Shown here: piece after piece, positions 1 through 64,000 of the stretch
How positions within the stretch are numbered: the stretch's first letter is position 1
Layout: each line of letters begins with the position of its first letter
Origin: an uncultured Planctomycetales bacterium
GTDB lineage: Bacteria; Omnitrophota; Gorgyraeia; Zapsychrales; JANLHA01
Length of the DNA stretch: 64,000 nucleotides
NCBI GenBank assembly: GCA_964595465.1
Contig: CAZQQI010000008.1
Span: 16,561-80,560 of the forward strand
Direction: 5' to 3'
The notes under the pieces: generated by a model
What the model was told of the DNA's origin: nothing
Database searches by the model: none
What the model saw: the letters and a program-made list of their open reading frames with translations, nothing else
Made by a program: the position numbers and the translations under genes

Positions 1-582
1 CGCCCGAACCGCTTTAAGTTCAGCCTTAAGGTCTTCGATCTCCTGGTCCTCACCCTGTTCCAATTCCTGCTGAGAAATTTCCTGCAGTTTCAATTCCAGG
101 GCCAATTCACGTTTCTGGACCTGCAGTTCAGAAAGCTTAACCTGCCAGATTTCAGTCTGCTTCTCTTCTTCCGCGAGCTTGCGGGCCAATGTCTGCTTCT
201 GATTCTCTATGTCGGCGATCTCCTGTCTGACTTCCTCGATCTGGGAGCGGACGCGTTCGGCGGTCCTCTGCTGATCCTGATGAAATTGTTTCAGATTCTG
301 ATTGCGCGTCTCCTGCTCAGCGATCTCCTCTTTAAGGGTGAGAACATCGCTCTGAACATCGGAGAGTTTTTCCTGCAGGAGGTCATATTCCGCGTTAAGC
401 CGTTCATTCTCACGTAAAAGCTGAGCGGTCTCTTCTTTAGCATCGCGGATCGTTGACCGCCAGGCATCTGTGCTCATGGTCCGGGCACGCCCGGAAGTCA
501 ATTCCTGCTCATCCTGAGCCTGTGCACAGGGCGCAACGCTCAACGCGAAAAAAGATAGGAATAATATCACTTTACTGATCAT
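1..582 (-). CDS. Secreted coiled-coil protein, partial (C-terminus lies beyond the window start)
   Basis: Minus-strand ATG at 580-582. The translation begins MISKVILFLSFFALSVAPCAQAQDEQ, a signal peptide, followed by heptad-like E/Q/K-rich coiled coil with no stop down to position 1. Missing from the ORF track because no stop codon falls inside the window. Confidence 0.5.
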   Translation of the reverse strand, partial: MISKVILFLSFFALSVAPCAQAQDEQELTSGRARTMSTDAWRSTIRDAKEETAQLLRENERLNAEYDLLQEKLSDVQSDVLTLKEEIAEQETRNQNLKQFHQDQQRTAERVRSQIEEVRQEIADIENQKQTLARKLAEEEKQTEIWQVKLSELQVQKRELALELKLQEISQQELEQGEDQEIEDLKAELKAVRA

Positions 583-629
583 GGTATTCATTATAAACAC
601 AACTCAATCCGGCAGGCAAATAGAAAATC

Positions 630-2051
630 TTATATTTCATTTGAGTACACAACATAAGACACCGCCTGCTGATGCGGACGGTAAGTCTGCTTAGTCTGTT
701 CCAGCCGGGGGGAGGCGAAACTGTCCATGACATTGATCTTTTCAAAGTCCTGCAGCACAGGATCCCGGCAGAATTCCCGGAAAAGATATGCCGGCAAACC
801 TCTAACGCCGGGATCCGCGATCTCAAATACCACGCAAAAGGTTTTCTCCGACACGGAATATCCGAACGTATATCCAACAACGTGCCCGTTGCATTCTGCG
901 ATACGTCCGACCAAACCCAGACGCTGAGCGTCACGGACAGCCGCCGCGTGGACAATACGGTTCTCCTCCAACATAACCTGCACAACATCGTCGAGATTTC
1001 TTGCTGTTTTCTGTTCTGCCCAGCGCTCATAAAGCGATAGACAGGCCTCATAATCCCGCGGCTGATAAGGACGGAACACCATCCGATGCTGTGCCGCGCA
1101 GACATTATACTCATGCCTGCGGTTTTTATACGGTCTTCCTGCTAAGGCGGCGATTTCTTTACGGCAGTAAATGACCTCCGGCTCCCGCTCATACCAGCGG
1201 TAGCGGCCGGCGTCCAGCGTTTCAATAATCGCGAAAGGAACATGTTCCATGCGGACGTAAGCCGGATGCAGATTGATCTGCCGGAGACAGGCAAACGCCG
1301 CATCGATCGTCTCTGCAGAGCAGCTCTTGGCAAGAGGAGGAAAATAAAGAAAGGTGCCCAGGCGGTCTGTGGCGAAGAGACACACACTTCCCGAAATATC
1401 AACGGCATCAAAAGCGAAAAACGGCTCCCACATCGCCACCGCCGGGAAAGCGTAAGCGGAAAGATCTCTGCTGCCCGCATCTTTCAGCGCGCGCGCCAGC
1501 TCACTGCGCCGGCGAAAAACTTTCGGATCAATGACCGGATCGAGTACGGGCCATTCCGCAATAACGTCCAGCTCCTGATCATCAAGTTCATACTCCCGGA
1601 TCATGGCGGGGTTACGAAAAAAATAATTATAGACGTCCTGACGCCGAAGATATTTTCTCAAACCCTCTGCATACCGCTCATAAGACGGAGTCTGCCAGTT
1701 TTCCTGAATATAGGGACAGCTTAAGTGCGCGGCCAGAACAACGCGTCCGCCGTGACGCACCAGCATAAAAGGATAGATCCGGCATTCCAGCGGACGGGCT
1801 TCATAGATCAGGCAGCGATGCTCTTCAGGCTCCAGCTGAAGACACATCCCGTCGTCAGCAGTCTTTAAAAATCCCTGCGGGTCACACATTTCTGTCTGAG
1901 AAGATTGAGGATAAGATAACTGATTGCGGCAGCGCTCTTCGGCCGCCGTCAGCGGACGCCAGGGATCTTCGCCGGAAGAAAACCGGCAGCAGCCCCGGCA
2001 GGACAGACAATACTCGGAAGGAACAAAGGCGGGAAAATCAGCGAACATCAT
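630..2051 (-). CDS. Fusion protein: YkgJ/FliB-type CxxCxxCC metal-chelating domain plus a C-terminal GNAT-fold (DUF2156/LPG-synthase-C-like) domain
   Basis: N-terminus carries CLSCRGCC (CxxCxxCC) plus further Cys. C-terminal half has a GNAT-like motif (DPGVRGLPAYL). 473 aa ORF. Confidence 0.45.
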   Translation of the reverse strand: MMFADFPAFVPSEYCLSCRGCCRFSSGEDPWRPLTAAEERCRNQLSYPQSSQTEMCDPQGFLKTADDGMCLQLEPEEHRCLIYEARPLECRIYPFMLVRHGGRVVLAAHLSCPYIQENWQTPSYERYAEGLRKYLRRQDVYNYFFRNPAMIREYELDDQELDVIAEWPVLDPVIDPKVFRRRSELARALKDAGSRDLSAYAFPAVAMWEPFFAFDAVDISGSVCLFATDRLGTFLYFPPLAKSCSAETIDAAFACLRQINLHPAYVRMEHVPFAIIETLDAGRYRWYEREPEVIYCRKEIAALAGRPYKNRRHEYNVCAAQHRMVFRPYQPRDYEACLSLYERWAEQKTARNLDDVVQVMLEENRIVHAAAVRDAQRLGLVGRIAECNGHVVGYTFGYSVSEKTFCVVFEIADPGVRGLPAYLFREFCRDPVLQDFEKINVMDSFASPRLEQTKQTYRPHQQAVSYVVYSNEI

Positions 2052-2467
2052 TCCCCCATGATCTGGACCACCAGCTCGCGCTGGCGCGCGCGCACATCAA
2101 AATCAATAAAAATGATCTGCTGCCATGTCCCCAGGACCATCTGTCCGTTTGTGAACGGGATGGTGACCGACGGGCCGACCAGCGAGGCGCGCAGATGAGA
2201 ATGCCCGTTGCCGTCTCCCCAGGTGTCATCATGATGATACCGTCCTGCGGGGATCAGCTTATCCATGAGCTCCGGAATATCCTGGACCAGGCCGGGCTCA
2301 TATTCACACGTTGTCAGCGCGCCGGTCGAGCCGATCACGCTGACCGTCACAAGACCCGCTGCAAGACCGGCAGCGGCCACCTTCTCCTGCACCTCGTCGG
2401 TTATATTGATAACCTGGGCATTCCCTTCTGTCTGGCATTGGATCTGTTCCGTTATGACCGCCATCAT
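2048..2467 (-). CDS. YjbQ/UPF0047 family protein (secondary thiamine-phosphate synthase-like)
   Basis: MMAVITEQIQCQTEGNAQVINITDEV...HLRASLVGPSVTIPF is typical of the YjbQ family. Start chosen at the internal Met. Confidence 0.7.
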   Translation of the reverse strand: MMAVITEQIQCQTEGNAQVINITDEVQEKVAAAGLAAGLVTVSVIGSTGALTTCEYEPGLVQDIPELMDKLIPAGRYHHDDTWGDGNGHSHLRASLVGPSVTIPFTNGQMVLGTWQQIIFIDFDVRARQRELVVQIMGE

Positions 2468-2569
2468 GCCCCCTCTTATAACTTTCCACACGCCCATCAC
2501 GAACGGCTTCAAAACAGGCTGAACCGGATACGCTTCTTCCGCCCAATCTGCAGGCGTTGTTCCGCAGTG

Positions 2570-2890
2570 TTACCGTATCCGTGTCCCGGCAGGAACATCT
2601 TTCTCCGGTGTCAACAGCACCGCGCCCTCTTCTCCTGACGCGGCAAGCAGCATGCCCTGAGATTCCTGTCCGCGGATAACAGCCGGCTGGAGATTGTCGA
2701 TCACAATGATCTTTTTCCCGATTAATTCCTCAGCAGTATACGCGCCGCGTATTCCCGCGACCAGCTGTTTCTCTTCCCTCCCATTGTCGATTTTCAAGAC
2801 AAATAATTTATCCGCATCTGGATGATCTGCCGCCGCTTTGATTTCCGCGACGACCAGCTGCATTTCGGCGAAGTCCTGAATCGTAACCAT
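2570..2890 (-). CDS. tRNA-binding domain protein (CsaA/EMAP/Myf-like)
   Basis: MVTIQDFAEMQLVVAEIKAAADHPDADKLFVLKIDNG...VIDNLQPAVIRGQESQGMLLA is a tRNA-binding OB fold. ATG confirmed at 2888-2890. Confidence 0.75.
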   Translation of the reverse strand: MVTIQDFAEMQLVVAEIKAAADHPDADKLFVLKIDNGREEKQLVAGIRGAYTAEELIGKKIIVIDNLQPAVIRGQESQGMLLAASGEEGAVLLTPEKDVPAGTRIR

Positions 2891-2969
2891 ACACTCGACC
2901 TTTCGTTTCCTTTTAATTAAGACTGATGTTTTTAAAATCACGGCAGCTGAATAGGGCCCAAAGCGAAAT

Positions 2970-3653
2970 TCATTTCAAAGATGGGCCGTGGCAGCTGCAG
3001 GTGCATCCCGGCGGCTGCTCCCCGTCTTTAACAAAAAGCAGCGGAAAAATAATGTCACTGACACAGCAGGGCAGCCAGACCGCTAAAAATAAAAAGAGAA
3101 AGATCCCGAAGTATGCTGTTGGCTGAGCGTGGTCATGGGCCATGATGACATGAAACAGAGATGCCCAGGTGCTGAGCAGAACATGCGAGGCATGCGGCAG
3201 CTTGGTCCAGGGACGAACATAAGCGATCATAATCCCGGCCAATGCCATCCCATTGATCAGAAACGGACGCTCAAGAAAGCCGGCATGGACCTCAGCGTGG
3301 GGCATTTCCATCAGCACCTCCCCCCAGAAAGGGATCAGCGAATCACTCAAGGTCGTCACCCCGATCGACCCGACATATCCCACCAGCAGCACCTTCCACC
3401 ATTTGCGCCCCGGCTCGCTCCGGCTTTTCGGCTTGTACCGGCAGTACAGCGCTGTAGTCACCATAGCACTGAGGACAACATGGGCAGGATGTAAAATATA
3501 AAATACGCCATGGGCAGCCTCCCGGCTCATCGTCCGGAAGATCATCATGACCAGGATCCCGGTCATAGCGCCGAACAAGGTGAACGGCGCATGCTGACGC
3601 AATTCAGAAAGGATCCGGACATGAAGGGGCGGTGGCGGGCTGGGGATGGTCAT
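2970..3653 (-). CDS. Histidine-rich polytopic membrane protein of unknown function with a C-terminal CxCxC motif
   Basis: Several TM segments and repeated His motifs (HPAHV, HAEVHAGF, HASHV, HVIMAHDH). C-terminal GCTCSCHG. Confidence 0.5.
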   Translation of the reverse strand: MTIPSPPPPLHVRILSELRQHAPFTLFGAMTGILVMMIFRTMSREAAHGVFYILHPAHVVLSAMVTTALYCRYKPKSRSEPGRKWWKVLLVGYVGSIGVTTLSDSLIPFWGEVLMEMPHAEVHAGFLERPFLINGMALAGIMIAYVRPWTKLPHASHVLLSTWASLFHVIMAHDHAQPTAYFGIFLFLFLAVWLPCCVSDIIFPLLFVKDGEQPPGCTCSCHGPSLK

Positions 3654-4450
3654 TCCTGCTCCTTTTCCTGCTGGGCGATCTTTTCCATACGACGCGCGAT
3701 CACCAAAATATTCTCTAAATGCCGATCGATCGAAGACGGGTTATGACGAAGGTCAAACATCCCCGGCTGAAGGTCTCCGACCGCGGAAAAACGGACAATG
3801 ATCTGACCGTCGATGATCTCCAGGGTCATAGCGGGCTTACCGCGGGAATCCCGGTTTTTATATTTTGCCATGATCCTGACCACGCCCTCGTCTTCCAACA
3901 GGGCGTTTGCCAAACGCACATTATTGGAATAGATGCCGTATTCCTTGAACTCAGGCGGGATCATAACCTGATCGGAACCATGAATGCTGTGTCCGCCGCT
4001 GAGAGACGCCGGGCTGGAACGGATCTCACTGCGCATATGTTCGGTAAAGCCTAAATTCACATGAAGCGATGTTTTAAGGCGCAGATAACCCCGATAGACC
4101 TTTTGACCGGCGGCAAAGTCCTCGATATCCTCAAAGGTAAAGGTGCCGCCCCGGTAAATAAAGGTAATGGCATAGCAATTCTCACGATGCTCGATAGGAG
4201 TTTTCACGCCTCCGTATTCAGCGATCATCTCATCATGATGGCGTTCCCGGGCATCTTTTCTCCCAACAGAGGTCGCGGTCAGATAAACGATCGCGCCGAG
4301 CATCGCGGCAATAATCCAGAATGCCCATCCCGGCATACGTTCCTCCCTTTTTGTGTTTCTTAAAATGACACCAGGTATTTTAACGGCAATCGCGGATGAT
4401 ATGCAATCATTATTTCGCCGTGCCGTCATCTTTAAACGGACCGTCTTCAT
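3650..4450 (-). CDS. Hypothetical membrane-anchored protein
   Basis: N-terminal TM anchor (MPGWAFWIIAAMLGAIVYL). Its start overlaps the upstream gene by 4 nt, so the two are probably co-transcribed. The true start may be the internal Met. Confidence 0.5.
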   Translation of the reverse strand: MKTVRLKMTARRNNDCISSAIAVKIPGVILRNTKREERMPGWAFWIIAAMLGAIVYLTATSVGRKDARERHHDEMIAEYGGVKTPIEHRENCYAITFIYRGGTFTFEDIEDFAAGQKVYRGYLRLKTSLHVNLGFTEHMRSEIRSSPASLSGGHSIHGSDQVMIPPEFKEYGIYSNNVRLANALLEDEGVVRIMAKYKNRDSRGKPAMTLEIIDGQIIVRFSAVGDLQPGMFDLRHNPSSIDRHLENILVIARRMEKIAQQEKEQE

Positions 4451-5717
4451 TCTTAACGGCAGCCTGTTTAATCAGACCGGCCAATTTGCGCGTAAGACTG
4501 GCCCGCAGATTGATTGTATCATTATAATACTTAACCGAAAAAACCTGCCCTTCCTTGTGGGCAAGATTGATCAGGTCCATTCGCGTGATCGGGATCAGCA
4601 CGTCGACCTCTTCCAGCAGACCGGATAAATCTTCAATAATCTTGTGCGCCAGGACATCACAATTCTCCCCGGTGCTGGCCGAAACCGCCACCGGATTAGC
4701 AATTCCTCCGTAAACACCTGCAAACCAGGACCGGTCATCTATGCGGTCGATCTTATTAAGAACGGTGATGACCGGCTTCTCTCCCGCGCCTAATTCCTTC
4801 AGCACGGCATTGACCGAATCGTAATAATCCCGGAACTTCGGGTGGCTGACATCCAGGACATGCAGCAGAAGATCGGCCTGCATGACCTCTTCCAGGGTCG
4901 CCTTAAACGATTCGATCAGGTCATGCGGAAGATTGTGCATAAACCCTACGGTATCAGAAAGGACCACCTTCTGATGATTCGGCAGAACCATCTGCCGGGA
5001 AAGAGAGTCCAGCGTCGTAAATAACCCGTCACGGGTGATCTGCCTGGCCCCGGTCAGGGCATTCAGCAGTGTCGACTTCCCCGCATTGGTATAACCGACC
5101 AGAGAGATCACCGGAACACCGCGTTCCTGACGCTGTTTTCGCTTTACAGAACGGTTGGACACCACATCCTTTAATTTCTGTTTTAAATGTGCGATACGGA
5201 TACCGATCTTGCGCCGGTCGGTTTCAAGTTTGGTCTCACCGGGTCCGAGGGTTCCAATCCCTCCCCCCGGACGGGACATGGTCTGACCGTGCCCGGCCAG
5301 ACGGGGAAGAAGATACTCCATCTGCGCCAGTTCGACCTGCATCCGCCCCTCCCTGGTCCGGGCATGGCGCGCGAAAATATCCAGGATCAGCTGAGTGCGG
5401 TCGATGACCTTAACCCCCAGGTCCTTTTCCAGGTTGCGCTGCTGAATCCCCTTAAGGTCTTCGCTGAAGATAACCGTATCAATATCGCCCACGGAAGAAC
5501 GCACAAAAAGCTCATTCACCTTTCCTTTCCCGATAAGGTGCGACGGGGTAAACGTCTCGACAGGGCAGATCACCTGATCAACCACTTTTCCGCCGCAGGA
5601 CAAAATCAGTTCGCGCATTTCGTCGGCAATATCTTCAGAACTCCATCCTCCGCGCTCCTTATGATCCACCACAACGGATAAAACATTTTCTCTGGCTGTT
5701 TTCTGAGCATTGCTCAT
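4410..5717 (-). CDS. hflX: GTPase HflX
   Basis: HflX N-terminal domain followed by G-domain motifs (GYTNAGKST, DTVGF, NKID). Confidence 0.9.
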   Translation of the reverse strand: MSNAQKTARENVLSVVVDHKERGGWSSEDIADEMRELILSCGGKVVDQVICPVETFTPSHLIGKGKVNELFVRSSVGDIDTVIFSEDLKGIQQRNLEKDLGVKVIDRTQLILDIFARHARTREGRMQVELAQMEYLLPRLAGHGQTMSRPGGGIGTLGPGETKLETDRRKIGIRIAHLKQKLKDVVSNRSVKRKQRQERGVPVISLVGYTNAGKSTLLNALTGARQITRDGLFTTLDSLSRQMVLPNHQKVVLSDTVGFMHNLPHDLIESFKATLEEVMQADLLLHVLDVSHPKFRDYYDSVNAVLKELGAGEKPVITVLNKIDRIDDRSWFAGVYGGIANPVAVSASTGENCDVLAHKIIEDLSGLLEEVDVLIPITRMDLINLAHKEGQVFSVKYYNDTINLRASLTRKLAGLIKQAAVKNEDGPFKDDGTAK

Positions 5718-5766
5718 GGAGTCTCCCTCTCTGTAGACATCATCATCCGACCATTGGTCAGTTCAA

Positions 5767-6702
5767 TTATGCTGACATCTGATCGATCATTTTCTGCGCC
5801 GTCACACCATGCGGCTCTTCGTCACTCAACTCGATCCATTGCAGTCCCGGTTCTCTGCGGAACCACGTCATTTGCCTTTTGGCCAAATGACGGGTCCTCT
5901 TTTTCATCTCTGCGGCAGCCTCATCTAAGGACCATTTCCCTGAGAGATAGCGGCGCATCTCCGCCACCCCAATGATAGCAGCCGCTGTCCGGCTCAGGTT
6001 GACACCCTCAAGCGAACGCACCTCATCGACCAGGCCCTGCTCAAGCATTGCCTCAACGCGCCGGTCAATACGGTTATACAGCTGCTGCCGCGGCATCCTT
6101 AATCCGAAAACCTTCACCCGGTATTCATCTCTCAACCCGGAACGCTCCCTGCGGACATCAGAAAACCTTCTCCCGGTCATTTTACAAACTTCCAATGCAC
6201 GTATCACCCGACGAGTATTCTGCGGTGAGATCGCCTTCGCGGACAGCGCATCAAGGGCCTTAAGCTCCTGATGCAATTCAGCAGTATTTCCCGCGGCGGC
6301 GCGTTGTTCAAGATCCCTGCGTAAAGCAGGCTCCGGATCCGGACAGTTAAATATTCCGTCCAGGAGACCCCGCGCGTAAAGACCGGATCCGCCGGCAATA
6401 ACCGGCATACGTTCTCTCGTCATGACCCCTTCTAAAACCTCTTGGGCACATTCAACAAAACGGCCCACATTAAAAAGCTCATCCAGCGGGATGATCCCGA
6501 TCATATGATGCGGGACAGCTTCACGCTCTCGTGCAGAAGGCTTATTGGTCGCGATCGGCAGCCCTTCATAGACCTGCATCGCATCACAGGATATGATCTC
6601 CCCTGACAGCCGGCTGGCAGCTTCAACGGCCACCGCTGTTTTCCCCACTGCTGTCGGTCCGACAATAAAAACCTGGTCATATAAAATACGGCTCTTCCTC
6701 AC
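5767..6702 (-). CDS. miaA: tRNA dimethylallyltransferase
   Basis: P-loop GPTAVGKT and MiaA-wide similarity (CDAMQVY, HHMIGI). Confidence 0.9.
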   Translation of the reverse strand: MRKSRILYDQVFIVGPTAVGKTAVAVEAASRLSGEIISCDAMQVYEGLPIATNKPSAREREAVPHHMIGIIPLDELFNVGRFVECAQEVLEGVMTRERMPVIAGGSGLYARGLLDGIFNCPDPEPALRRDLEQRAAAGNTAELHQELKALDALSAKAISPQNTRRVIRALEVCKMTGRRFSDVRRERSGLRDEYRVKVFGLRMPRQQLYNRIDRRVEAMLEQGLVDEVRSLEGVNLSRTAAAIIGVAEMRRYLSGKWSLDEAAAEMKKRTRHLAKRQMTWFRREPGLQWIELSDEEPHGVTAQKMIDQMSA

Positions 6703-6709
6703 AATAATG

Positions 6710-7279
6710 CTACCGCCTTTCCCGATTGCCGATGATCAGCCTTTCCCCGTCTGATGAGCGCCTGTCCTGAATCCCTCTGAAATCTTCTTCAGCAGCCGGA
6801 ACTCGCCTGATATATCGACGCTGATAGTCTGATTTTTGAAGATGGCGCCGGCGAATTTTACGTCGTTTTTCTACGGACATATCTCTCCAAAGCCGAAAGC
6901 GTTTTCGCAGATCAGCTTTTTGCTCTGCGGACATATCCTGCCAACGCACATACCGCTCGCGGATCTGCTGCCGCCGCGCAAGAGGCAAAGCCTGAAAACG
7001 GCGCCAATGGCGGACGATCTTTCTGCGCTCTTCAGGACCCATCCGACGGAAGTACTGATAAGCCCGCGCAATACGCTGTTTCCTTTCCGGGCTCAATTTC
7101 TCTCCGGGATGAATATCATTACGTTCGATGTCGAAATTATACTGTTCAAGGACCTGCAGATCTTCCTCATTACCTGTCTGCGCAAAAGCCTTTCCTCCAG
7201 CGGACAAAACAATCAGAACCGCGGTCATTATAAACGAAAAATTTTTAACACATTTACTGCCCTGCATCCTGCCCTTCAA
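6710..7279 (-). CDS. Secreted Arg/Trp-repeat protein (DUF3106-like)
   Basis: Signal peptide, then repeated RxxWxxxxxLxxExR units. Lies directly downstream of the ECF sigma/anti-sigma pair. Confidence 0.5.
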   Translation of the reverse strand: MKGRMQGSKCVKNFSFIMTAVLIVLSAGGKAFAQTGNEEDLQVLEQYNFDIERNDIHPGEKLSPERKQRIARAYQYFRRMGPEERRKIVRHWRRFQALPLARRQQIRERYVRWQDMSAEQKADLRKRFRLWRDMSVEKRRKIRRRHLQKSDYQRRYIRRVPAAEEDFRGIQDRRSSDGERLIIGNRERR

Positions 7280-7763
7280 TTTCCTGTAGAATATCTAATT
7301 GCTCAAGCAGCTCTAAATCCTTGAGCAGTTCATAATCTTCGGCTAATTGCAAATTCTCCATCATTTCGATCTCCGCCGCCGTCAATGTGGTCAAAACTTT
7401 TTCTGTCTGCACAACAGAAAACCAAAGCTTCCACACCACTACGGAAATGAAAAAAAGAACAGCCAGCGTCGCTGCGATCGGCAGAACAGCTGAGTATTTT
7501 TGCCGGAAAAAAACAGGACTCAGCCAACTCTTCCATGCCTTGTCCGGCTGACGTCTTCGCCAGAATCTGGCCACATATCCCGGCTCAGGATCCTGATCCT
7601 CCCACTCGGCCATCAAACGCCACGTCTGCTGATACCGGTCCAATTCTTGCGCGCATTCCCCGCAGGAGAGCAGATGCTCACGCAGAACCTGCTCCTGAGA
7701 CGGCTGCAATTCGCCGCTCAGAAAGGAAGGGATACGGGCTTTGATCTGCTGACAATCCTTCAT
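7254..7763 (-). CDS. Anti-sigma factor with a zinc-binding (ZAS-like) N-terminal domain and one TM segment
   Basis: HLLSCGECAQ motif, a central TM helix, and position immediately downstream of an ECF sigma factor gene. Confidence 0.7.
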   Translation of the reverse strand: MKDCQQIKARIPSFLSGELQPSQEQVLREHLLSCGECAQELDRYQQTWRLMAEWEDQDPEPGYVARFWRRRQPDKAWKSWLSPVFFRQKYSAVLPIAATLAVLFFISVVVWKLWFSVVQTEKVLTTLTAAEIEMMENLQLAEDYELLKDLELLEQLDILQEIEGQDAGQ

Positions 7764-7805
7764 GAATTCTCCAATAAATTGCCCCCCGCGGCGGCAGACA
7801 TAGCA

Positions 7806-8339
7806 TTATGAATATTCCAGATGATCATTTAACGCCTTCCGCAGGCCGCCCCGGGCCTGACTCAATAAAGACTTTACCGCCGGAACCGATGTCCGCAGGA
7901 TCACGGCAATCTCATCGTAGGATTTCCGCTCATAACGAAAGAGCACCACAGCCGCTCTCTGATGATACGGCAGATTCATGACAGCCTTCCGTACGGCCGC
8001 TGCGCGGACACCATCTCGATCATCACCTGCCGGTAAAGACCCTCTGTCCGCTCCGTGACTCAAACCACCCCGCTGATGCTGCTGAAAACACAAACTCTGC
8101 GCCTGCCTGTACAGGCGGGATACAAATGTTCCCGTTTCCCCTTCCTCTGCTCCGGCATTCTCATAGACATGCACAAATGTCTCCCGGCTCAATGTCTCAG
8201 CCAGATCACCGCTGCCGAACATCCGGTAAAGAAAATTATATATGCGTTTATAATACTTGCGCATTAAATGCTCTAGGGCGGCATCATTCCCTTGAAGAAA
8301 CTCCTGCAAAAATACCTGATCTGGATCGCGGGCAGACAT
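7806..8339 (-). CDS. RNA polymerase ECF-type sigma-70 factor
   Basis: Region 2 (YKRIYNFLYRMFG...ETFVHVY) and region 4 (SYDEIAVILRTSVPAVKSLLSQAR). Confidence 0.85.
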   Translation of the reverse strand: MSARDPDQVFLQEFLQGNDAALEHLMRKYYKRIYNFLYRMFGSGDLAETLSRETFVHVYENAGAEEGETGTFVSRLYRQAQSLCFQQHQRGGLSHGADRGSLPAGDDRDGVRAAAVRKAVMNLPYHQRAAVVLFRYERKSYDEIAVILRTSVPAVKSLLSQARGGLRKALNDHLEYS

Positions 8340-8535
8340 CTATTCTCCCTATAAAACCCTGTTGAAATTTTATGCCATGAAAATAATCGGACACGCGTAT
8401 CACATGAAAAAAGGAAGGAGAGGAATCATGCTTTACATAAAAAACACCTTAGGATAAAAAACGGATAGCAATGACAGCACATCACCCTCTTCGAAAAAGC
8501 GCAATACCATTAACAAACGGCAAAGCCTCTTTGAT

Positions 8536-9474
8536 CTAAAAGCTGTATTCCAAAGCATAAATGAGACGGTAATCATTATCTTTACTGCCGGCAGCCGGAT
8601 CTGCGTTGTACTCATCAATAAAACTCAGCCGGCATGACAAACGGTCATTCAGAGAATGTTTTAATGAGGTTTCCGAACGGAGACGGTATTGATCATAGCC
8701 GTCGACAGGAACATAGCCGATCAGATCCTGACTGAAGCGGAGCTTCTCCATAATCAGGCGCTCATAATACACCCGCGGAGTGAGCAGCGCTTCATTCGAA
8801 CTGGCTCCGGTACGGTAATTGGTATATTCATGAGCAACAGCCAATTCAGTCATCAGCTTATACTCCTCACCATCCGCGAACCAGCAGCCTAGACCCGTTG
8901 CCGGTGTCAGGCGATAATCGATATCAGAAAAACGGTCGTGATCGGCCTCCAGGCGGTAGAAATGATACCAGTGTTTTTTGGGCCCAAACGAATACGCGTA
9001 CCGCCCCAGGATATACCATTGCTGAGCATCCATTTTCCCTTCAGAAGACGCGTAATAGAGCGAGCCTTTAAAGGTGGTTTCATCCTGCTCCGTCTTGCGG
9101 TTCATCTTGAGTTCGCCGTTCGCCTGGGTCTTGACCGTGTTGCCTCCCCAACGGCTGTAGCCGGCGGACAGGGAACGGTCCCATTTCACCCTGTCCTCCT
9201 TGGGATGTTCTGCAGAAGGACATTCCTCATAACACGGTCTCTCGACAAACGCGCGGTCCAGGGTTACCTTGCCCATAGCCTCGGTTGCTATGGTTAGGGA
9301 CTCCGCACTATCCTGGAGAATGGTCCCGCTGATACGGTCCCCATTGGTCAAGACCACCTCTGCCGCCTTTGCCGGCCTGACAGACAGCACCAGAAAACCA
9401 ATAAACAGAAAAAACATAATGTAACGCATCGGCCGTCCCTTTGTCCTTTTAACCATCCTCCTAAACAGATTCAC
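8536..9474 (-). CDS. DUF481-family putative outer-membrane beta-barrel protein (YdiY-like)
   Basis: Signal peptide, alternating aromatic beta-strand pattern, and a terminal YALEYSF. Resembles the DUF481 salt-induced OMP family. Confidence 0.55.
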   Translation of the reverse strand: MNLFRRMVKRTKGRPMRYIMFFLFIGFLVLSVRPAKAAEVVLTNGDRISGTILQDSAESLTIATEAMGKVTLDRAFVERPCYEECPSAEHPKEDRVKWDRSLSAGYSRWGGNTVKTQANGELKMNRKTEQDETTFKGSLYYASSEGKMDAQQWYILGRYAYSFGPKKHWYHFYRLEADHDRFSDIDYRLTPATGLGCWFADGEEYKLMTELAVAHEYTNYRTGASSNEALLTPRVYYERLIMEKLRFSQDLIGYVPVDGYDQYRLRSETSLKHSLNDRLSCRLSFIDEYNADPAAGSKDNDYRLIYALEYSF

Positions 9475-9476
9475 CT

Positions 9477-10091
9477 TCAGTCAGCAAAATCCTGCCCCAC
9501 GTCCACATCTTCAACCATTAAAGGCGCCTCATTTGCTTCTGCCATTTCCTCACCCGCCTCTTTAGCGAGTTCTTCAAGCTGAATGATTTTGTTCAAAAGC
9601 TCGCTGTGGCGCGCGGACATTTCGGCGATCCGGCTCCCCAAAAGTTCTTCCTCTTCCCGGTAATAATTCAGCGCCGATTGATAATACGCGGCCTTACGGC
9701 TCTGCAGCTCGTCCTTCAAGCGCTCGTTTTCAGATTTCTGCTGCATGAATAGGTCTTCCAGCTCTTCATACTGATCCTGCATAGAAGACTGGGCTTTACG
9801 CAGCCGTGTATTGATCTGTTTGAGCTTTGTAACGTTCTCTTCCTTTTCCTGCATACTGTCCTGCAGATATTGATATTCCAGGCGGAGCTTTTCTTCCGCC
9901 GCGCGCAGTCCTTCGGCCTCCGCCGCTTTCTGCTGATATTCCTCACGCCATTTGTCAGTATACTCGCCGTGAACGTTTCCGTATGTTCGCAACTGCTGTT
10001 CATAAACGGTTTCGTCTTCGGCCTGCGCCGTCACCGTCATGGCCATCACAGCCAGCACAACGGCCGCGGTTTTCCACTGTAATGCCTTCAT
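9477..10091 (-). CDS. Secreted coiled-coil protein
   Basis: MKALQWKTAAVVLAVMAMTVTAQA signal peptide followed by a long E/Q/K-rich coiled coil. ATG at 10089-10091. Confidence 0.6.
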   Translation of the reverse strand: MKALQWKTAAVVLAVMAMTVTAQAEDETVYEQQLRTYGNVHGEYTDKWREEYQQKAAEAEGLRAAEEKLRLEYQYLQDSMQEKEENVTKLKQINTRLRKAQSSMQDQYEELEDLFMQQKSENERLKDELQSRKAAYYQSALNYYREEEELLGSRIAEMSARHSELLNKIIQLEELAKEAGEEMAEANEAPLMVEDVDVGQDFAD

Positions 10092-10130
10092 ACTGTATCC
10101 TTTCGTTATCGGAACGCAGATCACTTCTGA

Positions 10131-10370
10131 TTAGAGATGCCGCCGCTCCTGCCAGACTTTAATGAAATTTTCTACCGAACGATCGTATCCTTTTTCGATG
10201 TCATCCGGAAAATAACAGGCCGGCAGCGCGCCTTTACCGCGGTGGTAGCTGATACATTCACAACAGATCCCTTTACGCGGGCAGCCGCTGTACGAACAAT
10301 TACAACGCGTGAGATTTTTTTCCTGCATACACTCCATGACCAACCCCCTGTTTTGCATTATTCCTGCCAC
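10131..10370 (-). CDS. Small cysteine-rich protein
   Basis: [21 protein letters not shown] cysteine cluster. 79 aa ORF directly downstream of the NUDIX fusion gene. Confidence 0.45.
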
Positions 10371-11261
10371 TCATGCCGGCGACATGACGGCGCGGCATTC
10401 CAGATAGAGCGCGATGATCTTTTTATGATCAAAGGCATATTCCCCCTTGAGCAAATCATCGTAAGATACCACCCGGAGATCTTTGGCGTCATCCATAGCC
10501 TGTGGTTTTCCGTCTCCCCGCCCGACAAACGCGGTGGAAACCGTATGAAATCTCGGATCACGGCACGGGTCCGAAAAGGTTTTTAATTGGACAATATCCT
10601 GAAAATCCAGTCCGGTTTCCTCCTTAACCTCACGGACAACAGCTGTTTCCAAACTCTCTCCATAATCCACAAACCCGCCCGGCAGAGCCCAGCCATACGG
10701 CGGGTTAGAACGTTCAATGATAATAATCCCTTCGGGCCGCTCAACAATGGCATCCACGGTCACATACGGCCCCATACCCAGTGTGTCCTGAACATGCAGA
10801 AGATAACCAATGATATTTTTTTCAAAATCATCGAAATGCTCTTCATCGGTAACGCAGATGGACACAGATTCCAGACAGTGCCTGCCAAAACGGATAAACC
10901 GCAGCAGTTCCTGAGCAAGGACCTTGGCCGAGGCGGAAGGAGTGATCACACCTGTTTGATAACCGAACGGGATCAGGACCAGGCGGCGGACCTTAAGTTC
11001 CGCTGTTTTTCTCAGCACATCCTTATAGCCGCTGCGGATCTTCTCAGCGTCTTTCAGTGTCCCGTCAAAAGAAAAATCCGCCATGATCGTGTAGTGCTGT
11101 GCTCCCCGGCTGTTGCCGCTGACAACAAGCCTCTCGGAACGGGGAACTTCGAAATTTTCCAGAGATTCCAGCGCGACAGCATCCGCGGGGATATTTTCTC
11201 CGTCTCCCTGGACGATCTCGATCTCAACATCATGAATTTTTATATACGGTTTATCGGTCAC
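10371..11261 (-). CDS. NUDIX hydrolase with an N-terminal Macro-like/unknown domain
   Basis: Nudix box GWALPGGFVDYGESLETAVVREVKEETGL. The N-terminal ~150 aa only weakly resembles a Macro domain. Confidence 0.6.
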   Translation of the reverse strand: MTDKPYIKIHDVEIEIVQGDGENIPADAVALESLENFEVPRSERLVVSGNSRGAQHYTIMADFSFDGTLKDAEKIRSGYKDVLRKTAELKVRRLVLIPFGYQTGVITPSASAKVLAQELLRFIRFGRHCLESVSICVTDEEHFDDFEKNIIGYLLHVQDTLGMGPYVTVDAIVERPEGIIIIERSNPPYGWALPGGFVDYGESLETAVVREVKEETGLDFQDIVQLKTFSDPCRDPRFHTVSTAFVGRGDGKPQAMDDAKDLRVVSYDDLLKGEYAFDHKKIIALYLECRAVMSPA

Positions 11262-12709
11262 CGACAGCCTTTCTGTTTATCGGTTCGCAGAATTTTCCGC
11301 GCTAAATCCAGGGCCTGCTGACGGGTCCGGATCTCTCCCGTGGTGCGGGCCTCCTCAACCCTTTCCAATATCTTAGAGAAAACCGGGCCCGGTTTCAACT
11401 TTAATGTATGAATAAGATCACGGCCGGTCAATAAGGGGAGTTGCGGTTCCTCTTTCTGTTTGCGGAGATACCGCTCAATGATCTCCCGGCAAATATCATG
11501 ATGATGCCGTTCGGCCTCTGCCGGGCTCAACGGACCGCGGGTCGCGCTTTGGTCTGCCATGCTCAAGAAAGCGACCGCTATAGCTTCTTCCCCGGCATCA
11601 CGCATGAACCGAAAAAAAGCCCTTTCGGTCGGCCTCTTGAAATTTGAAAGGTAGCCCGGGCGCAGATGAAGGTCCACCATCAGACAAACTTTGCGCCGCT
11701 CCTTTTCTGATAATTTCAGCTGACGGCAAACGATCGAAGCGATCCTGCGCCCCGCATGTTCGTGGGCGTGAAAGATAGACCGGGCGCCTTCTTTGCGATA
11801 AACTTCAGGTTTCCCAACGTCGTGCAGCAACGCGGCGAATTTTATCAGCGCGGCCCGTTCCCGGTTTCCAGCGATCCGTACCCGCAAATAACGGACCAGA
11901 TCAGGATGCTCAGCTTTTTTGAATAAACAGTCCAATTGCGCTACAGACTCCAGAGAATGCCGCCAAACATCCAGATGATGATACCCTCCCTGCTTCAGGC
12001 CGAACATAACCCTGACCTGAGGAATCACCCTTTCGACTAAACCGCAGCGGTGCATAGCCCTGAGTGTCTGCGCCGCTCGCGGACTGGAGAAAATTTTAAA
12101 CAGTTCATCGCGCACGCGCTCGGCAGCCGTCTCACGGATCAGATCCCGGTCGGTCTTTATACGCTGCCGGGTCTTTGTCTCGATCTTAAACCCCAGCATG
12201 GCCGATAATGAGAATGCCCGCAGCAGACGCAGAGGATCCTCACGAAAAGCGCGCGGTGAAACCATACGGATACGCTCAGCGCGGATATCCCGCCGGCCGC
12301 AACGATGATCCTGTATATGCGGAAGAAGGCCCCCGCCGCCTGCCAGACCATTCACATAAACCGTCAATGTGTTCAGTCCAAAATCCCTGCGCAGAAGATC
12401 CTGTTGGATCGTTTCTCCGCGGAACTCGGCAAAATCATAGGTCCAGGCTTCTCCGGAGCCGGTTTTTTTCACGACCCGGGCACAGCCGTGATCCTCATCA
12501 AGAAGAACATACGCGCCTTTGATCTTGCGGGAAAAATCGCGGGCAAACGCCAGGGCCCCGGACGAGACCGCGAAATCCATATCGCGGGTCGGTCGCTCGA
12601 GCAGAATATCCCGTAAAAACCCGCCGACCAGAAAAACATCCTGTCCGCGGCGGCGGGCCATTGCGGCGATTGTCTCTAAAAATGGATATTCTTGCAAAGC
12701 AGACATCAA
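11258..12709 (-). CDS. cca: tRNA nucleotidyltransferase (CCA-adding)/poly(A) polymerase family protein with HD domain
   Basis: Pol-beta NT motif GGFLRDILLERPTRDMDF plus HD motif (LLHDVGK). Confidence 0.8.
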   Translation of the reverse strand: MMSALQEYPFLETIAAMARRRGQDVFLVGGFLRDILLERPTRDMDFAVSSGALAFARDFSRKIKGAYVLLDEDHGCARVVKKTGSGEAWTYDFAEFRGETIQQDLLRRDFGLNTLTVYVNGLAGGGGLLPHIQDHRCGRRDIRAERIRMVSPRAFREDPLRLLRAFSLSAMLGFKIETKTRQRIKTDRDLIRETAAERVRDELFKIFSSPRAAQTLRAMHRCGLVERVIPQVRVMFGLKQGGYHHLDVWRHSLESVAQLDCLFKKAEHPDLVRYLRVRIAGNRERAALIKFAALLHDVGKPEVYRKEGARSIFHAHEHAGRRIASIVCRQLKLSEKERRKVCLMVDLHLRPGYLSNFKRPTERAFFRFMRDAGEEAIAVAFLSMADQSATRGPLSPAEAERHHHDICREIIERYLRKQKEEPQLPLLTGRDLIHTLKLKPGPVFSKILERVEEARTTGEIRTRQQALDLARKILRTDKQKGCR

Positions 12710-12712
12710 GGC

Positions 12713-13126
12713 TTATTCCACCTCGGAAATGGCGGCCTGATCAAGCACCTCATCAGCCACGAAGATCGGGGTTTGGGTCCTGACGGCCAGAGCGATCGTA
12801 TCAGAGGGGCGGGCGTCAACCCTGACCGTTTTCCCGTCAGAGTGATTCAGAACGAGTTTGGCAAAAAAGGTGCCGTTACGCAGAGCATCGATCTCAACGG
12901 CCTCAAGCCTGGCCCCCAGTCCTTCGATCGTGGAAACCAGCAGGTCATGCGTCAAAGGACGGGGCGGCTTGACCTCAGCCAGCTTAAGCTTGATACTGGA
13001 AGCTTCGACCGGGCCGATCATGATGGGAAACTTCCGCGTCCCATCCGTTTCTTTCAAAACAATGACCTGGTCCTGACGTTTCTCGTCAATAACAATACGG
13101 CTCAGCTGAACACTGACCATGCTCAT
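12713..13126 (-). CDS. Bifunctional nuclease family protein (DUF151/BFN)
   Basis: Whole-length similarity to the BFN domain (PIMIGPVEASSI...ARPSDTIALAVR). Confidence 0.7.
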   Translation of the reverse strand: MSMVSVQLSRIVIDEKRQDQVIVLKETDGTRKFPIMIGPVEASSIKLKLAEVKPPRPLTHDLLVSTIEGLGARLEAVEIDALRNGTFFAKLVLNHSDGKTVRVDARPSDTIALAVRTQTPIFVADEVLDQAAISEVE

Positions 13127-13596
13127 TTCTTAGCCTCTTCCTTCTCCCGTTCTAAAATATGCTTCAACTCACTCATAAACTGGTTGACATCGCGGAATTG
13201 GCGATAAACACTGGCAAAACGGACATAGGCCACCTCGTCGAGGCCGGCCAGTTTTTTCATAATTTCTTCTCCGATGATATGCGAATCGACTTCACGGTCA
13301 AAGCGTTTCTGGATCGCGCGCTCGACATCGGAGGTCATCTCTTCAATACGGGTGATCGACACCGGACGCTTTTCACAAGCCTTGACCAGCCCTGCGATGA
13401 TCTTGGTGCGATCAAAGGCCTGACGGCGGCCGTCCTTCTTGACCACCATTAAAGGCACCCGTTCAACGTATTCATAGGTCGTAAACCGTTTGGCACACTT
13501 CAGGCATTCCCTCCGGCGGCGGATCGACCCGCCTTCCCCGGATATGCGGGAATCGATCACCTTAGTCTCTTTATATTCGCAAAAAGGACATTTCAT
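13123..13596 (-). CDS. nrdR: Transcriptional repressor NrdR
   Basis: MKCPFCEYKETKVIDSR zinc ribbon plus ATP-cone. ATG at 13594-13596. Confidence 0.9.
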   Translation of the reverse strand: MKCPFCEYKETKVIDSRISGEGGSIRRRRECLKCAKRFTTYEYVERVPLMVVKKDGRRQAFDRTKIIAGLVKACEKRPVSITRIEEMTSDVERAIQKRFDREVDSHIIGEEIMKKLAGLDEVAYVRFASVYRQFRDVNQFMSELKHILEREKEEAKK

Positions 13597-13660
13597 AATA
13601 GTGCCAAACCGCAATGATTCATATTAAACCCTTTCCTGTCATATAACTATAACAGCCATG

Positions 13661-14911
13661 CTACATGAGCAGATCCTTATAAATCGGAAATTGTTCTGTT
13701 AATTCTAACACACCCGCCCGGACCTTCTCAAGTTCCTGGGGATCATCACGGCCCGTAACGGCCCGGTCGATGTATTCGGCCACCCGGAGCATCTGATCTT
13801 CTTTCATGCCGCGGGTCGTCAACGCGGGGGTCCCGATGCGGATCCCGCTGGTCACCATCGGGCTTTCCGGGTCATACGGGATCAGGTTCTTATTGACAGT
13901 AATATGCACCTCGTCGAGCACGGATGAAGCCTCTTTCCCGGTGATCTTTTTCGACCGCAGATCCACCATAAAAAGGTGGTTGTCGGTTCCGCCGGAAACG
14001 ATACGGAAACCCATCCCGGCCAGGGCCTCAGCCATCGCCCGGGCATTGCTGACGACCTGACGCTGATATGCCTTGAATTCATCGGACAGGGCTTCTTGAA
14101 AAGATACCGCCTTGGCCGCGATCACATGCATCAGCGGCCCGCCCTGTATTCCGGGGAAGACATGCGTATCGATCTTTTTGCCGTACTCTTCACGACAGAG
14201 GATCATCCCCCCACGGGGTCCGCGCAGTGTTTTATGGGTGGTGGTGGTCACAAAGTCAGCGTGCGGAACCGGATTAGGATGAATCCCGGCAGCGACCAGG
14301 CCCGCAATATGAGCCATATCCACAAATAAAACTGCCCCCACCTCATCACAGATCTGACGGAATTTGACAAAATCGATCGTCCGCGCATAAGCCGAAGCGC
14401 CGGCCAGGATCAGCTGCGGCCGATGCTCCTTAGCCAGACGGCGGATCTCGTCATAATCGAACATTTCGGTGTCTTTATCCACTCCGTAATGCACAACATG
14501 ATATGTCCGTCCGGAAAAATTCATCTTGTGACCGTGAGTCAGATGCCCTCCGCAGGCCAGATCCAGGGTCAGGATCGTATCCCCCGGCTTGATCGCCACA
14601 TTGTACACCGCGTTGTTGGCCTGGGACCCGGAATGCGGCTGAACATTAACGTGTTCGGCGCCGAATAATTCTTTGGCCCGTTCTATCGCCAACTCCTCCG
14701 CGGCATCCACATGAACACACCCGCCGTACCACCGCCGGTGAGGATAGCCTTCAGCATATTTATTGGTCATGACACTGCCCTGCGCCTCCATGACCGCTTG
14801 GGATACGATATTTTCACTGGCGATCAGTTCCAGATTGTTTTTCTGCCGGTCCAGTTCACGCGCGATCGCCTGGTATACCTCGGGATCTGTCCTGTTAAGA
14901 TGGTCCATCAT
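13661..14911 (-). CDS. glyA: Serine hydroxymethyltransferase
   Basis: Full-length SHMT similarity including [14 protein letters not shown]. Confidence 0.95.
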
Positions 14912-14951
14912 ACTGCGTCTCCTGTCGTGATTTCAGCAAAGCCGAGCCTGC

Positions 14952-15413
14952 TTACTGTTCTGATTTCTGGATCTTGCGTTCTATCTCGCAAATCTTGTCC
15001 AAGCGCCGCTGATGCCGTCCGCCCTCGAACGGCTCTTCCAGCCAGGTCTTGATCAGGTCATTCATCTGATCCGGATCAACAAATTTCGCCCCCAGGACAA
15101 GGATATTGGCATTATTATGCTGACGGGATAATTTGGCTGACTCCATGTTATAACATAAGGCCGCATACGCTCCGGGAACTTTATTCGCGGCAATGGTCAG
15201 TCCGATACCGCTCATACAGATCAAGATCCCCCGGCTCTGAGGATCAGCCGCTGTCCGGCTGGCGACATCATAAGCGATCGGGGGATAATCACACGGAGGG
15301 CTTTCATCATGGGCGCCCACGTCCTCGACAGAGTGTCCTAAAGATTTTAAAAAGACGGTGATCCGGGATTTTAATCCGACCCCCCGATGATCCGCTCCGA
15401 TAAAAATCGTCAT
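14952..15413 (-). CDS. rpiB: Ribose-5-phosphate isomerase B
   Basis: MTIFIGADHRG...ICMSGIG is the RpiB/LacAB family. Confidence 0.85.
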   Translation of the reverse strand: MTIFIGADHRGVGLKSRITVFLKSLGHSVEDVGAHDESPPCDYPPIAYDVASRTAADPQSRGILICMSGIGLTIAANKVPGAYAALCYNMESAKLSRQHNNANILVLGAKFVDPDQMNDLIKTWLEEPFEGGRHQRRLDKICEIERKIQKSEQ

Positions 15414-15428
15414 AATCGGACTCCTCAC

Positions 15429-16574
15429 TTATACTAATGTGGTAATTTTTTGAACGGCCTGCCCGATCATCGCCGCGCATTCCCGATAGGCCTGTTCAGA
15501 CAGCCCCATGGGATCAGGTATTTCCAGCGAACCGTCCGGGCGGCCGCCGGCGAACTCTCTTAATAAATAGATGCGATCCGCAAGATCAGGGGCATACTGC
15601 AGGACCGCCTGACGATGCGCCGAGGTCATCACAAAGATCAGATCCGATTGATAAAGCAGAAGAGGCGTCACCGGCTGCGAGAGATGACCGGAGGCGTCAA
15701 TCCCCTTTTCCTGCAGGATCGTCCGGGCTGCCCGGCTGGCCTGCGCACGGACAAAGACGCTGGTCCCGGCAGAATGGACCATGACATCCTCCCGTTCGGC
15801 CAAAGCCTGTCTTAATAAATATTCCGCCATGACCGAGCGGCAGCTGTTCCCGGTGCAGACCATTAAGATATGTTTACGTCCCACCGTATCAGAGATGGCC
15901 TCCTGCGAGACCTCTCCTTCTCTTAAAACCCGCGGCGATTCCCGGGTGACATCGACCACCGTGGACGAAGAGCCGCTGCCGGCTTCGCCCGCATCCAGGG
16001 CCGCGTCCACCCGCCCCCCCAGGCTCTTCAAAGCTTCCGCGCAAGTCTTCGGTGGATGCTCTCCGGCAAAATTCGCGGACGGCGCGGCAATCCTGCGTTC
16101 CGCCGCCCTGATCATCTGCAGGGCCGCAGGATGACAAGGCATCCGGACACCCACGGTTTGACCCTGCTCCCGGGAACTCATAACCATGGTCAACGGACCC
16201 GGCCAAAACCGGGCAGCTAATTTATAAATTCGTGGGTCTCTTTGCGGACTATATTTTAAGAGGTCGGTCGGATCCCCTGCCAGGATCGAAAAAGGCTTGT
16301 CCGCAGTACGCTGTTTGATCTCCCGCAGACGGGTCATCGCCTGAGGGTTATCCGCATCCGCGGCGATGCCGTAAACGGTCTCGGTCGGAAAAATCACCAG
16401 GCCGCCGCGGCGGATGATCCCGGCACAACGGTTCACAGCGTCCTGTTCGGGGAACTCCGGATGAATTTTAAAGACTTCGGTTTCCATACGCGAGCGGCTT
16501 TCCTGCCGAAAAACGCTTAATTTAAACAGGCGGCAGATGCTATTGTCCCAGAATCTTTTTACGCTGTTCTTCAC
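15429..16574 (-). CDS. Fusion protein: L-threonylcarbamoyladenylate synthase (TsaC/YrdC/Sua5 domain) plus low-molecular-weight protein tyrosine/arginine phosphatase
   Basis: N-terminal YrdC domain (GGLVIFPTETVYGIAADA). C-terminal LMW-PTP P-loop ILMVCTGNSCRSVMAEYL. Confidence 0.8.
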   Translation of the reverse strand: MKNSVKRFWDNSICRLFKLSVFRQESRSRMETEVFKIHPEFPEQDAVNRCAGIIRRGGLVIFPTETVYGIAADADNPQAMTRLREIKQRTADKPFSILAGDPTDLLKYSPQRDPRIYKLAARFWPGPLTMVMSSREQGQTVGVRMPCHPAALQMIRAAERRIAAPSANFAGEHPPKTCAEALKSLGGRVDAALDAGEAGSGSSSTVVDVTRESPRVLREGEVSQEAISDTVGRKHILMVCTGNSCRSVMAEYLLRQALAEREDVMVHSAGTSVFVRAQASRAARTILQEKGIDASGHLSQPVTPLLLYQSDLIFVMTSAHRQAVLQYAPDLADRIYLLREFAGGRPDGSLEIPDPMGLSEQAYRECAAMIGQAVQKITTLV

Positions 16575-17013
16575 GGTAAGCCGTCAGTTTTTGTTCAATT
16601 TCCGGGTCATTCAAAGCGATCATCCTTAAGGCTAAATACGCGGCATTTTTCGCTCCCGCTTGACCGATGGCTACGCCGGCGACCGGCACACCCGGAGGCA
16701 TCTGCACCGTGGACAGCAAAGCGTCCATGCCGTTAAGATCCGACGCATTAAGCGGAACCCCGATCACCGGCAATGTCGTATGGGCGGCAACGACACCGGA
16801 CAGGGCCGCGGACATCCCAGCTCCGCAGATGGCGGCCTGTACACCGCGCTCCTTCAGGCCCTCGGCGTATACCGCGGTTTCTTTCGGTGTGCGGTGAGCC
16901 GAAAGCACCCGTGTCTCGTATTCCACAGCAAAATCATCAAGAACCTTTTCGGCAGCCTCCATAACCGGCATATCAGATTGACTTCCCATCATAATGACAA
17001 CTTGTACAGACAT
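16540..17013 (-). CDS. purE: N5-carboxyaminoimidazole ribonucleotide mutase / AIR carboxylase PurE
   Basis: MSVQVVIMMGSQSDMPVM...SAHRTP...AGMSAALSGVVA. Confidence 0.9.
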   Translation of the reverse strand: MSVQVVIMMGSQSDMPVMEAAEKVLDDFAVEYETRVLSAHRTPKETAVYAEGLKERGVQAAICGAGMSAALSGVVAAHTTLPVIGVPLNASDLNGMDALLSTVQMPPGVPVAGVAIGQAGAKNAAYLALRMIALNDPEIEQKLTAYREEQRKKILGQ

Positions 17014-17065
17014 GTTTTCCTCCTTATCCATACTTTTATCCCGGTGCATCGGGTCGGGACAACCG

Positions 17066-18343
17066 TTAAACGCTTTTCGCGATATGTTTAAGGGCCTTAG
17101 CCCCGATATCCCTGCGGAAAAAACAGCGGTCAAAATGGATCTCCTCAACAGCCTGGTAGGCGTTTTTAATAGCGCCTTCGATCCCCTCCCCCAGGGCCGT
17201 CACACCGAGAACCCGTCCGCCGGAGGTAACAACCTGATCACCTTCCCGCTGCGTCCCGGCGTGAAAGACGACGGCACCCTGCCGGGCGGCGTTATCCAGC
17301 CCGCTGATAGGCATCCCTTTTTCATAAGGTCCGGGATACCCCCCGGAACTCATAACCACAGAGACACAGGCACGCTGGTCCCATTTCAACTGCACGTCTT
17401 CGACCCTGTCTTCGCAGGCGGCCAGCATCAATTCACAAAGATCATTTTTCATACGGGGCAGAACAGCCTGGGCTTCGGGATCACCGAAACGCACATTATA
17501 TTCCAACACCATCGGACCTTCATCGGTGATCATCAGCCCGGCATACAGCACGCCTTTGAAAGGATTCCCTTCCCGCAGCATGCCCTGAATAGTCGGCTCG
17601 ATCACCTGCCCGGCGATCTTAACCAGCATAAGATCGTTAACGACCGGCGCCGGAGAATACGCTCCCATACCACCCGTGTTCGGACCCAGGTCGTCATCAA
17701 AAATCCGCTTATGATCCTGGGAACTATCCAGGATCAGATAATTTTCTCCATCAGACACAGCCAGGATCGAGGCCTCTTCTCCCTGCAGGCAGTCTTCGAT
17801 TATGATCCTGCGCCCGGCGCCTGACATATTGTCCTGGATCTCATCCAGAGCCTTGCGGGCTTCATCCTGAGTATGGCAGACAAATACGCCTTTCCCCGCG
17901 GCCAGACCATCGGCCTTAACAACAAGAGGGAATTGGGTCGATTCTAAAAAGGAACGCGCCTCAGCGATATCATCAAAGGCAACAAATGATGCCGTGGGGA
18001 TGCCGTGGCGATGCATAAACTCTTTGGCAAAGACCTTGCTGCCTTCCAGCCGGGCTGCTGCCTGATCCGGACCGAAGACCTTGATCCCTTCCCGGTCAAA
18101 CGCGTCAACCGCTCCGGCGACCAGAGGCGCTTCCGGACCGACCACGACCAGCCCGACCTTTTTTTTCTTGGCCAAAGCGACCAGGGCCGGAATATCATCA
18201 GCAGAGATATCCACACACTCAGCGATATCCGCGATACCCCCGTTCCCCGGCGCGCAGTAAATCTTATCCACCTGATCGCTCTGCTGCAACTTCCAAGTCA
18301 GCACATGCTCACGCCCGCCTGATCCGATCACCAGAATATCCAT
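17066..18343 (-). CDS. purD: Phosphoribosylamine--glycine ligase
   Basis: MDILVIGSGGREH and ATP-grasp fold. Confidence 0.95.
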   Translation of the reverse strand: MDILVIGSGGREHVLTWKLQQSDQVDKIYCAPGNGGIADIAECVDISADDIPALVALAKKKKVGLVVVGPEAPLVAGAVDAFDREGIKVFGPDQAAARLEGSKVFAKEFMHRHGIPTASFVAFDDIAEARSFLESTQFPLVVKADGLAAGKGVFVCHTQDEARKALDEIQDNMSGAGRRIIIEDCLQGEEASILAVSDGENYLILDSSQDHKRIFDDDLGPNTGGMGAYSPAPVVNDLMLVKIAGQVIEPTIQGMLREGNPFKGVLYAGLMITDEGPMVLEYNVRFGDPEAQAVLPRMKNDLCELMLAACEDRVEDVQLKWDQRACVSVVMSSGGYPGPYEKGMPISGLDNAARQGAVVFHAGTQREGDQVVTSGGRVLGVTALGEGIEGAIKNAYQAVEEIHFDRCFFRRDIGAKALKHIAKSV

Positions 18344-18346
18344 ACC

Positions 18347-19357
18347 TTACCCTCGCTTTACAAATTTCACTTTACATGTTTTATCATTGATCACCCGGCC
18401 GATCCGGTATGCCCGTTTACGCCGGGATTTGAAATCGCTCAGAACCTTCCCGGCCTGCGCTTGACCCAGGACTAAAATCATCCCAATGCCCATATTAAAC
18501 GTCTTATACATATCCTCTTCCGGCACGCCGCCCTTCTGCTGAATATCTTTGAAGATCTTGGGAACAGGCCAGCTGCCGCGGGTTATCTCGAAACACCGTC
18601 CCGCGGGAAGGATCTTGGTCATCTTTTCATAAAACGCACCGCCGGTAATATGGGCGATTCCCTTGACGCGGTATTTTTTGAGAACCGGCAGGACATCCTG
18701 AACGTAAATCCTGGTCGGTTTAAGGATCTCTTTAGCGCGCCGCCTCTGCTCTGCCGCGGAAAAGACCTTGCGGACCAGACTGTAGCCGTTCGAGTGGATA
18801 CCGCTGGAAGGCAGGCCGATCACGGCATCACCCGCTTTGATCGTACTGCCGTCGATCAGTTTTTTGCGGTCCGCAACACCGACAGCAAAACCGGCCAGAT
18901 CATATTCTTCGGGGGAATACATGTCCGGCATTTCAGCCGTCTCTCCGCCGATAAGGACGCACCCCGCCTGACGGCAGCCCCGGGCGATCCCCTTGACCAC
19001 ATCTTTCAGGACCTTCTGGTCCAGCACACCGCAGGCGATATAGTCTAAAAAGAAAATCGGTTCTGCCCCGACACAGAGAATGTCATTCACGTTCATCGCC
19101 ACCAGATCAATACCAACCGTATCATGAATGCCGTTGGCCTGGGCGATCAAGAGCTTGGTCCCCACACCGTCGGACGATGAAACCAGAACCGGTTCGCGGT
19201 ATTTCTTTTTATCCAGCCCGTAAAGTCCTCCGAACCCTCCCGCTGTCTTGACGACCCGGTCATTCAGGGTCGATTTGACAGAAGGCATGATCGCCCGGAC
19301 AAAAGCATTCCCGGCGTCAATATCCACCCCGGCCTTTTTATATGTCATCTGCTTCAT
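18347..19357 (-). CDS. purM: Phosphoribosylformylglycinamidine cyclo-ligase
   Basis: YKKAGVDIDAGN plus the AIRS domain. The start was moved to an internal Met to avoid overlapping purQ. Confidence 0.9.
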   Translation of the reverse strand: MKQMTYKKAGVDIDAGNAFVRAIMPSVKSTLNDRVVKTAGGFGGLYGLDKKKYREPVLVSSSDGVGTKLLIAQANGIHDTVGIDLVAMNVNDILCVGAEPIFFLDYIACGVLDQKVLKDVVKGIARGCRQAGCVLIGGETAEMPDMYSPEEYDLAGFAVGVADRKKLIDGSTIKAGDAVIGLPSSGIHSNGYSLVRKVFSAAEQRRRAKEILKPTRIYVQDVLPVLKKYRVKGIAHITGGAFYEKMTKILPAGRCFEITRGSWPVPKIFKDIQQKGGVPEEDMYKTFNMGIGMILVLGQAQAGKVLSDFKSRRKRAYRIGRVINDKTCKVKFVKRG

Positions 19358-19395
19358 GTTGCGATTTGCCTGGCTTTCTGTGCGGAAAAAACGCT

Positions 19396-20220
19396 TCACT
19401 CACTGCTCAATAAATTTTCCTTCACATAACGCACGCCGTTTTTAAAAATCTCAGCCCCTTCACCCAACTCGCCGGGCTTGTCCAGACGGGTCCAGTATGG
19501 ATGCTGACGGAACAAAAAATGGCGCTCCGGATGCGGCATCATCCCCAGGATGCGTCCAGTACAGTCTGTGATCCCGGCGATATTGTCGGCGGATCCGTTG
19601 GGGTTCAACGGATAATCCGGAACGCTGCCGTCCGCAGCCGCATAACGGAAAATGACCTGCCCGTTATCCTGCATCCTGCGCAAGATATCCTCGGATTGCG
19701 GTAAGAATTTTCCTTCAGCGTGGGCCACGGGAACATAAAGAACATCTTTTACCCCCGCGGTCCAGACCGACTTTCCGTCGGGTTTTAACCAGGTCCAGCG
19801 GTCTTCAAATTTCGCCGAATCATTATACGTCAGGGTACAGGTCTGCCGGGTATCCGGTGTCCAAACCGTATCCCCATCCAGCTCACCGGGCAGGATGCCG
19901 GCGCGGACCAGGACCTGAAAGCCGTTGCAGATCCCGATGATCAATTTGCCCTCTGCGATAAAAGACTGAATATCGCCACCCAAGCGGAGTTTCAATTCAT
20001 TAGCTAAAATCCGTCCGGAAATGATATCATCGCCGTAGCTGAACCCGCCGGGGATCGCCAGGATATGATAATCCTGCAAAGAGACCTCTCCGCTGAACAA
20101 GCGATTGATATGGACGTCCTGCACATCCGCACCGAAATAGCGGAAAGCAAAACCCGTCTCCTGGTCACAATTGGTGCCGGCCGTCCTAAGGATCACAACT
20201 TTAACATTCTGTGCGGACAT
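19396..20220 (-). CDS. purQ: Phosphoribosylformylglycinamidine synthase subunit PurQ (glutaminase)
   Basis: MSAQNVKVVILRTAGTNCDQE and class-I amidotransferase motif GICNGFQ. Confidence 0.9.
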   Translation of the reverse strand: MSAQNVKVVILRTAGTNCDQETGFAFRYFGADVQDVHINRLFSGEVSLQDYHILAIPGGFSYGDDIISGRILANELKLRLGGDIQSFIAEGKLIIGICNGFQVLVRAGILPGELDGDTVWTPDTRQTCTLTYNDSAKFEDRWTWLKPDGKSVWTAGVKDVLYVPVAHAEGKFLPQSEDILRRMQDNGQVIFRYAAADGSVPDYPLNPNGSADNIAGITDCTGRILGMMPHPERHFLFRQHPYWTRLDKPGELGEGAEIFKNGVRYVKENLLSSE

Positions 20221-20233
20221 CGTTTTTCCTCTG

Positions 20234-20923
20234 TCACTCTTTTTTGTCTTGCGGACCGACAGAGGGCCCGACATAAAATTCCGTGATCAGCCGGACCACA
20301 TCTTCCGGCTCATCCACAACCTGAAAATAATCCATATCCCCGGGGCTGATCTTGCCTTCCCCGAGAAGCTTTTCTTTTACCCAATCGATCAGGCCGTCCC
20401 AAAAAGCCGAATCGATCAGAATGACGGGACAGCGCTCCACCCGCTTGGTCTGGATCAGGGTCACACATTCAAAGAGTTCATCAAGTGTCCCGAATCCTCC
20501 GGGAAACATCACGAAGGCTTTGGCATATTTTAAAAACATAACTTTGCGGCTGAAAAAATAATGAAAATTAACCAGCGTACGAATATAGGCATTTGGTTTT
20601 TGCTCGAAAGGCAGATCAATATTCAAGCCGACCGACTCTCCCCCGGCTTCCATGGCACCGCGGTTGCCGGCCTCCATAATACCCGGACCGCCTCCGGTGA
20701 TCACAGCATAGCCTTCTTTGACCAAAAGGTCGGCTGTGGTCCTGGCTTTTTGATATAGCGGATCATCCTCCGGAGTACGGGCCGAACCGAAAATGGTTAC
20801 CGCTTTTTCTATATTAGAAAACTGATCAAATCCCGAAACGAATTCGGCCATGATCTTAAAGACCCGCCAGGGATCTTCAAACCGCAATTGATCGGGAATG
20901 CGTTCAGGTGATTGGATCATCAT
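20234..20923 (-). CDS. LOG family protein (cytokinin riboside 5'-monophosphate phosphoribohydrolase-like, TIGR00730)
   Basis: GGGPGIMEA...PGGFGTLDEL motifs. Confidence 0.8.
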   Translation of the reverse strand: MMIQSPERIPDQLRFEDPWRVFKIMAEFVSGFDQFSNIEKAVTIFGSARTPEDDPLYQKARTTADLLVKEGYAVITGGGPGIMEAGNRGAMEAGGESVGLNIDLPFEQKPNAYIRTLVNFHYFFSRKVMFLKYAKAFVMFPGGFGTLDELFECVTLIQTKRVERCPVILIDSAFWDGLIDWVKEKLLGEGKISPGDMDYFQVVDEPEDVVRLITEFYVGPSVGPQDKKE

Positions 20924-20945
20924 GCTCCCTTTGTGGTCATTAATG

Positions 20946-23840
20946 TTACCAATTCAACGGTGCCTGCCAGGCAGACTTCAGCTCAGCGGTCTCGGCATTG
21001 AGACACGCCCCGCCGGAACGCCCCGTGACCCGCAGACGATCTTCAGCACTGACTTTACCGATACAGGCATACGGGACATCGCCCAGAATCTGCTCAAAGG
21101 CATCCTGATGCTCAGGAGAAACTTCTGCCAGCAGACGGGAATGAGATTCCGAAAACAGAACAGCGTCATCACGCCCAACCCCTTCGGCCGGAACCATGCT
21201 TAAATCGATATCCGCGCCGAGATTTCCGCTGAATGCCATCTCTGCCAGGGCAACGGCTAATCCCCCTTCAGAGCAATCGTGAAGAGACCGTGCCAAACAC
21301 TTCTGGGTCACAGAATAAACAGCGGCGTAAGTCTTTACCGCTTGATCAAAATCGACCCGCGGGACATTCCGTCCCAGTTCCTGCTTAAGATCATAATAGA
21401 TCGACCCGCCCAACTCATCCCGGGTCATGCCGATCAGGTAAATAAGATTGCCCGGAGATTTAAAATCCATGGTCACAGCACGGGACACATCATCCATAAT
21501 ACCGATCGCGGAAATCAAAATGGTACCCGGGATCGCGATGGATTGGCCGCCCTCGGCGTATTCGTTGTAAAGGCTGTCTTTGCCGGAAATAAACGGCGCG
21601 CGGTAAGCAACAGCCGCTTCGTAGCACCCTTGCGCGCAGCGCACCAGTCCGCCCAGACGGTCGGGCTTGTCCGGATTCCCCCAGCAGAAATTGTCCAGCA
21701 AAGCAATGCGATCCGGATTCCCCCCGACCGCGATGATCTGGCGGACCGCCTCATCTACACATCCGGCAGCCATCCAGAATGGGTCGATCATACCGTAACG
21801 GACATTGACCCCGTTGGATACTGCGAAACCTTTCTGAGAATCCATTTTGGGAGCGACCACTGCCGCGTCCGACGGACCGTCACAAGCCGGCCCAACAAAG
21901 GGCTTGACCACGCTTCCACCCTGGACTTCGTGGTCGTACTGCCGCACGACCCATTCCTTGGAACAGACATTGTAATGACCCAGGGCTTTGCTTAAAACAG
22001 GTGTGAGGTCCTCGGGACAAGGGAAATCCGGTTCCTGGGTTTCGGATTCTTTCCATTGAGCTTCTTTGGTGATCTTGGGGATACCGTCATGCATAAACGC
22101 CATCTCCAGGTCACAGATCTGCGTGCCGTGGTAAAACAGCTCCAGCCGTCCGGTATCGCTGAATTCGCCGATGACGCTGGCCTCAACATTTTCAGCGGCG
22201 AATAATTCCAGAAACCGTTCCACATTTTCCGGCGGAACAGCAAAAACCATGCGTTCCTGAGATTCGGAGATCCAGATCTCCATGTAGGACAGGCCCTGAT
22301 ATTTTAAGGGAACGCGGTCCAGATCGACACGGGCGCCGGTCTTTTCCCCCATTTCACCGACAGCACTCGAAAAACCGCCGGCACCACAATCCGTAACAGA
22401 ACGGTACAGCCCTTCATCCCGGGCGGTCAACTGAACATCCAGGACCTTTTTCTCCTGAATCGGATCCCCGATCTGGACAGCCCCTGAAGAGATCGTCTCG
22501 GATTCGGAGGTCAGCTCCCCGGAAGAAAAGGTCGCGCCGTGGATGCCGTCACGCCCGGTCTTTCCTCCGACAGCGACAATCTTGTCGCCGGGATGCACGT
22601 CTTTATGCTCTTTGCCTTTAGGGATCATCCCGATATTCCCGCAATACACCAACGGGTTGCCCACAAAGTGTCTGTCGAAGAGGATCGCGCCGTTAACCGT
22701 GGGGATCCCCATCTTATTGCCGTAATCCCTTACCCCGGAGACAACACCTTTCATCACCCTTTTGGGATGCAGTGTCCCGGCGGGAAGCTCGTCCTGCGGA
22801 TAATCCGGCGGCGCGAAACAAAAAATGTCCGTATTACAGACCGGTTTGGCGCCGAGACCTGTGCCCATGGTGTCGCGCAAAACACCGCCGATACCGGTGT
22901 TGGCCCCGCCGAAAGGCTCCAGAGCGGACGGATGGTTATGGGTCTCCACTTTAAAGCAGACATCATCGGTCTCATCAAAAGAAATGATCCCGGCATTATC
23001 ATGAAAAACAGACACACACCAGTCCCGATCCAGTTCATATGTGGCGCGGGCAATGGTCGATTTTAATAAATTGTCGATCTCGATCTCACGGGTTTTTCCG
23101 TTCTCGGTGAACTGACAGCGGATCTTCCCCCGAAAGGTTTTATGATGACAATGTTCGCTCCAGGTTTGCGCGATCGTTTCTAATTCACAATCACTGGGGT
23201 TGCGGCCCAGCTGTTGAAAATAATGCTGGATCGCACGCATCTCATCAATATTAAGGAAAAGCTGGCCTTTTTCGCTGATCTCTTGCAGCCTGCAATCATC
23301 TGCCCCGGCCAGGTCGACACGGAGGACCTCAACCTTGCCGCCTTTCGCCTGCGCGATGGGGACATGTTCTTCCGTTCCCTCACGGACCACATGCTGGATC
23401 AGCTTATTGGCTAAAACTTTATCAACGATCAATTCGATCTGTTCAGGAGCGGCCATACCGTAAAGATGATACTGGCGGGCGGTGCGGACAGCCCGGCATT
23501 GGCTGACGCTCAGGTCTCGGATGCCCTTGAGAGTGGATTCTTCGACCGGGTCCATCACCCCGGGGTTGTAGGCGATCTCCACAATATGGCGGGCCGGGTC
23601 GGAATGATCAAAACGGGCCGCGCCGCGGCGGCAAGTAAACTCCTGGGACACGCGGTCAGTCAGCAGATCAGCGCCGATACGGCGCGCGTCTTCTTCGGAC
23701 AAATCGCCCTCCAGGGTATAGACCTGCACGACCTCAACCTTGCGGACAGCTTCGATTCCCAGATCAAGAATACTCTTATGGACGCTTTCACCCAGCGCAT
23801 CAAAAAGTCCGGATTTTTCTTTGACTTCTATTCGCCACAT
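20946..23840 (-). CDS. purL: Phosphoribosylformylglycinamidine synthase subunit PurL with two N-terminal PurS-like domains (PurS-PurS-PurL fusion)
   Basis: PurL core (AQTWSEHCHHKTF, FGNP, AIRS domains) preceded by ~190 aa that form two ~80-aa PurS-like repeats. Confidence 0.85.
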   Translation of the reverse strand: MWRIEVKEKSGLFDALGESVHKSILDLGIEAVRKVEVVQVYTLEGDLSEEDARRIGADLLTDRVSQEFTCRRGAARFDHSDPARHIVEIAYNPGVMDPVEESTLKGIRDLSVSQCRAVRTARQYHLYGMAAPEQIELIVDKVLANKLIQHVVREGTEEHVPIAQAKGGKVEVLRVDLAGADDCRLQEISEKGQLFLNIDEMRAIQHYFQQLGRNPSDCELETIAQTWSEHCHHKTFRGKIRCQFTENGKTREIEIDNLLKSTIARATYELDRDWCVSVFHDNAGIISFDETDDVCFKVETHNHPSALEPFGGANTGIGGVLRDTMGTGLGAKPVCNTDIFCFAPPDYPQDELPAGTLHPKRVMKGVVSGVRDYGNKMGIPTVNGAILFDRHFVGNPLVYCGNIGMIPKGKEHKDVHPGDKIVAVGGKTGRDGIHGATFSSGELTSESETISSGAVQIGDPIQEKKVLDVQLTARDEGLYRSVTDCGAGGFSSAVGEMGEKTGARVDLDRVPLKYQGLSYMEIWISESQERMVFAVPPENVERFLELFAAENVEASVIGEFSDTGRLELFYHGTQICDLEMAFMHDGIPKITKEAQWKESETQEPDFPCPEDLTPVLSKALGHYNVCSKEWVVRQYDHEVQGGSVVKPFVGPACDGPSDAAVVAPKMDSQKGFAVSNGVNVRYGMIDPFWMAAGCVDEAVRQIIAVGGNPDRIALLDNFCWGNPDKPDRLGGLVRCAQGCYEAAVAYRAPFISGKDSLYNEYAEGGQSIAIPGTILISAIGIMDDVSRAVTMDFKSPGNLIYLIGMTRDELGGSIYYDLKQELGRNVPRVDFDQAVKTYAAVYSVTQKCLARSLHDCSEGGLAVALAEMAFSGNLGADIDLSMVPAEGVGRDDAVLFSESHSRLLAEVSPEHQDAFEQILGDVPYACIGKVSAEDRLRVTGRSGGACLNAETAELKSAWQAPLNW

Positions 23841-23945
23841 AATAAAAAGGGAAGGCCTGCCTATCCCGGAAAATCCCGGGCCGAAGGCAGGCGCAAAGCC
23901 GTACCGGAAAATTCTCCCGGCAACGGCGGTTATCCTGCTCTGAGA

Positions 23946-24650
23946 TTAACGGTTAACCCGCTCAAGGATCTCCTGGTACGCCTCTTCAATGCTGCCCAGG
24001 TCCTGGCGAAAACGGTCTTTGTCCAATTTTCGGTTAGTGCCCACTTCCCATAATCTACAGGTATCGGGCGAGATCTCATCGGCCAGAATGATCTCTCCCT
24101 GATGCCGGCCGAACTCTAATTTAAAATCGACAATGTTGACGTCCAATTTCAGAAAAAACTCCTTCAGCAAGGCATTCACCTTGAACGTCATGTCCTTGAT
24201 CTTATCGATTTCTTCCTGGGTTGCCAGCTCCAGGGCCAGGGCATGCGATTCGTTGATCAAAGGATCGTTCAGGGCATCGTCTTTATAAGAAAATTCAAAG
24301 GTCGGGCAAGCGAGCTTAAGGCCTTCCTCCAGACCGAGCATCCGGCATAGAGAACCGGCGGCCATATTGCGGACAATAACCTCAAGAGGAATGATCTCAA
24401 CCTTTTTGATCAGCATCTCCCGGTCACTGAGGGTCTTGACATAATGCGTCGGGATCCCGCGCTCTTCCAGATACTGAAACAGCGTCGAGGCGATCTTATT
24501 ATTGACAACACCTTTTTCTCCGATCGTGCCGCGCTTCTGCGCATTAAAAGCTGTGGCATCATCCTTGAAATACTGGATCACCAGGCCGGGGTCATCGGTC
24601 GAATAAACGATCTTGGCTTTTCCTTCATACAATTTGTCCCGCTTTTCCAT
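23946..24650 (-). CDS. purC: Phosphoribosylaminoimidazole-succinocarboxamide synthase
   Basis: MEKRDKLYEGKAKIVYSTDDP. Confidence 0.9.
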   Translation of the reverse strand: MEKRDKLYEGKAKIVYSTDDPGLVIQYFKDDATAFNAQKRGTIGEKGVVNNKIASTLFQYLEERGIPTHYVKTLSDREMLIKKVEIIPLEVIVRNMAAGSLCRMLGLEEGLKLACPTFEFSYKDDALNDPLINESHALALELATQEEIDKIKDMTFKVNALLKEFFLKLDVNIVDFKLEFGRHQGEIILADEISPDTCRLWEVGTNRKLDKDRFRQDLGSIEEAYQEILERVNR

Positions 24651-24687
24651 AGCAGACCTCCGGGATATCAAGTTAAATAAACTCGTT

Positions 24688-25983
24688 TTACCGCAGCCCG
24701 ACACGCTTAAAAATCATATCGCGATGACGGGTGTAGTATTTGATGTCGAAGCAGGTATTGATATCCGCGGGCTTAAGGTACTTGCGCACTTTGCGGTCAC
24801 GCAGGAGCACTTCGCGGAAATCCGAATTTTCATCCCAAACCTGCATGGCGCAGCGCTGGATGATCTCGTAAGCCTGCTCGCGGGTCAACCCCTTGTTCAT
24901 CAACTCCAGCAGAACACGCTGGGAATAGATCAGCCCTTTGGTCTTGGTCAGACTTTCGATCATGCTCTTGGGATAGACCAGCAGACCTTCAATGATCGGA
25001 GTGAATTTATGGAACATATAATGCAGGGCCAGCGTGCTGTCCGGCATGATGACACGCTCGACGGAAGAATGGCTGATATCACGCTCATGCCAGAGATTAA
25101 TGTTTTCAAAGGCCGCCTGGGAATTGGACCGCAGTAAACGGGATAGTCCGGATATGCGTTCACAAGTTATCGGATTGCGCTTATGCGGCATGGCGGAAGA
25201 CCCGACCTGCCCCTTGAAGAACGGCTCCTCCAGTTCACGAATATCGGTCTTCTGCAAAGCGCGGATCTCGGTAGCGAATTTGTCCAGGGACGTTCCGATC
25301 AAAGCAAGTGTCGTCATAAACTGACAATGGATATCACGGGATATGATCTGGGTGGCAATATTTGCCGGCTTAAGCCCCAATTTATTGCAGACATATTCCT
25401 CGACGGAAGGATCGATATTGGCATAGGTCCCGACAGCACCGGACAGTTTGCCCAGGCGCATCTCTTCGCGGGCGTGCTCCAGGCGCTCATAATTGCGCTG
25501 GGTCTCATCATACCAGGTCGCCAGCTTCAGCCCCAGCGTGGTCGGCTCAGCGTGGACGCCGTGTGTCCTGGCCACACAGGTCGTATCTTTGTATTTCTTG
25601 CATTGTTTTTTAAGGGCCGCCATGAATTTCTTCATATCTGCCAGCAGGATGTCGCAGGCCTCAACACACTGCACGGACAAAGTCGTATCCAGCAGATCGG
25701 ATGATGTCAATCCCATATGAAGATAACGGGCGTCCGGACCGATATATTTACCGACATTATTAATAAAGGCCACAATATCGTGTTTGGTCTTTTCTTCCAG
25801 CTCCCGGATCTCATCAATGTTGAATTTCGCGCTTTTTTTGATCTGATCAACCGATTTTTTGGGGATCTTCCCTAATTTGGACATAGCCTCACAAACCAGA
25901 ACCTCAATTTTCAGCATAATGGAAAATTTATGCTCATCCGTCCAAATCGTTCCCATCTTAGAAAGTGTGTACCGGTCGATCAT
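24688..25983 (-). CDS. purB: Adenylosuccinate lyase
   Basis: Fumarate-lyase signature GSSAMPHKRNP. Confidence 0.95.
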   Translation of the reverse strand: MIDRYTLSKMGTIWTDEHKFSIMLKIEVLVCEAMSKLGKIPKKSVDQIKKSAKFNIDEIRELEEKTKHDIVAFINNVGKYIGPDARYLHMGLTSSDLLDTTLSVQCVEACDILLADMKKFMAALKKQCKKYKDTTCVARTHGVHAEPTTLGLKLATWYDETQRNYERLEHAREEMRLGKLSGAVGTYANIDPSVEEYVCNKLGLKPANIATQIISRDIHCQFMTTLALIGTSLDKFATEIRALQKTDIRELEEPFFKGQVGSSAMPHKRNPITCERISGLSRLLRSNSQAAFENINLWHERDISHSSVERVIMPDSTLALHYMFHKFTPIIEGLLVYPKSMIESLTKTKGLIYSQRVLLELMNKGLTREQAYEIIQRCAMQVWDENSDFREVLLRDRKVRKYLKPADINTCFDIKYYTRHRDMIFKRVGLR

Positions 25984-26288
25984 GCGTTTCTCCTTCTCTT
26001 ATATATAGGGATTCTTAATGAGATATCATGACAGCGGCCCGTCAAAATAACGCCACTAATATAACAAAATAACTTCGCCAGCGCAATGGAAATTCAGCCG
26101 CAAAAGCACATTTCCGGACGAAAACATCACATCCCACTGCAAACAATAAACTTACATTCCAAGAGGATGCCAGGCGCCCCGGGCCGTCATGGCCTGAAAT
26201 GACACAAACTGTTTTTTTACAATACCTTACAAATACTCTAGACAGCTGTATGCTCCGGCATTTCGTCTTATAATGGGGAAAATCCTGG

Positions 26289-27407
26289 TTGAAGACCGTA
26301 ATGTTTCATGCTAGGATAAACGCCATGTTAAAGGATATCCGTAAAAATATCGATCTGAGTCTGACCCGCTTTGTCGAAGAAGTCCAGGACGAATACAATC
26401 TTCACCTCATCCACCCGGAACTTTACGAAAGCATTAAAGATTTTATTCTGCGCAAAGGCAAGCGCATCCGCCCGATCCTGCTGGTCCTGGGCTATCAGGG
26501 CTACTCACGCAGGGATAACCCTCTAAACGAAAATATTTACCGCGCGTCGACCAGCATTGAACTTCTGCACAATTTCATGCTGATCCATGACGACATCATC
26601 GACTGCTCGGACCTGCGCCGCGGCAAACCGACCATGCACCGCATGCTGAGACGTGTGGTACGCACCAACGATCCCGACAAACTCGGGTTCGACTTGGGGA
26701 TCATTGCCGGGGATATTGTTTACGCCCTGGCGATCGATGCCTTTTTGTCTTTCGAGGAAACCCCTAAACGTATGCATAAAGCCCTGCGCTATTTTATTCA
26801 GACGGCCGCGTTTACCGCCATGGGAGAATTCGTCGATACCCTCAACGGCGTCCTGCCCATCGCCAAGGTCGAAGAAAAAGACGTCTACCTGAATTACTCT
26901 CTCAAGACCGCGCGCTACACCTTTGACTGCCCCCTGGTCGTCGGAGCGTTGTTAGCCGGCGCAGGTCAGCGCGAAACCGAACGCCTCTCCGAACTCGGCC
27001 TTCTGATCGGTCAGGCCTTTCAGATCCAGGATGATATTATCGGAGTCTTTGATTCAGAAAAAAATATTGGTAAGTCTGTTCTCAGTGATATCGCGGAATC
27101 AAAAAAAACCATCCTTGTCTGCCACGCCTACCGCACGCTTAAAGGCGCGCAAAAGAAAGAATTTCTCAGCCTCTTTCATAAATCCAAAACCACCATGAAA
27201 GACTTACGCAAGATCCGTAAGATCCTGATCGGATGCGGCAGTTTGGAATACGCCTTTGACGCGGTCAAAGAACGGCTCGAACGCAGTGAACAGCTGGTCT
27301 CCCGTCTCAAAATGAAACCAGATTCCCGCGACATGATCTGGCAGTCGTTCTCTCAGCTGTTTAAACACACAGCCCGAATCGCTAAATCTTATCATCTGCC
27401 CTATTGA
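26289..27407 (+). CDS. Polyprenyl diphosphate synthase (trans-isoprenyl diphosphate synthase family)
   Basis: First DDxxD motif (LIHDDIIDCSD) and second (FQIQDDIIGVF). Confidence 0.8.
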   Translation: MKTVMFHARINAMLKDIRKNIDLSLTRFVEEVQDEYNLHLIHPELYESIKDFILRKGKRIRPILLVLGYQGYSRRDNPLNENIYRASTSIELLHNFMLIHDDIIDCSDLRRGKPTMHRMLRRVVRTNDPDKLGFDLGIIAGDIVYALAIDAFLSFEETPKRMHKALRYFIQTAAFTAMGEFVDTLNGVLPIAKVEEKDVYLNYSLKTARYTFDCPLVVGALLAGAGQRETERLSELGLLIGQAFQIQDDIIGVFDSEKNIGKSVLSDIAESKKTILVCHAYRTLKGAQKKEFLSLFHKSKTTMKDLRKIRKILIGCGSLEYAFDAVKERLERSEQLVSRLKMKPDSRDMIWQSFSQLFKHTARIAKSYHLPY

Positions 27408-27428
27408 CAATCCCTGCTTGTGTTGTGA

Positions 27429-29465
27429 TCATTGCCCGGCCTGCAGCATTCGGGCTTTTTGGATCAAAACATCAAACCCCCTTTTATCTTCCGTCAGCGC
27501 TTGACCCTGCTGCCAGATTGAAATCGCAGCATCCCACTGTTCATGGTTCCCTAAAAACTTTCCCACCTCCCGATAAATCTCAGGAGATTCGGGATATTGT
27601 TTCAATAATTGTTCGTATAGAGGATACACTTTTCGGAATGATCCGGCCTGCGCTGCTATCCCGGCCGCGTTTAGCTGGCAGCTCATATCAGAACAGCGAT
27701 GAAACAGACGCATAGCAGTCTTTTGCGCCTGCTGATTTTTTCCCGCAATCAGCAGCACGGCGGCCAATTCCCGCAAAGCATCAATATTCGCAGGATACAT
27801 TGTCAAAACATGACGATAAAGCTCAACGGCCCGGGTATCATTCCGGCGCCGCTGGTATATTTCAGCCAAATTCATCCAGGGCTCAAGCCGCCCGGGATAT
27901 TGTTTGATAGCCTTTCTGAAAAGATCTTCGGCTTCCTCAACCCTTCCGAGCTTCAGCAGAAGTGCTCCCTTGTTATTTAAGGCATCCGCGTAGCCGGGGG
28001 AGATGTCCAGCGCCTGATCGAAATACCACAAGGCCATGCCGTGATGACCCTGAGCCGCGTAGATGGATCCAATATTGGTCCAGGTCTCTTTATTTGTAGG
28101 ATCCAACAGCAGCGCCGTTTGATAATGTATCATCGCGGACGCACGATCCCCGCGGGACTGATAAGCCGCTGCCAGATTATCATGCCCCCGGGACTGCAGC
28201 GGCGCATTACGGATAACATTTTTCCATAAGGCTACCCGTGATGCCCAGTCCTGATTACGGAAATAGGTCAATAAGCCGAGAACACAAATGACCACGGCGA
28301 GGACAGCCCCCGCTTTCTTCAAGGACCGCCAGGAACACAGCCAAAACGCAAAAAGCATGGCAATCCCCGCCAGAGGAAGATACATGCGGTGTTCAAAAAT
28401 AACATGACGGATCGGAACAAAACTGCACTCTACAGCTGCCGTGATAAAAAACCAGAATACGGCCAGCGAAGCCAGCCGGTGCCGCGTCCACAACAAAAAA
28501 CCGGTCAGCAGAAACAACGCCATGATCAATCCCGCGAAAGCTGTCGGAAAATGCAACGGACTATAAGACAAAGGCATGGCATGGTCCAGGCTCTGCCCCA
28601 CCGGAACCAGGATCAGCTGAAGATATTTAAGAAGAACACGCCATTGCGTAAAAAAGTACACCATGCTGGTCACGTCGGCATGATCATTAGACAGCCGCCG
28701 GGTCGTGGAAGAAATAATATCTATCGTACGAAACGATTGCAGCGCGGGGATGATCAATAAAAAAACAGCGATCACAGCGGCCCGCAGCCAAAATTTCCGC
28801 CGCAGATAAAAACGCGATCCGCTTTGAAATAATGCCGCCTCCATCACGATCAGCATGACCGGCAAAGTAAACACATTTTGTTTCGTGAACATCCCTAGAA
28901 CACAGCTCAGTCCCGCCGCCAGATAAAACCCGACGTAAGGGCGCCCGGCGCGCTCCCGCAGACGTCCATGAATATAAAGTCCCGCCGTCAGCAGATAGAA
29001 TAACGCCGCCAATGACGCGTGACGCTGATAAATGTACGTCACCGCCTGGGTCTGGATCGGATGGGTCAAAAATAACAGGGCGGCAAAAAACCCGGCATAG
29101 GGAACACGGTCCTTCCTCAGACACTTTTCTCCGGCGGGAGAACACAGCATCCCTCTGACCAGCCACCATACCAAAAACACATTGATCATGTGGATCAAAA
29201 AATTTACCAGATGATAGCCGAAGACCTGATCCCCATGGATCATATAATTCAAGGCGAACGAAGAAAAACTGACCACCCTCAAACGGGCCTCTCCGCTGTT
29301 CTCCAGAAAATTCTGCCAGACATGCCCCAGGCTGTGAACATGCGGATTATCCCGCACACCGGAAATCGTGTCAAAGCTGAATTCCGCGAAAAAACTATTA
29401 GAATAAATCACAGCACCGATAACCAAGATCAAAAAACCTGCCCAAGCATATTTTCTTGCCGCCAT
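27429..29465 (-). CDS. TPR-repeat membrane protein, TMTC/PMT-like GT-C glycosyltransferase fold
   Basis: About 11 TM helices with a GYHLVNFLIHMINVFL motif typical of TMTC/DUF1736 proteins. C-terminal TPR repeats. Confidence 0.6.
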   Translation of the reverse strand: MAARKYAWAGFLILVIGAVIYSNSFFAEFSFDTISGVRDNPHVHSLGHVWQNFLENSGEARLRVVSFSSFALNYMIHGDQVFGYHLVNFLIHMINVFLVWWLVRGMLCSPAGEKCLRKDRVPYAGFFAALLFLTHPIQTQAVTYIYQRHASLAALFYLLTAGLYIHGRLRERAGRPYVGFYLAAGLSCVLGMFTKQNVFTLPVMLIVMEAALFQSGSRFYLRRKFWLRAAVIAVFLLIIPALQSFRTIDIISSTTRRLSNDHADVTSMVYFFTQWRVLLKYLQLILVPVGQSLDHAMPLSYSPLHFPTAFAGLIMALFLLTGFLLWTRHRLASLAVFWFFITAAVECSFVPIRHVIFEHRMYLPLAGIAMLFAFWLCSWRSLKKAGAVLAVVICVLGLLTYFRNQDWASRVALWKNVIRNAPLQSRGHDNLAAAYQSRGDRASAMIHYQTALLLDPTNKETWTNIGSIYAAQGHHGMALWYFDQALDISPGYADALNNKGALLLKLGRVEEAEDLFRKAIKQYPGRLEPWMNLAEIYQRRRNDTRAVELYRHVLTMYPANIDALRELAAVLLIAGKNQQAQKTAMRLFHRCSDMSCQLNAAGIAAQAGSFRKVYPLYEQLLKQYPESPEIYREVGKFLGNHEQWDAAISIWQQGQALTEDKRGFDVLIQKARMLQAGQ

Positions 29466-29484
29466 ATCATTCCTCTCTTTCTGA

Positions 29485-30588
29485 CTAAATCAGCTCAATA
29501 CTCAGCATATCCAGCCGCAGCAGGCCTTTTCGGCTGACCCGAATACAGCCGCCCTCCTCGAGCAGAAATTGCTTATCAAGCAGATCATCTAAAGACCTTT
29601 TCTGTTCTTCCCTCAGAGCTGACTGATATTTTTGTTCCAATGCCTTAATATTTACTCCCTCAAGCATGCGCAGGCCGAAGACCAACGCTTCGCTCAAGCG
29701 CTGCTGAGGATCAAGGCGCTCTTCACCGGTCCGGGGATCCTCGCCGGTCTCCCCTCTTTTTATATACTCCCTCAGCCGATCGGTGTTCCACCAGCGATGC
29801 CCGTCCATATGGGAATGGGCCGCAGCGCCGATTCCGAAATAATTCCCTCCCCGCCAATAATGCCGATTGTGCCGAGAGGCATATCCCGGACGGCAGAAAT
29901 TGCTGACTTCGTACTGGACATAACCCTCGTCCTGCAGAAGATCCGCGACATAACTGTATTGCGCGCCCTGCTCTGCGGCGGACCGCGGCCGGACACCGCG
30001 GACAAAAAAGCAGCTGCGCGGCTCAACACTAAGATTATACAGCGAAACATGCTCCGGCGACATAGCCGCAAGCTCGCGGACATCGTCCGCGATATCCCGG
30101 TGTGTCTGACCGGGAAACCCGTACATCATATCCAGGCTGATATTTCTGCATCCGGCTGAACGGAGACAGTGATAGGCTTCATAAACCCGCTCCGGTGTAT
30201 GACACCGGCCGATCTCCTGCAGGCGTCTGCGGTCGAACGTCTGCACGCCGGCACTGATGCGCGTCACGCCAAGACCAAGCAGGGCTTGAATAAAGCCCAT
30301 GGTCACATCTTCCGGATTGACCTCTACCGTCCATTCTGATACCTGGCCGCAGTCAAAAGCAGAACGGATCGCCTTAACGATCCGTTCAAGCTGACTGAAC
30401 GGGATGCGCGACGGCGTGCCCCCGCCAAAATAAACTGTCTTGATCGCCGCATTTTTATTCGCCTGGATTTCTTTTGCCAGAGAGGAAACATACGCGCCGA
30501 TCAGGTGGTCCTGATTGACCGCGACAGAATACGAACAATAAAAACATTTGCGCAAACAAAATGGAATGTGAACATACAAAGAAATCAT
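29485..30588 (-). CDS. hemW: Radical SAM family heme chaperone HemW / coproporphyrinogen III oxidase-like
   Basis: CLRKCFYC radical SAM cluster motif plus the HemN C-terminal domain. Confidence 0.8.
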   Translation of the reverse strand: MISLYVHIPFCLRKCFYCSYSVAVNQDHLIGAYVSSLAKEIQANKNAAIKTVYFGGGTPSRIPFSQLERIVKAIRSAFDCGQVSEWTVEVNPEDVTMGFIQALLGLGVTRISAGVQTFDRRRLQEIGRCHTPERVYEAYHCLRSAGCRNISLDMMYGFPGQTHRDIADDVRELAAMSPEHVSLYNLSVEPRSCFFVRGVRPRSAAEQGAQYSYVADLLQDEGYVQYEVSNFCRPGYASRHNRHYWRGGNYFGIGAAAHSHMDGHRWWNTDRLREYIKRGETGEDPRTGEERLDPQQRLSEALVFGLRMLEGVNIKALEQKYQSALREEQKRSLDDLLDKQFLLEEGGCIRVSRKGLLRLDMLSIELI

Positions 30589-30740
30589 GATTTTCCCGCG
30601 CAGACAGCAAAATAAAAAGGTGCGATGCTTGCATAATTTTCTCGTCGAGATAAATCTATTTTATAGTATCCCGGCTGCCGGCACAACAAAAAAATTTCAC
30701 CGCTTAATTTGAAAGAATCATTAAAAAGTTAAAAATTTTT

Positions 30741-30768
30741 TTGCATGCCCTTTCCGCTATGTTATGAT
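30741..30768 (+). promoter_or_regulatory. Sigma-70-like promoter upstream of the histone-H1-like gene
   Basis: TTGCAT (30741-46), a 16-nt spacer, then TATGAT (30763-68). Strong RBS AAAGGAGAA before the ATG at 30811. AT-rich context. Confidence 0.45.
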
Positions 30769-30810
30769 TAACGTGTAAACGGCAAAACCACCTTAACAAA
30801 GGAGAACAGG

Positions 30811-31119
30811 ATGGCTGTTAAGAAAAAAGCTGCCAAAAAGAAACCGGCGGCAAAAAAGAAGGTGAAGAAAAAAGCCGTAAAGAAAACCGTGGCCAAGAAG
30901 AAAAAACCGGCAGCAAAAAAGAAGGCCGCCAAGAAAACCGTGAAGAAAAAAACGGCAAAAAAGAAAACGACCAAGAAAAAAGCTGCTGCGAAAAAGCCGG
31001 CCAAGAAAAAGACGGCAAAAAAGGCCGTGAAGAAAAAGGCCGCCAAAAAGAAGCCGGCAGCAAAAAAGACTGCCAAAAAGAAGGCCGCGAAAAAGAAAAC
31101 CGCGAAAAGAAAACGCTAA
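30811..31119 (+). CDS. Lysine/alanine-rich histone H1-like nucleoid protein (Hc1/AlgP-tail-like)
   Basis: 102 aa composed almost entirely of AKKK/PAAKKK repeats. Promoter, RBS and terminator are all present. The mirror minus-strand ORF is an artefact. Confidence 0.7.
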   Translation: MAVKKKAAKKKPAAKKKVKKKAVKKTVAKKKKPAAKKKAAKKTVKKKTAKKKTTKKKAAAKKPAKKKTAKKAVKKKAAKKKPAAKKTAKKKAAKKKTAKRKR

Positions 31120-31140
31120 GCGGAATCCTTTTTCTTGAAA

Positions 31141-31168
31141 CCCTCTGCCGCAAGGCAGAGGGTTTTTG
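31141..31168 (+). terminator. Rho-independent terminator
   Basis: CCCTCTGCC-GCAA-GGCAGAGGG hairpin followed by TTTTTGC. Confidence 0.7.
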
Positions 31169-31204
31169 CTTGCTCCGACCTCTAAATCCCTCTAGAATAG
31201 CGCT

Positions 31205-33541
31205 ATGATCAAACAATTCCTGCGCCATATCGTTATTCCCGCTGTGCTGCTGCTATTGCTCAGCGCGGCCTTTTATGATGTTATCTTCTTCAATAAAACG
31301 TTCAAAGTCACGACAGCAAATTCCCAGGCCCTGCCCACAGGTGTCTACGGCCAGGAAGACAATAAACCGCCCTTTATTCCGGTCAACGGAACAGACTCTC
31401 CGGTTCTGGAAGAGCCGGTCTACGCCTTTCTCAAGCACCATCTTCAACAGGGACGTCTCCCCCTGTGGAACCCTCATCAGGGATGCGGATACCCCCTTAT
31501 CGGCATGCTTCAGGTCGGCATCTTCTTCCCGGTAACAGCGATCATGTATCTTTTCCCCTCTCTTTTCGCCTGGGACATTTTGATCCTGACCCGTTTATTC
31601 TTGAGCGGATTATTTATGTTCGGCATGATGCGCTATTTCCGTTTCCGGCAGATCCCATCATTTGCCGCCGCAGTCATCTTCATGCTCAGCGGCCCCATGG
31701 TTTTACTGCAATACTGGACCACCAACGTGGATATCCTTCTTCCGGTGCTCATCCTGACTCTGGAAAGCCTGCTCCGGCGCACAACATTACGGCGGACAGC
31801 GCTTCTTGCCGGAGTCGTTGCCATGACCATTCTCGCGGGACATCCCGAACATATTCTGCTGGTCAATCTCTACGGACTGCTCTTTTTCCTCTACCGCATC
31901 TTTGCCCTGCGGCGCCCTTTTCTGCGGTCCATGATCCTATACGCAGGGGCCTATCTTGGCGGCATCGGCCTGTCCGCGGCGGCTTTTTTTCCCTTTATCT
32001 ATAATTTCCTATTTCACTTCTGGCATGGACACCCATCCGGAACGGGACTCCTCATGGAAGAACAGCCTGCCCGCGCGATCACCCTGGCCCTGCCGCATTT
32101 TTTCCAAAAGGCTCCGATTACCTATCAATGGGTCTTTGCCGGATGGTGGGGCGGCTACCTGGGCACACTCCCTCTTGGCCTGGCCGTGGCCTCTCTCTGG
32201 AAAAAACAAAAACGGGGGCTCAACATTTTTTTCGCTGTTATGGCGGGCGCTGTTTTAGCGAAGGCTTACGGACTGCCGATCATCAACTGGATCGGCCACA
32301 TCCCGCCTTTTGATCTTCCCCGCTATGCGATCCATTCTCCGCCCCTGGCCGCCTTCAGTGCTGCCGCAGCCGCCGGCATGGGGGTCCGTCTCTGCCAAAA
32401 AAAACCTCCTCTTCAGGGAGCGATCATATTTTCTGCCGGCCTCATGCTCATTACCGCAACCCATTTACTTGTTCTGAAAAACAGCGAACACATCACCCTC
32501 TCACTCAGGGCCGCCGCCTATGCCCTGGCACTGCTTATCATCTGGCTTATCCTGCTGACCCTGCGTAAGCAGAAGATCCTTTCGGCCCGCATAACCGGTT
32601 TGCTTTTATGCGGTTTAGTATTTTTAGAACTCGCTTCCTATATCCACCGGGAACGCCCGGAACGGTTTGATTCCTTCCCGCCGGTCCCCTACATTGAACA
32701 GCTGAAAACCGCGCCTCAGCCCGTCCGGAGTTATGGAAATTTCTGGGCTTTTTATCCCAACACCGCCACCGGATACGGTGTGGACGATCTGGGATATTTT
32801 TTCGGTCTGGTTCCCAAACGGTATGTCCATTTTGTCAACCGCCTGCTCATCCCCGAGCATTTTCAGGCGGATTTCCGCAGTCCGTCTCTGCGGGCGATCC
32901 CGATCCAGAACCGCGAGACAATTCTTAACCTGCTCAACGTAGGTTATATTATCGCACCGTCAGACAACCGTCTGATTTCCCGTTTCCCGCATTTCCGTCC
33001 GCTGGGAGATTATCTGCATCGTGTTTACGATGGCGAGGTGCGGGTCTTTCAGCGTCCGGACGTGTTTCCCCGTGCTTTTGTCACACACCGCGCTGTTTTC
33101 GAACCAAATCCGGAAAGACATCTGGATTATGTCCATGCTCTGCGCAGCCGGTTGCGGAATGTCGCCATTATCCAGGCTCCGCCGGACAAGAAAATTCGAG
33201 ACGCGCTCCAGAATACACCGTCCAGAAACCGCTCAACCGCTTATATCACATTACACACGCCGAACCGGGTTGAGGTTCGCGCCTTTATGGAACATCCGGG
33301 CATGCTCGTCCTGAGCGAAACCTATCATCCTGGGTGGAAAGCCTTAGTCAACGGAGAACCTGCCGAGCTCTATCCGGCGGACTACCTCTTTCGTTCCGTC
33401 TTCCTTCCCGCCGGGACGCATACCGTCGAATTTGTCTTTCAGCCCAAAGACTTTTTTGCGGGGATCGCGGTCAGCTTATTTTCTTTCCTGGTCCTTGCCG
33501 GGATCCTATTCTTCCGCATAAAAAAGCCCTCCGGTCATTAA
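31205..33541 (+). CDS. YfhO-family polytopic membrane protein (putative glycosyltransferase)
   Basis: The LWNPHQGCGYPLIGMLQVGIFFP motif region and ~14 TM segments match the YfhO family (PF09586-like). Confidence 0.6.
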   Translation: MIKQFLRHIVIPAVLLLLLSAAFYDVIFFNKTFKVTTANSQALPTGVYGQEDNKPPFIPVNGTDSPVLEEPVYAFLKHHLQQGRLPLWNPHQGCGYPLIGMLQVGIFFPVTAIMYLFPSLFAWDILILTRLFLSGLFMFGMMRYFRFRQIPSFAAAVIFMLSGPMVLLQYWTTNVDILLPVLILTLESLLRRTTLRRTALLAGVVAMTILAGHPEHILLVNLYGLLFFLYRIFALRRPFLRSMILYAGAYLGGIGLSAAAFFPFIYNFLFHFWHGHPSGTGLLMEEQPARAITLALPHFFQKAPITYQWVFAGWWGGYLGTLPLGLAVASLWKKQKRGLNIFFAVMAGAVLAKAYGLPIINWIGHIPPFDLPRYAIHSPPLAAFSAAAAAGMGVRLCQKKPPLQGAIIFSAGLMLITATHLLVLKNSEHITLSLRAAAYALALLIIWLILLTLRKQKILSARITGLLLCGLVFLELASYIHRERPERFDSFPPVPYIEQLKTAPQPVRSYGNFWAFYPNTATGYGVDDLGYFFGLVPKRYVHFVNRLLIPEHFQADFRSPSLRAIPIQNRETILNLLNVGYIIAPSDNRLISRFPHFRPLGDYLHRVYDGEVRVFQRPDVFPRAFVTHRAVFEPNPERHLDYVHALRSRLRNVAIIQAPPDKKIRDALQNTPSRNRSTAYITLHTPNRVEVRAFMEHPGMLVLSETYHPGWKALVNGEPAELYPADYLFRSVFLPAGTHTVEFVFQPKDFFAGIAVSLFSFLVLAGILFFRIKKPSGH

Positions 33542-33552
33542 ACCGGAGGGCT
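33525..33552. terminator. Bidirectional hairpin terminator shared by convergent genes
   Basis: AGCCCTCCGGT / ACCGGAGGGCT stem flanked by an A-run upstream on the plus strand (a U-run for the minus-strand transcript). The yfhO-like TAA stop lies in the loop. Confidence 0.55.
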
Positions 33553-33582
33553 TGTACGTTTCAATGATAAAAATCCGCTTAT

Positions 33583-33975
33583 TTATTTTTTTGCTGTTTT
33601 TTTCTTAGCCGGCTTCTTTTTGGCGGCCTTCTTTTTTGCAGGAGCCTTCTTTTTCGCCGTCTTTTTGACTGTCTTCTTCGCCGTTTTTTTCGGGGCCGTC
33701 TTCTTTGTCTTCGGCTTAACTTTTTTGGCCTTTTTCACGCTCTCCGCCTTTTTCTTCTTGCCGGCTTCTTTCTTCTTGCGGGCCTGAATACGCTGATATC
33801 TTTCCGGCATATGATATTTCATCCACCCTTCGGCGTAAAGCCGCAGCCACTCATCTGTGGCCCGCTCGATACCTATGCTGTAGCCGGCTTTCTGACTCTC
33901 GATCCATAAATGACGGTTGATCTCTTCGATCACGTCTTTATTTTTTAACAACTCCCGTAAATCCGAAATCTTCAT
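33583..33975 (-). CDS. Protein with a small N-terminal globular domain and a C-terminal histone-H1-like lysine/alanine-rich tail
   Basis: The MKISDLRELLKNKD... domain is followed by KKAKKVKPKTKKTAPKKTAKK repeats. GGAGGG RBS 6 nt upstream of the ATG at 33973-33975. Confidence 0.65.
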   Translation of the reverse strand: MKISDLRELLKNKDVIEEINRHLWIESQKAGYSIGIERATDEWLRLYAEGWMKYHMPERYQRIQARKKKEAGKKKKAESVKKAKKVKPKTKKTAPKKTAKKTVKKTAKKKAPAKKKAAKKKPAKKKTAKK

Positions 33976-34071
33976 AACACCCTCCTCTAAAATGATAACA
34001 TCCTCCGTATTTCTGTTAATCAAAATTATACCGATTCCGGCCGGAAGTCAAAGGATTTTTTTATTTCTCTC

Positions 34072-36204
34072 TTACGCCACCGCACTTTCATGCGCGGAGT
34101 CCCGCAAAAAAACAACAGAACCGGAGGTCAATTCATAGATATTCCGCATTGTACGGATATCCGGTTCCTGCTGCATACCGAAAATATCAATGTCCGCCGG
34201 AGGAGCAGAAACCAGGACGGACCGGAAGTCGCCCGACATCACAACCATTTCGGCATTCTCCGGCAGACGGAATCCTTTCCGGACACGCTCTAAATAATCC
34301 CGAGCCAGAGACTCTTCTGCCTCACTGCTCACAGCCTGCAGAATCCTGATCCGCGCTCCCCAGCTTTTCTGCAGCTGAATAGCGGTCAAAATCGCAAGAT
34401 GAATATTGGGACTGCCTTTACGCATCCAGAGATTAATAGTCTGCTCATATTTAAAACGCTTTTCCAGGTCCAGGGCCAGGACCATCAGACCGAGACCTTC
34501 CGCGATACCGCGCTTTAAAATCTCCCTCAGCATCCCGTCATGGTCAGCGTTATGATCCATCACGCTGAATAATGTGTTGGGAGGCAGAAATAATTGCCGG
34601 GTCAACTGTAAGGATATGGTAACAGCCGCAAGCGGATCTCTTGCCTCCAGGACACTCTGTTCAGCAAAGAGCGCCTCATCCCGGAACGATGTGACGATCG
34701 CGGCCATCTGTTCATGAACGGCTATTCTTTCGGCACCGTCCCGCCGGGGATCTTTACCGAACGGCACGATCTTCAGCAATAACAGCCGGCCGGCCGGAGA
34801 GATGATCTGCCGCAGAAAATGCTCGGCATGTCTCATGTCTTCATCGCGGATCAATGGAAAAATAATATTCGGTTTCCAGACTTTAGGATGGTACGGCAGA
34901 CGGGAGGCGGCTTTAACAAGGGTCTCTGCCAGAAAGATCAGCAGGCCGCTGCGGACATCCGCGGTCCGTGTTTTCATCTCGCCTCTGACAAAGATCATGT
35001 ACAAAACAATGATGCCGGCCAAAGCTATCAATGTGAACCGGGCATCAATAACAAACATGGCGCTGAAACAGCCTACACTGCCGGCCAGGGAAACCCAGCG
35101 GGGGATCCTGAAAGATGGGCGGAAACTGGGGATGCCGATCGACTGCTCGATAAAGACCGACAGATTGATCATCCCGTATGTAATTAAAAAGATTTGCGTG
35201 AGCAGTTTAGCCACTGTGTCTAAAGTGCCGAACAGGAAGGTTGTCAAAACAATGAGCGCCGTTAAAAGAACCGCAGCCGTCGGTTCGGCCCGTCCGTTAA
35301 GACGGGAAAAGACGCCGCCGAAAGGGACCATCCGATTCTCCCCCAGCGCCAGCAATGTCCGCGGGGCACCCACGAACATACTTAAGGCAGAAGAGAGTGT
35401 GGCTCCCATAACTCCGGCCACCACAGCCCAGCGCCAGCGTCCCAATTCAATTAGAAGCGTGTTTTCCGATACCAGATCCGACGAGGAAATATGTGTTCCC
35501 AACCAGACCGCGAGAAAAATATAAACGACTAAAGATACTCCAATAGCGGACAACGTTCCCCGGGGGATGGCCTTGCGCGCGTCCGTCAATTCCCCAGACA
35601 TGCTGGCGCCTGCCAGAACCCCGGTCACGGCCGGAAAAAAGATCGCAAAGGCCACCCAAAATTGTCCCGGCGCTGCGCCGCGCCAACTGGCACCGCCCAT
35701 ATATTCCGGATCCCCGCCCAATGCGATCGATAGCAACGAAAACGCGACCACAGCCATAATGACATACTGAATACGAAAGGCGAACCGCGCACTGAAATAT
35801 GAGATCAGCACAACCCCCAGCCAAACCGCGAGAGATACCATGATCATATCATGCTGGGGAAAGATCCACAGCCAAACTTCACTGAATCCGGTGATATAAA
35901 ACGCGACAGAGATGGCCTGGGAAAGATATAAAGGAATACCAATGGCTCCGCCGGCCTCCACCCCCAGAGATTTGGTAATGATCGAATACGCGCCGCCGGT
36001 GCCGATACGGATATTGGTCACAATGCTGGACATGGAAAGCGCCGTAGCGATCGTGATCGCGTTAGCCAGCAAAATGATAACCAGAGCTGACAGCAGTCCG
36101 ACCTGGCCGACGACCCAGCCCAGGCGTAAATACATAATAACGCCCAGAATACTGAGCAGGGTCGGGGTGAACACCCCTTCAAACATGGAGAAGCGTTTGG
36201 CCAT
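34072..36204 (-). CDS. Cation-chloride cotransporter family (SLC12/amino-acid permease superfamily) membrane transporter
   Basis: 12-TM APC-fold N-terminal domain (GTGGAYSII, FFPAVTG) plus a large cytoplasmic C-terminal domain. Confidence 0.7.
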   Translation of the reverse strand: MAKRFSMFEGVFTPTLLSILGVIMYLRLGWVVGQVGLLSALVIILLANAITIATALSMSSIVTNIRIGTGGAYSIITKSLGVEAGGAIGIPLYLSQAISVAFYITGFSEVWLWIFPQHDMIMVSLAVWLGVVLISYFSARFAFRIQYVIMAVVAFSLLSIALGGDPEYMGGASWRGAAPGQFWVAFAIFFPAVTGVLAGASMSGELTDARKAIPRGTLSAIGVSLVVYIFLAVWLGTHISSSDLVSENTLLIELGRWRWAVVAGVMGATLSSALSMFVGAPRTLLALGENRMVPFGGVFSRLNGRAEPTAAVLLTALIVLTTFLFGTLDTVAKLLTQIFLITYGMINLSVFIEQSIGIPSFRPSFRIPRWVSLAGSVGCFSAMFVIDARFTLIALAGIIVLYMIFVRGEMKTRTADVRSGLLIFLAETLVKAASRLPYHPKVWKPNIIFPLIRDEDMRHAEHFLRQIISPAGRLLLLKIVPFGKDPRRDGAERIAVHEQMAAIVTSFRDEALFAEQSVLEARDPLAAVTISLQLTRQLFLPPNTLFSVMDHNADHDGMLREILKRGIAEGLGLMVLALDLEKRFKYEQTINLWMRKGSPNIHLAILTAIQLQKSWGARIRILQAVSSEAEESLARDYLERVRKGFRLPENAEMVVMSGDFRSVLVSAPPADIDIFGMQQEPDIRTMRNIYELTSGSVVFLRDSAHESAVA

Positions 36205-36269
36205 GGATTCCTTATGTCGTATGAAGAAAGGTCATATCGGTTTTTGCAGCCGGTGTTAAGGATGCGGTC

Positions 36270-36449
36270 CTAGCGCGTGCTCTTTTGGTCCGGATGATCT
36301 TCTTCCCGCGTCCCATCGCGGTGCCCTTTTTTGAATTCTTTGACACCCTCGCCCATGGCCCGAAACATTGCGGGAATTTTCCCGGCACCGAATAAAAGCA
36401 CAATTACCAGGGCCACGACCAGGATCTCTGCTAATCCAAAATGCCCCAT
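36270..36449 (-). CDS. tatA: Twin-arginine translocase subunit TatA/E (59 aa, below the ORF-track size cut-off)
   Basis: Minus-strand translation MGHFGLAEILVVALVIVLLFGAGKIPAMFRAMGEGVKEFKKG. AAGGAGAG RBS upstream. Confidence 0.75.
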   Translation of the reverse strand: MGHFGLAEILVVALVIVLLFGAGKIPAMFRAMGEGVKEFKKGHRDGTREEDHPDQKSTR

Positions 36450-36475
36450 AATTTCTCTCCTTGGAACGGCAACCC

Positions 36476-36982
36476 TTATTCTTCCAGAACAACCTGATAA
36501 AAATCCTGATCAAAATTTTCTACTAGACCGACAGGCCTCACATGAGATATCACGTCGAAGACATCCAAAACAGCGACCATTCCCACACGCTTGTCATCCT
36601 GGTAAACCGCCAGGCGATGCCCTTCTTCAACGCCGTTCACCAATCCCAGCGTTACGGTCCAGATACCGGTCTCGCGATCGATCCACAAGTCGCCTTCACG
36701 CCGCTCCCGCTCTTCTGCCAAATTTTCAACATCCTGCCCTGCAGTCTCAGAATTGATCACCACCTCCCGGCCCACCCTCTTTTCTAATTCCCGGGCTGTT
36801 CTCCGGGCGACAACAGTCTCCGCCTCAACAGCAACCATCTCTTCCTGCAGACGACGAGCTTCCGTCATTGTCCTGCGGTAACCTGCGTGCAGAAGATAGG
36901 CAATGACCGCCAGAATAAAAAAAGAGACCCCAATCAGGGCAATTCCGATCAGCAGCTGTTTTTTGCTTGTCTTTTCGCTCAT
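36476..36982 (-). CDS. Hypothetical N-terminally anchored membrane protein
   Basis: Single TM (LLIGIALIGVSFFILAVIAYLL) and a charged coiled region. No recognised domain. Confidence 0.45.
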   Translation of the reverse strand: MSEKTSKKQLLIGIALIGVSFFILAVIAYLLHAGYRRTMTEARRLQEEMVAVEAETVVARRTARELEKRVGREVVINSETAGQDVENLAEERERREGDLWIDRETGIWTVTLGLVNGVEEGHRLAVYQDDKRVGMVAVLDVFDVISHVRPVGLVENFDQDFYQVVLEE

Positions 36983-37020
36983 AGTCTTTCCAGGTCAACG
37001 TCAGTATTGTATCACAGGCA

Positions 37021-38295
37021 TCATTCTTTGCCGATCCGCTCGAACATTTTTTTCTTATACGCCTCGACCCCCGGCTGATTGAACGGATTGACCCCCGAGA
37101 GATATCCGCTGACAGCTACCGCGCGCTCAAAAAAATAATACAACTGTCCCAGATGAACAGCATCCGCCTGTTCCATCGTGAGCGTCATATTCGGCACACC
37201 GCCTTCAAAATGCGCTTCCGCGGTCGCTTCGTAAGCCTGGGTGTTGACATAGTCCAGATCTTTTCCGGCAACACAATTAAACCCGTCCAGATCCTCCTCA
37301 TCCGCCGGGATCATAATGCTGTGTCGGGATGAGGAGATCTGAACAAATGTTTCAAAAACGTTGCGGATCCCGTCCTGCATCCACTGCCCCATGGAATGAA
37401 GGTCAGTCGAAAAGATCATGGATGCGGGGAAAATCCCTCCTCCGTCTTTCCCTTCACTTTCACCGAACAATTGTTTCCACCATTCATTAACCGTGATCAT
37501 GTTGTCATAGAATGACGACAAAACCTCGATCTGACGGCCCTTTGTATACAATAAATGCCGGGCAGCAGCATACTGGTATGCCGTATTTTTGCGCAGATCT
37601 TTTACTCCGTATTCCTGCTCTCCCTGACGGGCCCCTTTGATCAGAGCATGGACATCCACTCCCGCGATCGCCAGAGGGACCAGACCGACCGGCGTCAGAA
37701 CAGAAAATCGTCCGCCGACATCATCCGGAATAATAAAGCTGCGGAACCCGTTCTCATCCGCTATTCGGCGCAGGGCACCTTTTTGGGCATCCGTCACGCA
37801 AATAATACGTTCATTTAATCCATCATGCCCATATTTATCTGTAAGGAATTTTCTGATCACGCGGAATGCCAGGGCCGGCTCTGTCGTGGTGCCGGACTTG
37901 GAAATCATCACAACCGTCACGTCTTTATCTTTCACTTTATCGAGCAGATCATACAGATAGTCAGCAGACATATTCGAACCGGCAAAATACACCGGGATCT
38001 GCGCGGAATCCCGCAGAAAATCCAGAGTCGAACGGATGCCCAGATAAGAGCCCCCGATCCCGATACTGATCAAACAATCGGAACGCCCGCGGACCTCTTT
38101 CCCTAACGCCACAATATCGTCGACAAAGGCGTCATCAATAGCGGACGGTAAGTGCAGCCAGCCGGTATAGTCGCTGCCCGCGCCGGTACCGTTTTCCAGC
38201 TCATCATGGGCCGTTTCTACCCGGGGAGCCAGCGCCGTGATCTCAGCATCGTCGATATATCCTTCTAAATATTTCTGGTCCAGTGTGATCGCCAT
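37021..38295 (-). CDS. pgi: Glucose-6-phosphate isomerase (short ~420-aa form)
   Basis: SIS-domain PGI similarity along the full length. Confidence 0.85.
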   Translation of the reverse strand: MAITLDQKYLEGYIDDAEITALAPRVETAHDELENGTGAGSDYTGWLHLPSAIDDAFVDDIVALGKEVRGRSDCLISIGIGGSYLGIRSTLDFLRDSAQIPVYFAGSNMSADYLYDLLDKVKDKDVTVVMISKSGTTTEPALAFRVIRKFLTDKYGHDGLNERIICVTDAQKGALRRIADENGFRSFIIPDDVGGRFSVLTPVGLVPLAIAGVDVHALIKGARQGEQEYGVKDLRKNTAYQYAAARHLLYTKGRQIEVLSSFYDNMITVNEWWKQLFGESEGKDGGGIFPASMIFSTDLHSMGQWMQDGIRNVFETFVQISSSRHSIMIPADEEDLDGFNCVAGKDLDYVNTQAYEATAEAHFEGGVPNMTLTMEQADAVHLGQLYYFFERAVAVSGYLSGVNPFNQPGVEAYKKKMFERIGKE

Positions 38296-38311
38296 AACAG
38301 TGACCCTTTCT

Positions 38312-39421
38312 TTATTGTCTTGCCTTTATATTGAATTCTGATTTCAACGGCCGCTCGATAACCGCGCCGCCGACCAAACGGTCCTGCGCGTAAAAAGCGA
38401 TATTCTGCCCGGGGGCCGCACCGAATTGCGGCTCAGAAAACCAGGCCTCAATCTCCCCGCCCTCTGCCGGCTTGACCCGCACAGGCGTCTCGGCTGCATT
38501 ATAGCGAATACAGGCCCGTATTTCCATATCTTCAGGGAGCGAACGTAGTCCAAGATCATTAAAATGGCTTGCGCGCAGTCCGAACGTCTGTAAATATTCG
38601 CGGGGGCCGACATAGATCGTGTTTGTTTGGGGATCCATGCGGAAAATATATGCCGGATACCCTAAAGCTATTCCCAGCCCGTCACGCTGTCCCACTGTAT
38701 ACCGCGCAATGCCTTTATGGTCACCAACGACCTTGCCTGTGTGGTCACGAAACACGCCCGGCTGAAACGCCCGTTCCCCCAGGTGCTGCTCTAAAAATTC
38801 CTGATAACCCCCATCTCCACGCACAAAGCAGATATCCTGGCTTTCTTCCCGTGACGCGCACGGCAGGCCGGCCGATTGCGCCATCTCCCAGACGTCCCGT
38901 TTAGTAAATTCTCCCAAAGGAAAACACAGATTTTCAAGCACGTCCTGCTTAAGCAGACATAAGAAATACGACTGATCCTTGCGCCGGTCCCGGGCCTTGT
39001 AGATCGCAACACCTCCGCCGGCTTCGACCAGACGGATATAATGGCCGGTGGCCAGGGCATCCGCACCCCGGCGGCGGACCTCGTCGAACAAGACACCGAA
39101 TTTGACAAAACGGTTGCAGCGGACACAGGGATTGGGCGTCCGGCCGCTGAGATATTCTTCAATAAAGACATCGACCACCTGTTCTTTTTGCGGACGGTCA
39201 ACATCAATGACATGCAAAGGAATGCTCAGGGCTTCGGCGGCTTCGCGCGCAGCCTCAATACTGCCGGCCTTTTCCCCCGGGGGGAGAAACCCGCCCATGG
39301 ACATCGTTACCCCCTCAACCTGAGCGCCTTGATCCAAAAGCAGCCGGGCAGCCACGGATGAATCCACCCCTCCGCTCAGGGCGACAAAGATCTTTTGGGA
39401 TGAAGAGCCAGAAAGTGCCAT
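38312..39421 (-). CDS. mnmA: tRNA-specific 2-thiouridylase MnmA
   Basis: PP-loop VALSGGVDSSVAA and MnmA-wide similarity. Confidence 0.9.
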   Translation of the reverse strand: MALSGSSSQKIFVALSGGVDSSVAARLLLDQGAQVEGVTMSMGGFLPPGEKAGSIEAAREAAEALSIPLHVIDVDRPQKEQVVDVFIEEYLSGRTPNPCVRCNRFVKFGVLFDEVRRRGADALATGHYIRLVEAGGGVAIYKARDRRKDQSYFLCLLKQDVLENLCFPLGEFTKRDVWEMAQSAGLPCASREESQDICFVRGDGGYQEFLEQHLGERAFQPGVFRDHTGKVVGDHKGIARYTVGQRDGLGIALGYPAYIFRMDPQTNTIYVGPREYLQTFGLRASHFNDLGLRSLPEDMEIRACIRYNAAETPVRVKPAEGGEIEAWFSEPQFGAAPGQNIAFYAQDRLVGGAVIERPLKSEFNIKARQ

Positions 39422-39430
39422 CTGCGCCGC

Positions 39431-40423
39431 CTATTCGGTTTGCCGGGACTGCGGTACTGCCTGGGAAGAAGGTTCTTTTTTTGAAGAAGGTTTTCTCCGT
39501 GAACGCGATGAACGGCGGGGACGCCGCGGCCTTGATTTCTGTTTCTGAGGGTCCGCTTTTTCTTCAGGCTGGTCTTTCTGCTGGTCTTTCTGCTGATCTT
39601 CCTGCAGAAGAGCCTTGATCCGCAGCTTACCCCGGCATTGTTCCAATATTTCTGCCTGGTCCATTGTTTTTAAATGCGGGATCACGCCCAAAACAGGGAC
39701 ATCGGCAGCCTGGCGCAGATAATGAGCATTGCTCATAAACCCTCCCGAGGTCTCAGCATCATTTTCTGCTGTAAGGATGATCCCTTTGGGTACCAAGCCG
39801 GCCTGACTCAGCTGGGAAACAGCCATCATGACAAAATTGATCGCGTTATCATCATTCTGGGACACAAGAATGATACCGGCAGCCAATTCACGAGCCAGAT
39901 CCAGTGTCGTATATTTTGAACCAAGCGGAGTCAACGGTCCTCCTGAACCTTCCACACATACCAAATCATATTTTTTGGCTAATTCAGAATATGCGCCCTT
40001 GATCTTGTTGATACTAAAGCGCTTACGCCTGCGTTTCAGAGCGGAATGCGGCGGCAGTTTTTCGGGTAAAAAATAAGGACACGCGAGATCACGCGCTTCA
40101 GAAATATCCAATGTTTTCAAAACGTCTTCTGTTTTATCTCCCCCGCATGTTACCGGCTTCATCACTCCGATCGTTGTTCCGTGTTTCTGCAATAACGCGC
40201 CCAAAACCTTAATGGCTGACGTCTTTCCGCTGGCAAATCCGGTTCCCATAAAAAAGAGACCCTTCCCTGCTGTTTGCTGTGTTTCCTCAGGCTGAGGATG
40301 CTCTTCAGCTTTAACCTCATCCGCCTCGGGGTCAAAATCAAAAAAATCCAGGGGGTTCACAACCTCCCCGATAACTTCCTTTTCATCCGCTGCTGTTTTT
40401 TTTCCTGGTCTTCCTCTGTTCAT
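39431..40423 (-). CDS. Dethiobiotin synthetase (BioD)-like P-loop protein with acidic N-terminal and basic low-complexity C-terminal extensions
   Basis: GTGFASGKTS P-loop, KPV, and VCVEGSGG motifs. C-terminal QQKDQQKD...RPRRPRRSSRSRRKPSSKK tail. Confidence 0.55.
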   Translation of the reverse strand: MNRGRPGKKTAADEKEVIGEVVNPLDFFDFDPEADEVKAEEHPQPEETQQTAGKGLFFMGTGFASGKTSAIKVLGALLQKHGTTIGVMKPVTCGGDKTEDVLKTLDISEARDLACPYFLPEKLPPHSALKRRRKRFSINKIKGAYSELAKKYDLVCVEGSGGPLTPLGSKYTTLDLARELAAGIILVSQNDDNAINFVMMAVSQLSQAGLVPKGIILTAENDAETSGGFMSNAHYLRQAADVPVLGVIPHLKTMDQAEILEQCRGKLRIKALLQEDQQKDQQKDQPEEKADPQKQKSRPRRPRRSSRSRRKPSSKKEPSSQAVPQSRQTE

Positions 40424-41204
40424 GTTGCTCTTCTCCCATCGTCATACAATGATTTCTATTGGCGGCGTGATCACTTGCGGGCCGAATATGATAAATATCC
40501 CCGCTCATTTTTATAACATGGTTTCCGTTGTCCAACCGGATCCGCAACCCGCCGTCCTCATCAATATCCTCGGCCGCACCTTCACACAATCGGCCGGCAT
40601 CCTGCCAGGAAACACGGCAGCCCAGCAGATCGCTCTTCCGGCGCCATTCCTGCCAGACCGGACCCCATCCTGATTCGCTGACCTGCGCGATCCTTCTTTC
40701 GATCTGCCGGCAGACGGTTTCAATAGCGTCGCGCTGAGAAAGGCCCTCGGGCAAATACGCGCGAAGGGTCCCCCCTCCCTCCGGAAGATCCTTTTTCGAT
40801 ACGGCCCAGTTTATCCCGACTCCCAAAATGATCCAGTTCAATTGCCCGCGGTCAATCTCTGCCTGCATCAAAAGGCCGGCGATCTTCTGCCCCTGAAAAA
40901 AAAGGTCATTCGGCCATTTCACACGAGTCTGAACAGAACACATCCTGAATAACGCGTCACTGACCGCGACGGCTGCCAGCAGGGTTAAGCGGGGCGCATA
41001 TCGCGGCAGCCATTGCGGCCGCAGGATCAGGGAAAAATACAATCCCCCCGGAGGGGAGACCCATAACCGTCCCCGCCGGCCCGCTCCGACAGATTGAACC
41101 TCAGCCCAAACCACCGTACCTTCCGGAGCCCCTTCAGCCGCCAGCTCCGCTGCGTCATTCATAGTGGAGCCGGTCTCAGTTTTATAAGAAATACTAATAT
41201 TCAT
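40383..41204 (-). CDS. birA: Biotin--[acetyl-CoA-carboxylase] ligase (class I, no HTH domain)
   Basis: GRRGRLWVSPPGGLYFS and KWPND motifs. Confidence 0.85.
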   Translation of the reverse strand: MNISISYKTETGSTMNDAAELAAEGAPEGTVVWAEVQSVGAGRRGRLWVSPPGGLYFSLILRPQWLPRYAPRLTLLAAVAVSDALFRMCSVQTRVKWPNDLFFQGQKIAGLLMQAEIDRGQLNWIILGVGINWAVSKKDLPEGGGTLRAYLPEGLSQRDAIETVCRQIERRIAQVSESGWGPVWQEWRRKSDLLGCRVSWQDAGRLCEGAAEDIDEDGGLRIRLDNGNHVIKMSGDIYHIRPASDHAANRNHCMTMGEEQHEQRKTRKKNSSG

Positions 41205-41356
41205 ATGGCGTCAGCTTCGGAAGAAATTTTTCCAATCTTACCCTTATCCGCTCGAAAAGTCAATCATGTCAAAAAAAATCCCTGCAATTGACAAATAGCA
41301 GCGGCAATGATATATTGTCAGCATCTTACACGTTTTTTAACCTTTTTTATATATTC

Positions 41357-41432
<76 letters not shown>

Positions 41433-41443
41433 TTTTGATTATG

Positions 41444-41845
41444 CGTACACATGCCGGAATCTGGGGAATCGGGATTATCGAAATCTGTATCGGCGGCGTT
41501 ACCCTGCTGTCCAACTACGGTGCGATGATCACCGGGGTCAATGATAAACCGGGAAACGTCCTGTTTTTTGTCCTGGCTTCGGCAACGGTCTCACTTCTGA
41601 TCGGCATCGGGATCCTGCGCAAGGAACGTTCGGCGTACCGCTTACTGCTTTATTTTTCATCCGTCGTCATCCTGAGCAAAGTCCTGATCTTAATGGACAT
41701 CATCCGTCTGAACGGCGCCCTGCTGACGGCCGTTCCGAATGATACGCGCAGCCTGATCTCGATCCTGTACCATGCCGGCGTCATCATTTACCTGCTCCGG
41801 CCGGGTGTGAAAAACGCATTCGGGGTCAGCACGGCGATAAAATAA
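41444..41845 (+). CDS. Small hypothetical membrane protein (3-4 TM)
   Basis: Hydrophobic ORF beginning 12 nt after tRNA-Ala. The longer listed ORF cannot be real because it reads through the tRNA. Confidence 0.35.
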   Translation, partial: RTHAGIWGIGIIEICIGGVTLLSNYGAMITGVNDKPGNVLFFVLASATVSLLIGIGILRKERSAYRLLLYFSSVVILSKVLILMDIIRLNGALLTAVPNDTRSLISILYHAGVIIYLLRPGVKNAFGVSTAIK

Positions 41846-41961
41846 TAATGTCAAGGTTGCTTGCTTAAAGAGCGGCAGCTTCCCTTTTTTCCTTATTTTT
41901 CTAGAAAAGAAAGGGATCCCGCCACTCCAGCAAGTTTCCTTAACCCTATCTAGAAAAACTT

Positions 41962-42044
41962 GCTGGAGTGGCGGAATTGGCATACGCGCTGGTCTCAAAA
42001 ACCAGTGACCTCTGGTCATGTGGGTTCAACTCCCACCTCCAGCA
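41962..42044 (+). tRNA. tRNA-Leu (anticodon CAA), class II with long variable arm, no encoded CCA
   Basis: Acceptor GCTGGAG/CTCCAGC, anticodon loop CTCAAAA, variable arm TGACCTCTGGTCA, T-arm GTGGGTTCAACTCCCAC. Confidence 0.85.
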
Positions 42045-42167
42045 CTATTATAGAAGGCCCTGTCTGCTCAGCAGAGAGGGCCTTTCCTTTTCTTGCACTG
42101 CCGCCGCGTAAAAATTTGCGGTGATTTTCTTCATCTGCCATTACACCCTGTGCTAAAATACTTTCCC

Positions 42168-43694
42168 ATGCACTTTTTCCCAACAAAAAAAATTCAGCCC
42201 GCTACCCCTTTTCTGCTCGCTCTGTTTACAGGTATATTTTCCCTGATCATCCGTCTCATGCTGATCAGCCGCGGGCCGTTTCACGGCGACTGCCTGTCCT
42301 TCGCCCGCGCCGTTGAAAAAACCATAGAAACAGGCCGTCTGCATTATCTGCACAGCCATGGATTTCCTTTCACTGCAATCCTGGGAACCGGGCTCCATTA
42401 TTTTCTAAATGTTTTCGGATTCAATGATCCGGTCATGACGGTCAATCTTTTCAGCGTTATCTTTTCATCGATCAGCGTGGTTTTCCTTTTCATCCTTACG
42501 CGCCGCATAATCAATACGCCCGCGGCGTTCTTTACCGCCGTCCTCTTCAGTTTGAGCCCGGTTTTTTTGGGAAATTCCCTCTACGGCAACACACACATGC
42601 CGGCAATGGCATTATTCCTCGGCGCCCTGCTGTGCCTCACGCAGTTTACAGAGACGTCTAAATCGATCTGGATCTATGCTGCCGGTCTGTTATGGGGCCT
42701 GGCATTCGCCGCGCGGGCACAGGATATTGCCATCGTCTCGCCTGCGTTTCTTATCTGCCTTTGGCGTCCTCACTGGTTAACCCCCGGCAAGACTCCCGGC
42801 AAATCCTTTTACCGGCATAAAATGGCGGCCCTGGGCTTAGGAACTGCCGCGATTCTTTTCCTGTATTGGCCGATCCTGCAATCCCGCTTTTTAAACCAGC
42901 CGCCAAAAGCAGCTCAAGGATTCCTCCAGTCTGAACTTTTTCACTGTCTCATTTTCGATTGGCCGTCAAATGCCATCTACACCATGGAGACCTTTCTGCT
43001 GCCGAATTTTGCCTGGCTGGGGATATTCCTCATCGCCGGCGGCAGCGTGTTTGTCTGGAAAATGTCCTGGCGGCTGGCTCTCATCCTGTCCATTTGGATC
43101 ATGGCCCCTCTGCTTTTCTTCAGTATGCTTTCGATCCTGACGCCCCGTTTATTTATGATCCTGCTTCCGCCCTGTTATCTCCTCTCCGGCATCTGTCTCA
43201 TGCGGCTGTTTCAAACGGACAAGCTCCGCTGGCCGGCTGCGGTTTTATTTTTACTGACGGCCCTTTTCCCGCTCTGGCAGGTCCTGCCGGATTTTGCTGC
43301 CCGCCACCAAAGCGACTCCCTGGCCGAATACGCCCGCTGGGTCAAAACCCAGACCGAACCGGATGCCGTCATTATTTCTACGGATTACAAACAGTTTCTT
43401 GCTTATTACGGGAGCCGGGATGTCACAGGCCGCATGACACAACGTTTTGATCAACAGCAATGGAGGGATTTTCTCAACCGGATCAGCCAGTTATTAGCTG
43501 AAGATCGCCCGGTCTACATCACGAATGTCGGACTCTATTCTTATGACTTCAATTTTTCAAAACGTTTTAAGAACCATTTCCGTCTGGAATACCGCGGATA
43601 CAAACCGCTGGACGATTACCATACCGGCGTTTTAAGACAAACAACCTATCTCAATGATCTCTATCGTGTCCGGCTGAAAAAATCTTCGGATTGA
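42168..43694 (+). CDS. GT-C fold membrane glycosyltransferase (ArnT/PMT_2-like)
   Basis: About 11 TM helices and loop motifs similar to the 4-amino-arabinose/mannosyl transferase superfamily. Confidence 0.55.
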   Translation: MHFFPTKKIQPATPFLLALFTGIFSLIIRLMLISRGPFHGDCLSFARAVEKTIETGRLHYLHSHGFPFTAILGTGLHYFLNVFGFNDPVMTVNLFSVIFSSISVVFLFILTRRIINTPAAFFTAVLFSLSPVFLGNSLYGNTHMPAMALFLGALLCLTQFTETSKSIWIYAAGLLWGLAFAARAQDIAIVSPAFLICLWRPHWLTPGKTPGKSFYRHKMAALGLGTAAILFLYWPILQSRFLNQPPKAAQGFLQSELFHCLIFDWPSNAIYTMETFLLPNFAWLGIFLIAGGSVFVWKMSWRLALILSIWIMAPLLFFSMLSILTPRLFMILLPPCYLLSGICLMRLFQTDKLRWPAAVLFLLTALFPLWQVLPDFAARHQSDSLAEYARWVKTQTEPDAVIISTDYKQFLAYYGSRDVTGRMTQRFDQQQWRDFLNRISQLLAEDRPVYITNVGLYSYDFNFSKRFKNHFRLEYRGYKPLDDYHTGVLRQTTYLNDLYRVRLKKSSD

Positions 43695-43726
43695 CGCGCG
43701 GGCGCAGGGCATGGTACACTTATTTT

Positions 43727-44275
43727 ATGAAGAAACTCCGATCCCATACTATGATCTTTCTGCTGGCCGCCGTTGTTTTCGCAGCTGTCCTGCCCGGCAT
43801 ATCTTCAGCGCAAAATGATGACTCCCAAACCATCACGTTAAAAGACGGCAGCCGGATCAAGGGAAAGCTTATCGGAATTCAGGGAAGCACCTATCTCATT
43901 GATACACCGCATATGGGAGAAGTAGAGATCGATTCCGGCGAGATTGCCAACATCGCCCACGGCGCAGAGACAGCAGAGAAGCCTAAGAACGTAACCATGC
44001 AGCCGCAGGGTATGGGTTCAGGGAATGTTCAGCAGGCCCAGAATCTGCTCATGTCCGATCCGGACCTGACCGCAGCTATGATGGAGCTGGCCAATGATCC
44101 GGAAATGGCCGAGCTCTTCAAGGATCCGACCCTGCTTATGAAACTGCAGAGTATGGACCCCGCCGAAATTCAGAATGATCCCCGCATCCAGAAAATCCTC
44201 AGTGACCCCCGCATGCAGCAGATCATGCAGAAAGCCGCGCAGAAATTTCAAGACAGCGGACTGCTGACCCCTTAA
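43727..44275 (+). CDS. Secreted protein with STI1-like (DP-repeat) motifs
   Basis: Signal peptide MKKLRSHTMIFLLAAVVFAAVLPGISSA. C-terminal repeats LMSDPDL...DPEMAELFKDPTLL...DPRIQKIL...DPRMQQIM. Confidence 0.5.
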   Translation: MKKLRSHTMIFLLAAVVFAAVLPGISSAQNDDSQTITLKDGSRIKGKLIGIQGSTYLIDTPHMGEVEIDSGEIANIAHGAETAEKPKNVTMQPQGMGSGNVQQAQNLLMSDPDLTAAMMELANDPEMAELFKDPTLLMKLQSMDPAEIQNDPRIQKILSDPRMQQIMQKAAQKFQDSGLLTP

Positions 44276-45816
44276 AGATCACCCTGCAAAAACATCTCAA
44301 CGTCATCCAATCCTCGCCCGGCCTCATAATAGGTTTTATTTTGCCGCCATTGCTCAAGCAGCTGATTGAGATATTTTTGGGCGTCCTGCGGCCGGTCGTC
44401 GTGATAAGCCAAAAAGATGAAATTCAGATACGCCTCAGTAAACGCAGGATCCTGCAAAACAGCGTGATGCAAAAACTTTTCGGCCTCTCCGCCTTTTCCA
44501 AGACGCAAAAAGGTTTCCGCTAAGGTGAAATAATCGCGGCCGCTTCCGCGCAGCATGACAGCGCGCTGCAGGGCGCGCCGGGCGGCGGACAGATCTCCCA
44601 TCTCAAGTTTCGTTAACCCGTACCAGTAATAATGTTCGGCATCGGCAGGATCCAGTCGGATCAAATAACGCTGATAACCCGCGGGCGTATTAAGCACGCG
44701 TCCCAGAGAGACACCTCTCACAGCAAATGAAACCATGATCAGAGTGAAAACGATCCAGCGTATTTTAGGTAGTCTTTGCGTTAACCCATCAAAGGCATAA
44801 GATAAGATCAAAGAAAAGCTGAGCACAGTAAAAACAGCATACGGCTCGATCAAAGGCGCTGCCTGCCCGCCCTGCAGAAAAGATGCCAGAAGGCCGCAGA
44901 CCCCTGCCGCAAAGCCTAAGCTGAACCCAGAATTTTTCCGCCGCATGATCATAAATCCGGTCAAAGCCCAACCCGCTGATATGATCAATGCAATCAAAAT
45001 ATTCCCGTTGAGAAACACTCCCAGTTCCGGAGCGCCTGTCCAGACACCGAAATGACGGATAACCCCCTGCCAAAACCCGAAGGCAGGCAGAGGAAAAAGA
45101 CTGCCGGCCGCCCAATATTTCCCCCCGCAATAAACCAGAACGATCACCCAGAAAGGGACTGTCCCCGCCGCTCTTTCTTTAAAAGAAGACCCGCGGTCAG
45201 AGAACACGGCCATGAACAAAAATAATACCGGCAGAAGCAGGGCCGCTTCACTCAACAACACAGCTGCCGCCATCACGCGGACAGCCCACCGGCGCCAGCC
45301 GAAACCATCATCGACGGAGTCTGCCCTCTGACCGCGCAAACAGCAGTAAAGACATAAAAGGATCAAGGCCTGTCCCGGCAGATCTAAGGCAGCAGCCGGA
45401 ACAATGACCATTCCGGTCAGGCCGGGATGCAGCCCATAAAGCAGAGCTGCTATTGCGGCCCCGGGCCGTTTAGCAAATAAACGGCCGAGGGCGTACACGG
45501 TTACTGTAGCGCAGAGATGCCAAACCAATGCCGTGATCTGATAGGGCAAAGACGCGCCGCCGAAAAGAGAATACTGCAGTGCAGCATACGCCGTGCGCAA
45601 AGGAGCATACACACCGCTGCGCATTTCCGGCGGAATGTAATGGATAAAAAAACGGTACGCGTTCTGCCAGTCATGGATCAAACGCCACTGCAGAAGACCG
45701 TCATAATCATATTTCAGCCACTCTTTTCCTAAAGACGGGAGAACGATCAGCAGGACCAGAAATCCTATCCCCGCCGGAACCAGATACCGTTTTTGCCAGA
45801 TCTGTTTAATCATCAT
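44272..45816 (-). CDS. TPR-repeat membrane protein, TMTC/PMT-like GT-C fold (paralog of 27429-29465)
   Basis: Polytopic N-terminus with a WHLCATVTVYALGRLF motif. C-terminal TPR repeats. Confidence 0.55.
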   Translation of the reverse strand: MMIKQIWQKRYLVPAGIGFLVLLIVLPSLGKEWLKYDYDGLLQWRLIHDWQNAYRFFIHYIPPEMRSGVYAPLRTAYAALQYSLFGGASLPYQITALVWHLCATVTVYALGRLFAKRPGAAIAALLYGLHPGLTGMVIVPAAALDLPGQALILLCLYCCLRGQRADSVDDGFGWRRWAVRVMAAAVLLSEAALLLPVLFLFMAVFSDRGSSFKERAAGTVPFWVIVLVYCGGKYWAAGSLFPLPAFGFWQGVIRHFGVWTGAPELGVFLNGNILIALIISAGWALTGFMIMRRKNSGFSLGFAAGVCGLLASFLQGGQAAPLIEPYAVFTVLSFSLILSYAFDGLTQRLPKIRWIVFTLIMVSFAVRGVSLGRVLNTPAGYQRYLIRLDPADAEHYYWYGLTKLEMGDLSAARRALQRAVMLRGSGRDYFTLAETFLRLGKGGEAEKFLHHAVLQDPAFTEAYLNFIFLAYHDDRPQDAQKYLNQLLEQWRQNKTYYEAGRGLDDVEMFLQGDL

Positions 45817-46852
45817 TCGCCCCCATTTGGGAAGGACCAACAGAACCGCGCAGCTGTCCGCAGGCCCCGTTCGCTCCCGTCCCTTTTGACCAGCGTATTG
45901 TTGAGGTGATCTTCTGTTCGGCCAAGGCATCCCGAAAACGATAAACGTCATTACGGCTCGGCATCTTCCAGTTGAACTCGGCGACCGGATTGTAGGGAAT
46001 AATATTCACTTTACACAGCAGGCCCTTGAGCAAAGCCGCCAGCTTCACGACAGCGTCCGGCGTATCCGTCACCCCGGGGATCACAATGTATTCAAAGGTG
46101 ATCTGCCGCCGGGTTTTCTGAACATATTCCCGGCAGGCGGCCAGCAGTTTTTCCAGAGGATATTTTTTGTTCACGGGGATCAGGCGGTCACGTAAAGTAT
46201 TATCAGGAGCATGCAGCGAGACAGCCAGTTCGATCTGCCGGCCGAACTCTGCGAGCCTGCGGATCCCGGGAACGATCCCGCAGGTCGAAACAGTGATCCT
46301 GCGCGCGGCAATGTTCAGGGCGGCGGGATCATTGATCCGCTCAAGGGCCGGGAGAACATGGCCCAGATTGTCCAGAGGCTCGCCGGTCCCCATCATGACC
46401 ACATGACTGATCCTCTGCTCCGCCTGCTGCAGCAGGATCAACTGCGCCAGGATCTCGCCGGCGGTCAGATCTCTCTGCCAGCCGCCGATACCGCTGGCGC
46501 AAAACCGGCAGGCAAATTTGCATCCGGCCTGCGAAGACAGGCACGCGGTCAGCCTGCCGGGCCCCGGGATCAGAACAGATTCGACCTGCTGACCGTCATT
46601 CAGACGCAGTAAAAATTTCTGCGCTTCTGACGGCTCTCCTGTCCGCGCTGTGATCTCAGCAGGGCTCCACTCTAAAACGCGAGAAAGATCCTTTAAGAAA
46701 CCAGCGGGAAGATTGTTCATCCGACCGGGATCAAGCTGATATTTCTGATAAACCCAATCAAAGATCTGCCGGGCACGGAACGGGGGCTGTCCAAGCTCTT
46801 TGCATTGTTCGGTCAGCTGATCCAGAGAAAGGTCAAGAAGGTTTGAAGGCAT
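45806..46852 (-). CDS. rlmN: 23S rRNA (adenine2503-C2)-methyltransferase, radical SAM
   Basis: CKFACRFCASG and RlmN-wide similarity. Confidence 0.9.
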   Translation of the reverse strand: MPSNLLDLSLDQLTEQCKELGQPPFRARQIFDWVYQKYQLDPGRMNNLPAGFLKDLSRVLEWSPAEITARTGEPSEAQKFLLRLNDGQQVESVLIPGPGRLTACLSSQAGCKFACRFCASGIGGWQRDLTAGEILAQLILLQQAEQRISHVVMMGTGEPLDNLGHVLPALERINDPAALNIAARRITVSTCGIVPGIRRLAEFGRQIELAVSLHAPDNTLRDRLIPVNKKYPLEKLLAACREYVQKTRRQITFEYIVIPGVTDTPDAVVKLAALLKGLLCKVNIIPYNPVAEFNWKMPSRNDVYRFRDALAEQKITSTIRWSKGTGANGACGQLRGSVGPSQMGANDD

Positions 46853-46886
46853 AATAACTTTGCGGGGTTAGCCGGGAAACACCGGC

Positions 46887-47837
46887 TCATTCCTGAAATT
46901 CACCCATAGCGCGGAATTTTTGATAACGCTGCTCAACGATCTCTTCACCTGACAGCCCGGTCAGAAAACGAAGTTCTTTCTGCAGAACCTCTTTCAGGCG
47001 TTCGGCAACCAATTCCGGTTCACGGTGAGCGCCCCCCTGAGGTTCAGGAATAATACCGTCGATAATGCCGAATTTAAGAAGATGTTCTCCGGTCAATTTC
47101 AGCGCTTCGGCAGCGTCAGGGGCGCGAACACTATTGCGCCAAAGAATAGACGCACAGCCTTCCGGAGAAATGACAGAATAATAGGCGTTTTCCAGAATGT
47201 AGACCTTGTCGGCAATGCCGATACCCAGTGCTCCACCACTGCCTCCCTCTCCTATCACAGTAGCAATGATCGGGGTTCGCACACTGGCCATTTCACGGAG
47301 ATTGGTCGCAATAGCCTGTGCCTGTCCGCGTTCCTCCGCGCCTAATCCGGGATAAGCCCCCGGCGTATCAATAAAGATCAACACCGGCAACTGAAACTTC
47401 TCCGCGGTCTGCATTAAACGCAGTGCCTTACGGTACCCTTCCGGATGAGCACAGCCGAAATTCCGCTGAATATTCTCTTTTGTGTCGCGGCCTTTCTGAT
47501 GACCGATAACCATGACTCTCTGCCCGTCGAATGTGGCGAAGCCGCCGATCATGGCCAGGTCGTCGGCGAAAAGCCGGTCGCCGTGTATTTCCACAAAATC
47601 CGTGGTCAGCATATGAATGTAATCCAGCGTGTACGGCCGGGATGGATGGCGGGCGATCTGGACTCTCTGCCAATCACTGAGGTGGTTGTAAACCTCCTCT
47701 TTCAACTGAGAAACTCTCTGCTCGAGTTTCTTGATCTCGGGCGACAGGTCAACTTTTTCATCTGAACCAAAATTTTTTAACTCGTCGATCTTGCGTTCCA
47801 GTTCAACGATAGGTTTCTCGAATTCCAATGCGATCAT
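46887..47837 (-). CDS. accA: Acetyl-CoA carboxylase carboxyltransferase subunit alpha
   Basis: MIALEFEKPIVELERKIDEL start and full-length AccA similarity. Confidence 0.9.
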   Translation of the reverse strand: MIALEFEKPIVELERKIDELKNFGSDEKVDLSPEIKKLEQRVSQLKEEVYNHLSDWQRVQIARHPSRPYTLDYIHMLTTDFVEIHGDRLFADDLAMIGGFATFDGQRVMVIGHQKGRDTKENIQRNFGCAHPEGYRKALRLMQTAEKFQLPVLIFIDTPGAYPGLGAEERGQAQAIATNLREMASVRTPIIATVIGEGGSGGALGIGIADKVYILENAYYSVISPEGCASILWRNSVRAPDAAEALKLTGEHLLKFGIIDGIIPEPQGGAHREPELVAERLKEVLQKELRFLTGLSGEEIVEQRYQKFRAMGEFQE

Positions 47838-47911
47838 ACAAACCACCTTTTGCTTGTGAAAAGACGGCCGCCGAACATCCGCAGCCGCCTCAAAACCGTA
47901 TATTTCATTCA

Positions 47912-48742
47912 TCAGTCGACAATGGTGACCTCAGTCCCGGAGGGGACGAGATCATACACTTCTTCGACATCCTCATTCAGCATACGCACACACCCGGCCG
48001 TAACCTGCTGGCCGATCGTTTCCGGCTCGATCGTGCCGTGAATACCATAGCCCTCCGCCGAAACATCAAACCCCAGCCAGCGGGTCCCCAGGACATTCTG
48101 GGGGCTTTCCGGAGGGACCACGATCCCGCGGTTAAACCACACCGGGTCAACCAGCTTGGTCGTGATCTTAAACGTCCCGACGGGAGTGGAATTATTCTCT
48201 CCGGTGGAAACATCATAGACCTTCAGGACATCATTTTTGTCCTTCAGGATCAGGATATTCTGCGATTTATCCACATAGATATTGAAATCCCCCTGCCAGA
48301 TCCGTAATTTCTGCCCGACACGGATGACGTCACTTTTCAGATTATTGCTTTTTTTGATCAGCGGAATGGTGACGCCATAGGTCTTACTGATCTTGCCCAG
48401 CGTATCACCCGGTTCGACTTCATGGATCACGGTCTTGCCTTCCACAGGACGGTTGGACAATAACAATTCCATATTCAGATCATACAGTTCTTTTTGAACC
48501 TCACGGGCATTAACAGCCTCGGGATAATTCTGCAGGATCTCCCGGTAAGCCTGTTTAGCCGCCAGCGGCTCATTTTTGCGTTTCAGCTTCTGAGCCTGAC
48601 GGTAAAGATCCTGGGCTTCTTTCTGAACATTGTCTTCAAACGCTGCCGGCTGCTGATCACCGCCGCCGGAGGAAAAGATCATAATCCCTCCGACAACAGC
48701 TGCGGCCGCTATGATTCCTAATAATATATTCCGATTCACGCG
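47912..48742 (-). CDS. L,D-transpeptidase (YkuD domain) with LysM domain
   Basis: LysM (HEVEPGDTLGKISKTYGV) and catalytic HGT...GCVRM motif. Signal peptide. Confidence 0.8.
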   Translation of the reverse strand, partial: RVNRNILLGIIAAAAVVGGIMIFSSGGGDQQPAAFEDNVQKEAQDLYRQAQKLKRKNEPLAAKQAYREILQNYPEAVNAREVQKELYDLNMELLLSNRPVEGKTVIHEVEPGDTLGKISKTYGVTIPLIKKSNNLKSDVIRVGQKLRIWQGDFNIYVDKSQNILILKDKNDVLKVYDVSTGENNSTPVGTFKITTKLVDPVWFNRGIVVPPESPQNVLGTRWLGFDVSAEGYGIHGTIEPETIGQQVTAGCVRMLNEDVEEVYDLVPSGTEVTIVD

Positions 48743-48761
48743 CATCTCCTTTTCATTGGGA

Positions 48762-49223
48762 TTATGACCACAATTGATAAAGCATAACCGCAAGGGCCGA
48801 ACCGAGAAGCATCCCGGCAAAAACCTCGATCGGAGTGTGTCCGACCAGTTCTTTCAGGCGCCCTTCACTGATCTTTCCTTTCCAGTAAATATCATCCAGG
48901 ATCTGATTCAGCAGACCGGCCTGCTGACCGGTGGCCCGCCGCACTCCCTGGGCATCGAACATCGTCACCAGGGCAAAGACCGCAGCCATAGCAAATATGA
49001 CAGAATCAAAACCTTTGCTCATCCCGCAGGCGGCGGCCAATGCCGAAACTCCGGCCGCGTGACTCGAAGGCATACCTCCGGTCCCGATAAACCAGCGGAA
49101 ATTAAAACGTTTCTCACGGAACACACCAATGATGACCTTAATAAACTGCGCTGTAAACCACGTCACCAGGGTGATGATCAAAACTGTATTGTCAAAAACC
49201 ATTCCAGCCCTATTCAGCGGCAA
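48762..49223 (-). CDS. Divergent PAP2 family membrane protein (YuiD/DUF212-like)
   Basis: GGMPSSHAAGVSALAAA motif and 4 TM segments. Confidence 0.6.
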   Translation of the reverse strand: MPLNRAGMVFDNTVLIITLVTWFTAQFIKVIIGVFREKRFNFRWFIGTGGMPSSHAAGVSALAAACGMSKGFDSVIFAMAAVFALVTMFDAQGVRRATGQQAGLLNQILDDIYWKGKISEGRLKELVGHTPIEVFAGMLLGSALAVMLYQLWS

Positions 49224-49351
49224 AATTGACTAATATTCTTATTTATGGTAGGTTACATTATAATTTTAATCCCCCTAAAAAGCAAGGCTCTTGCCCGATA
49301 AAAGCCTGCTTTTCTGCAAACATCCATCCCCCTTCATGATCCGATCCCCGT

Positions 49352-50890
49352 ATGAGGAGTCACCTTATGCTTGCCAAGGTCAACAGCTACGGCCTGTGCG
49401 GGATCGAAGCCTATCCGATCACCATTGAAGTCGACATCAGCGGCGGTCTGCCGGGAATGACGGTCGTCGGACTGCCTGACAGCGCGGTCCGGGAAAGCCG
49501 GGACCGGGTGCGATCCGCCATCAAAAACAGCGGATTTGAGTTCAAACCGCGCAGAGTGACCGTCAATCTCTCGCCGGCCGACACCCGCAAAGAAGGCCCC
49601 GCCTTTGACCTGGCCATCGCGCTGGGCTATCTGACAGCCAGCGGACAGATCCCGGGAGATCCTCTGAAAAACGTCATTGTGCTGGGCGAACTTTCCCTGG
49701 ACGGAAATCTTCGCCCGGTTAACGGTGTTCTTCCCGTCGCCCTGAGCCTGGCCGGAAAGAAAAACAGCCGGCTGTTCGTCCCTCTGGCCAATACCGAAGA
49801 AGCTCTGATCAACCCGGATCTTGCTGTCTTTCCGCTCAAAGACCTGAACGACGCGGTCCTTCTGCTCACCCAGGATACCGGCCGAAGCCCGGTCCAAAAC
49901 ACCCCCGCGTCAGACTCAGAGCGGGGAACGACACCGGCACAGGATTTCTGCGAGGTCAAAGGACAATCCGCGGTCAAACGCGGACTGGAAGTCGCGGCCG
50001 CCGGCGCGCATAACTGCATTATGGTCGGCCCGCCGGGCAGCGGAAAAACCATGCTGGCCCGCCGCGTCCCCTCGATCCTGCCGGACCTCACCCATGCCGA
50101 ATCACTGGAGACCACCAAGATCCACTCGATCATGGGCCTGATCCCCCCGGGACGCGGCCTTCTGCAGACCAGACCCTTCCGCAGTCCGCATCACACCTGT
50201 TCAGATATTGCCCTGATCGGCGGAGGGTCCAACCCCAAACCCGGCGAAGCGACACTGGCCCATAACGGCATCCTCTTTCTCGACGAACTGCCCGAATTCA
50301 ACCGCGCAGCGCTCGAAGCTCTGCGCCAGCCCCTGGAAGACCGCCGGGTCACTGTTTCCCGGGTCAAACGCTCGGCCTGCTTCCCGGCGACATTTATGCT
50401 GATCGCATCGATGAACCCCTGCATGTGCGGGTTTCTGACCGACAGCCAGCGGGAATGCCATTGTACCGACGCGCAGATCCAGCGCTACATGAAAAAGATC
50501 TCCGGTCCGCTTATGGACCGCATTGACATTCATCTGGAGGTCCCCGCCCTGAAAACCGATCATCTCTTCACCTCCCCGCCGGCAGAATCATCAGCCGACA
50601 TTAAAAAACGGACCATCGCGGCCCGGACCGTTCAGCAGCAGCGTTTTGAAGGACGGGCGATCTATGCCAACGCGCAAATGGGACCGCAGGACATAAAAAA
50701 CCACTGCATAATCAACCGGGAAAGCCGCCTGCTCTTAAAAAAAGCCATTGAAGAATTAGGACTATCCGCCCGCGCCCATGACAAGATCCTTAAAGTCGCG
50801 CGCACCATCGCCGACCTCGCCGGAAACGAAGACATCGAAACCGTTGATCTGGCCGAAGCTGTTCAGTACCGCTGTTTGGATCGAACGTAA
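49352..50890 (+). CDS. YifB/ComM family Mg-chelatase-like AAA+ ATPase
   Basis: Lon-like N-terminal domain, Walker A GPPGSGKT, ChlI-type ATPase, C-terminal domain. Confidence 0.9.
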   Translation: MRSHLMLAKVNSYGLCGIEAYPITIEVDISGGLPGMTVVGLPDSAVRESRDRVRSAIKNSGFEFKPRRVTVNLSPADTRKEGPAFDLAIALGYLTASGQIPGDPLKNVIVLGELSLDGNLRPVNGVLPVALSLAGKKNSRLFVPLANTEEALINPDLAVFPLKDLNDAVLLLTQDTGRSPVQNTPASDSERGTTPAQDFCEVKGQSAVKRGLEVAAAGAHNCIMVGPPGSGKTMLARRVPSILPDLTHAESLETTKIHSIMGLIPPGRGLLQTRPFRSPHHTCSDIALIGGGSNPKPGEATLAHNGILFLDELPEFNRAALEALRQPLEDRRVTVSRVKRSACFPATFMLIASMNPCMCGFLTDSQRECHCTDAQIQRYMKKISGPLMDRIDIHLEVPALKTDHLFTSPPAESSADIKKRTIAARTVQQQRFEGRAIYANAQMGPQDIKNHCIINRESRLLLKKAIEELGLSARAHDKILKVARTIADLAGNEDIETVDLAEAVQYRCLDRT

Positions 50891-50906
50891 ATAGAAAGGG
50901 ACGTCC

Positions 50907-51425
50907 ATGTCAAAAACAAATCGCGTTTTACCAGAAGAAATTGTCCAAAATAAAATATTCATCATCCGAAATAAAAAGGTCATGATTGATAGTGACCTAG
51001 CAATGCTGTACGGAGTAGAAACAAAAAATCTCAATAAAGCCGTCAAACGCAACATTGAACGTTTTCCTGAAGATTTCATGTTCCAACTCACGAAAAAAGA
51101 AACTCATGCTTTGAGGTTCCAAATTGGAACCTCAAAAACAGGTTCCGGCGGACGCCGTTATTTACCCTATGTCTTTACCCAAGAAGGTGTTGCAATGTTG
51201 TCGAGCGTCTTAAATAGCGATCGGGCCATCCATGTTAACATTCAAATCATGCGGGCATTTGTAAAATTGCGGGAATTGATGACCAGCCACACGGAATTAC
51301 GGAATAAAATTGAAGATATGGAGAAAAAATATGATTATCAGTTCAAAATCGTTTTCGATGCCATCAAGCGCCTGCTCGAACCGCCGGCAAAACCGGAAAA
51401 ACCAATAGGCTTTCATAGGAAATAA
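50907..51425 (+). CDS. ORF6N (KilA-N-related) domain protein
   Basis: N-terminal IFIIRNKKVMIDSDLAMLYGVETKNLNKAVKRNIERFPEDFMFQL is the ORF6N domain, a family common in phage and mobile contexts. Confidence 0.6.
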   Translation: MSKTNRVLPEEIVQNKIFIIRNKKVMIDSDLAMLYGVETKNLNKAVKRNIERFPEDFMFQLTKKETHALRFQIGTSKTGSGGRRYLPYVFTQEGVAMLSSVLNSDRAIHVNIQIMRAFVKLRELMTSHTELRNKIEDMEKKYDYQFKIVFDAIKRLLEPPAKPEKPIGFHRK

Positions 51426-51430
51426 ATTTT

Positions 51431-51457
51431 AGCGCTGCAAATGAAACGCGCAGCGCT
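51431..51457 (+). terminator. Hairpin (terminator-like) after the ORF6N gene
   Basis: AGCGCTGC / GCAGCGCT 8-bp stem with an 11-nt loop. Weak T-run. Confidence 0.35.
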
Positions 51458-51583
51458 ATTGCCTTCAATCTCAATTCATCAATTACGCCTCTGCATATTC
51501 TTTCACAAATTCAGCGCTAAAAACCCCGGCGAACAAAACCCCGCATTCCCCCTCCAAAGCAATCCCTGCGGACAAATGACCAT

Positions 51584-51621
51584 CAGTCGCTACATTGCTA
51601 CTGGTAGCAATGTAGCGACTG
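51584..51621. repeat. 38-nt perfect palindrome (18-bp arms, 3-nt spacer)
   Basis: CAGTCGCTACATTGCTAC-TGG-TAGCAATGTAGCGACTG read directly from the sequence. Sits in a ~500-nt noncoding island. Confidence 0.8.
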
Positions 51622-51937
51622 GGCTCACCCAACAGACCCCGATCCTGACAAAACACCCCCGCCGCCGACACCCTACCAGCCTCATCTCCAGCCATTAACT
51701 ACGTAATAGTTACGTAATTAACGCCAAAAAATGGTGTCGGATCTCATAAGTTGTTTTTCTCCAACACCTTACAGTTAATTCAAAAACAGCCAGGCTTTAA
51801 TCGGAAATACAGCAGAGAATCCTATCGGGGAATTCCGTCTTCGGTGCGGGTCTGATGCTCTCTGTCCCCGCTCGGCGTCTGACCCCTTCTCTGCCAATGC
51901 CCCCCTAATGGCTGACGTTTGCGCGGCATTTCTGTCA

Positions 51938-52423
51938 TTATCTGAATCTTTTATCAGAACGTTTTTTACTGATTTCTTGATCACTGGCCTGCATCCAGCC
52001 GGAAACACTGTTTTGGACGGTATCAAATTTTTCTATGTATGGTTTAATATCCAGCAGCGGCGTTCCATCAAGGACGTCAATTCCCTTTACAAAAACTTTA
52101 TGGCCTTCAACTCCTGTCAAACGAACAACAGATATTCCAATATGATTGGGACGAAGCGGCGATCGTGTCGCAAACACCCCTCTTGTCTGTTCGTCCATAA
52201 AGGGAGTGACCAGCATCTCGGTCCGCTTTGCTTTATGAAAACTGTACAAAAGGTATACGTGACTGAAACCATCAAGGTCCCGCAATCCGTCAATATATTT
52301 TTCATCCAGTATCACTTGCCCGGCGACCTCTGCCGCGCCTTTAGGTTGAATAGGCATATCTTCAATGGATTTAAAAGGCGAATAGATTGTTCCGATCGGA
52401 TTGATTTCATGCATAATTTTCAT
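51938..52423 (-). CDS. tsaA: tRNA (adenine37-N6)-methyltransferase TsaA/TrmO (YaeB family)
   Basis: MKIMHEINPIGTIYSPF...RPNHIGIS motif region. GGAGAAAAGG RBS before the ATG at 52421-52423. Confidence 0.8.
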   Translation of the reverse strand: MKIMHEINPIGTIYSPFKSIEDMPIQPKGAAEVAGQVILDEKYIDGLRDLDGFSHVYLLYSFHKAKRTEMLVTPFMDEQTRGVFATRSPLRPNHIGISVVRLTGVEGHKVFVKGIDVLDGTPLLDIKPYIEKFDTVQNSVSGWMQASDQEISKKRSDKRFR

Positions 52424-52581
52424 CCTTTTCTCCGCGAATCCTTCCCTTAAACCGCTATTACGATCAAGATCAACCTTACCAAAAGCCGCTCCGGAAGGCC
52501 AGGCGCACCGGGGCTGTACGGCAAAGACCGCCCAGCCATCCGCGGCCCGCACACCGGTCTTGAATAATGACCACCCCCTCA

Positions 52582-53352
52582 TCACCCGCGGCGGCGGCGC
52601 TTTTCCAGACAAGACGCGATCACAATTCCAAGTTCATACAGGAGCATCATCGGCAGGGAAAAGATCAAAAGGTTGATCACATCCTGAGTGGGGGTGATGA
52701 CCGCGGCAACGATCAGAATGATCAGGATAGCAAAACGCCGGTTCTTTTTTAACACCGCCGGCGTAACCAGCCCGATGTCAGCCAGCAGCCCGATAATGAT
52801 CGGGATCTCAAAGACCGCTCCGCCGGCCATCATCAGCATGCCGAAAAACGAGATATATTTATTAACCGTGATGTTGGCGGCGGCGATATTCTCGCCGAAA
52901 CCGATCAAAAACTTCAGCGCGGCGGGGAGCGCCACATAATAAGAGAACAGGAGGCCGCCGACAAAAAAGACCAGCGCCATGCTGATCCAGAGAATGACCG
53001 TCTTGTGTTTTTCCCGCTCAACGGCCGGGGACACAAAGGCCCAGAGGTGATAAAGCATGAACGGAAAACTTAAGATAAACCCGGACAAGACCGCCGTCTT
53101 GATGTAGGCGGAAAAGGCCTCTCCCGGAGAGATAAATATCAGCTGTTCGATCAGGCCCTGCGCCGGGCGGCGGGCGATACGGATCAGATCATGGCCTCTG
53201 GAAAAAGCCAGAACAACAAAGACAGCCAGCGTCGACAGGTACAGCAGAATACGCTTGCGGAGTTCGGCAAGATGACCCACAACACTCAAATGGTCGGCAT
53301 CCTCGGGGTGGGGTTCAGCCATCGGGCTGGTCATCCTTGCGGCCATCTTCAT
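52582..53352 (-). CDS. tatC: Twin-arginine translocase subunit TatC
   Basis: HLAELRKRIL start region and 6 TM segments. Confidence 0.85.
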   Translation of the reverse strand: MKMAARMTSPMAEPHPEDADHLSVVGHLAELRKRILLYLSTLAVFVVLAFSRGHDLIRIARRPAQGLIEQLIFISPGEAFSAYIKTAVLSGFILSFPFMLYHLWAFVSPAVEREKHKTVILWISMALVFFVGGLLFSYYVALPAALKFLIGFGENIAAANITVNKYISFFGMLMMAGGAVFEIPIIIGLLADIGLVTPAVLKKNRRFAILIILIVAAVITPTQDVINLLIFSLPMMLLYELGIVIASCLEKRRRRG

Positions 53353-53503
53353 CCTTATGATGAGACAGATTGTCCATCCCGCTTTTAAATTCCCTAACCG
53401 CCTTTCCCAGCGCCCGGCCGATACCGGGGAGTTTTTCAGCGCCGAACAGCAAAAGAGCGATCAGCAAAATCAACAGGATTTCGGGCATTCCTAATCCGAA
53501 CAT
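53315..53503 (-). CDS. tatA: Twin-arginine translocase subunit TatA/TatB
   Basis: MFGLGMPEILLILLIALLLFGAEKLPGIGRALGKAVREFK. GGGAGGG RBS. Confidence 0.8.
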   Translation of the reverse strand: MFGLGMPEILLILLIALLLFGAEKLPGIGRALGKAVREFKSGMDNLSHHKDEDGRKDDQPDG

Positions 53504-53552
53504 CTTCCCTCCCAGGCTCTTTCTTAACGAAGAAGCATTATTAGGGCACACC

Positions 53553-53936
53553 TCATTCTTGCGCCGGGGCTGCTTTCAGCAATTCTTCGATCTTGGCCAG
53601 CAATTCATCCACCTCAAACGGCTTGGTAAAATACGCTTCAGGCCTCACTTTATCATCGAAAATATTATCCGCGTAACCGTCACGGGCGGTCAGCATAATG
53701 ATAGGAATATTCTGATATTCAGGATTACTTTTCAGCATACTGCAGATGGTAAACCCGTTCAGGACCGGCAGGTTCAGGTCCAGTATGATCAGATCCGGAG
53801 AATCATTTTGGGCCGTATGCAGGCCGGCCTCCCCATCATGGGCCGAGAGCACATCATAGCCATGCTGTTTTAAACGATAACCCAGCAGACTAACGATGTC
53901 GTGATCATCCTCAATGATTAAGATCCGTTTTGCCAT
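53553..53936 (-). CDS. Single-domain response regulator (CheY-like receiver)
   Basis: RILIIEDD...DLIILDLNLP...LTARDG receiver motifs. No output domain. Confidence 0.8.
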   Translation of the reverse strand: MAKRILIIEDDHDIVSLLGYRLKQHGYDVLSAHDGEAGLHTAQNDSPDLIILDLNLPVLNGFTICSMLKSNPEYQNIPIIMLTARDGYADNIFDDKVRPEAYFTKPFEVDELLAKIEELLKAAPAQE

Positions 53937-53947
53937 TTTCATCACCT

Positions 53948-55372
53948 TTATTCCTGAACGCCGGGAACACGCTTTACCCCTTCATCATCAACCGATTCCA
54001 GATGCTCATCAAGCTGCTGAATAGTCACATCTCTTTCCTCGACCATCTCCTGAACCTCGGCCAGCTGTTCTTCGGTGTCCTTCAGCTGACCTTCCAAGAT
54101 CGCGTAATCCGCTTTCACCTCATCAAGAGCCTGTTCTTTTTGTGTCATTAATGCCGAGACACGCTCCAGCTCCTGTTCCAGTTCATTGATCAGAGCGACC
54201 TGCTCGGGGGTCTGATTCTCTTTAATATCCCGAAGCTGATCCCGGGTTGTAATAAGACGGGCCTTAAGGTCCGTAATCAGCTCGTCCTGGCGTTTAACAT
54301 GTTTGATCAAAAGCGTATTCCGTTCGCGGTCGTCCCGACGGCCGCTTGCCAGACGATAGGTCTCATCGCGCTTCATTCCAGCCAATGTCTTCTGCATAAG
54401 GCCGAACTGATCATCCAGGTCGCGGTACGCCTCGCGCAGACGGCGCAGACTTTGGTTCGCCGCCAAAAGACGGGCTTCCTGCAGACTGGCCTGACGTTCG
54501 GCCGCGGCCGCGCGGAATTGCGCCAGCTGAAGTTCAGCCTCTTTGCGGTCCATCTCCCGCTTAACATCCTGCATTTGCTGATACTGCTTGTCTTCCAGAT
54601 CGAATAAACGGCGGTCCAGCGCGTCCTTATCCTCCTCGAGCGCCGTAAGCTTGGAACTGTAGGCCATCTCCTGCTCACGCAGTTCCTTCTGCTGTTCGTT
54701 CAGATCCTTCTGCATCTGCGCGATCTCCTGCTCCTTCTCGTCGATCTCCCGGGTCGCTGTCAATGTGTCTTTACGGGTCTGATAAAATCCGCTTTTAATA
54801 TCCACCAGTTCCTGCCGGGCAGCCTGATGTTTGCGGCTCAATTCTTCGACAATAGACTGCTGTTCTTCCAGGTTCGCCAGAGCCTCTCTCTGCCATCCCG
54901 CCATCTCCTCGATCTCGCTGTTTTTCTGATCAATAATGCTCTGCGCGATCTCTTTCTGTTTCTGCAAGGTTCCCGTATAGACATCCTGCTGTTTATTCAC
55001 AACATCCTTCAGCGAAAGATTGCTCTGATACAGGTCTGTGACCGCATCCTGATAATTCTGCACGTCGCGGCTCAGGACCGTGATCCGTCCCAAAGGTCCT
55101 CCCGGTTTGCCGTAAACTCCGCCGTCCACCCCCATCTTCTTTAAATATTTGAGCGCTTCGGCATTATCCTCATCCATTAAGAGAGCCTTGCTGAGCTCAT
55201 GGATCGCCGCATCATACTCTCCGGCCTCATAATGCTCCCGCCCGACCCTGATCAGCTCATTCTGCACCAGACTGCGCTCTGCCCGGGCCGGAAAAGGCGC
55301 TGATATCTGCCAAAGACCCGTAAATAATAAAGAAAAAACCAGAACCAACACCACTTTTTTTATGTCCATCAA
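53948..55372 (-). CDS. Secreted protein with TPR-like N-terminus and a long coiled coil
   Basis: Signal peptide, an EHYEAGEYDAAIHELSKALLMD TPR-like unit, then ~350 aa of E/Q/K-rich coiled coil. Confidence 0.55.
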   Translation of the reverse strand: MMDIKKVVLVLVFSLLFTGLWQISAPFPARAERSLVQNELIRVGREHYEAGEYDAAIHELSKALLMDEDNAEALKYLKKMGVDGGVYGKPGGPLGRITVLSRDVQNYQDAVTDLYQSNLSLKDVVNKQQDVYTGTLQKQKEIAQSIIDQKNSEIEEMAGWQREALANLEEQQSIVEELSRKHQAARQELVDIKSGFYQTRKDTLTATREIDEKEQEIAQMQKDLNEQQKELREQEMAYSSKLTALEEDKDALDRRLFDLEDKQYQQMQDVKREMDRKEAELQLAQFRAAAAERQASLQEARLLAANQSLRRLREAYRDLDDQFGLMQKTLAGMKRDETYRLASGRRDDRERNTLLIKHVKRQDELITDLKARLITTRDQLRDIKENQTPEQVALINELEQELERVSALMTQKEQALDEVKADYAILEGQLKDTEEQLAEVQEMVEERDVTIQQLDEHLESVDDEGVKRVPGVQE

Positions 55373-55563
55373 AAATCCTTGCGAGGTAAGTTTATATGTG
55401 TAAATGGATTATATCACTGCGCGGCTCGGCGTGTCAATAAACCCCCCTGCTTTCTCCCGGCGTGCTCTCGGTCTATTTAAAAATATAATAAAATATGGTA
55501 ATATGGGGCATCCCGGAGAAGCGGACAAATCATAAAAAATATATTATCACAAAATCGATATCC

Positions 55564-58137
55564 ATGCCCACAACAGCCCCAACCCCCATGCTCAGACAGT
55601 ACCGGCAGATCAAGGACCGGCACCGCGACTGCATCCTCTTCTTCCGTTTGGGAGATTTCTATGAAATGTTCTATGATGACGCGGCCGTGGCCAGCAAGAT
55701 CCTGGACCTGGTCCTGACCTCCCGCGGAAAGGGTACGGCCAATCAGGTCCCCATGTGCGGCATTCCCTATCATTCCGCAGATAATTATATTGCCAAACTC
55801 ATTAAAGCCGGACAGAAAGTCGCGATCTGCGAACAGGTTGAAGACCCTGCCGCGGCCAAAGGCATCGTCAAACGCGATGTGATCCGCACGATCACCTCGG
55901 GCACCTTCCTGGACGACCATTCCTCGGATGCCCGCTATATCCTCTGCCTGTCTCCGGGCCCCAAAGAAACCGGCCTGGCCTTTATCGATCCGGCAGCCGG
56001 AACAATACAGACCAACGTCTATCATTCCCTCAGCCGCTGTGCCGAAATCCTCGCGCGTCTGCCGGTATGCGAATGCGTCTATCCTTTAAAAGACGAAGAA
56101 GCCGTCAACAAGCTGCGCAACCACCCTCTTCTACGCACCCGCACGATCACCTTCAGTCCGCATGAAGACTGGTGCTTCAGCCGGGATATCGCGCATAAAG
56201 CCTTGTGCGAACACTTTAACCTGCCCAATCTGCGGGGCTTCGGTATTGAAGATCTCGACACAGCCGTCTCCAGCGCCGGGGCCCTGCTGGAATATCTCAA
56301 ACAGATGAACCGCCAGCCCCTGCGCCACATTGACCGGGTCCGTCTGTATTCCGATAACTCCTACGCTTACATCTCACCGGCGGCGGTCTACGGGCTGGAG
56401 CTTAACACCTTATTCCGGACGATCAATCTGACCCGCTCGCCGCTGGGCAAACGCAAACTGCACTACTGGCTGTTTCATCCGCTGAAAGATCCGGGGAAAA
56501 TTCAACAACGCCAGGATGCCGTGACTTTGCTGAAAAACCAGCCCGCCTGCCGGGACCGGCTCAAAGATCTTCTGGGCTCCATGCCGGACGCGGAAAAAAA
56601 TATCTCCAAACTTTCCTGCGGCTATGTCCATGCCAGAGACATCCTGTCCGTACGCAACGCCCTGTGCCTGCTTCCGTCTTTGAGAGAGACCCTGGCTGAC
56701 GCAGCCAAAACACATGTTCTTTTTCAGGTCCCGGACCTTCCGGACCTGCGCACATCTCTGGAACGCGCGGTCAACCCGGATATGCCGTTAAGCAAATACG
56801 AAGGCAAGGTCATCCGGCGGGGATATCATGATGAGCTCGATCAGCTGAGAGATATTCAGGAAAACGGCCGGCAATGGCTGAAAAGTTTTCAGGAACGGGA
56901 GGCCCAGCGCACCGGGATCCATTCGCTCAAGGTCGGATTCAACAAAGTCTTCGGGTATTACATTGAAGTGACCAGGGCCAACCTCGCCTCGGTTCCCGAC
57001 GACTATATCCGCAAACAGACCCTGGTCAACGCCGAACGCTTCATCACCCAGGAACTCAAAGATTATGAAGACAGGATCCTCACGGCTCAGGACAAGATCC
57101 TCAAGATCGAAGATGATCTGATCCGTGATCTGCAGAACCAGATCCTGTCGTTTTCAGCGGATCTGCACAAAGTCTGCAACGCTGTCGCCCGCGTCGACGC
57201 TCTCTACTCACTGGCCGCACTGGCTCTGCGCCCGGGCTATACCGCCCCGCAATTGAACACAGATATGGCCATTGACATCCGCGAAGGACGCCACCCGGTT
57301 GTCGAAGCGGCACTGGACCACGCCTTTGTCCCCAACGATACCTATCTTGACCACAGCAGCGATCATCTGCTGATATTGACCGGGCCGAATATGGCCGGAA
57401 AATCAACCTATATCCGCCAGATCGCTCTCCTGATCATTCTGGCACAAATGGGAAGCTATATCCCGGCCGCAAGCGCCGTCATCGGAACAGTTGATAAGAT
57501 CTTTACCCGTATCGGAGCTCATGACGATATCACCAAAGGGCAGAGCACCTTTATGGTGGAAATGAACGAAATGGCCGATATTCTGAACAATCTCTCCGAG
57601 CGCAGTCTGGTGATCCTGGACGAGATCGGCCGCGGCACCAGCACCTATGACGGGCTCAGCCTGGCCTGGGCCATTGCCGAATATCTCCAGCGCACAAAAA
57701 CCCGCGCCTTGTTCGCCACGCATTTTCATGAACTGACCGCCCTGGCCGACGATTTCCCCGGCGTAAAAAATTACAATGTCGCGGTCAAAGAATGGGAAGA
57801 CGAAGTGATCTTTCTGCACAAGATCATTCCGGGAAGTACTGACGACAGCTACGGGATCTATGTCGCGAAACTGGCCGGGGTCCCTCATGACGTGATCGGC
57901 CGGGCGCGCACCATCCTCGGCCGGCTTGAACTGAAACAGGATATGAAGACGACACTGGCCTCATCACAGGAACTGACCGAACAGCAGATCGAATTCTTTC
58001 AGTCAGCCGCGGACCCGGTCCTGGAAGAACTCCGTCGGGAGATCCGGGAACTCGACCTGAACAGCATGACCCCGATCGAGGCCCTGGCCGCGCTGGACAA
58101 ATTAAAGCGGACGGCGAACCAAAGGCCGAAAACATGA
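55564..58137 (+). CDS. mutS: DNA mismatch repair protein MutS
   Basis: MLRQYRQIK start region, Walker A GPNMAGKST, full MutS domain series. Confidence 0.95.
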   Translation: MPTTAPTPMLRQYRQIKDRHRDCILFFRLGDFYEMFYDDAAVASKILDLVLTSRGKGTANQVPMCGIPYHSADNYIAKLIKAGQKVAICEQVEDPAAAKGIVKRDVIRTITSGTFLDDHSSDARYILCLSPGPKETGLAFIDPAAGTIQTNVYHSLSRCAEILARLPVCECVYPLKDEEAVNKLRNHPLLRTRTITFSPHEDWCFSRDIAHKALCEHFNLPNLRGFGIEDLDTAVSSAGALLEYLKQMNRQPLRHIDRVRLYSDNSYAYISPAAVYGLELNTLFRTINLTRSPLGKRKLHYWLFHPLKDPGKIQQRQDAVTLLKNQPACRDRLKDLLGSMPDAEKNISKLSCGYVHARDILSVRNALCLLPSLRETLADAAKTHVLFQVPDLPDLRTSLERAVNPDMPLSKYEGKVIRRGYHDELDQLRDIQENGRQWLKSFQEREAQRTGIHSLKVGFNKVFGYYIEVTRANLASVPDDYIRKQTLVNAERFITQELKDYEDRILTAQDKILKIEDDLIRDLQNQILSFSADLHKVCNAVARVDALYSLAALALRPGYTAPQLNTDMAIDIREGRHPVVEAALDHAFVPNDTYLDHSSDHLLILTGPNMAGKSTYIRQIALLIILAQMGSYIPAASAVIGTVDKIFTRIGAHDDITKGQSTFMVEMNEMADILNNLSERSLVILDEIGRGTSTYDGLSLAWAIAEYLQRTKTRALFATHFHELTALADDFPGVKNYNVAVKEWEDEVIFLHKIIPGSTDDSYGIYVAKLAGVPHDVIGRARTILGRLELKQDMKTTLASSQELTEQQIEFFQSAADPVLEELRREIRELDLNSMTPIEALAALDKLKRTANQRPKT

Positions 58138-59960
58138 AACACGTCCATATTTTACCTCCGGAAATTATCAGCAAGATCGCTGCCGGCGAGGTCATTGACC
58201 GTCCGGCCTCCGTGATCAAAGAACTCCTGGAAAACTCCCTGGACGCCGGTGCCGGCCGTATTGAGATCGAACTGACCCAGGCCGGAAAGGCTGAAATAAC
58301 GATCCGCGATAACGGCTCAGGGATCCCGCAGGAAGACATGAAAACCATTTTTCACCGGCACGCCACCAGCAAGATCACAAAAGCGGATGACCTTTTCGAC
58401 ATCCATTCCCTCGGGTTCCGCGGGGAGGCGCTCTACAGTATCTGCTCGGTGGCGGATATCGTTCTGCGCAGCAAGACGGCCGGCCAGGACAACGCCTGGG
58501 AGATCCATGTCCGCGGCGGAGACCGCCTGGCCCTCAAACCGGTTCCCGCCAATAACGGCACCGAGATCACGGTCAAAGAACTCTTTTTTAATACCCCCGC
58601 CCGGCGGAAATTTCTGAAAACGAACACCAGCGAAATGAACCGGATCCTGAACACGGTTATCCCGTATTGCCTGCTCTATCCTCAAAAATCCTTTACACTG
58701 ACCCATGGGGAAAAATCCGTGCTGGATCTTCCTCCCGCGGAATCCACAAAACACCGTGCCGCCGCGGTTCTCAATCTGGATCCGAACTGTATGATCAAAG
58801 CTCAAAAGACCCTGCCGGACAAAGGTGTTTCAATACGCGCGGTCCTGGGCGACATTAACATCTCCCGTTCCCGCCGGGACATGCAGTACCTCTTTATTAA
58901 CGGCCGGCCCGTACAGAATAAAAACATCAGCTTTCATATGAACGATGTCTACCGTCTCATCCTGCCGCCGCGTCATTTTCCGTTTTTCTGCCTTTTTATT
59001 GATATGCCCGCCGGCGATCTGGACGTTAATATCCACCCGACCAAACGCGAGGTCAAGATCCGTGACGAACAGACATTGGCCAAACATCTGCGCCGCCTGT
59101 GCGAAGACGCCCTGATGCAGGCCAGCCGTCCCAAGCAGGCAGCATATGAGCCGGCGCAGGAACCCGCGGGAGAACGTCCGTCGGTACGCGAGTGGATCGA
59201 CAAGGCCCTGAAAGACCAGGGGCGCGCCCATGAACAAATCGAAAAAAGTTTCGATGATCTCCCTGTCCCCGGAACGGGTCAGACCCCTTCGGGGGACAGA
59301 GCGCCGCACCAGCGGCCGACCGAGGCGCATACCATCCCGGAATACAGCGCGCCGGAGGAATTTTCCCAGCACCTCTTCAGCCAAAAACAGGACTCCCTGC
59401 GCGAACAGCTCAACGCGGCCCGCTTCAGCGGAATATTCCGCAGCACCTATCTCTTTTTTGAATCCGGCAAGACATTGCTGATCATTGACCAGCATGCGGC
59501 CCAGGAACGGATCATGTTTGAACAGCTCATCGCTCAGATGCGGAGAGGAAAGCTCGAGGTCCAGCGCCTGCTCAGCCCGTATCTGGTCAGCGCGACCGTG
59601 CAGGAAATGACAGTCTGGCAGGAGGCTCAGGAACGATTTTCAGAATTGGGGTTTGAAAGCAGTGCCTTTGATGAAACCACGATCGCGGTGCATACCCATC
59701 CCGCGCTGGTGCAGGAACCGGAGACCGCCTTCCGCGAACTTCTGGCTGAGGGGGATATCGCCCGCTGTGACCATGAGACCCTGGCCCGGCGGGCCTGCCG
59801 TGCCTCGGTGATGGCCGGCGACCGGCTGAACGCTGAGCAGGCGGACTATCAGCGCGAACAGCTTCTGCAGTGCAAAGACCCCTTCACCTGCCCCCACGGC
59901 CGCCCGACCGTGATCGAAATGACAGAAGATTTTCTCCGGAAGCAATTCCTGCGGACTTAA
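58134..59960 (+). CDS. mutL: DNA mismatch repair protein MutL
   Basis: GHKL ATPase N-terminus (IAAGEVIDRPASVIKELLENSLDAGA) and C-terminal dimerisation domain. Confidence 0.95.
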   Translation: MKHVHILPPEIISKIAAGEVIDRPASVIKELLENSLDAGAGRIEIELTQAGKAEITIRDNGSGIPQEDMKTIFHRHATSKITKADDLFDIHSLGFRGEALYSICSVADIVLRSKTAGQDNAWEIHVRGGDRLALKPVPANNGTEITVKELFFNTPARRKFLKTNTSEMNRILNTVIPYCLLYPQKSFTLTHGEKSVLDLPPAESTKHRAAAVLNLDPNCMIKAQKTLPDKGVSIRAVLGDINISRSRRDMQYLFINGRPVQNKNISFHMNDVYRLILPPRHFPFFCLFIDMPAGDLDVNIHPTKREVKIRDEQTLAKHLRRLCEDALMQASRPKQAAYEPAQEPAGERPSVREWIDKALKDQGRAHEQIEKSFDDLPVPGTGQTPSGDRAPHQRPTEAHTIPEYSAPEEFSQHLFSQKQDSLREQLNAARFSGIFRSTYLFFESGKTLLIIDQHAAQERIMFEQLIAQMRRGKLEVQRLLSPYLVSATVQEMTVWQEAQERFSELGFESSAFDETTIAVHTHPALVQEPETAFRELLAEGDIARCDHETLARRACRASVMAGDRLNAEQADYQREQLLQCKDPFTCPHGRPTVIEMTEDFLRKQFLRT

Positions 59961-59996
59961 CAATCATTCAAACTCATAGCTGTCTAAATTAGGATT

Positions 59997-60017
59997 CCCT
60001 CCCCCTTGTGGGGAGGG
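59997..60017. repeat. GC-rich hairpin CCCTCCCC-CTTGT-GGGGAGGG followed by a G-tract repeat (TTAGGGAGGGGGA)
   Basis: 8-bp all-GC stem located 37 nt after the mutL stop. No flanking T-run. Confidence 0.5.
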
Positions 60018-60150
60018 TTAGGGAGGGGGATCTCGGAAAAAATGGTGTCGAATCTCACAGCTTATTTATTTTAAGTTATTTATAAGTAATTCCTAAATAA
60101 AAGGCAATTTTTTCCAAAATTAAAACAGAATGGCGTCTCTTTTGAATTAA

Positions 60151-60631
60151 TCATACTCGTCTTAATTTCAATGAGTTATGAAATCCGACACCATTTTTTT
60201 CTGGCCACCGCTGTTCTTCTCCGGCATGCACATTTTGCCAGATCCCGCGGTATAAATCATACAAATAATCCGGCTCCTGTCTTAAGCGGAAAGGATCTAT
60301 ACGCACATACGGCTCAAACGGAGAACGGAAAATCATATCAATGCCTTTTATCGAAACCTCACGTATACGCTTTTCAATTTGACACAAATGCTCTTTCAGC
60401 TCTGAAGGATACTCCCGTGGATTTTTAATACGCGTCGCCGGTTCCAATATGACATCCATATCTGATCCCGCGGTCAACGCGCCGATGGAAAAACTACCGC
60501 CAAGATAAATAAAAATACCGTCGCTGTCCTGTAGTACGGAAACAGCCTTCGCGATCTTTTTCTGCTGAGTGTTAAGCAGATCCTTCAGCAGCGGATCATT
60601 GATCGATAGGATCGGTCGCCCCTTGCGGTTC
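60151..60631 (-). CDS. Minimal nucleotidyltransferase (Pol-beta superfamily, MNT-like)
   Basis: GGSFSIGALTAGSDMDVIL = GS...SDxD NTase motif. Probable TTG start overlapping the upstream TGA stop (TTGA) with an AAAGGAGG motif upstream. The start assignment is uncertain. Confidence 0.55.
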
Positions 60632-63600
60632 AACGGCGGCCGTTTAAGCGCCTCCTTTCTACAGCCCGTTGAGCCAGTGCCTGGATCAGCCGGCCGTTGC
60701 ACGTAACAGCCAAACGCGCATCAATATACTGAACAGCCCCGATACGGGCACGGCTGAGTTCTGTGCTGTTTGCAAAAAACGCGACATCACTTTTCCACGC
60801 TAAATCCACGAAATGCTGAAAATGCTTCCGAAACCGCATCTTCCCTTTTTCATCATCATAGACATCCTCAACCTCAGCACCAACAATCACGTCAATGTCC
60901 AGATCAAAGACATCCAGAGACTGATCGTGCTCAGCCTCAAGCATATGCAATTCTGCCGGCACCGGCATACGCAGCAGTCTGTGGTCGTCCGGGTCCTGAT
61001 CCAGACGGTATTTGCGGATATTTTTAATAAGGCCGAGATCAACCAGACCACTAAGATAATTATGACTTTTCAATACGCGGGCCGCCCAACGACGGATCAT
61101 TTGCCAACCATCCAGAGCCGGTCTTTTCACATGGTATCCATAAATATCATTATGAGCGTCCAGATAACCCCAGCGAAGCCCGCCGTCGCGTATGATATCC
61201 GCGATCTTCTCCTGATAATGATCACACAGACACACCGGAACCAGGCCGTGCTGTCCGACCCAATAAACTCTCCGTCCGTCAGCCAGCCGTATCTCAAGGT
61301 AATGTCCCGCTCCTACAGCGTATCCGGTCCGATTGATCCGCACATGACTCACGATCCACTGCTCATTCTGCTCCGGTCGGACATTGATCTCACGCTGGAT
61401 GATATCCGCCTCCGGAAAAATAAAATCCTGCGGTATATGAACATCGATTTTCTGCCCTATATCAGCTGCTGCCCCGGCTTTTTGTGATATCGCGCCGCGT
61501 CTTTCCCCCGCCCCGTCATGGAACGGGACACTGAACACGACCAATACCAGTGCCGCGGCAAGAGCAACACCAATGAGTATCCAAGAATGCGTCACGGCGG
61601 CGGTCATCCCGGCCGGAAGGGCAAAAAGTGCCAACACATTGAACGACACAAAACCGGACGCAGAGGTTTTCCGATTATGCGATCTCTCCGCCGAAGGATT
61701 TACGGCCCCATTTACAGCATCATCTGGCTCACGATCTTCATCCCCGCCTTGATTATCTGTTGCCAAAAAACGAGCCGCTTGCCGTGCAGATATCTTTGTG
61801 ATCCGGGCCCGCACCCGCCGGAACTTCCGTTCCTGTTCCGCTAAAAAAGGCACGGAGCCGTTTGTGCTGATAAGCCGGCCCAGCTCCAGGCGGATATTCT
61901 TTCGATGTTTTTCCGCCGCGTCTACAACTAAGGGTGACGCAACATACTGGTTGCCAAATTGACCGGCTGTCAGATCCATAGCAGCATCTTTGTCTTCAAG
62001 TTTTAAAACCGGATAGACATGCAGGGTTTCTCCGGCGACCACAATATGCTCCCGGAACATTTCCCGATTATAAATGCCGGCATCGATGCCGCTTTGCCGG
62101 GCGGCTCCAAGAAGACAGTCACAAACTGTGAAACAAAGGCCGCATCCCGCAAAAAAAGAACGCGATAATATTGTGTAGTCGCCCCTCCTCCCGTCAATAA
62201 CCGCCAAATATCTTTCAGCATGGTTCAGCTTCCGCAACAGCACCAGAATAAGGTCCTGCTGCTGTTCAAAAATCCGCCGCAAATGTTTCATGGTCCCGGG
62301 CCCTGTGCGAAAATCCTCAAAACAGCCCTGAAACACTTCTGTCAAACGCCGTTCTACTGCGGCCTTCTTGTCCTGGTATCTGTTCCTTATACCTTTTTCA
62401 GAGGAAAACCCTGTATTCTCATTGGCTTGAGAACGCTCCTTTTGGCATATTGTCTTCAAACTTTGCTCGGTTCCCTGGCGGGAAAAGATCGTTTCAAGAC
62501 CCTGATCTTTCAGACCCAAAGTAAGTTGTTGTTTCAAACACGGCCAATCTCCCCACCCCTGCTTGAACATAATATCGGTGCCGTTCTCATAGAGCAGCCG
62601 GATATTTTTGCGCTGTTCGCGGCTTCCTGCCGGCCCTTGAGGCAAGCCGACCATAATCCCGGACAATTCTTTTAAGGCCTCGCCGCCATCGATCCAATCA
62701 TTAAAACTGATGATCCGATGGGCAGGGAACTGATCTTGTAAATAGCGGAAAGCAATATCTTTGCGGTGATCAGTGTCCTGCCCGCTTCCCAAATGGGCAA
62801 CGTCTTCCCGCGTGATCACGCGGTCAGCCGGAACGAGTTCAAGCACGCCGGCCTGCTCCAACTGGCGGAGAATGGCGCTGCGTGACGCGCGTGAATCCGT
62901 CAAAATATAGCTGGGAATATGGAGTGCCGTAACATCCCGCATGGCATCCAGTACACCGGGCATTAATACCGGAACATGTTTCTCGGCAAATTTTCCGCGC
63001 TCCTCCTGCATGACACGGACAAATTGCTGTTCATCAACCCCGCATTCTTTCATCATCGCAGACCAGGATTCTGAGGCATCCAGTTCTGCAAGATGTTCTT
63101 CAACCCACTTCAGGGCATCCTGATTGGAGATTTCCCTAAACGCCTTCAGGACATGCGCAAATTCCTGTTTCCAGGTCGGACGAAAGATCGTGCCGTGGAT
63201 ATCGAACACGGCCAGATAAGCATTTCGCTGAAGGGGATCAGGTGCTAATTCAATCCTGTTGATATTCGGAGGAAATCTATTGGATTTAAAAGGCGGGCCG
63301 CGGGGCTCCGGGACCATTCGAGCGGTCATAACCACAGCAAGGGCCGCGGCAAGAATGACCCAAAGCCAGGCCGGAACAATCACCCCGCCGGCAATGCCGG
63401 TCATAACTGCCAAAGACATGCCGGAAATAAATCCTTGCCGGCGATGATCCCCAAGCTGGCGCGGATGATTTCTCCTGTCCGATTCTCGCTGCCCATCATC
63501 TCTATGTTTTTGTTCCTGCCTGTTTCTATTGCCCCGCAAACAGCAGCATTCTTCTAAAAACCTGCCGGCCGCCAGCAAAGCCCGGATCCGCATAACTTCT

Positions 63601-64000
63601 GCCGAATTCCAAACTTCTGAAAAAGGCTTCCGGCTTAATGGAGATGAAATTTCTGTATTCGGAAGATTAAAGCATGGGATCAAGGCCCCGCAAAAATCAA
63701 TGTTCGCCTCTGTCTCCAGCAGGCAGGGCTTATTCATTTCTGCCGCAAAATCCCAAACATAAAGTCCGATTCCGTATTTTGCGGCTTCTTCATGCATACG
63801 ATCCAGCACGCCATCGCGCAGTGAACGATACGAGACATCAACGCCGTCCAATCGATATCGGTTTTCCAGAAAACGAAGTTCCAAATAACGGGCACCGATC
63901 TGCCGACAAAATTGCGGCATCTCATGAAGCGTTCTCAAATTGTATGCGTTAGCAACCGTGTTGATCCAAACCGGAATGCCGGCTTCTCTGTGAAATATCT
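60630..64000 (-). CDS. Very large multidomain protein, 5'-truncated by the window edge: radical-SAM/SPASM-like Cys-rich region, basic linker, TM pair, HAD-like domain, transglutaminase-like Cys-peptidase core, TM pair, ~300-aa C-terminal domain
   Basis: No stop codon from 60633 to 64000 in this frame, so the listed TTG is not the real start. Cys pattern C-x11-C-x5-C...CCC resembles SPASM. FDIHGTIF...SYILTDS...K...NDWIDGG resembles HAD motifs. GCGLCFTVCDCLLGAARQSGIDAGIY...EHIVVAGE resembles a transglutaminase core. Confidence 0.6.
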   Translation of the reverse strand, partial: IFHREAGIPVWINTVANAYNLRTLHEMPQFCRQIGARYLELRFLENRYRLDGVDVSYRSLRDGVLDRMHEEAAKYGIGLYVWDFAAEMNKPCLLETEANIDFCGALIPCFNLPNTEISSPLSRKPFSEVWNSAEVMRIRALLAAGRFLEECCCLRGNRNRQEQKHRDDGQRESDRRNHPRQLGDHRRQGFISGMSLAVMTGIAGGVIVPAWLWVILAAALAVVMTARMVPEPRGPPFKSNRFPPNINRIELAPDPLQRNAYLAVFDIHGTIFRPTWKQEFAHVLKAFREISNQDALKWVEEHLAELDASESWSAMMKECGVDEQQFVRVMQEERGKFAEKHVPVLMPGVLDAMRDVTALHIPSYILTDSRASRSAILRQLEQAGVLELVPADRVITREDVAHLGSGQDTDHRKDIAFRYLQDQFPAHRIISFNDWIDGGEALKELSGIMVGLPQGPAGSREQRKNIRLLYENGTDIMFKQGWGDWPCLKQQLTLGLKDQGLETIFSRQGTEQSLKTICQKERSQANENTGFSSEKGIRNRYQDKKAAVERRLTEVFQGCFEDFRTGPGTMKHLRRIFEQQQDLILVLLRKLNHAERYLAVIDGRRGDYTILSRSFFAGCGLCFTVCDCLLGAARQSGIDAGIYNREMFREHIVVAGETLHVYPVLKLEDKDAAMDLTAGQFGNQYVASPLVVDAAEKHRKNIRLELGRLISTNGSVPFLAEQERKFRRVRARITKISARQAARFLATDNQGGDEDREPDDAVNGAVNPSAERSHNRKTSASGFVSFNVLALFALPAGMTAAVTHSWILIGVALAAALVLVVFSVPFHDGAGERRGAISQKAGAAADIGQKIDVHIPQDFIFPEADIIQREINVRPEQNEQWIVSHVRINRTGYAVGAGHYLEIRLADGRRVYWVGQHGLVPVCLCDHYQEKIADIIRDGGLRWGYLDAHNDIYGYHVKRPALDGWQMIRRWAARVLKSHNYLSGLVDLGLIKNIRKYRLDQDPDDHRLLRMPVPAELHMLEAEHDQSLDVFDLDIDVIVGAEVEDVYDDEKGKMRFRKHFQHFVDLAWKSDVAFFANSTELSRARIGAVQYIDARLAVTCNGRLIQALAQRAVERRRLNGRR

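Follow-up and report, generated by a model that had tools for sequence, protein, structure and literature searches.

Features of the locus

The window, i.e. the whole stretch of DNA analysed (64,000 nucleotides), ends in a long minus-strand gene that is followed by a small nucleotidyltransferase gene and a convergent mutL. The features are listed below, residue numbers being those of the annotated protein P0001.

60630..63998, minus strand: long ORF (residues 148-1269 plus TGA), continuing past the window and the contig
63744..63998, minus strand: C-terminal part of a radical SAM core (residues 148-232; PF04055, E=8.6e-13 for the full protein)
63540..63725, minus strand: twitch-like auxiliary-cluster Cys motif, C239-x10-C250-G251-x4-C256 ... 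C298-C299-C300 (from sequence)
63435..63539, minus strand: basic low-complexity linker entering hairpin 1 (residues 301-335; from sequence)
63306..63434, minus strand: predicted TM hairpin module T1 (residues 336-378; hydropathy, flank charges)
62505..63224, minus strand: module A, HAD superfamily, subfamily-IA-like (residues 406-645; profile against PDB)
61809..62399, minus strand: module B, a rare domain (residues 681-877; C766-G-x-C769, H807 and D822 invariant)
61518..61655, minus strand: predicted TM hairpin module T2 (residues 929-974; hydropathy, alignment of copies, flank charges)
60657..61460, minus strand: module C, arginase fold, peptide-arginase-like (residues 994-1261; profile, AF2, Foldseek)
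60630..60633, minus strand: TTGA overlap of the long-ORF TGA with the nucleotidyltransferase TTG start
60151..60633, minus strand: minimal pol-beta-type nucleotidyltransferase P0090, 160 aa (G-G-S ... D-M-D; PF01909)
59997..60017, no strand: inverted repeat rich in G+C (CCCTCCCC n5 GGGGAGGG), located where the nucleotidyltransferase and mutL genes converge

Extent of the open frame

A first-pass annotation of the sequence had described a single minus-strand frame running off the window, and this is borne out. The frame comprises 1,122 codons plus TGA with no stop up to the window end (log10 P(no stop) about -17.9, based on the window's own minus-strand stop-triplet frequency of 0.036). Codon-usage log-odds, trained on the remaining long ORFs of the window, were positive over nearly its entire length, whereas the other frames scored negative. 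P0001 is annotated as a 1,269-aa 'MAG: radical SAM protein' of Candidatus Omnitrophota (MFP4472997, GCA_046542295.1); since its frame stays open to the contig end as well, the TTG given in the annotation may not be the true start. Moreover, an independent Logan assembly from run SRR11308339 (L003, 2,919 bp) matches window positions 62924-60006 with 100% identity; it spans the nucleotidyltransferase and P0001 residues 506-1269, and thereby the last 2.3 kb of the long frame. The lost stop or frameshift that had been considered as splitting the chain is thus absent over 62924-60006, this second assembly ending short of the junction between radical SAM module, linker and hairpin 1 (about 63300-63550).

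In the upstream direction, another protein, P0058, ends in 18 residues (AFAATPRDGPREFLDPED) that are encoded without a mismatch by the opening 54 nt of the P0001 contig, read in frame with P0001. P0058 (1,645 aa, 'partial') occupies the whole of a 4,938-bp contig, and its accession (MFP4473889) falls in one block with those of P0001 and the nucleotidyltransferase (MFP4472996). Besides a methyltransferase and a URO-D domain, it has the hairpin modules seen in P0001. The exit motif of these modules (TPRDGPR) is also recognisable in the residues 5' of the annotated TTG. As judged by the 18-residue identity and the accession proximity, P0058 is probably the upstream part of the same gene, which would encode at least 2,909 aa, with the window ORF in its last ~1,280 residues. 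Since the break adjoins a repeated module, the true upstream neighbour could be another hairpin copy. The radical SAM segment had been taken as the head of the protein, whereas the ORF runs upstream into at least 1,640 further residues.

With regard to the 3' end, the proposed stop-start overlap is confirmed (TGA at 60632-60630, TTG at 60633-60631), and the NCBI calls agree on these 4 nt. An AGGAGG precedes the TTG by 17 nt, and the nucleotidyltransferase gene appears to be translationally coupled to the long gene. The nucleotidyltransferase assignment of P0090 also stands (PF01909, 24.5 bits against a cutoff of 21), and the protein shares with minimal nucleotidyltransferases (MNT/MntA) the G-S ... 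D-x-D motif and a size of ~160 aa. It differs from them in having no HEPN partner, in scoring 12.9 against 60 bits with the MntA model and in having no detectable close homologues: the word-index search returned only P0090 itself, and no relatives were found in the PDB. The inverted repeat at 59997-60017 may represent a terminator hairpin; it has no T tract and was not scored as an intrinsic terminator.

Radical SAM module and TM hairpins

Full-length P0001 matches PF04055 with 49.2 bits (cutoff 29.5), in agreement with the initial radical SAM assignment, and it does contain the CxxxCxxC motif (C22/C26/C29), 478 nt outside the window. The core also gave generic SPASM, twitch and MoaA-type NCBIfam matches, each far under its cutoff. 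The Cys cluster had been assigned to the SPASM/twitch type. It contains the first half of the SPASM motif (C239-x11-G251-x4-C256) followed by C298-C300; the full-SPASM block CX2CX5CX3C is absent from 63540-63725, for which Pfam SPASM gave only E=0.44 and N_Twi_rSAM E=0.0068. P0001 thus resembles SPASM/twitch enzymes (MoaA, PqqE, AhbD/NirJ and the TIGR04317 tungsten-cofactor maturase) in its CxxxCxxC motif, its TIM-barrel core and a CX11GX4C half-motif with distal Cys residues that could hold one auxiliary cluster. Unlike these enzymes, it scores far under every curated cutoff (best 68.5 against 380 bits), and its radical SAM part is an internal module between TM hairpins.

Two pairs of TM helices had been proposed, and hydropathy indeed shows two blocks, each about 41-44 residues long. 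T1 is a 41-residue hydrophobic block that turns at a central GGVIVP and is bordered by basic residues on either side, while T2 consists of 20 hydrophobic residues, THS and 21 more, with a basic linker ahead of the block. The two share a short DNA repeat. The linker plus hairpin 1 aligns with the second P0001 copy and with four copies in P0058, making six copies over the two proteins, with basic or neutral flanks on both sides. We infer the hairpin topology from hydropathy and flank charge.

Modules A, B and C

The HAD assignment of the D413-I-H415-G-T417 segment is well supported, as the family profile of module A matched PDB structures of the beta-PGM, TM1254 and BT2127 type over the whole domain (E 1e-8 to 1e-6, about 1e-8 for beta-phosphoglucomutase-type structures). 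The single P0001 domain falls under the Pfam thresholds (16.1 against 26.4 bits). The match to HAD subfamily IA (beta-phosphoglucomutase, BT2127 pyrophosphatase, TM1254 sugar phosphatase) spans core and cap, and the family keeps the nucleophile Asp, the motif I Gly-Thr and the motif IV Asp (D581). It departs from that subfamily in that at least 90% of members have His as the Asp+2 general acid/base, and in a conserved C-terminal extension (PQG...NR...G.D...GW).

Module B is possibly a papain/transglutaminase-like thiol enzyme. The part of the original transglutaminase-like assignment that holds is the invariance of Cys766, Cys769, His807 and Asp822, among three sequences only; a Pfam match is absent and the fold match is non-significant. 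Like transglutaminase/papain-like enzymes, which are its top Foldseek hits, the module has a Cys at a helix N-terminus, with His and Asp on the beta strands that come next. The best matches were the Cys-His-Asp deamidase toxins PMT-C3 and SseI, but with E at least 0.045 and TM below 0.3, and PF01841 was not matched. In addition, CGxC is reminiscent of the active sites of thioredoxin-fold proteins (3feu, E=1).

Module C corresponds to the ~300-aa C-terminal domain that had been left unclassified. The family indeed has no model in Pfam or NCBIfam, but an arginase fold is recognisable: the profile matched OspR in the PDB (8brp, E=2.2e-4), and the AF2 model (pLDDT 91) retrieved OspR and then arginases as top Foldseek matches. 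Like the peptide arginases (pfam12640; OspR PDB 8BRP, FlmR, OhkR), module C has the arginase alpha/beta/alpha fold, and its family shows their motif flavour (H-N...AF, DxHxD, LDIDxD). All six Mn ligands of OspR (H12/D39/H41/D43/D165/D167) align with H1064, D1094, H1096, D1098, D1179 and D1181, the predicted binuclear-metal ligands of module C. In contrast to the peptide arginases, which are encoded in RiPP gene clusters, module C sits inside long multi-enzyme proteins, shares ~10% identity with them and has an additional N-terminal beta subdomain of ~65 residues. The P0001 copy has H-G and VCL where the rest of the family has H-N and AFF.

Recurrence of the modules in other proteins

An exhaustive HMMER search over 1.84 billion representatives gave 82 hits with one module each, mostly within proteins of 1,000-7,900 aa; module A was matched by 56 proteins and module C by 24, and A and C were combined in none of the 82. 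All 13 hit proteins with an organism name are from Omnitrophota (two named only via a cluster member). According to source names and Pfam content, the partners of the modules include NAD synthase, PPAT, NUDIX, methyltransferases, a PEP-utilising domain and PGM/PMM; further partners are a PLP enzyme, GNAT, EAL, URO-D and a radical SAM domain with two copies of module A. A fusion of radical SAM with module A occurs in an unrelated protein (P0003/P0085). At 12 GTDB loci, module C lies in open frames of 598 to >6,500 aa, and no radical SAM domain, module A, module B or nucleotidyltransferase was found within 10 kb of it (0/12). The idea of a coherent radical SAM-led maturation machine in a two-gene operon is not sustained by this pattern, as A, B and C recur singly in other long Omnitrophota proteins with unrelated partners.

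Interpretation of the long protein

The window probably contains the 3' third to half of a very long Omnitrophota gene for a multi-enzyme, membrane-anchored long protein. Its product would be a chain of unrelated, independently folding enzyme domains punctuated by the repeated module of basic linker and TM hairpin. The reconstructed order would be hairpin, a region of unknown nature, hairpin, methyltransferase, TM segment, URO-D, hairpin, a second such region, hairpin, radical SAM (twitch-type), T1, HAD (A), Cys/His/Asp (B), T2 and arginase-like (C), the separate nucleotidyltransferase gene coming after the end of module C. The modules would act as separate catalysts rather than in a single pathway, an independence that we infer because they shuffle among long proteins. 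The radical SAM module would perform radical chemistry with one auxiliary Fe-S cluster, module A phosphoryl transfer via Asp413 (with His415 in place of the usual Asp+2 acid/base), module B an action via its Cys-His-Asp triad, and module C hydrolysis of a guanidino group at a binuclear Mn-type centre, as in arginases and peptide arginases.

The domain combination had been regarded as undescribed, yet passages of two preprints already report this kind of protein for Omnitrophota as 'multi-enzyme metabolic clusters', TM-only class (bioRxiv 10.64898/2026.06.07.730766) and 'Archaeovorins' and their relatives (bioRxiv 10.1101/2023.11.21.568195). We consider it likely that the present protein belongs to this published class and is not a dedicated radical SAM maturation machine. 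As described in those passages, Omnitrophota long proteins are mostly TM-anchored multi-enzyme mosaics, in which many unrelated and highly divergent enzyme Pfams are tiled on one chain with TM helices every few hundred residues, and assemblies break within their genes. Their typical domains include HAD, methyltransferase and radical SAM, all three of which are found here too. The preprints catalogue sizes of >10,000 and >30,000 aa (2023) and of at least 10,000 aa with higher tiers (2026), whereas ~2.9 kaa are known here, and this part contains none of the SecA-DEAD, HEAT, glycosyl-transferase or dockerin content noted there. Membrane-tethered strings of enzymes are thus already known from Omnitrophota, and the protein adds a previously unannotated arginase-like domain. 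The searched passages of the two preprints make no mention of a repeated hairpin module conserved in sequence, of an arginase-like module or of a D-x-H HAD family.

Alternative explanations

An unlikely alternative, in line with the first-pass annotation, is a dedicated membrane-associated machine for peptide or protein maturation, in which the radical SAM/twitch, thiol and peptide-arginase-like modules act sequentially on one ribosomal substrate, with the HAD domain and the nucleotidyltransferase in accessory roles. The SPASM/twitch branch is rich in peptide maturases, and the closest relative of module C, by both profile and fold, is OspR, a RiPP (ribosomal peptide natural product) maturase. 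OspD is a radical SAM epimerase. It is encoded in the OspR gene cluster too (PMC10028609). The module C motifs (Q-H-N...AFF, DAHxD, DLDID) are also nearer to those of peptide arginases (EEH(N/H)EAF, DXHXD, LDIDLDYFSC) than to the classical GGDHS and SXDXDXXDP (PMC12703449, PMC10028609), although PF12640 was matched by none of 18 module C members. Small precursor peptides, for which a search of the neighbourhood had been suggested, are not visible, only the nucleotidyltransferase and the convergent mutL lying downstream, and upstream the same ORF carries methyltransferase and URO-D. Elsewhere the modules are unlinked, the partners of module C being metabolic enzymes, and one free-standing module C gene adjoins a glutamate-type dehydrogenase gene. 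Peptide maturation does use these enzyme classes (radical SAM, thiol and peptide-arginase-like), which counts against module independence.

Even less probable is a polyprotein or effector array, i.e. a precursor cut into enzymes, for instance by module B, or modules that would enter host or prey cells in the manner of multi-effector toxins. The weak resemblance of module B to deamidase toxins would fit this, as would reports, in passages of the 2023 preprint (10.1101/2023.11.21.568195), of host-dependent or predatory Omnitrophota and of proposed cleavage of giant proteins by peptidase domains. Moreover, the signal peptide of P0078, the one free-standing module B homologue, suggests that this domain is located outside the cytoplasm and counts against the multi-enzyme mosaic that we favour. 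However, those fold matches are non-significant, the radical SAM, SAM-dependent methyltransferase and URO-D domains require cytoplasmic cofactors, the known part has neither a secretion or translocation domain nor a signal peptide, and a cleavage motif was not identified.

Finally, an assembly or sequencing artefact is very improbable, in which a lost stop, frameshift or chimeric join, above all at the radical SAM/linker junction, would have merged separate genes: the source is a metagenome-assembled genome, the gene lies at a contig end beside repeats and that junction is outside the second assembly, but the coding signal runs throughout the single frame, the second assembler yields an identical last 2.9 kb, the adjoining mutS and mutL are intact, radical SAM and module A are also fused in P0003/P0085, such fusions are the norm in Omnitrophota according to the preprint passages, and the basic linker and hairpin after the radical SAM module are homologous to five further in-frame copies.

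A single reading frame and its continuation upstream

On the minus strand, positions 60630-63998 of the window form one open frame of 1,122 codons that ends in TGA and reaches the window edge uninterrupted. From the window's own stop-triplet frequency, a stop-free run of this length has a log10 probability of about -17.9, and codon-usage log-odds trained on the window's other long ORFs were positive nearly throughout this frame and negative in the other frames, dipping at the linkers only. The TGA (60632-60630) overlaps the TTG (60633-60631) of a 160-aa ORF ending at 60151. The last 764 codons and this stop-start overlap are reproducible, since a separate Logan assembly of run SRR11308339 has a contig of 2,919 bp that matches window 62924-60006 without a difference. 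The single long minus-strand frame described in the first-pass annotation is confirmed by the open frame, the coding signal and, over 62924-60006, the second assembly, and the overlap proposed there with a nucleotidyltransferase gene holds both in the sequence and in the NCBI annotation, where both genes are likewise annotated as overlapping by 4 nt. The longer product, P0001, is annotated as a 1,269-aa 'radical SAM protein' on JBKHBP010000009.1 (69,965 bp) of GCA_046542295.1, a Candidatus Omnitrophota MAG. When the 1,122-aa window product was the query, a word-index homologue search returned the self-match only, a PHROGs search gave no match, and neither did single-sequence phmmer of P0001 residues 341-1269 against the PDB. 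A promoter and terminator scan around the 3' end produced nothing above shuffled expectation.

Only 39 nt separate the annotated TTG of P0001 from the contig end, and these contain no in-frame stop. The 13 residues upstream of the TTG match the hairpin exit motif TPRDGPR (see below), which takes the protein at least as far as a further hairpin, independently of any contig join. A candidate for the missing part is P0058 (MFP4473889.1), a 1,645-aa 'uroporphyrinogen decarboxylase family protein, partial' that fills a 4,938-bp contig. Read in the P0001 frame, the opening 54 nt of the P0001 contig encode exactly the peptide with which P0058 ends, ...AFAATPRDGPREFLDPED, and this peptide occurs only once in P0058. 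An overlap of 54-56 nt is what would be expected between neighbouring contigs from a k=55 de Bruijn assembly. The accessions of P0001 (MFP4472997.1) and of the nucleotidyltransferase (MFP4472996.1) lie 892 before that of P0058, which is consistent with one genome submission. On this sequence evidence we strongly infer, short of demonstration, that P0058 joins P0001 in one ORF of at least 2,909 aa that is still open at its 5' end. Two of the P0058 hairpin copies are nearly identical, which probably explains the assembly break there; an exact DNA search for the contig end in GTDB genomes and JGI metagenomes found no extension.

Segments of P0058 and of P0001 (window minus strand), in residues of each protein
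P0058 1-57, 519-590, 1273-1352 and 1569-1639: four linker-hairpin copies
P0058 642-779: methyltransferase
P0058 958-1270: URO-D domain (E=3e-39)
P0001 301-377: hairpin T1, basic linker (301-335) and 41-residue hydrophobic block (337-377), from hydropathy
P0001 406-645: module A, HAD-like; 56 relatives by exhaustive HMMER
P0001 681-877: module B, Cys/His/Asp segment; two relatives only, P0065 ('GNAT', 1,081 aa) and P0078 (310 aa)
P0001 about 903-974: hairpin T2, linker and block of 20 + THS + 21 residues, from hydropathy
P0001 994-1261: module C, arginase-like; 24 relatives by exhaustive HMMER

P0001 residue numbers equal the index in the window translation plus 147. P0058 also adds two unassigned stretches, and the joined 2,909 aa hold at least six distinct enzyme-type domains together with six hairpins.

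The radical SAM domain

The CxxxCxxC motif that was to be sought beyond the window end is present as C22-x3-C26-x2-C29 of P0001, on the same contig but beyond the window. Residues 16-162 score 49.2 bits with PF04055 (cutoff 29.5), and motif and profile together place P0001, as a predicted enzyme, in the radical SAM superfamily. The best curated families are generic SPASM, twitch and MoaA-type models, all far under their cutoffs, and phmmer against the PDB gave weak generic matches only. The earlier reading of a SPASM/twitch-type Cys cluster stands in part. A SPASM domain was defined by the seven-Cys motif CX9-15GX4C - CX2CX5CX3C - C together with a PF13186 match. P0001 has the first half of this motif (C239-x11-G251-x4-C256) and a distal CCC at 298-300, the CX2CX5CX3C block is absent, and PF13186 scores 11.3 against 21.5 bits; a full SPASM-domain enzyme was therefore rejected. 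These features fit a twitch-like enzyme with a single auxiliary cluster, the N_Twi_rSAM model scoring only 45.3 against 170 bits. A viperin-type defence function, to be recognised by a family-level pVip model match and the C-terminal extension of viperins, was likewise rejected: PADLOC returned only generic matches of the radical SAM core to pVip (E=1e-10), NF038283 scored 32 bits against 180 over the same core, and other radical SAM families outscore the viperin models.

In the joined ORF the URO-D domain (uroporphyrinogen decarboxylase / MtaA-like) lies about 370 residues upstream of the twitch-type radical SAM domain, the weak matches of which include the haem and d1-haem enzymes AhbD, AhbC and NirJ. 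A tetrapyrrole link between the two is possible and is offered as a lead only.

Repeated linker-hairpin modules

The two linker-hairpin units of P0001, T1 and T2, align with each other, and in a within-protein comparison these modules were the only parts that resembled each other, by which an internal duplication of the enzyme domains was rejected. Together with the copies in P0058, at least six copies of this sequence-conserved module would lie in one gene. Both sides of each hydrophobic block carry net basic or neutral flanks, charges that fit a topology in which both ends of each hairpin lie on the cytoplasmic side of the membrane. The module probably serves to anchor the enzymes and probably also causes short-read assemblies to break, and we consider it worth carrying forward. 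Within the second helices, a 24-nt direct repeat, 79% identical, is found at window 61540-61563 (T2) and 63331-63354 (T1), a DNA-level trace of the repeated hairpin.

Module A, a HAD domain with an altered motif I

Residues 341-1269 of P0001 were compared with 1.84 billion representatives in an exhaustive HMMER search, which gave 82 matches besides P0001, each to one segment only; P0058 is one of them, and in it the hairpin module alone was matched, several times. In the alignment of module A (A2, 25 sequences), D413, G416 and W423 are invariant and H415, F579 and D581 occur in at least 90%. Membership of the HAD superfamily was judged by a Rossmannoid core, motif I DxDx(T/V), motif II S/T, motif III K/R, an acidic motif IV and HMM or profile similarity. 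Against the PDB, the module A profile matched HADs of the beta-phosphoglucomutase, TM1254 and BT2127 type over the whole domain (E 1.4e-8 to 1e-6), with the best HAD-IA match at E=1.4e-8 over 224 positions. P0001 alone scores under the Pfam HAD threshold, and its relatives P0003 (47.4 bits) and P0008 (37.4 bits) score above theirs. Judged by the family profile and the scores of the relatives, module A is assigned to the HAD superfamily as a predicted domain. Its motif I reads DxHxT, with the nucleophile retained and His in place of Asp+2. From the conservation in A2 and the profile matches, the FDIHGT noticed at first pass is a real HAD motif I, in which His at Asp+2 is a family trait, and the HAD-like segment proposed on that basis is upheld. 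This HAD family, with His systematically in place of the catalytic Asp+2, is in our opinion worth carrying forward. In the JGI metagenome proteins P0085/P0003, an unrelated radical SAM domain is combined with two tandem D-x-H HAD modules and an NAD-dependent epimerase, indicating that fusion of radical SAM with module A recurs independently.

Module B, a Cys-His-Asp segment

In module B, C766-G-x-C769, H807 and D822 are invariant, in three sequences only. The AlphaFold2 model built from these three sequences is moderate (pLDDT 77.6) and places the Cys at a helix start, followed by strands with His and Asp, a topology compatible with a transglutaminase/papain-like core. Pfam gave no match for the segment, PF01841 included, the fold matches had non-significant scores, and an alignment search returned only P0078; a transglutaminase/papain-like module B is no more than plausible. 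A thioredoxin-like reading of the CGxC is conceivable but unsupported, with one match at E=1 behind it. P0078 (JGI, 310 aa) is the sole free-standing homologue, and its residues 19-45, after an internal Met, read MKKLITIIIAATFTLNSTGLPSAALA followed by KP, a Sec-type signal peptide, which suggests that module B may act outside the cytoplasm in that protein. This location is at odds with the cytoplasmic placement proposed for module B of P0001.

Module C, an arginase-fold domain

The C-terminal domain of about 300 aa, left unclassified at first pass, can now be given a fold. Pfam and NCBIfam provided no family model for any of 18 module C sequences. Their alignment (A1) has 16 invariant columns, including H1064, D1094-x-H1096-x-D1098 and D1179-x-D1181-x-D1183, with D1181 in at least 90%. 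The A1 profile found one significant sequence in the PDB, the peptide arginase OspR (8BRP, E=2.2e-4), aligning DAHxD with D39-E-H41-S-D43 and DLDID with L-D165-I-D167-I-D. The Mn ligands of OspR are D39, H41, D43, D165 and D167 together with H12 (PMC10028609), and the six metal-ligand positions aligned to them are invariant or nearly so in the 18 sequences. The AlphaFold2 model from A1 had pLDDT 91 and pTM 0.91, and Foldseek against the PDB ranked OspR first, followed by plant, bacterial and trypanosome arginases, guanidinopropionase and formiminoglutamase. Ranks 1-12 were all arginase-fold with probability of at least 0.97 and TM of only 0.37-0.44, the TM values being low partly because of an extra N-terminal beta subdomain. 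Foldseek and the ligand alignment thus assign module C, as modelled, to the ureohydrolase (arginase) fold.

Peptide arginases convert Arg to Orn within a peptide, with urea release, and carry the motifs EEH(N/H)EAF, DXHXD and LDIDLDYFSC (PMC12703449). The module C motifs GGQHN..AFF, DAHxD and DLDID are closer to these than to the classical ones. The counterparts in module C (GGQHNLSYAFF, DAHxD, DLDIDxxVG) are analogous, not identical, and PF12640 gave no match at E<=1 in any of the 18 members, by which membership of pfam12640 was rejected. We treat module C as arginase-fold and peptide-arginase-like, a putative sister family to pfam12640. The family is unannotated, with an intact metal site and a confident model, is small enough to express and assay, and is likewise worth carrying forward. 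In Omnitrophota MAG contig JBDRPX010000034.1 (L005:6373-11473), a free-standing TM plus module C protein (P0002 locus) is encoded by a gene overlapping the 3' end of a 1,128-aa Glu/Leu/Phe/Val dehydrogenase gene; as a lead only, this neighbour hints that the family may serve amino-acid or nitrogen metabolism. Among GTDB species representatives, several with module C in very long ORFs (L008-L011, L013 and L014) have records titled 'uncultured Planctomycetia/Planctomycetales bacterium' or 'uncultured bacterium', so that either module C reaches beyond Omnitrophota within the PVC group or the bins are loosely named.

A probable piece of a membrane-tethered enzyme string

Relatives of modules A and C occur mostly inside proteins of 1,000 to 7,895 aa with interspersed hydrophobic blocks, and all 13 that carry an organism name are from Omnitrophota, the name in two cases coming from a cluster member alone. 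According to source names and Pfam, the partners comprise NAD synthase, pantetheine-phosphate adenylyltransferase, NUDIX, several methyltransferases, a PEP-utilising domain, PGM/PMM with a PLP enzyme, EAL, GNAT and signal peptidase II, and one further set combines radical SAM, two module A copies and an NAD-epimerase. Among the 82 matches, modules A and C were found together in no protein other than P0001. The open frames that contain module C in 12 species-representative genomes range in length from 598 to over 6,500 aa, and within 10 kb of module C neither the radical SAM domain, module A, module B, the hairpin nor the nucleotidyltransferase of the P0001 locus was found; this lack of linkage argues that the modules are shuffled independently.

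Long proteins of Omnitrophota are described as mostly TM-bearing, with a dominant 'TM-only, cytoplasmic-domain' class and a 'multi-enzyme metabolic' class, and with HAD, methyltransferase, GNAT and radical SAM among the commonest Pfams, in one preprint (10.64898/2026.06.07.730766), and as having numerous TM regions and very divergent domains in another (10.1101/2023.11.21.568195). The joined protein agrees with multi-enzyme membrane-anchored proteins of this phylum in origin, enzyme domains and TM helices; its N-terminus, and hence its signal-peptide status, lies beyond the known part. The catalogued lengths, in tiers of at least 10,000 aa (10.64898/2026.06.07.730766) or above 10,000 and 30,000 aa (10.1101/2023.11.21.568195), compare with at least 2,909 aa known for the P0001-P0058 gene, the ORF of which runs off the P0058 contig at its 5' end. 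Term searches found no 'arginase' in the text of either preprint and no 'hairpin' in that of one of them.

P0001 is, in our view, probably part of a series of independent cytoplasmic enzymes strung together and tethered to the membrane. The hairpins would pin each enzyme block to the inner face of the membrane; each module retains its catalytic residues and, presumably, its generic chemistry. Most of the domain calls in the first-pass annotation proved accurate. The suggestion that the domain combination represents a new membrane maturation system was not supported: with shuffled modules and an upstream continuation, it looks like a truncated piece of an Omnitrophota enzyme-string protein. The puzzle of the odd combination is largely resolved by such mosaic strings, seemingly an Omnitrophota hallmark, and 'orphan' multi-domain proteins at Omnitrophota contig ends may likewise be pieces of much longer genes.

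A dedicated peptide or protein maturation line is an unlikely reading of the locus; the kinship of module C to arginases of RiPPs (ribosomal peptide natural products) and of the radical SAM domain to maturases speaks for it, whereas a precursor gene and conserved linkage of the modules are lacking. Also unlikely is the bolder proposal that module C is a putative lineage of protein- or peptide-directed arginases built into Omnitrophota membrane-tethered enzyme strings, which together with the twitch-type radical SAM domain and the Cys-His-Asp module would modify proteins post-translationally at the membrane; the substrates might be the giant proteins or proteins of a host or prey. If true, it would mean a non-RiPP use of Arg-to-Orn chemistry, and such arrays would be assembled with the linker-hairpin module as a true 'punctuation' unit. 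A polyprotein or effector array is less probable still, weak toxin matches of module B and the signal peptide of P0078 being all that points to it. An assembly or frameshift artefact, for which the rSAM/hairpin-1 junction without independent coverage would leave room, is very improbable: the frame carries coding signal, a second assembly agrees over the last 764 codons, the hairpin modules are homologous and in frame, and fusions of this kind are prevalent.

The nucleotidyltransferase and its surroundings

The 160-aa product of the overlapping gene matches PF01909 with 24.5 bits (cutoff 21) and has the GGS...DMD signature, by which it is predicted to be an MNT/MntA-type nucleotidyltransferase, as had been read from the sequence. 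A word-index search returned its self-match only, and phmmer found no relative in the PDB. An MNT-HEPN toxin-antitoxin pair was rejected: the MntA model NF047752 scores 12.9 against 60 bits, and no HEPN gene adjoins, the 187 nt downstream being intergenic and followed by convergent mutL. This gap holds a perfect 8-bp G+C-rich inverted repeat at window 59997-60017 (CCCTCCCC n5 GGGGAGGG), which the terminator scan left unscored because it has no T tract. The mutS (880-aa ORF) and mutL (608 aa) genes occupy window 55495-59960 on the plus strand, adjoin with a 4-nt overlap (58134-58137) and converge as a pair on the nucleotidyltransferase gene. Elsewhere in the window, at 28001-36000, the AT skew is +0.20, +0.11, -0.22 and +0.17 in adjacent 2-kb windows, swings that probably follow the strand switches of long genes at 27429-36204.
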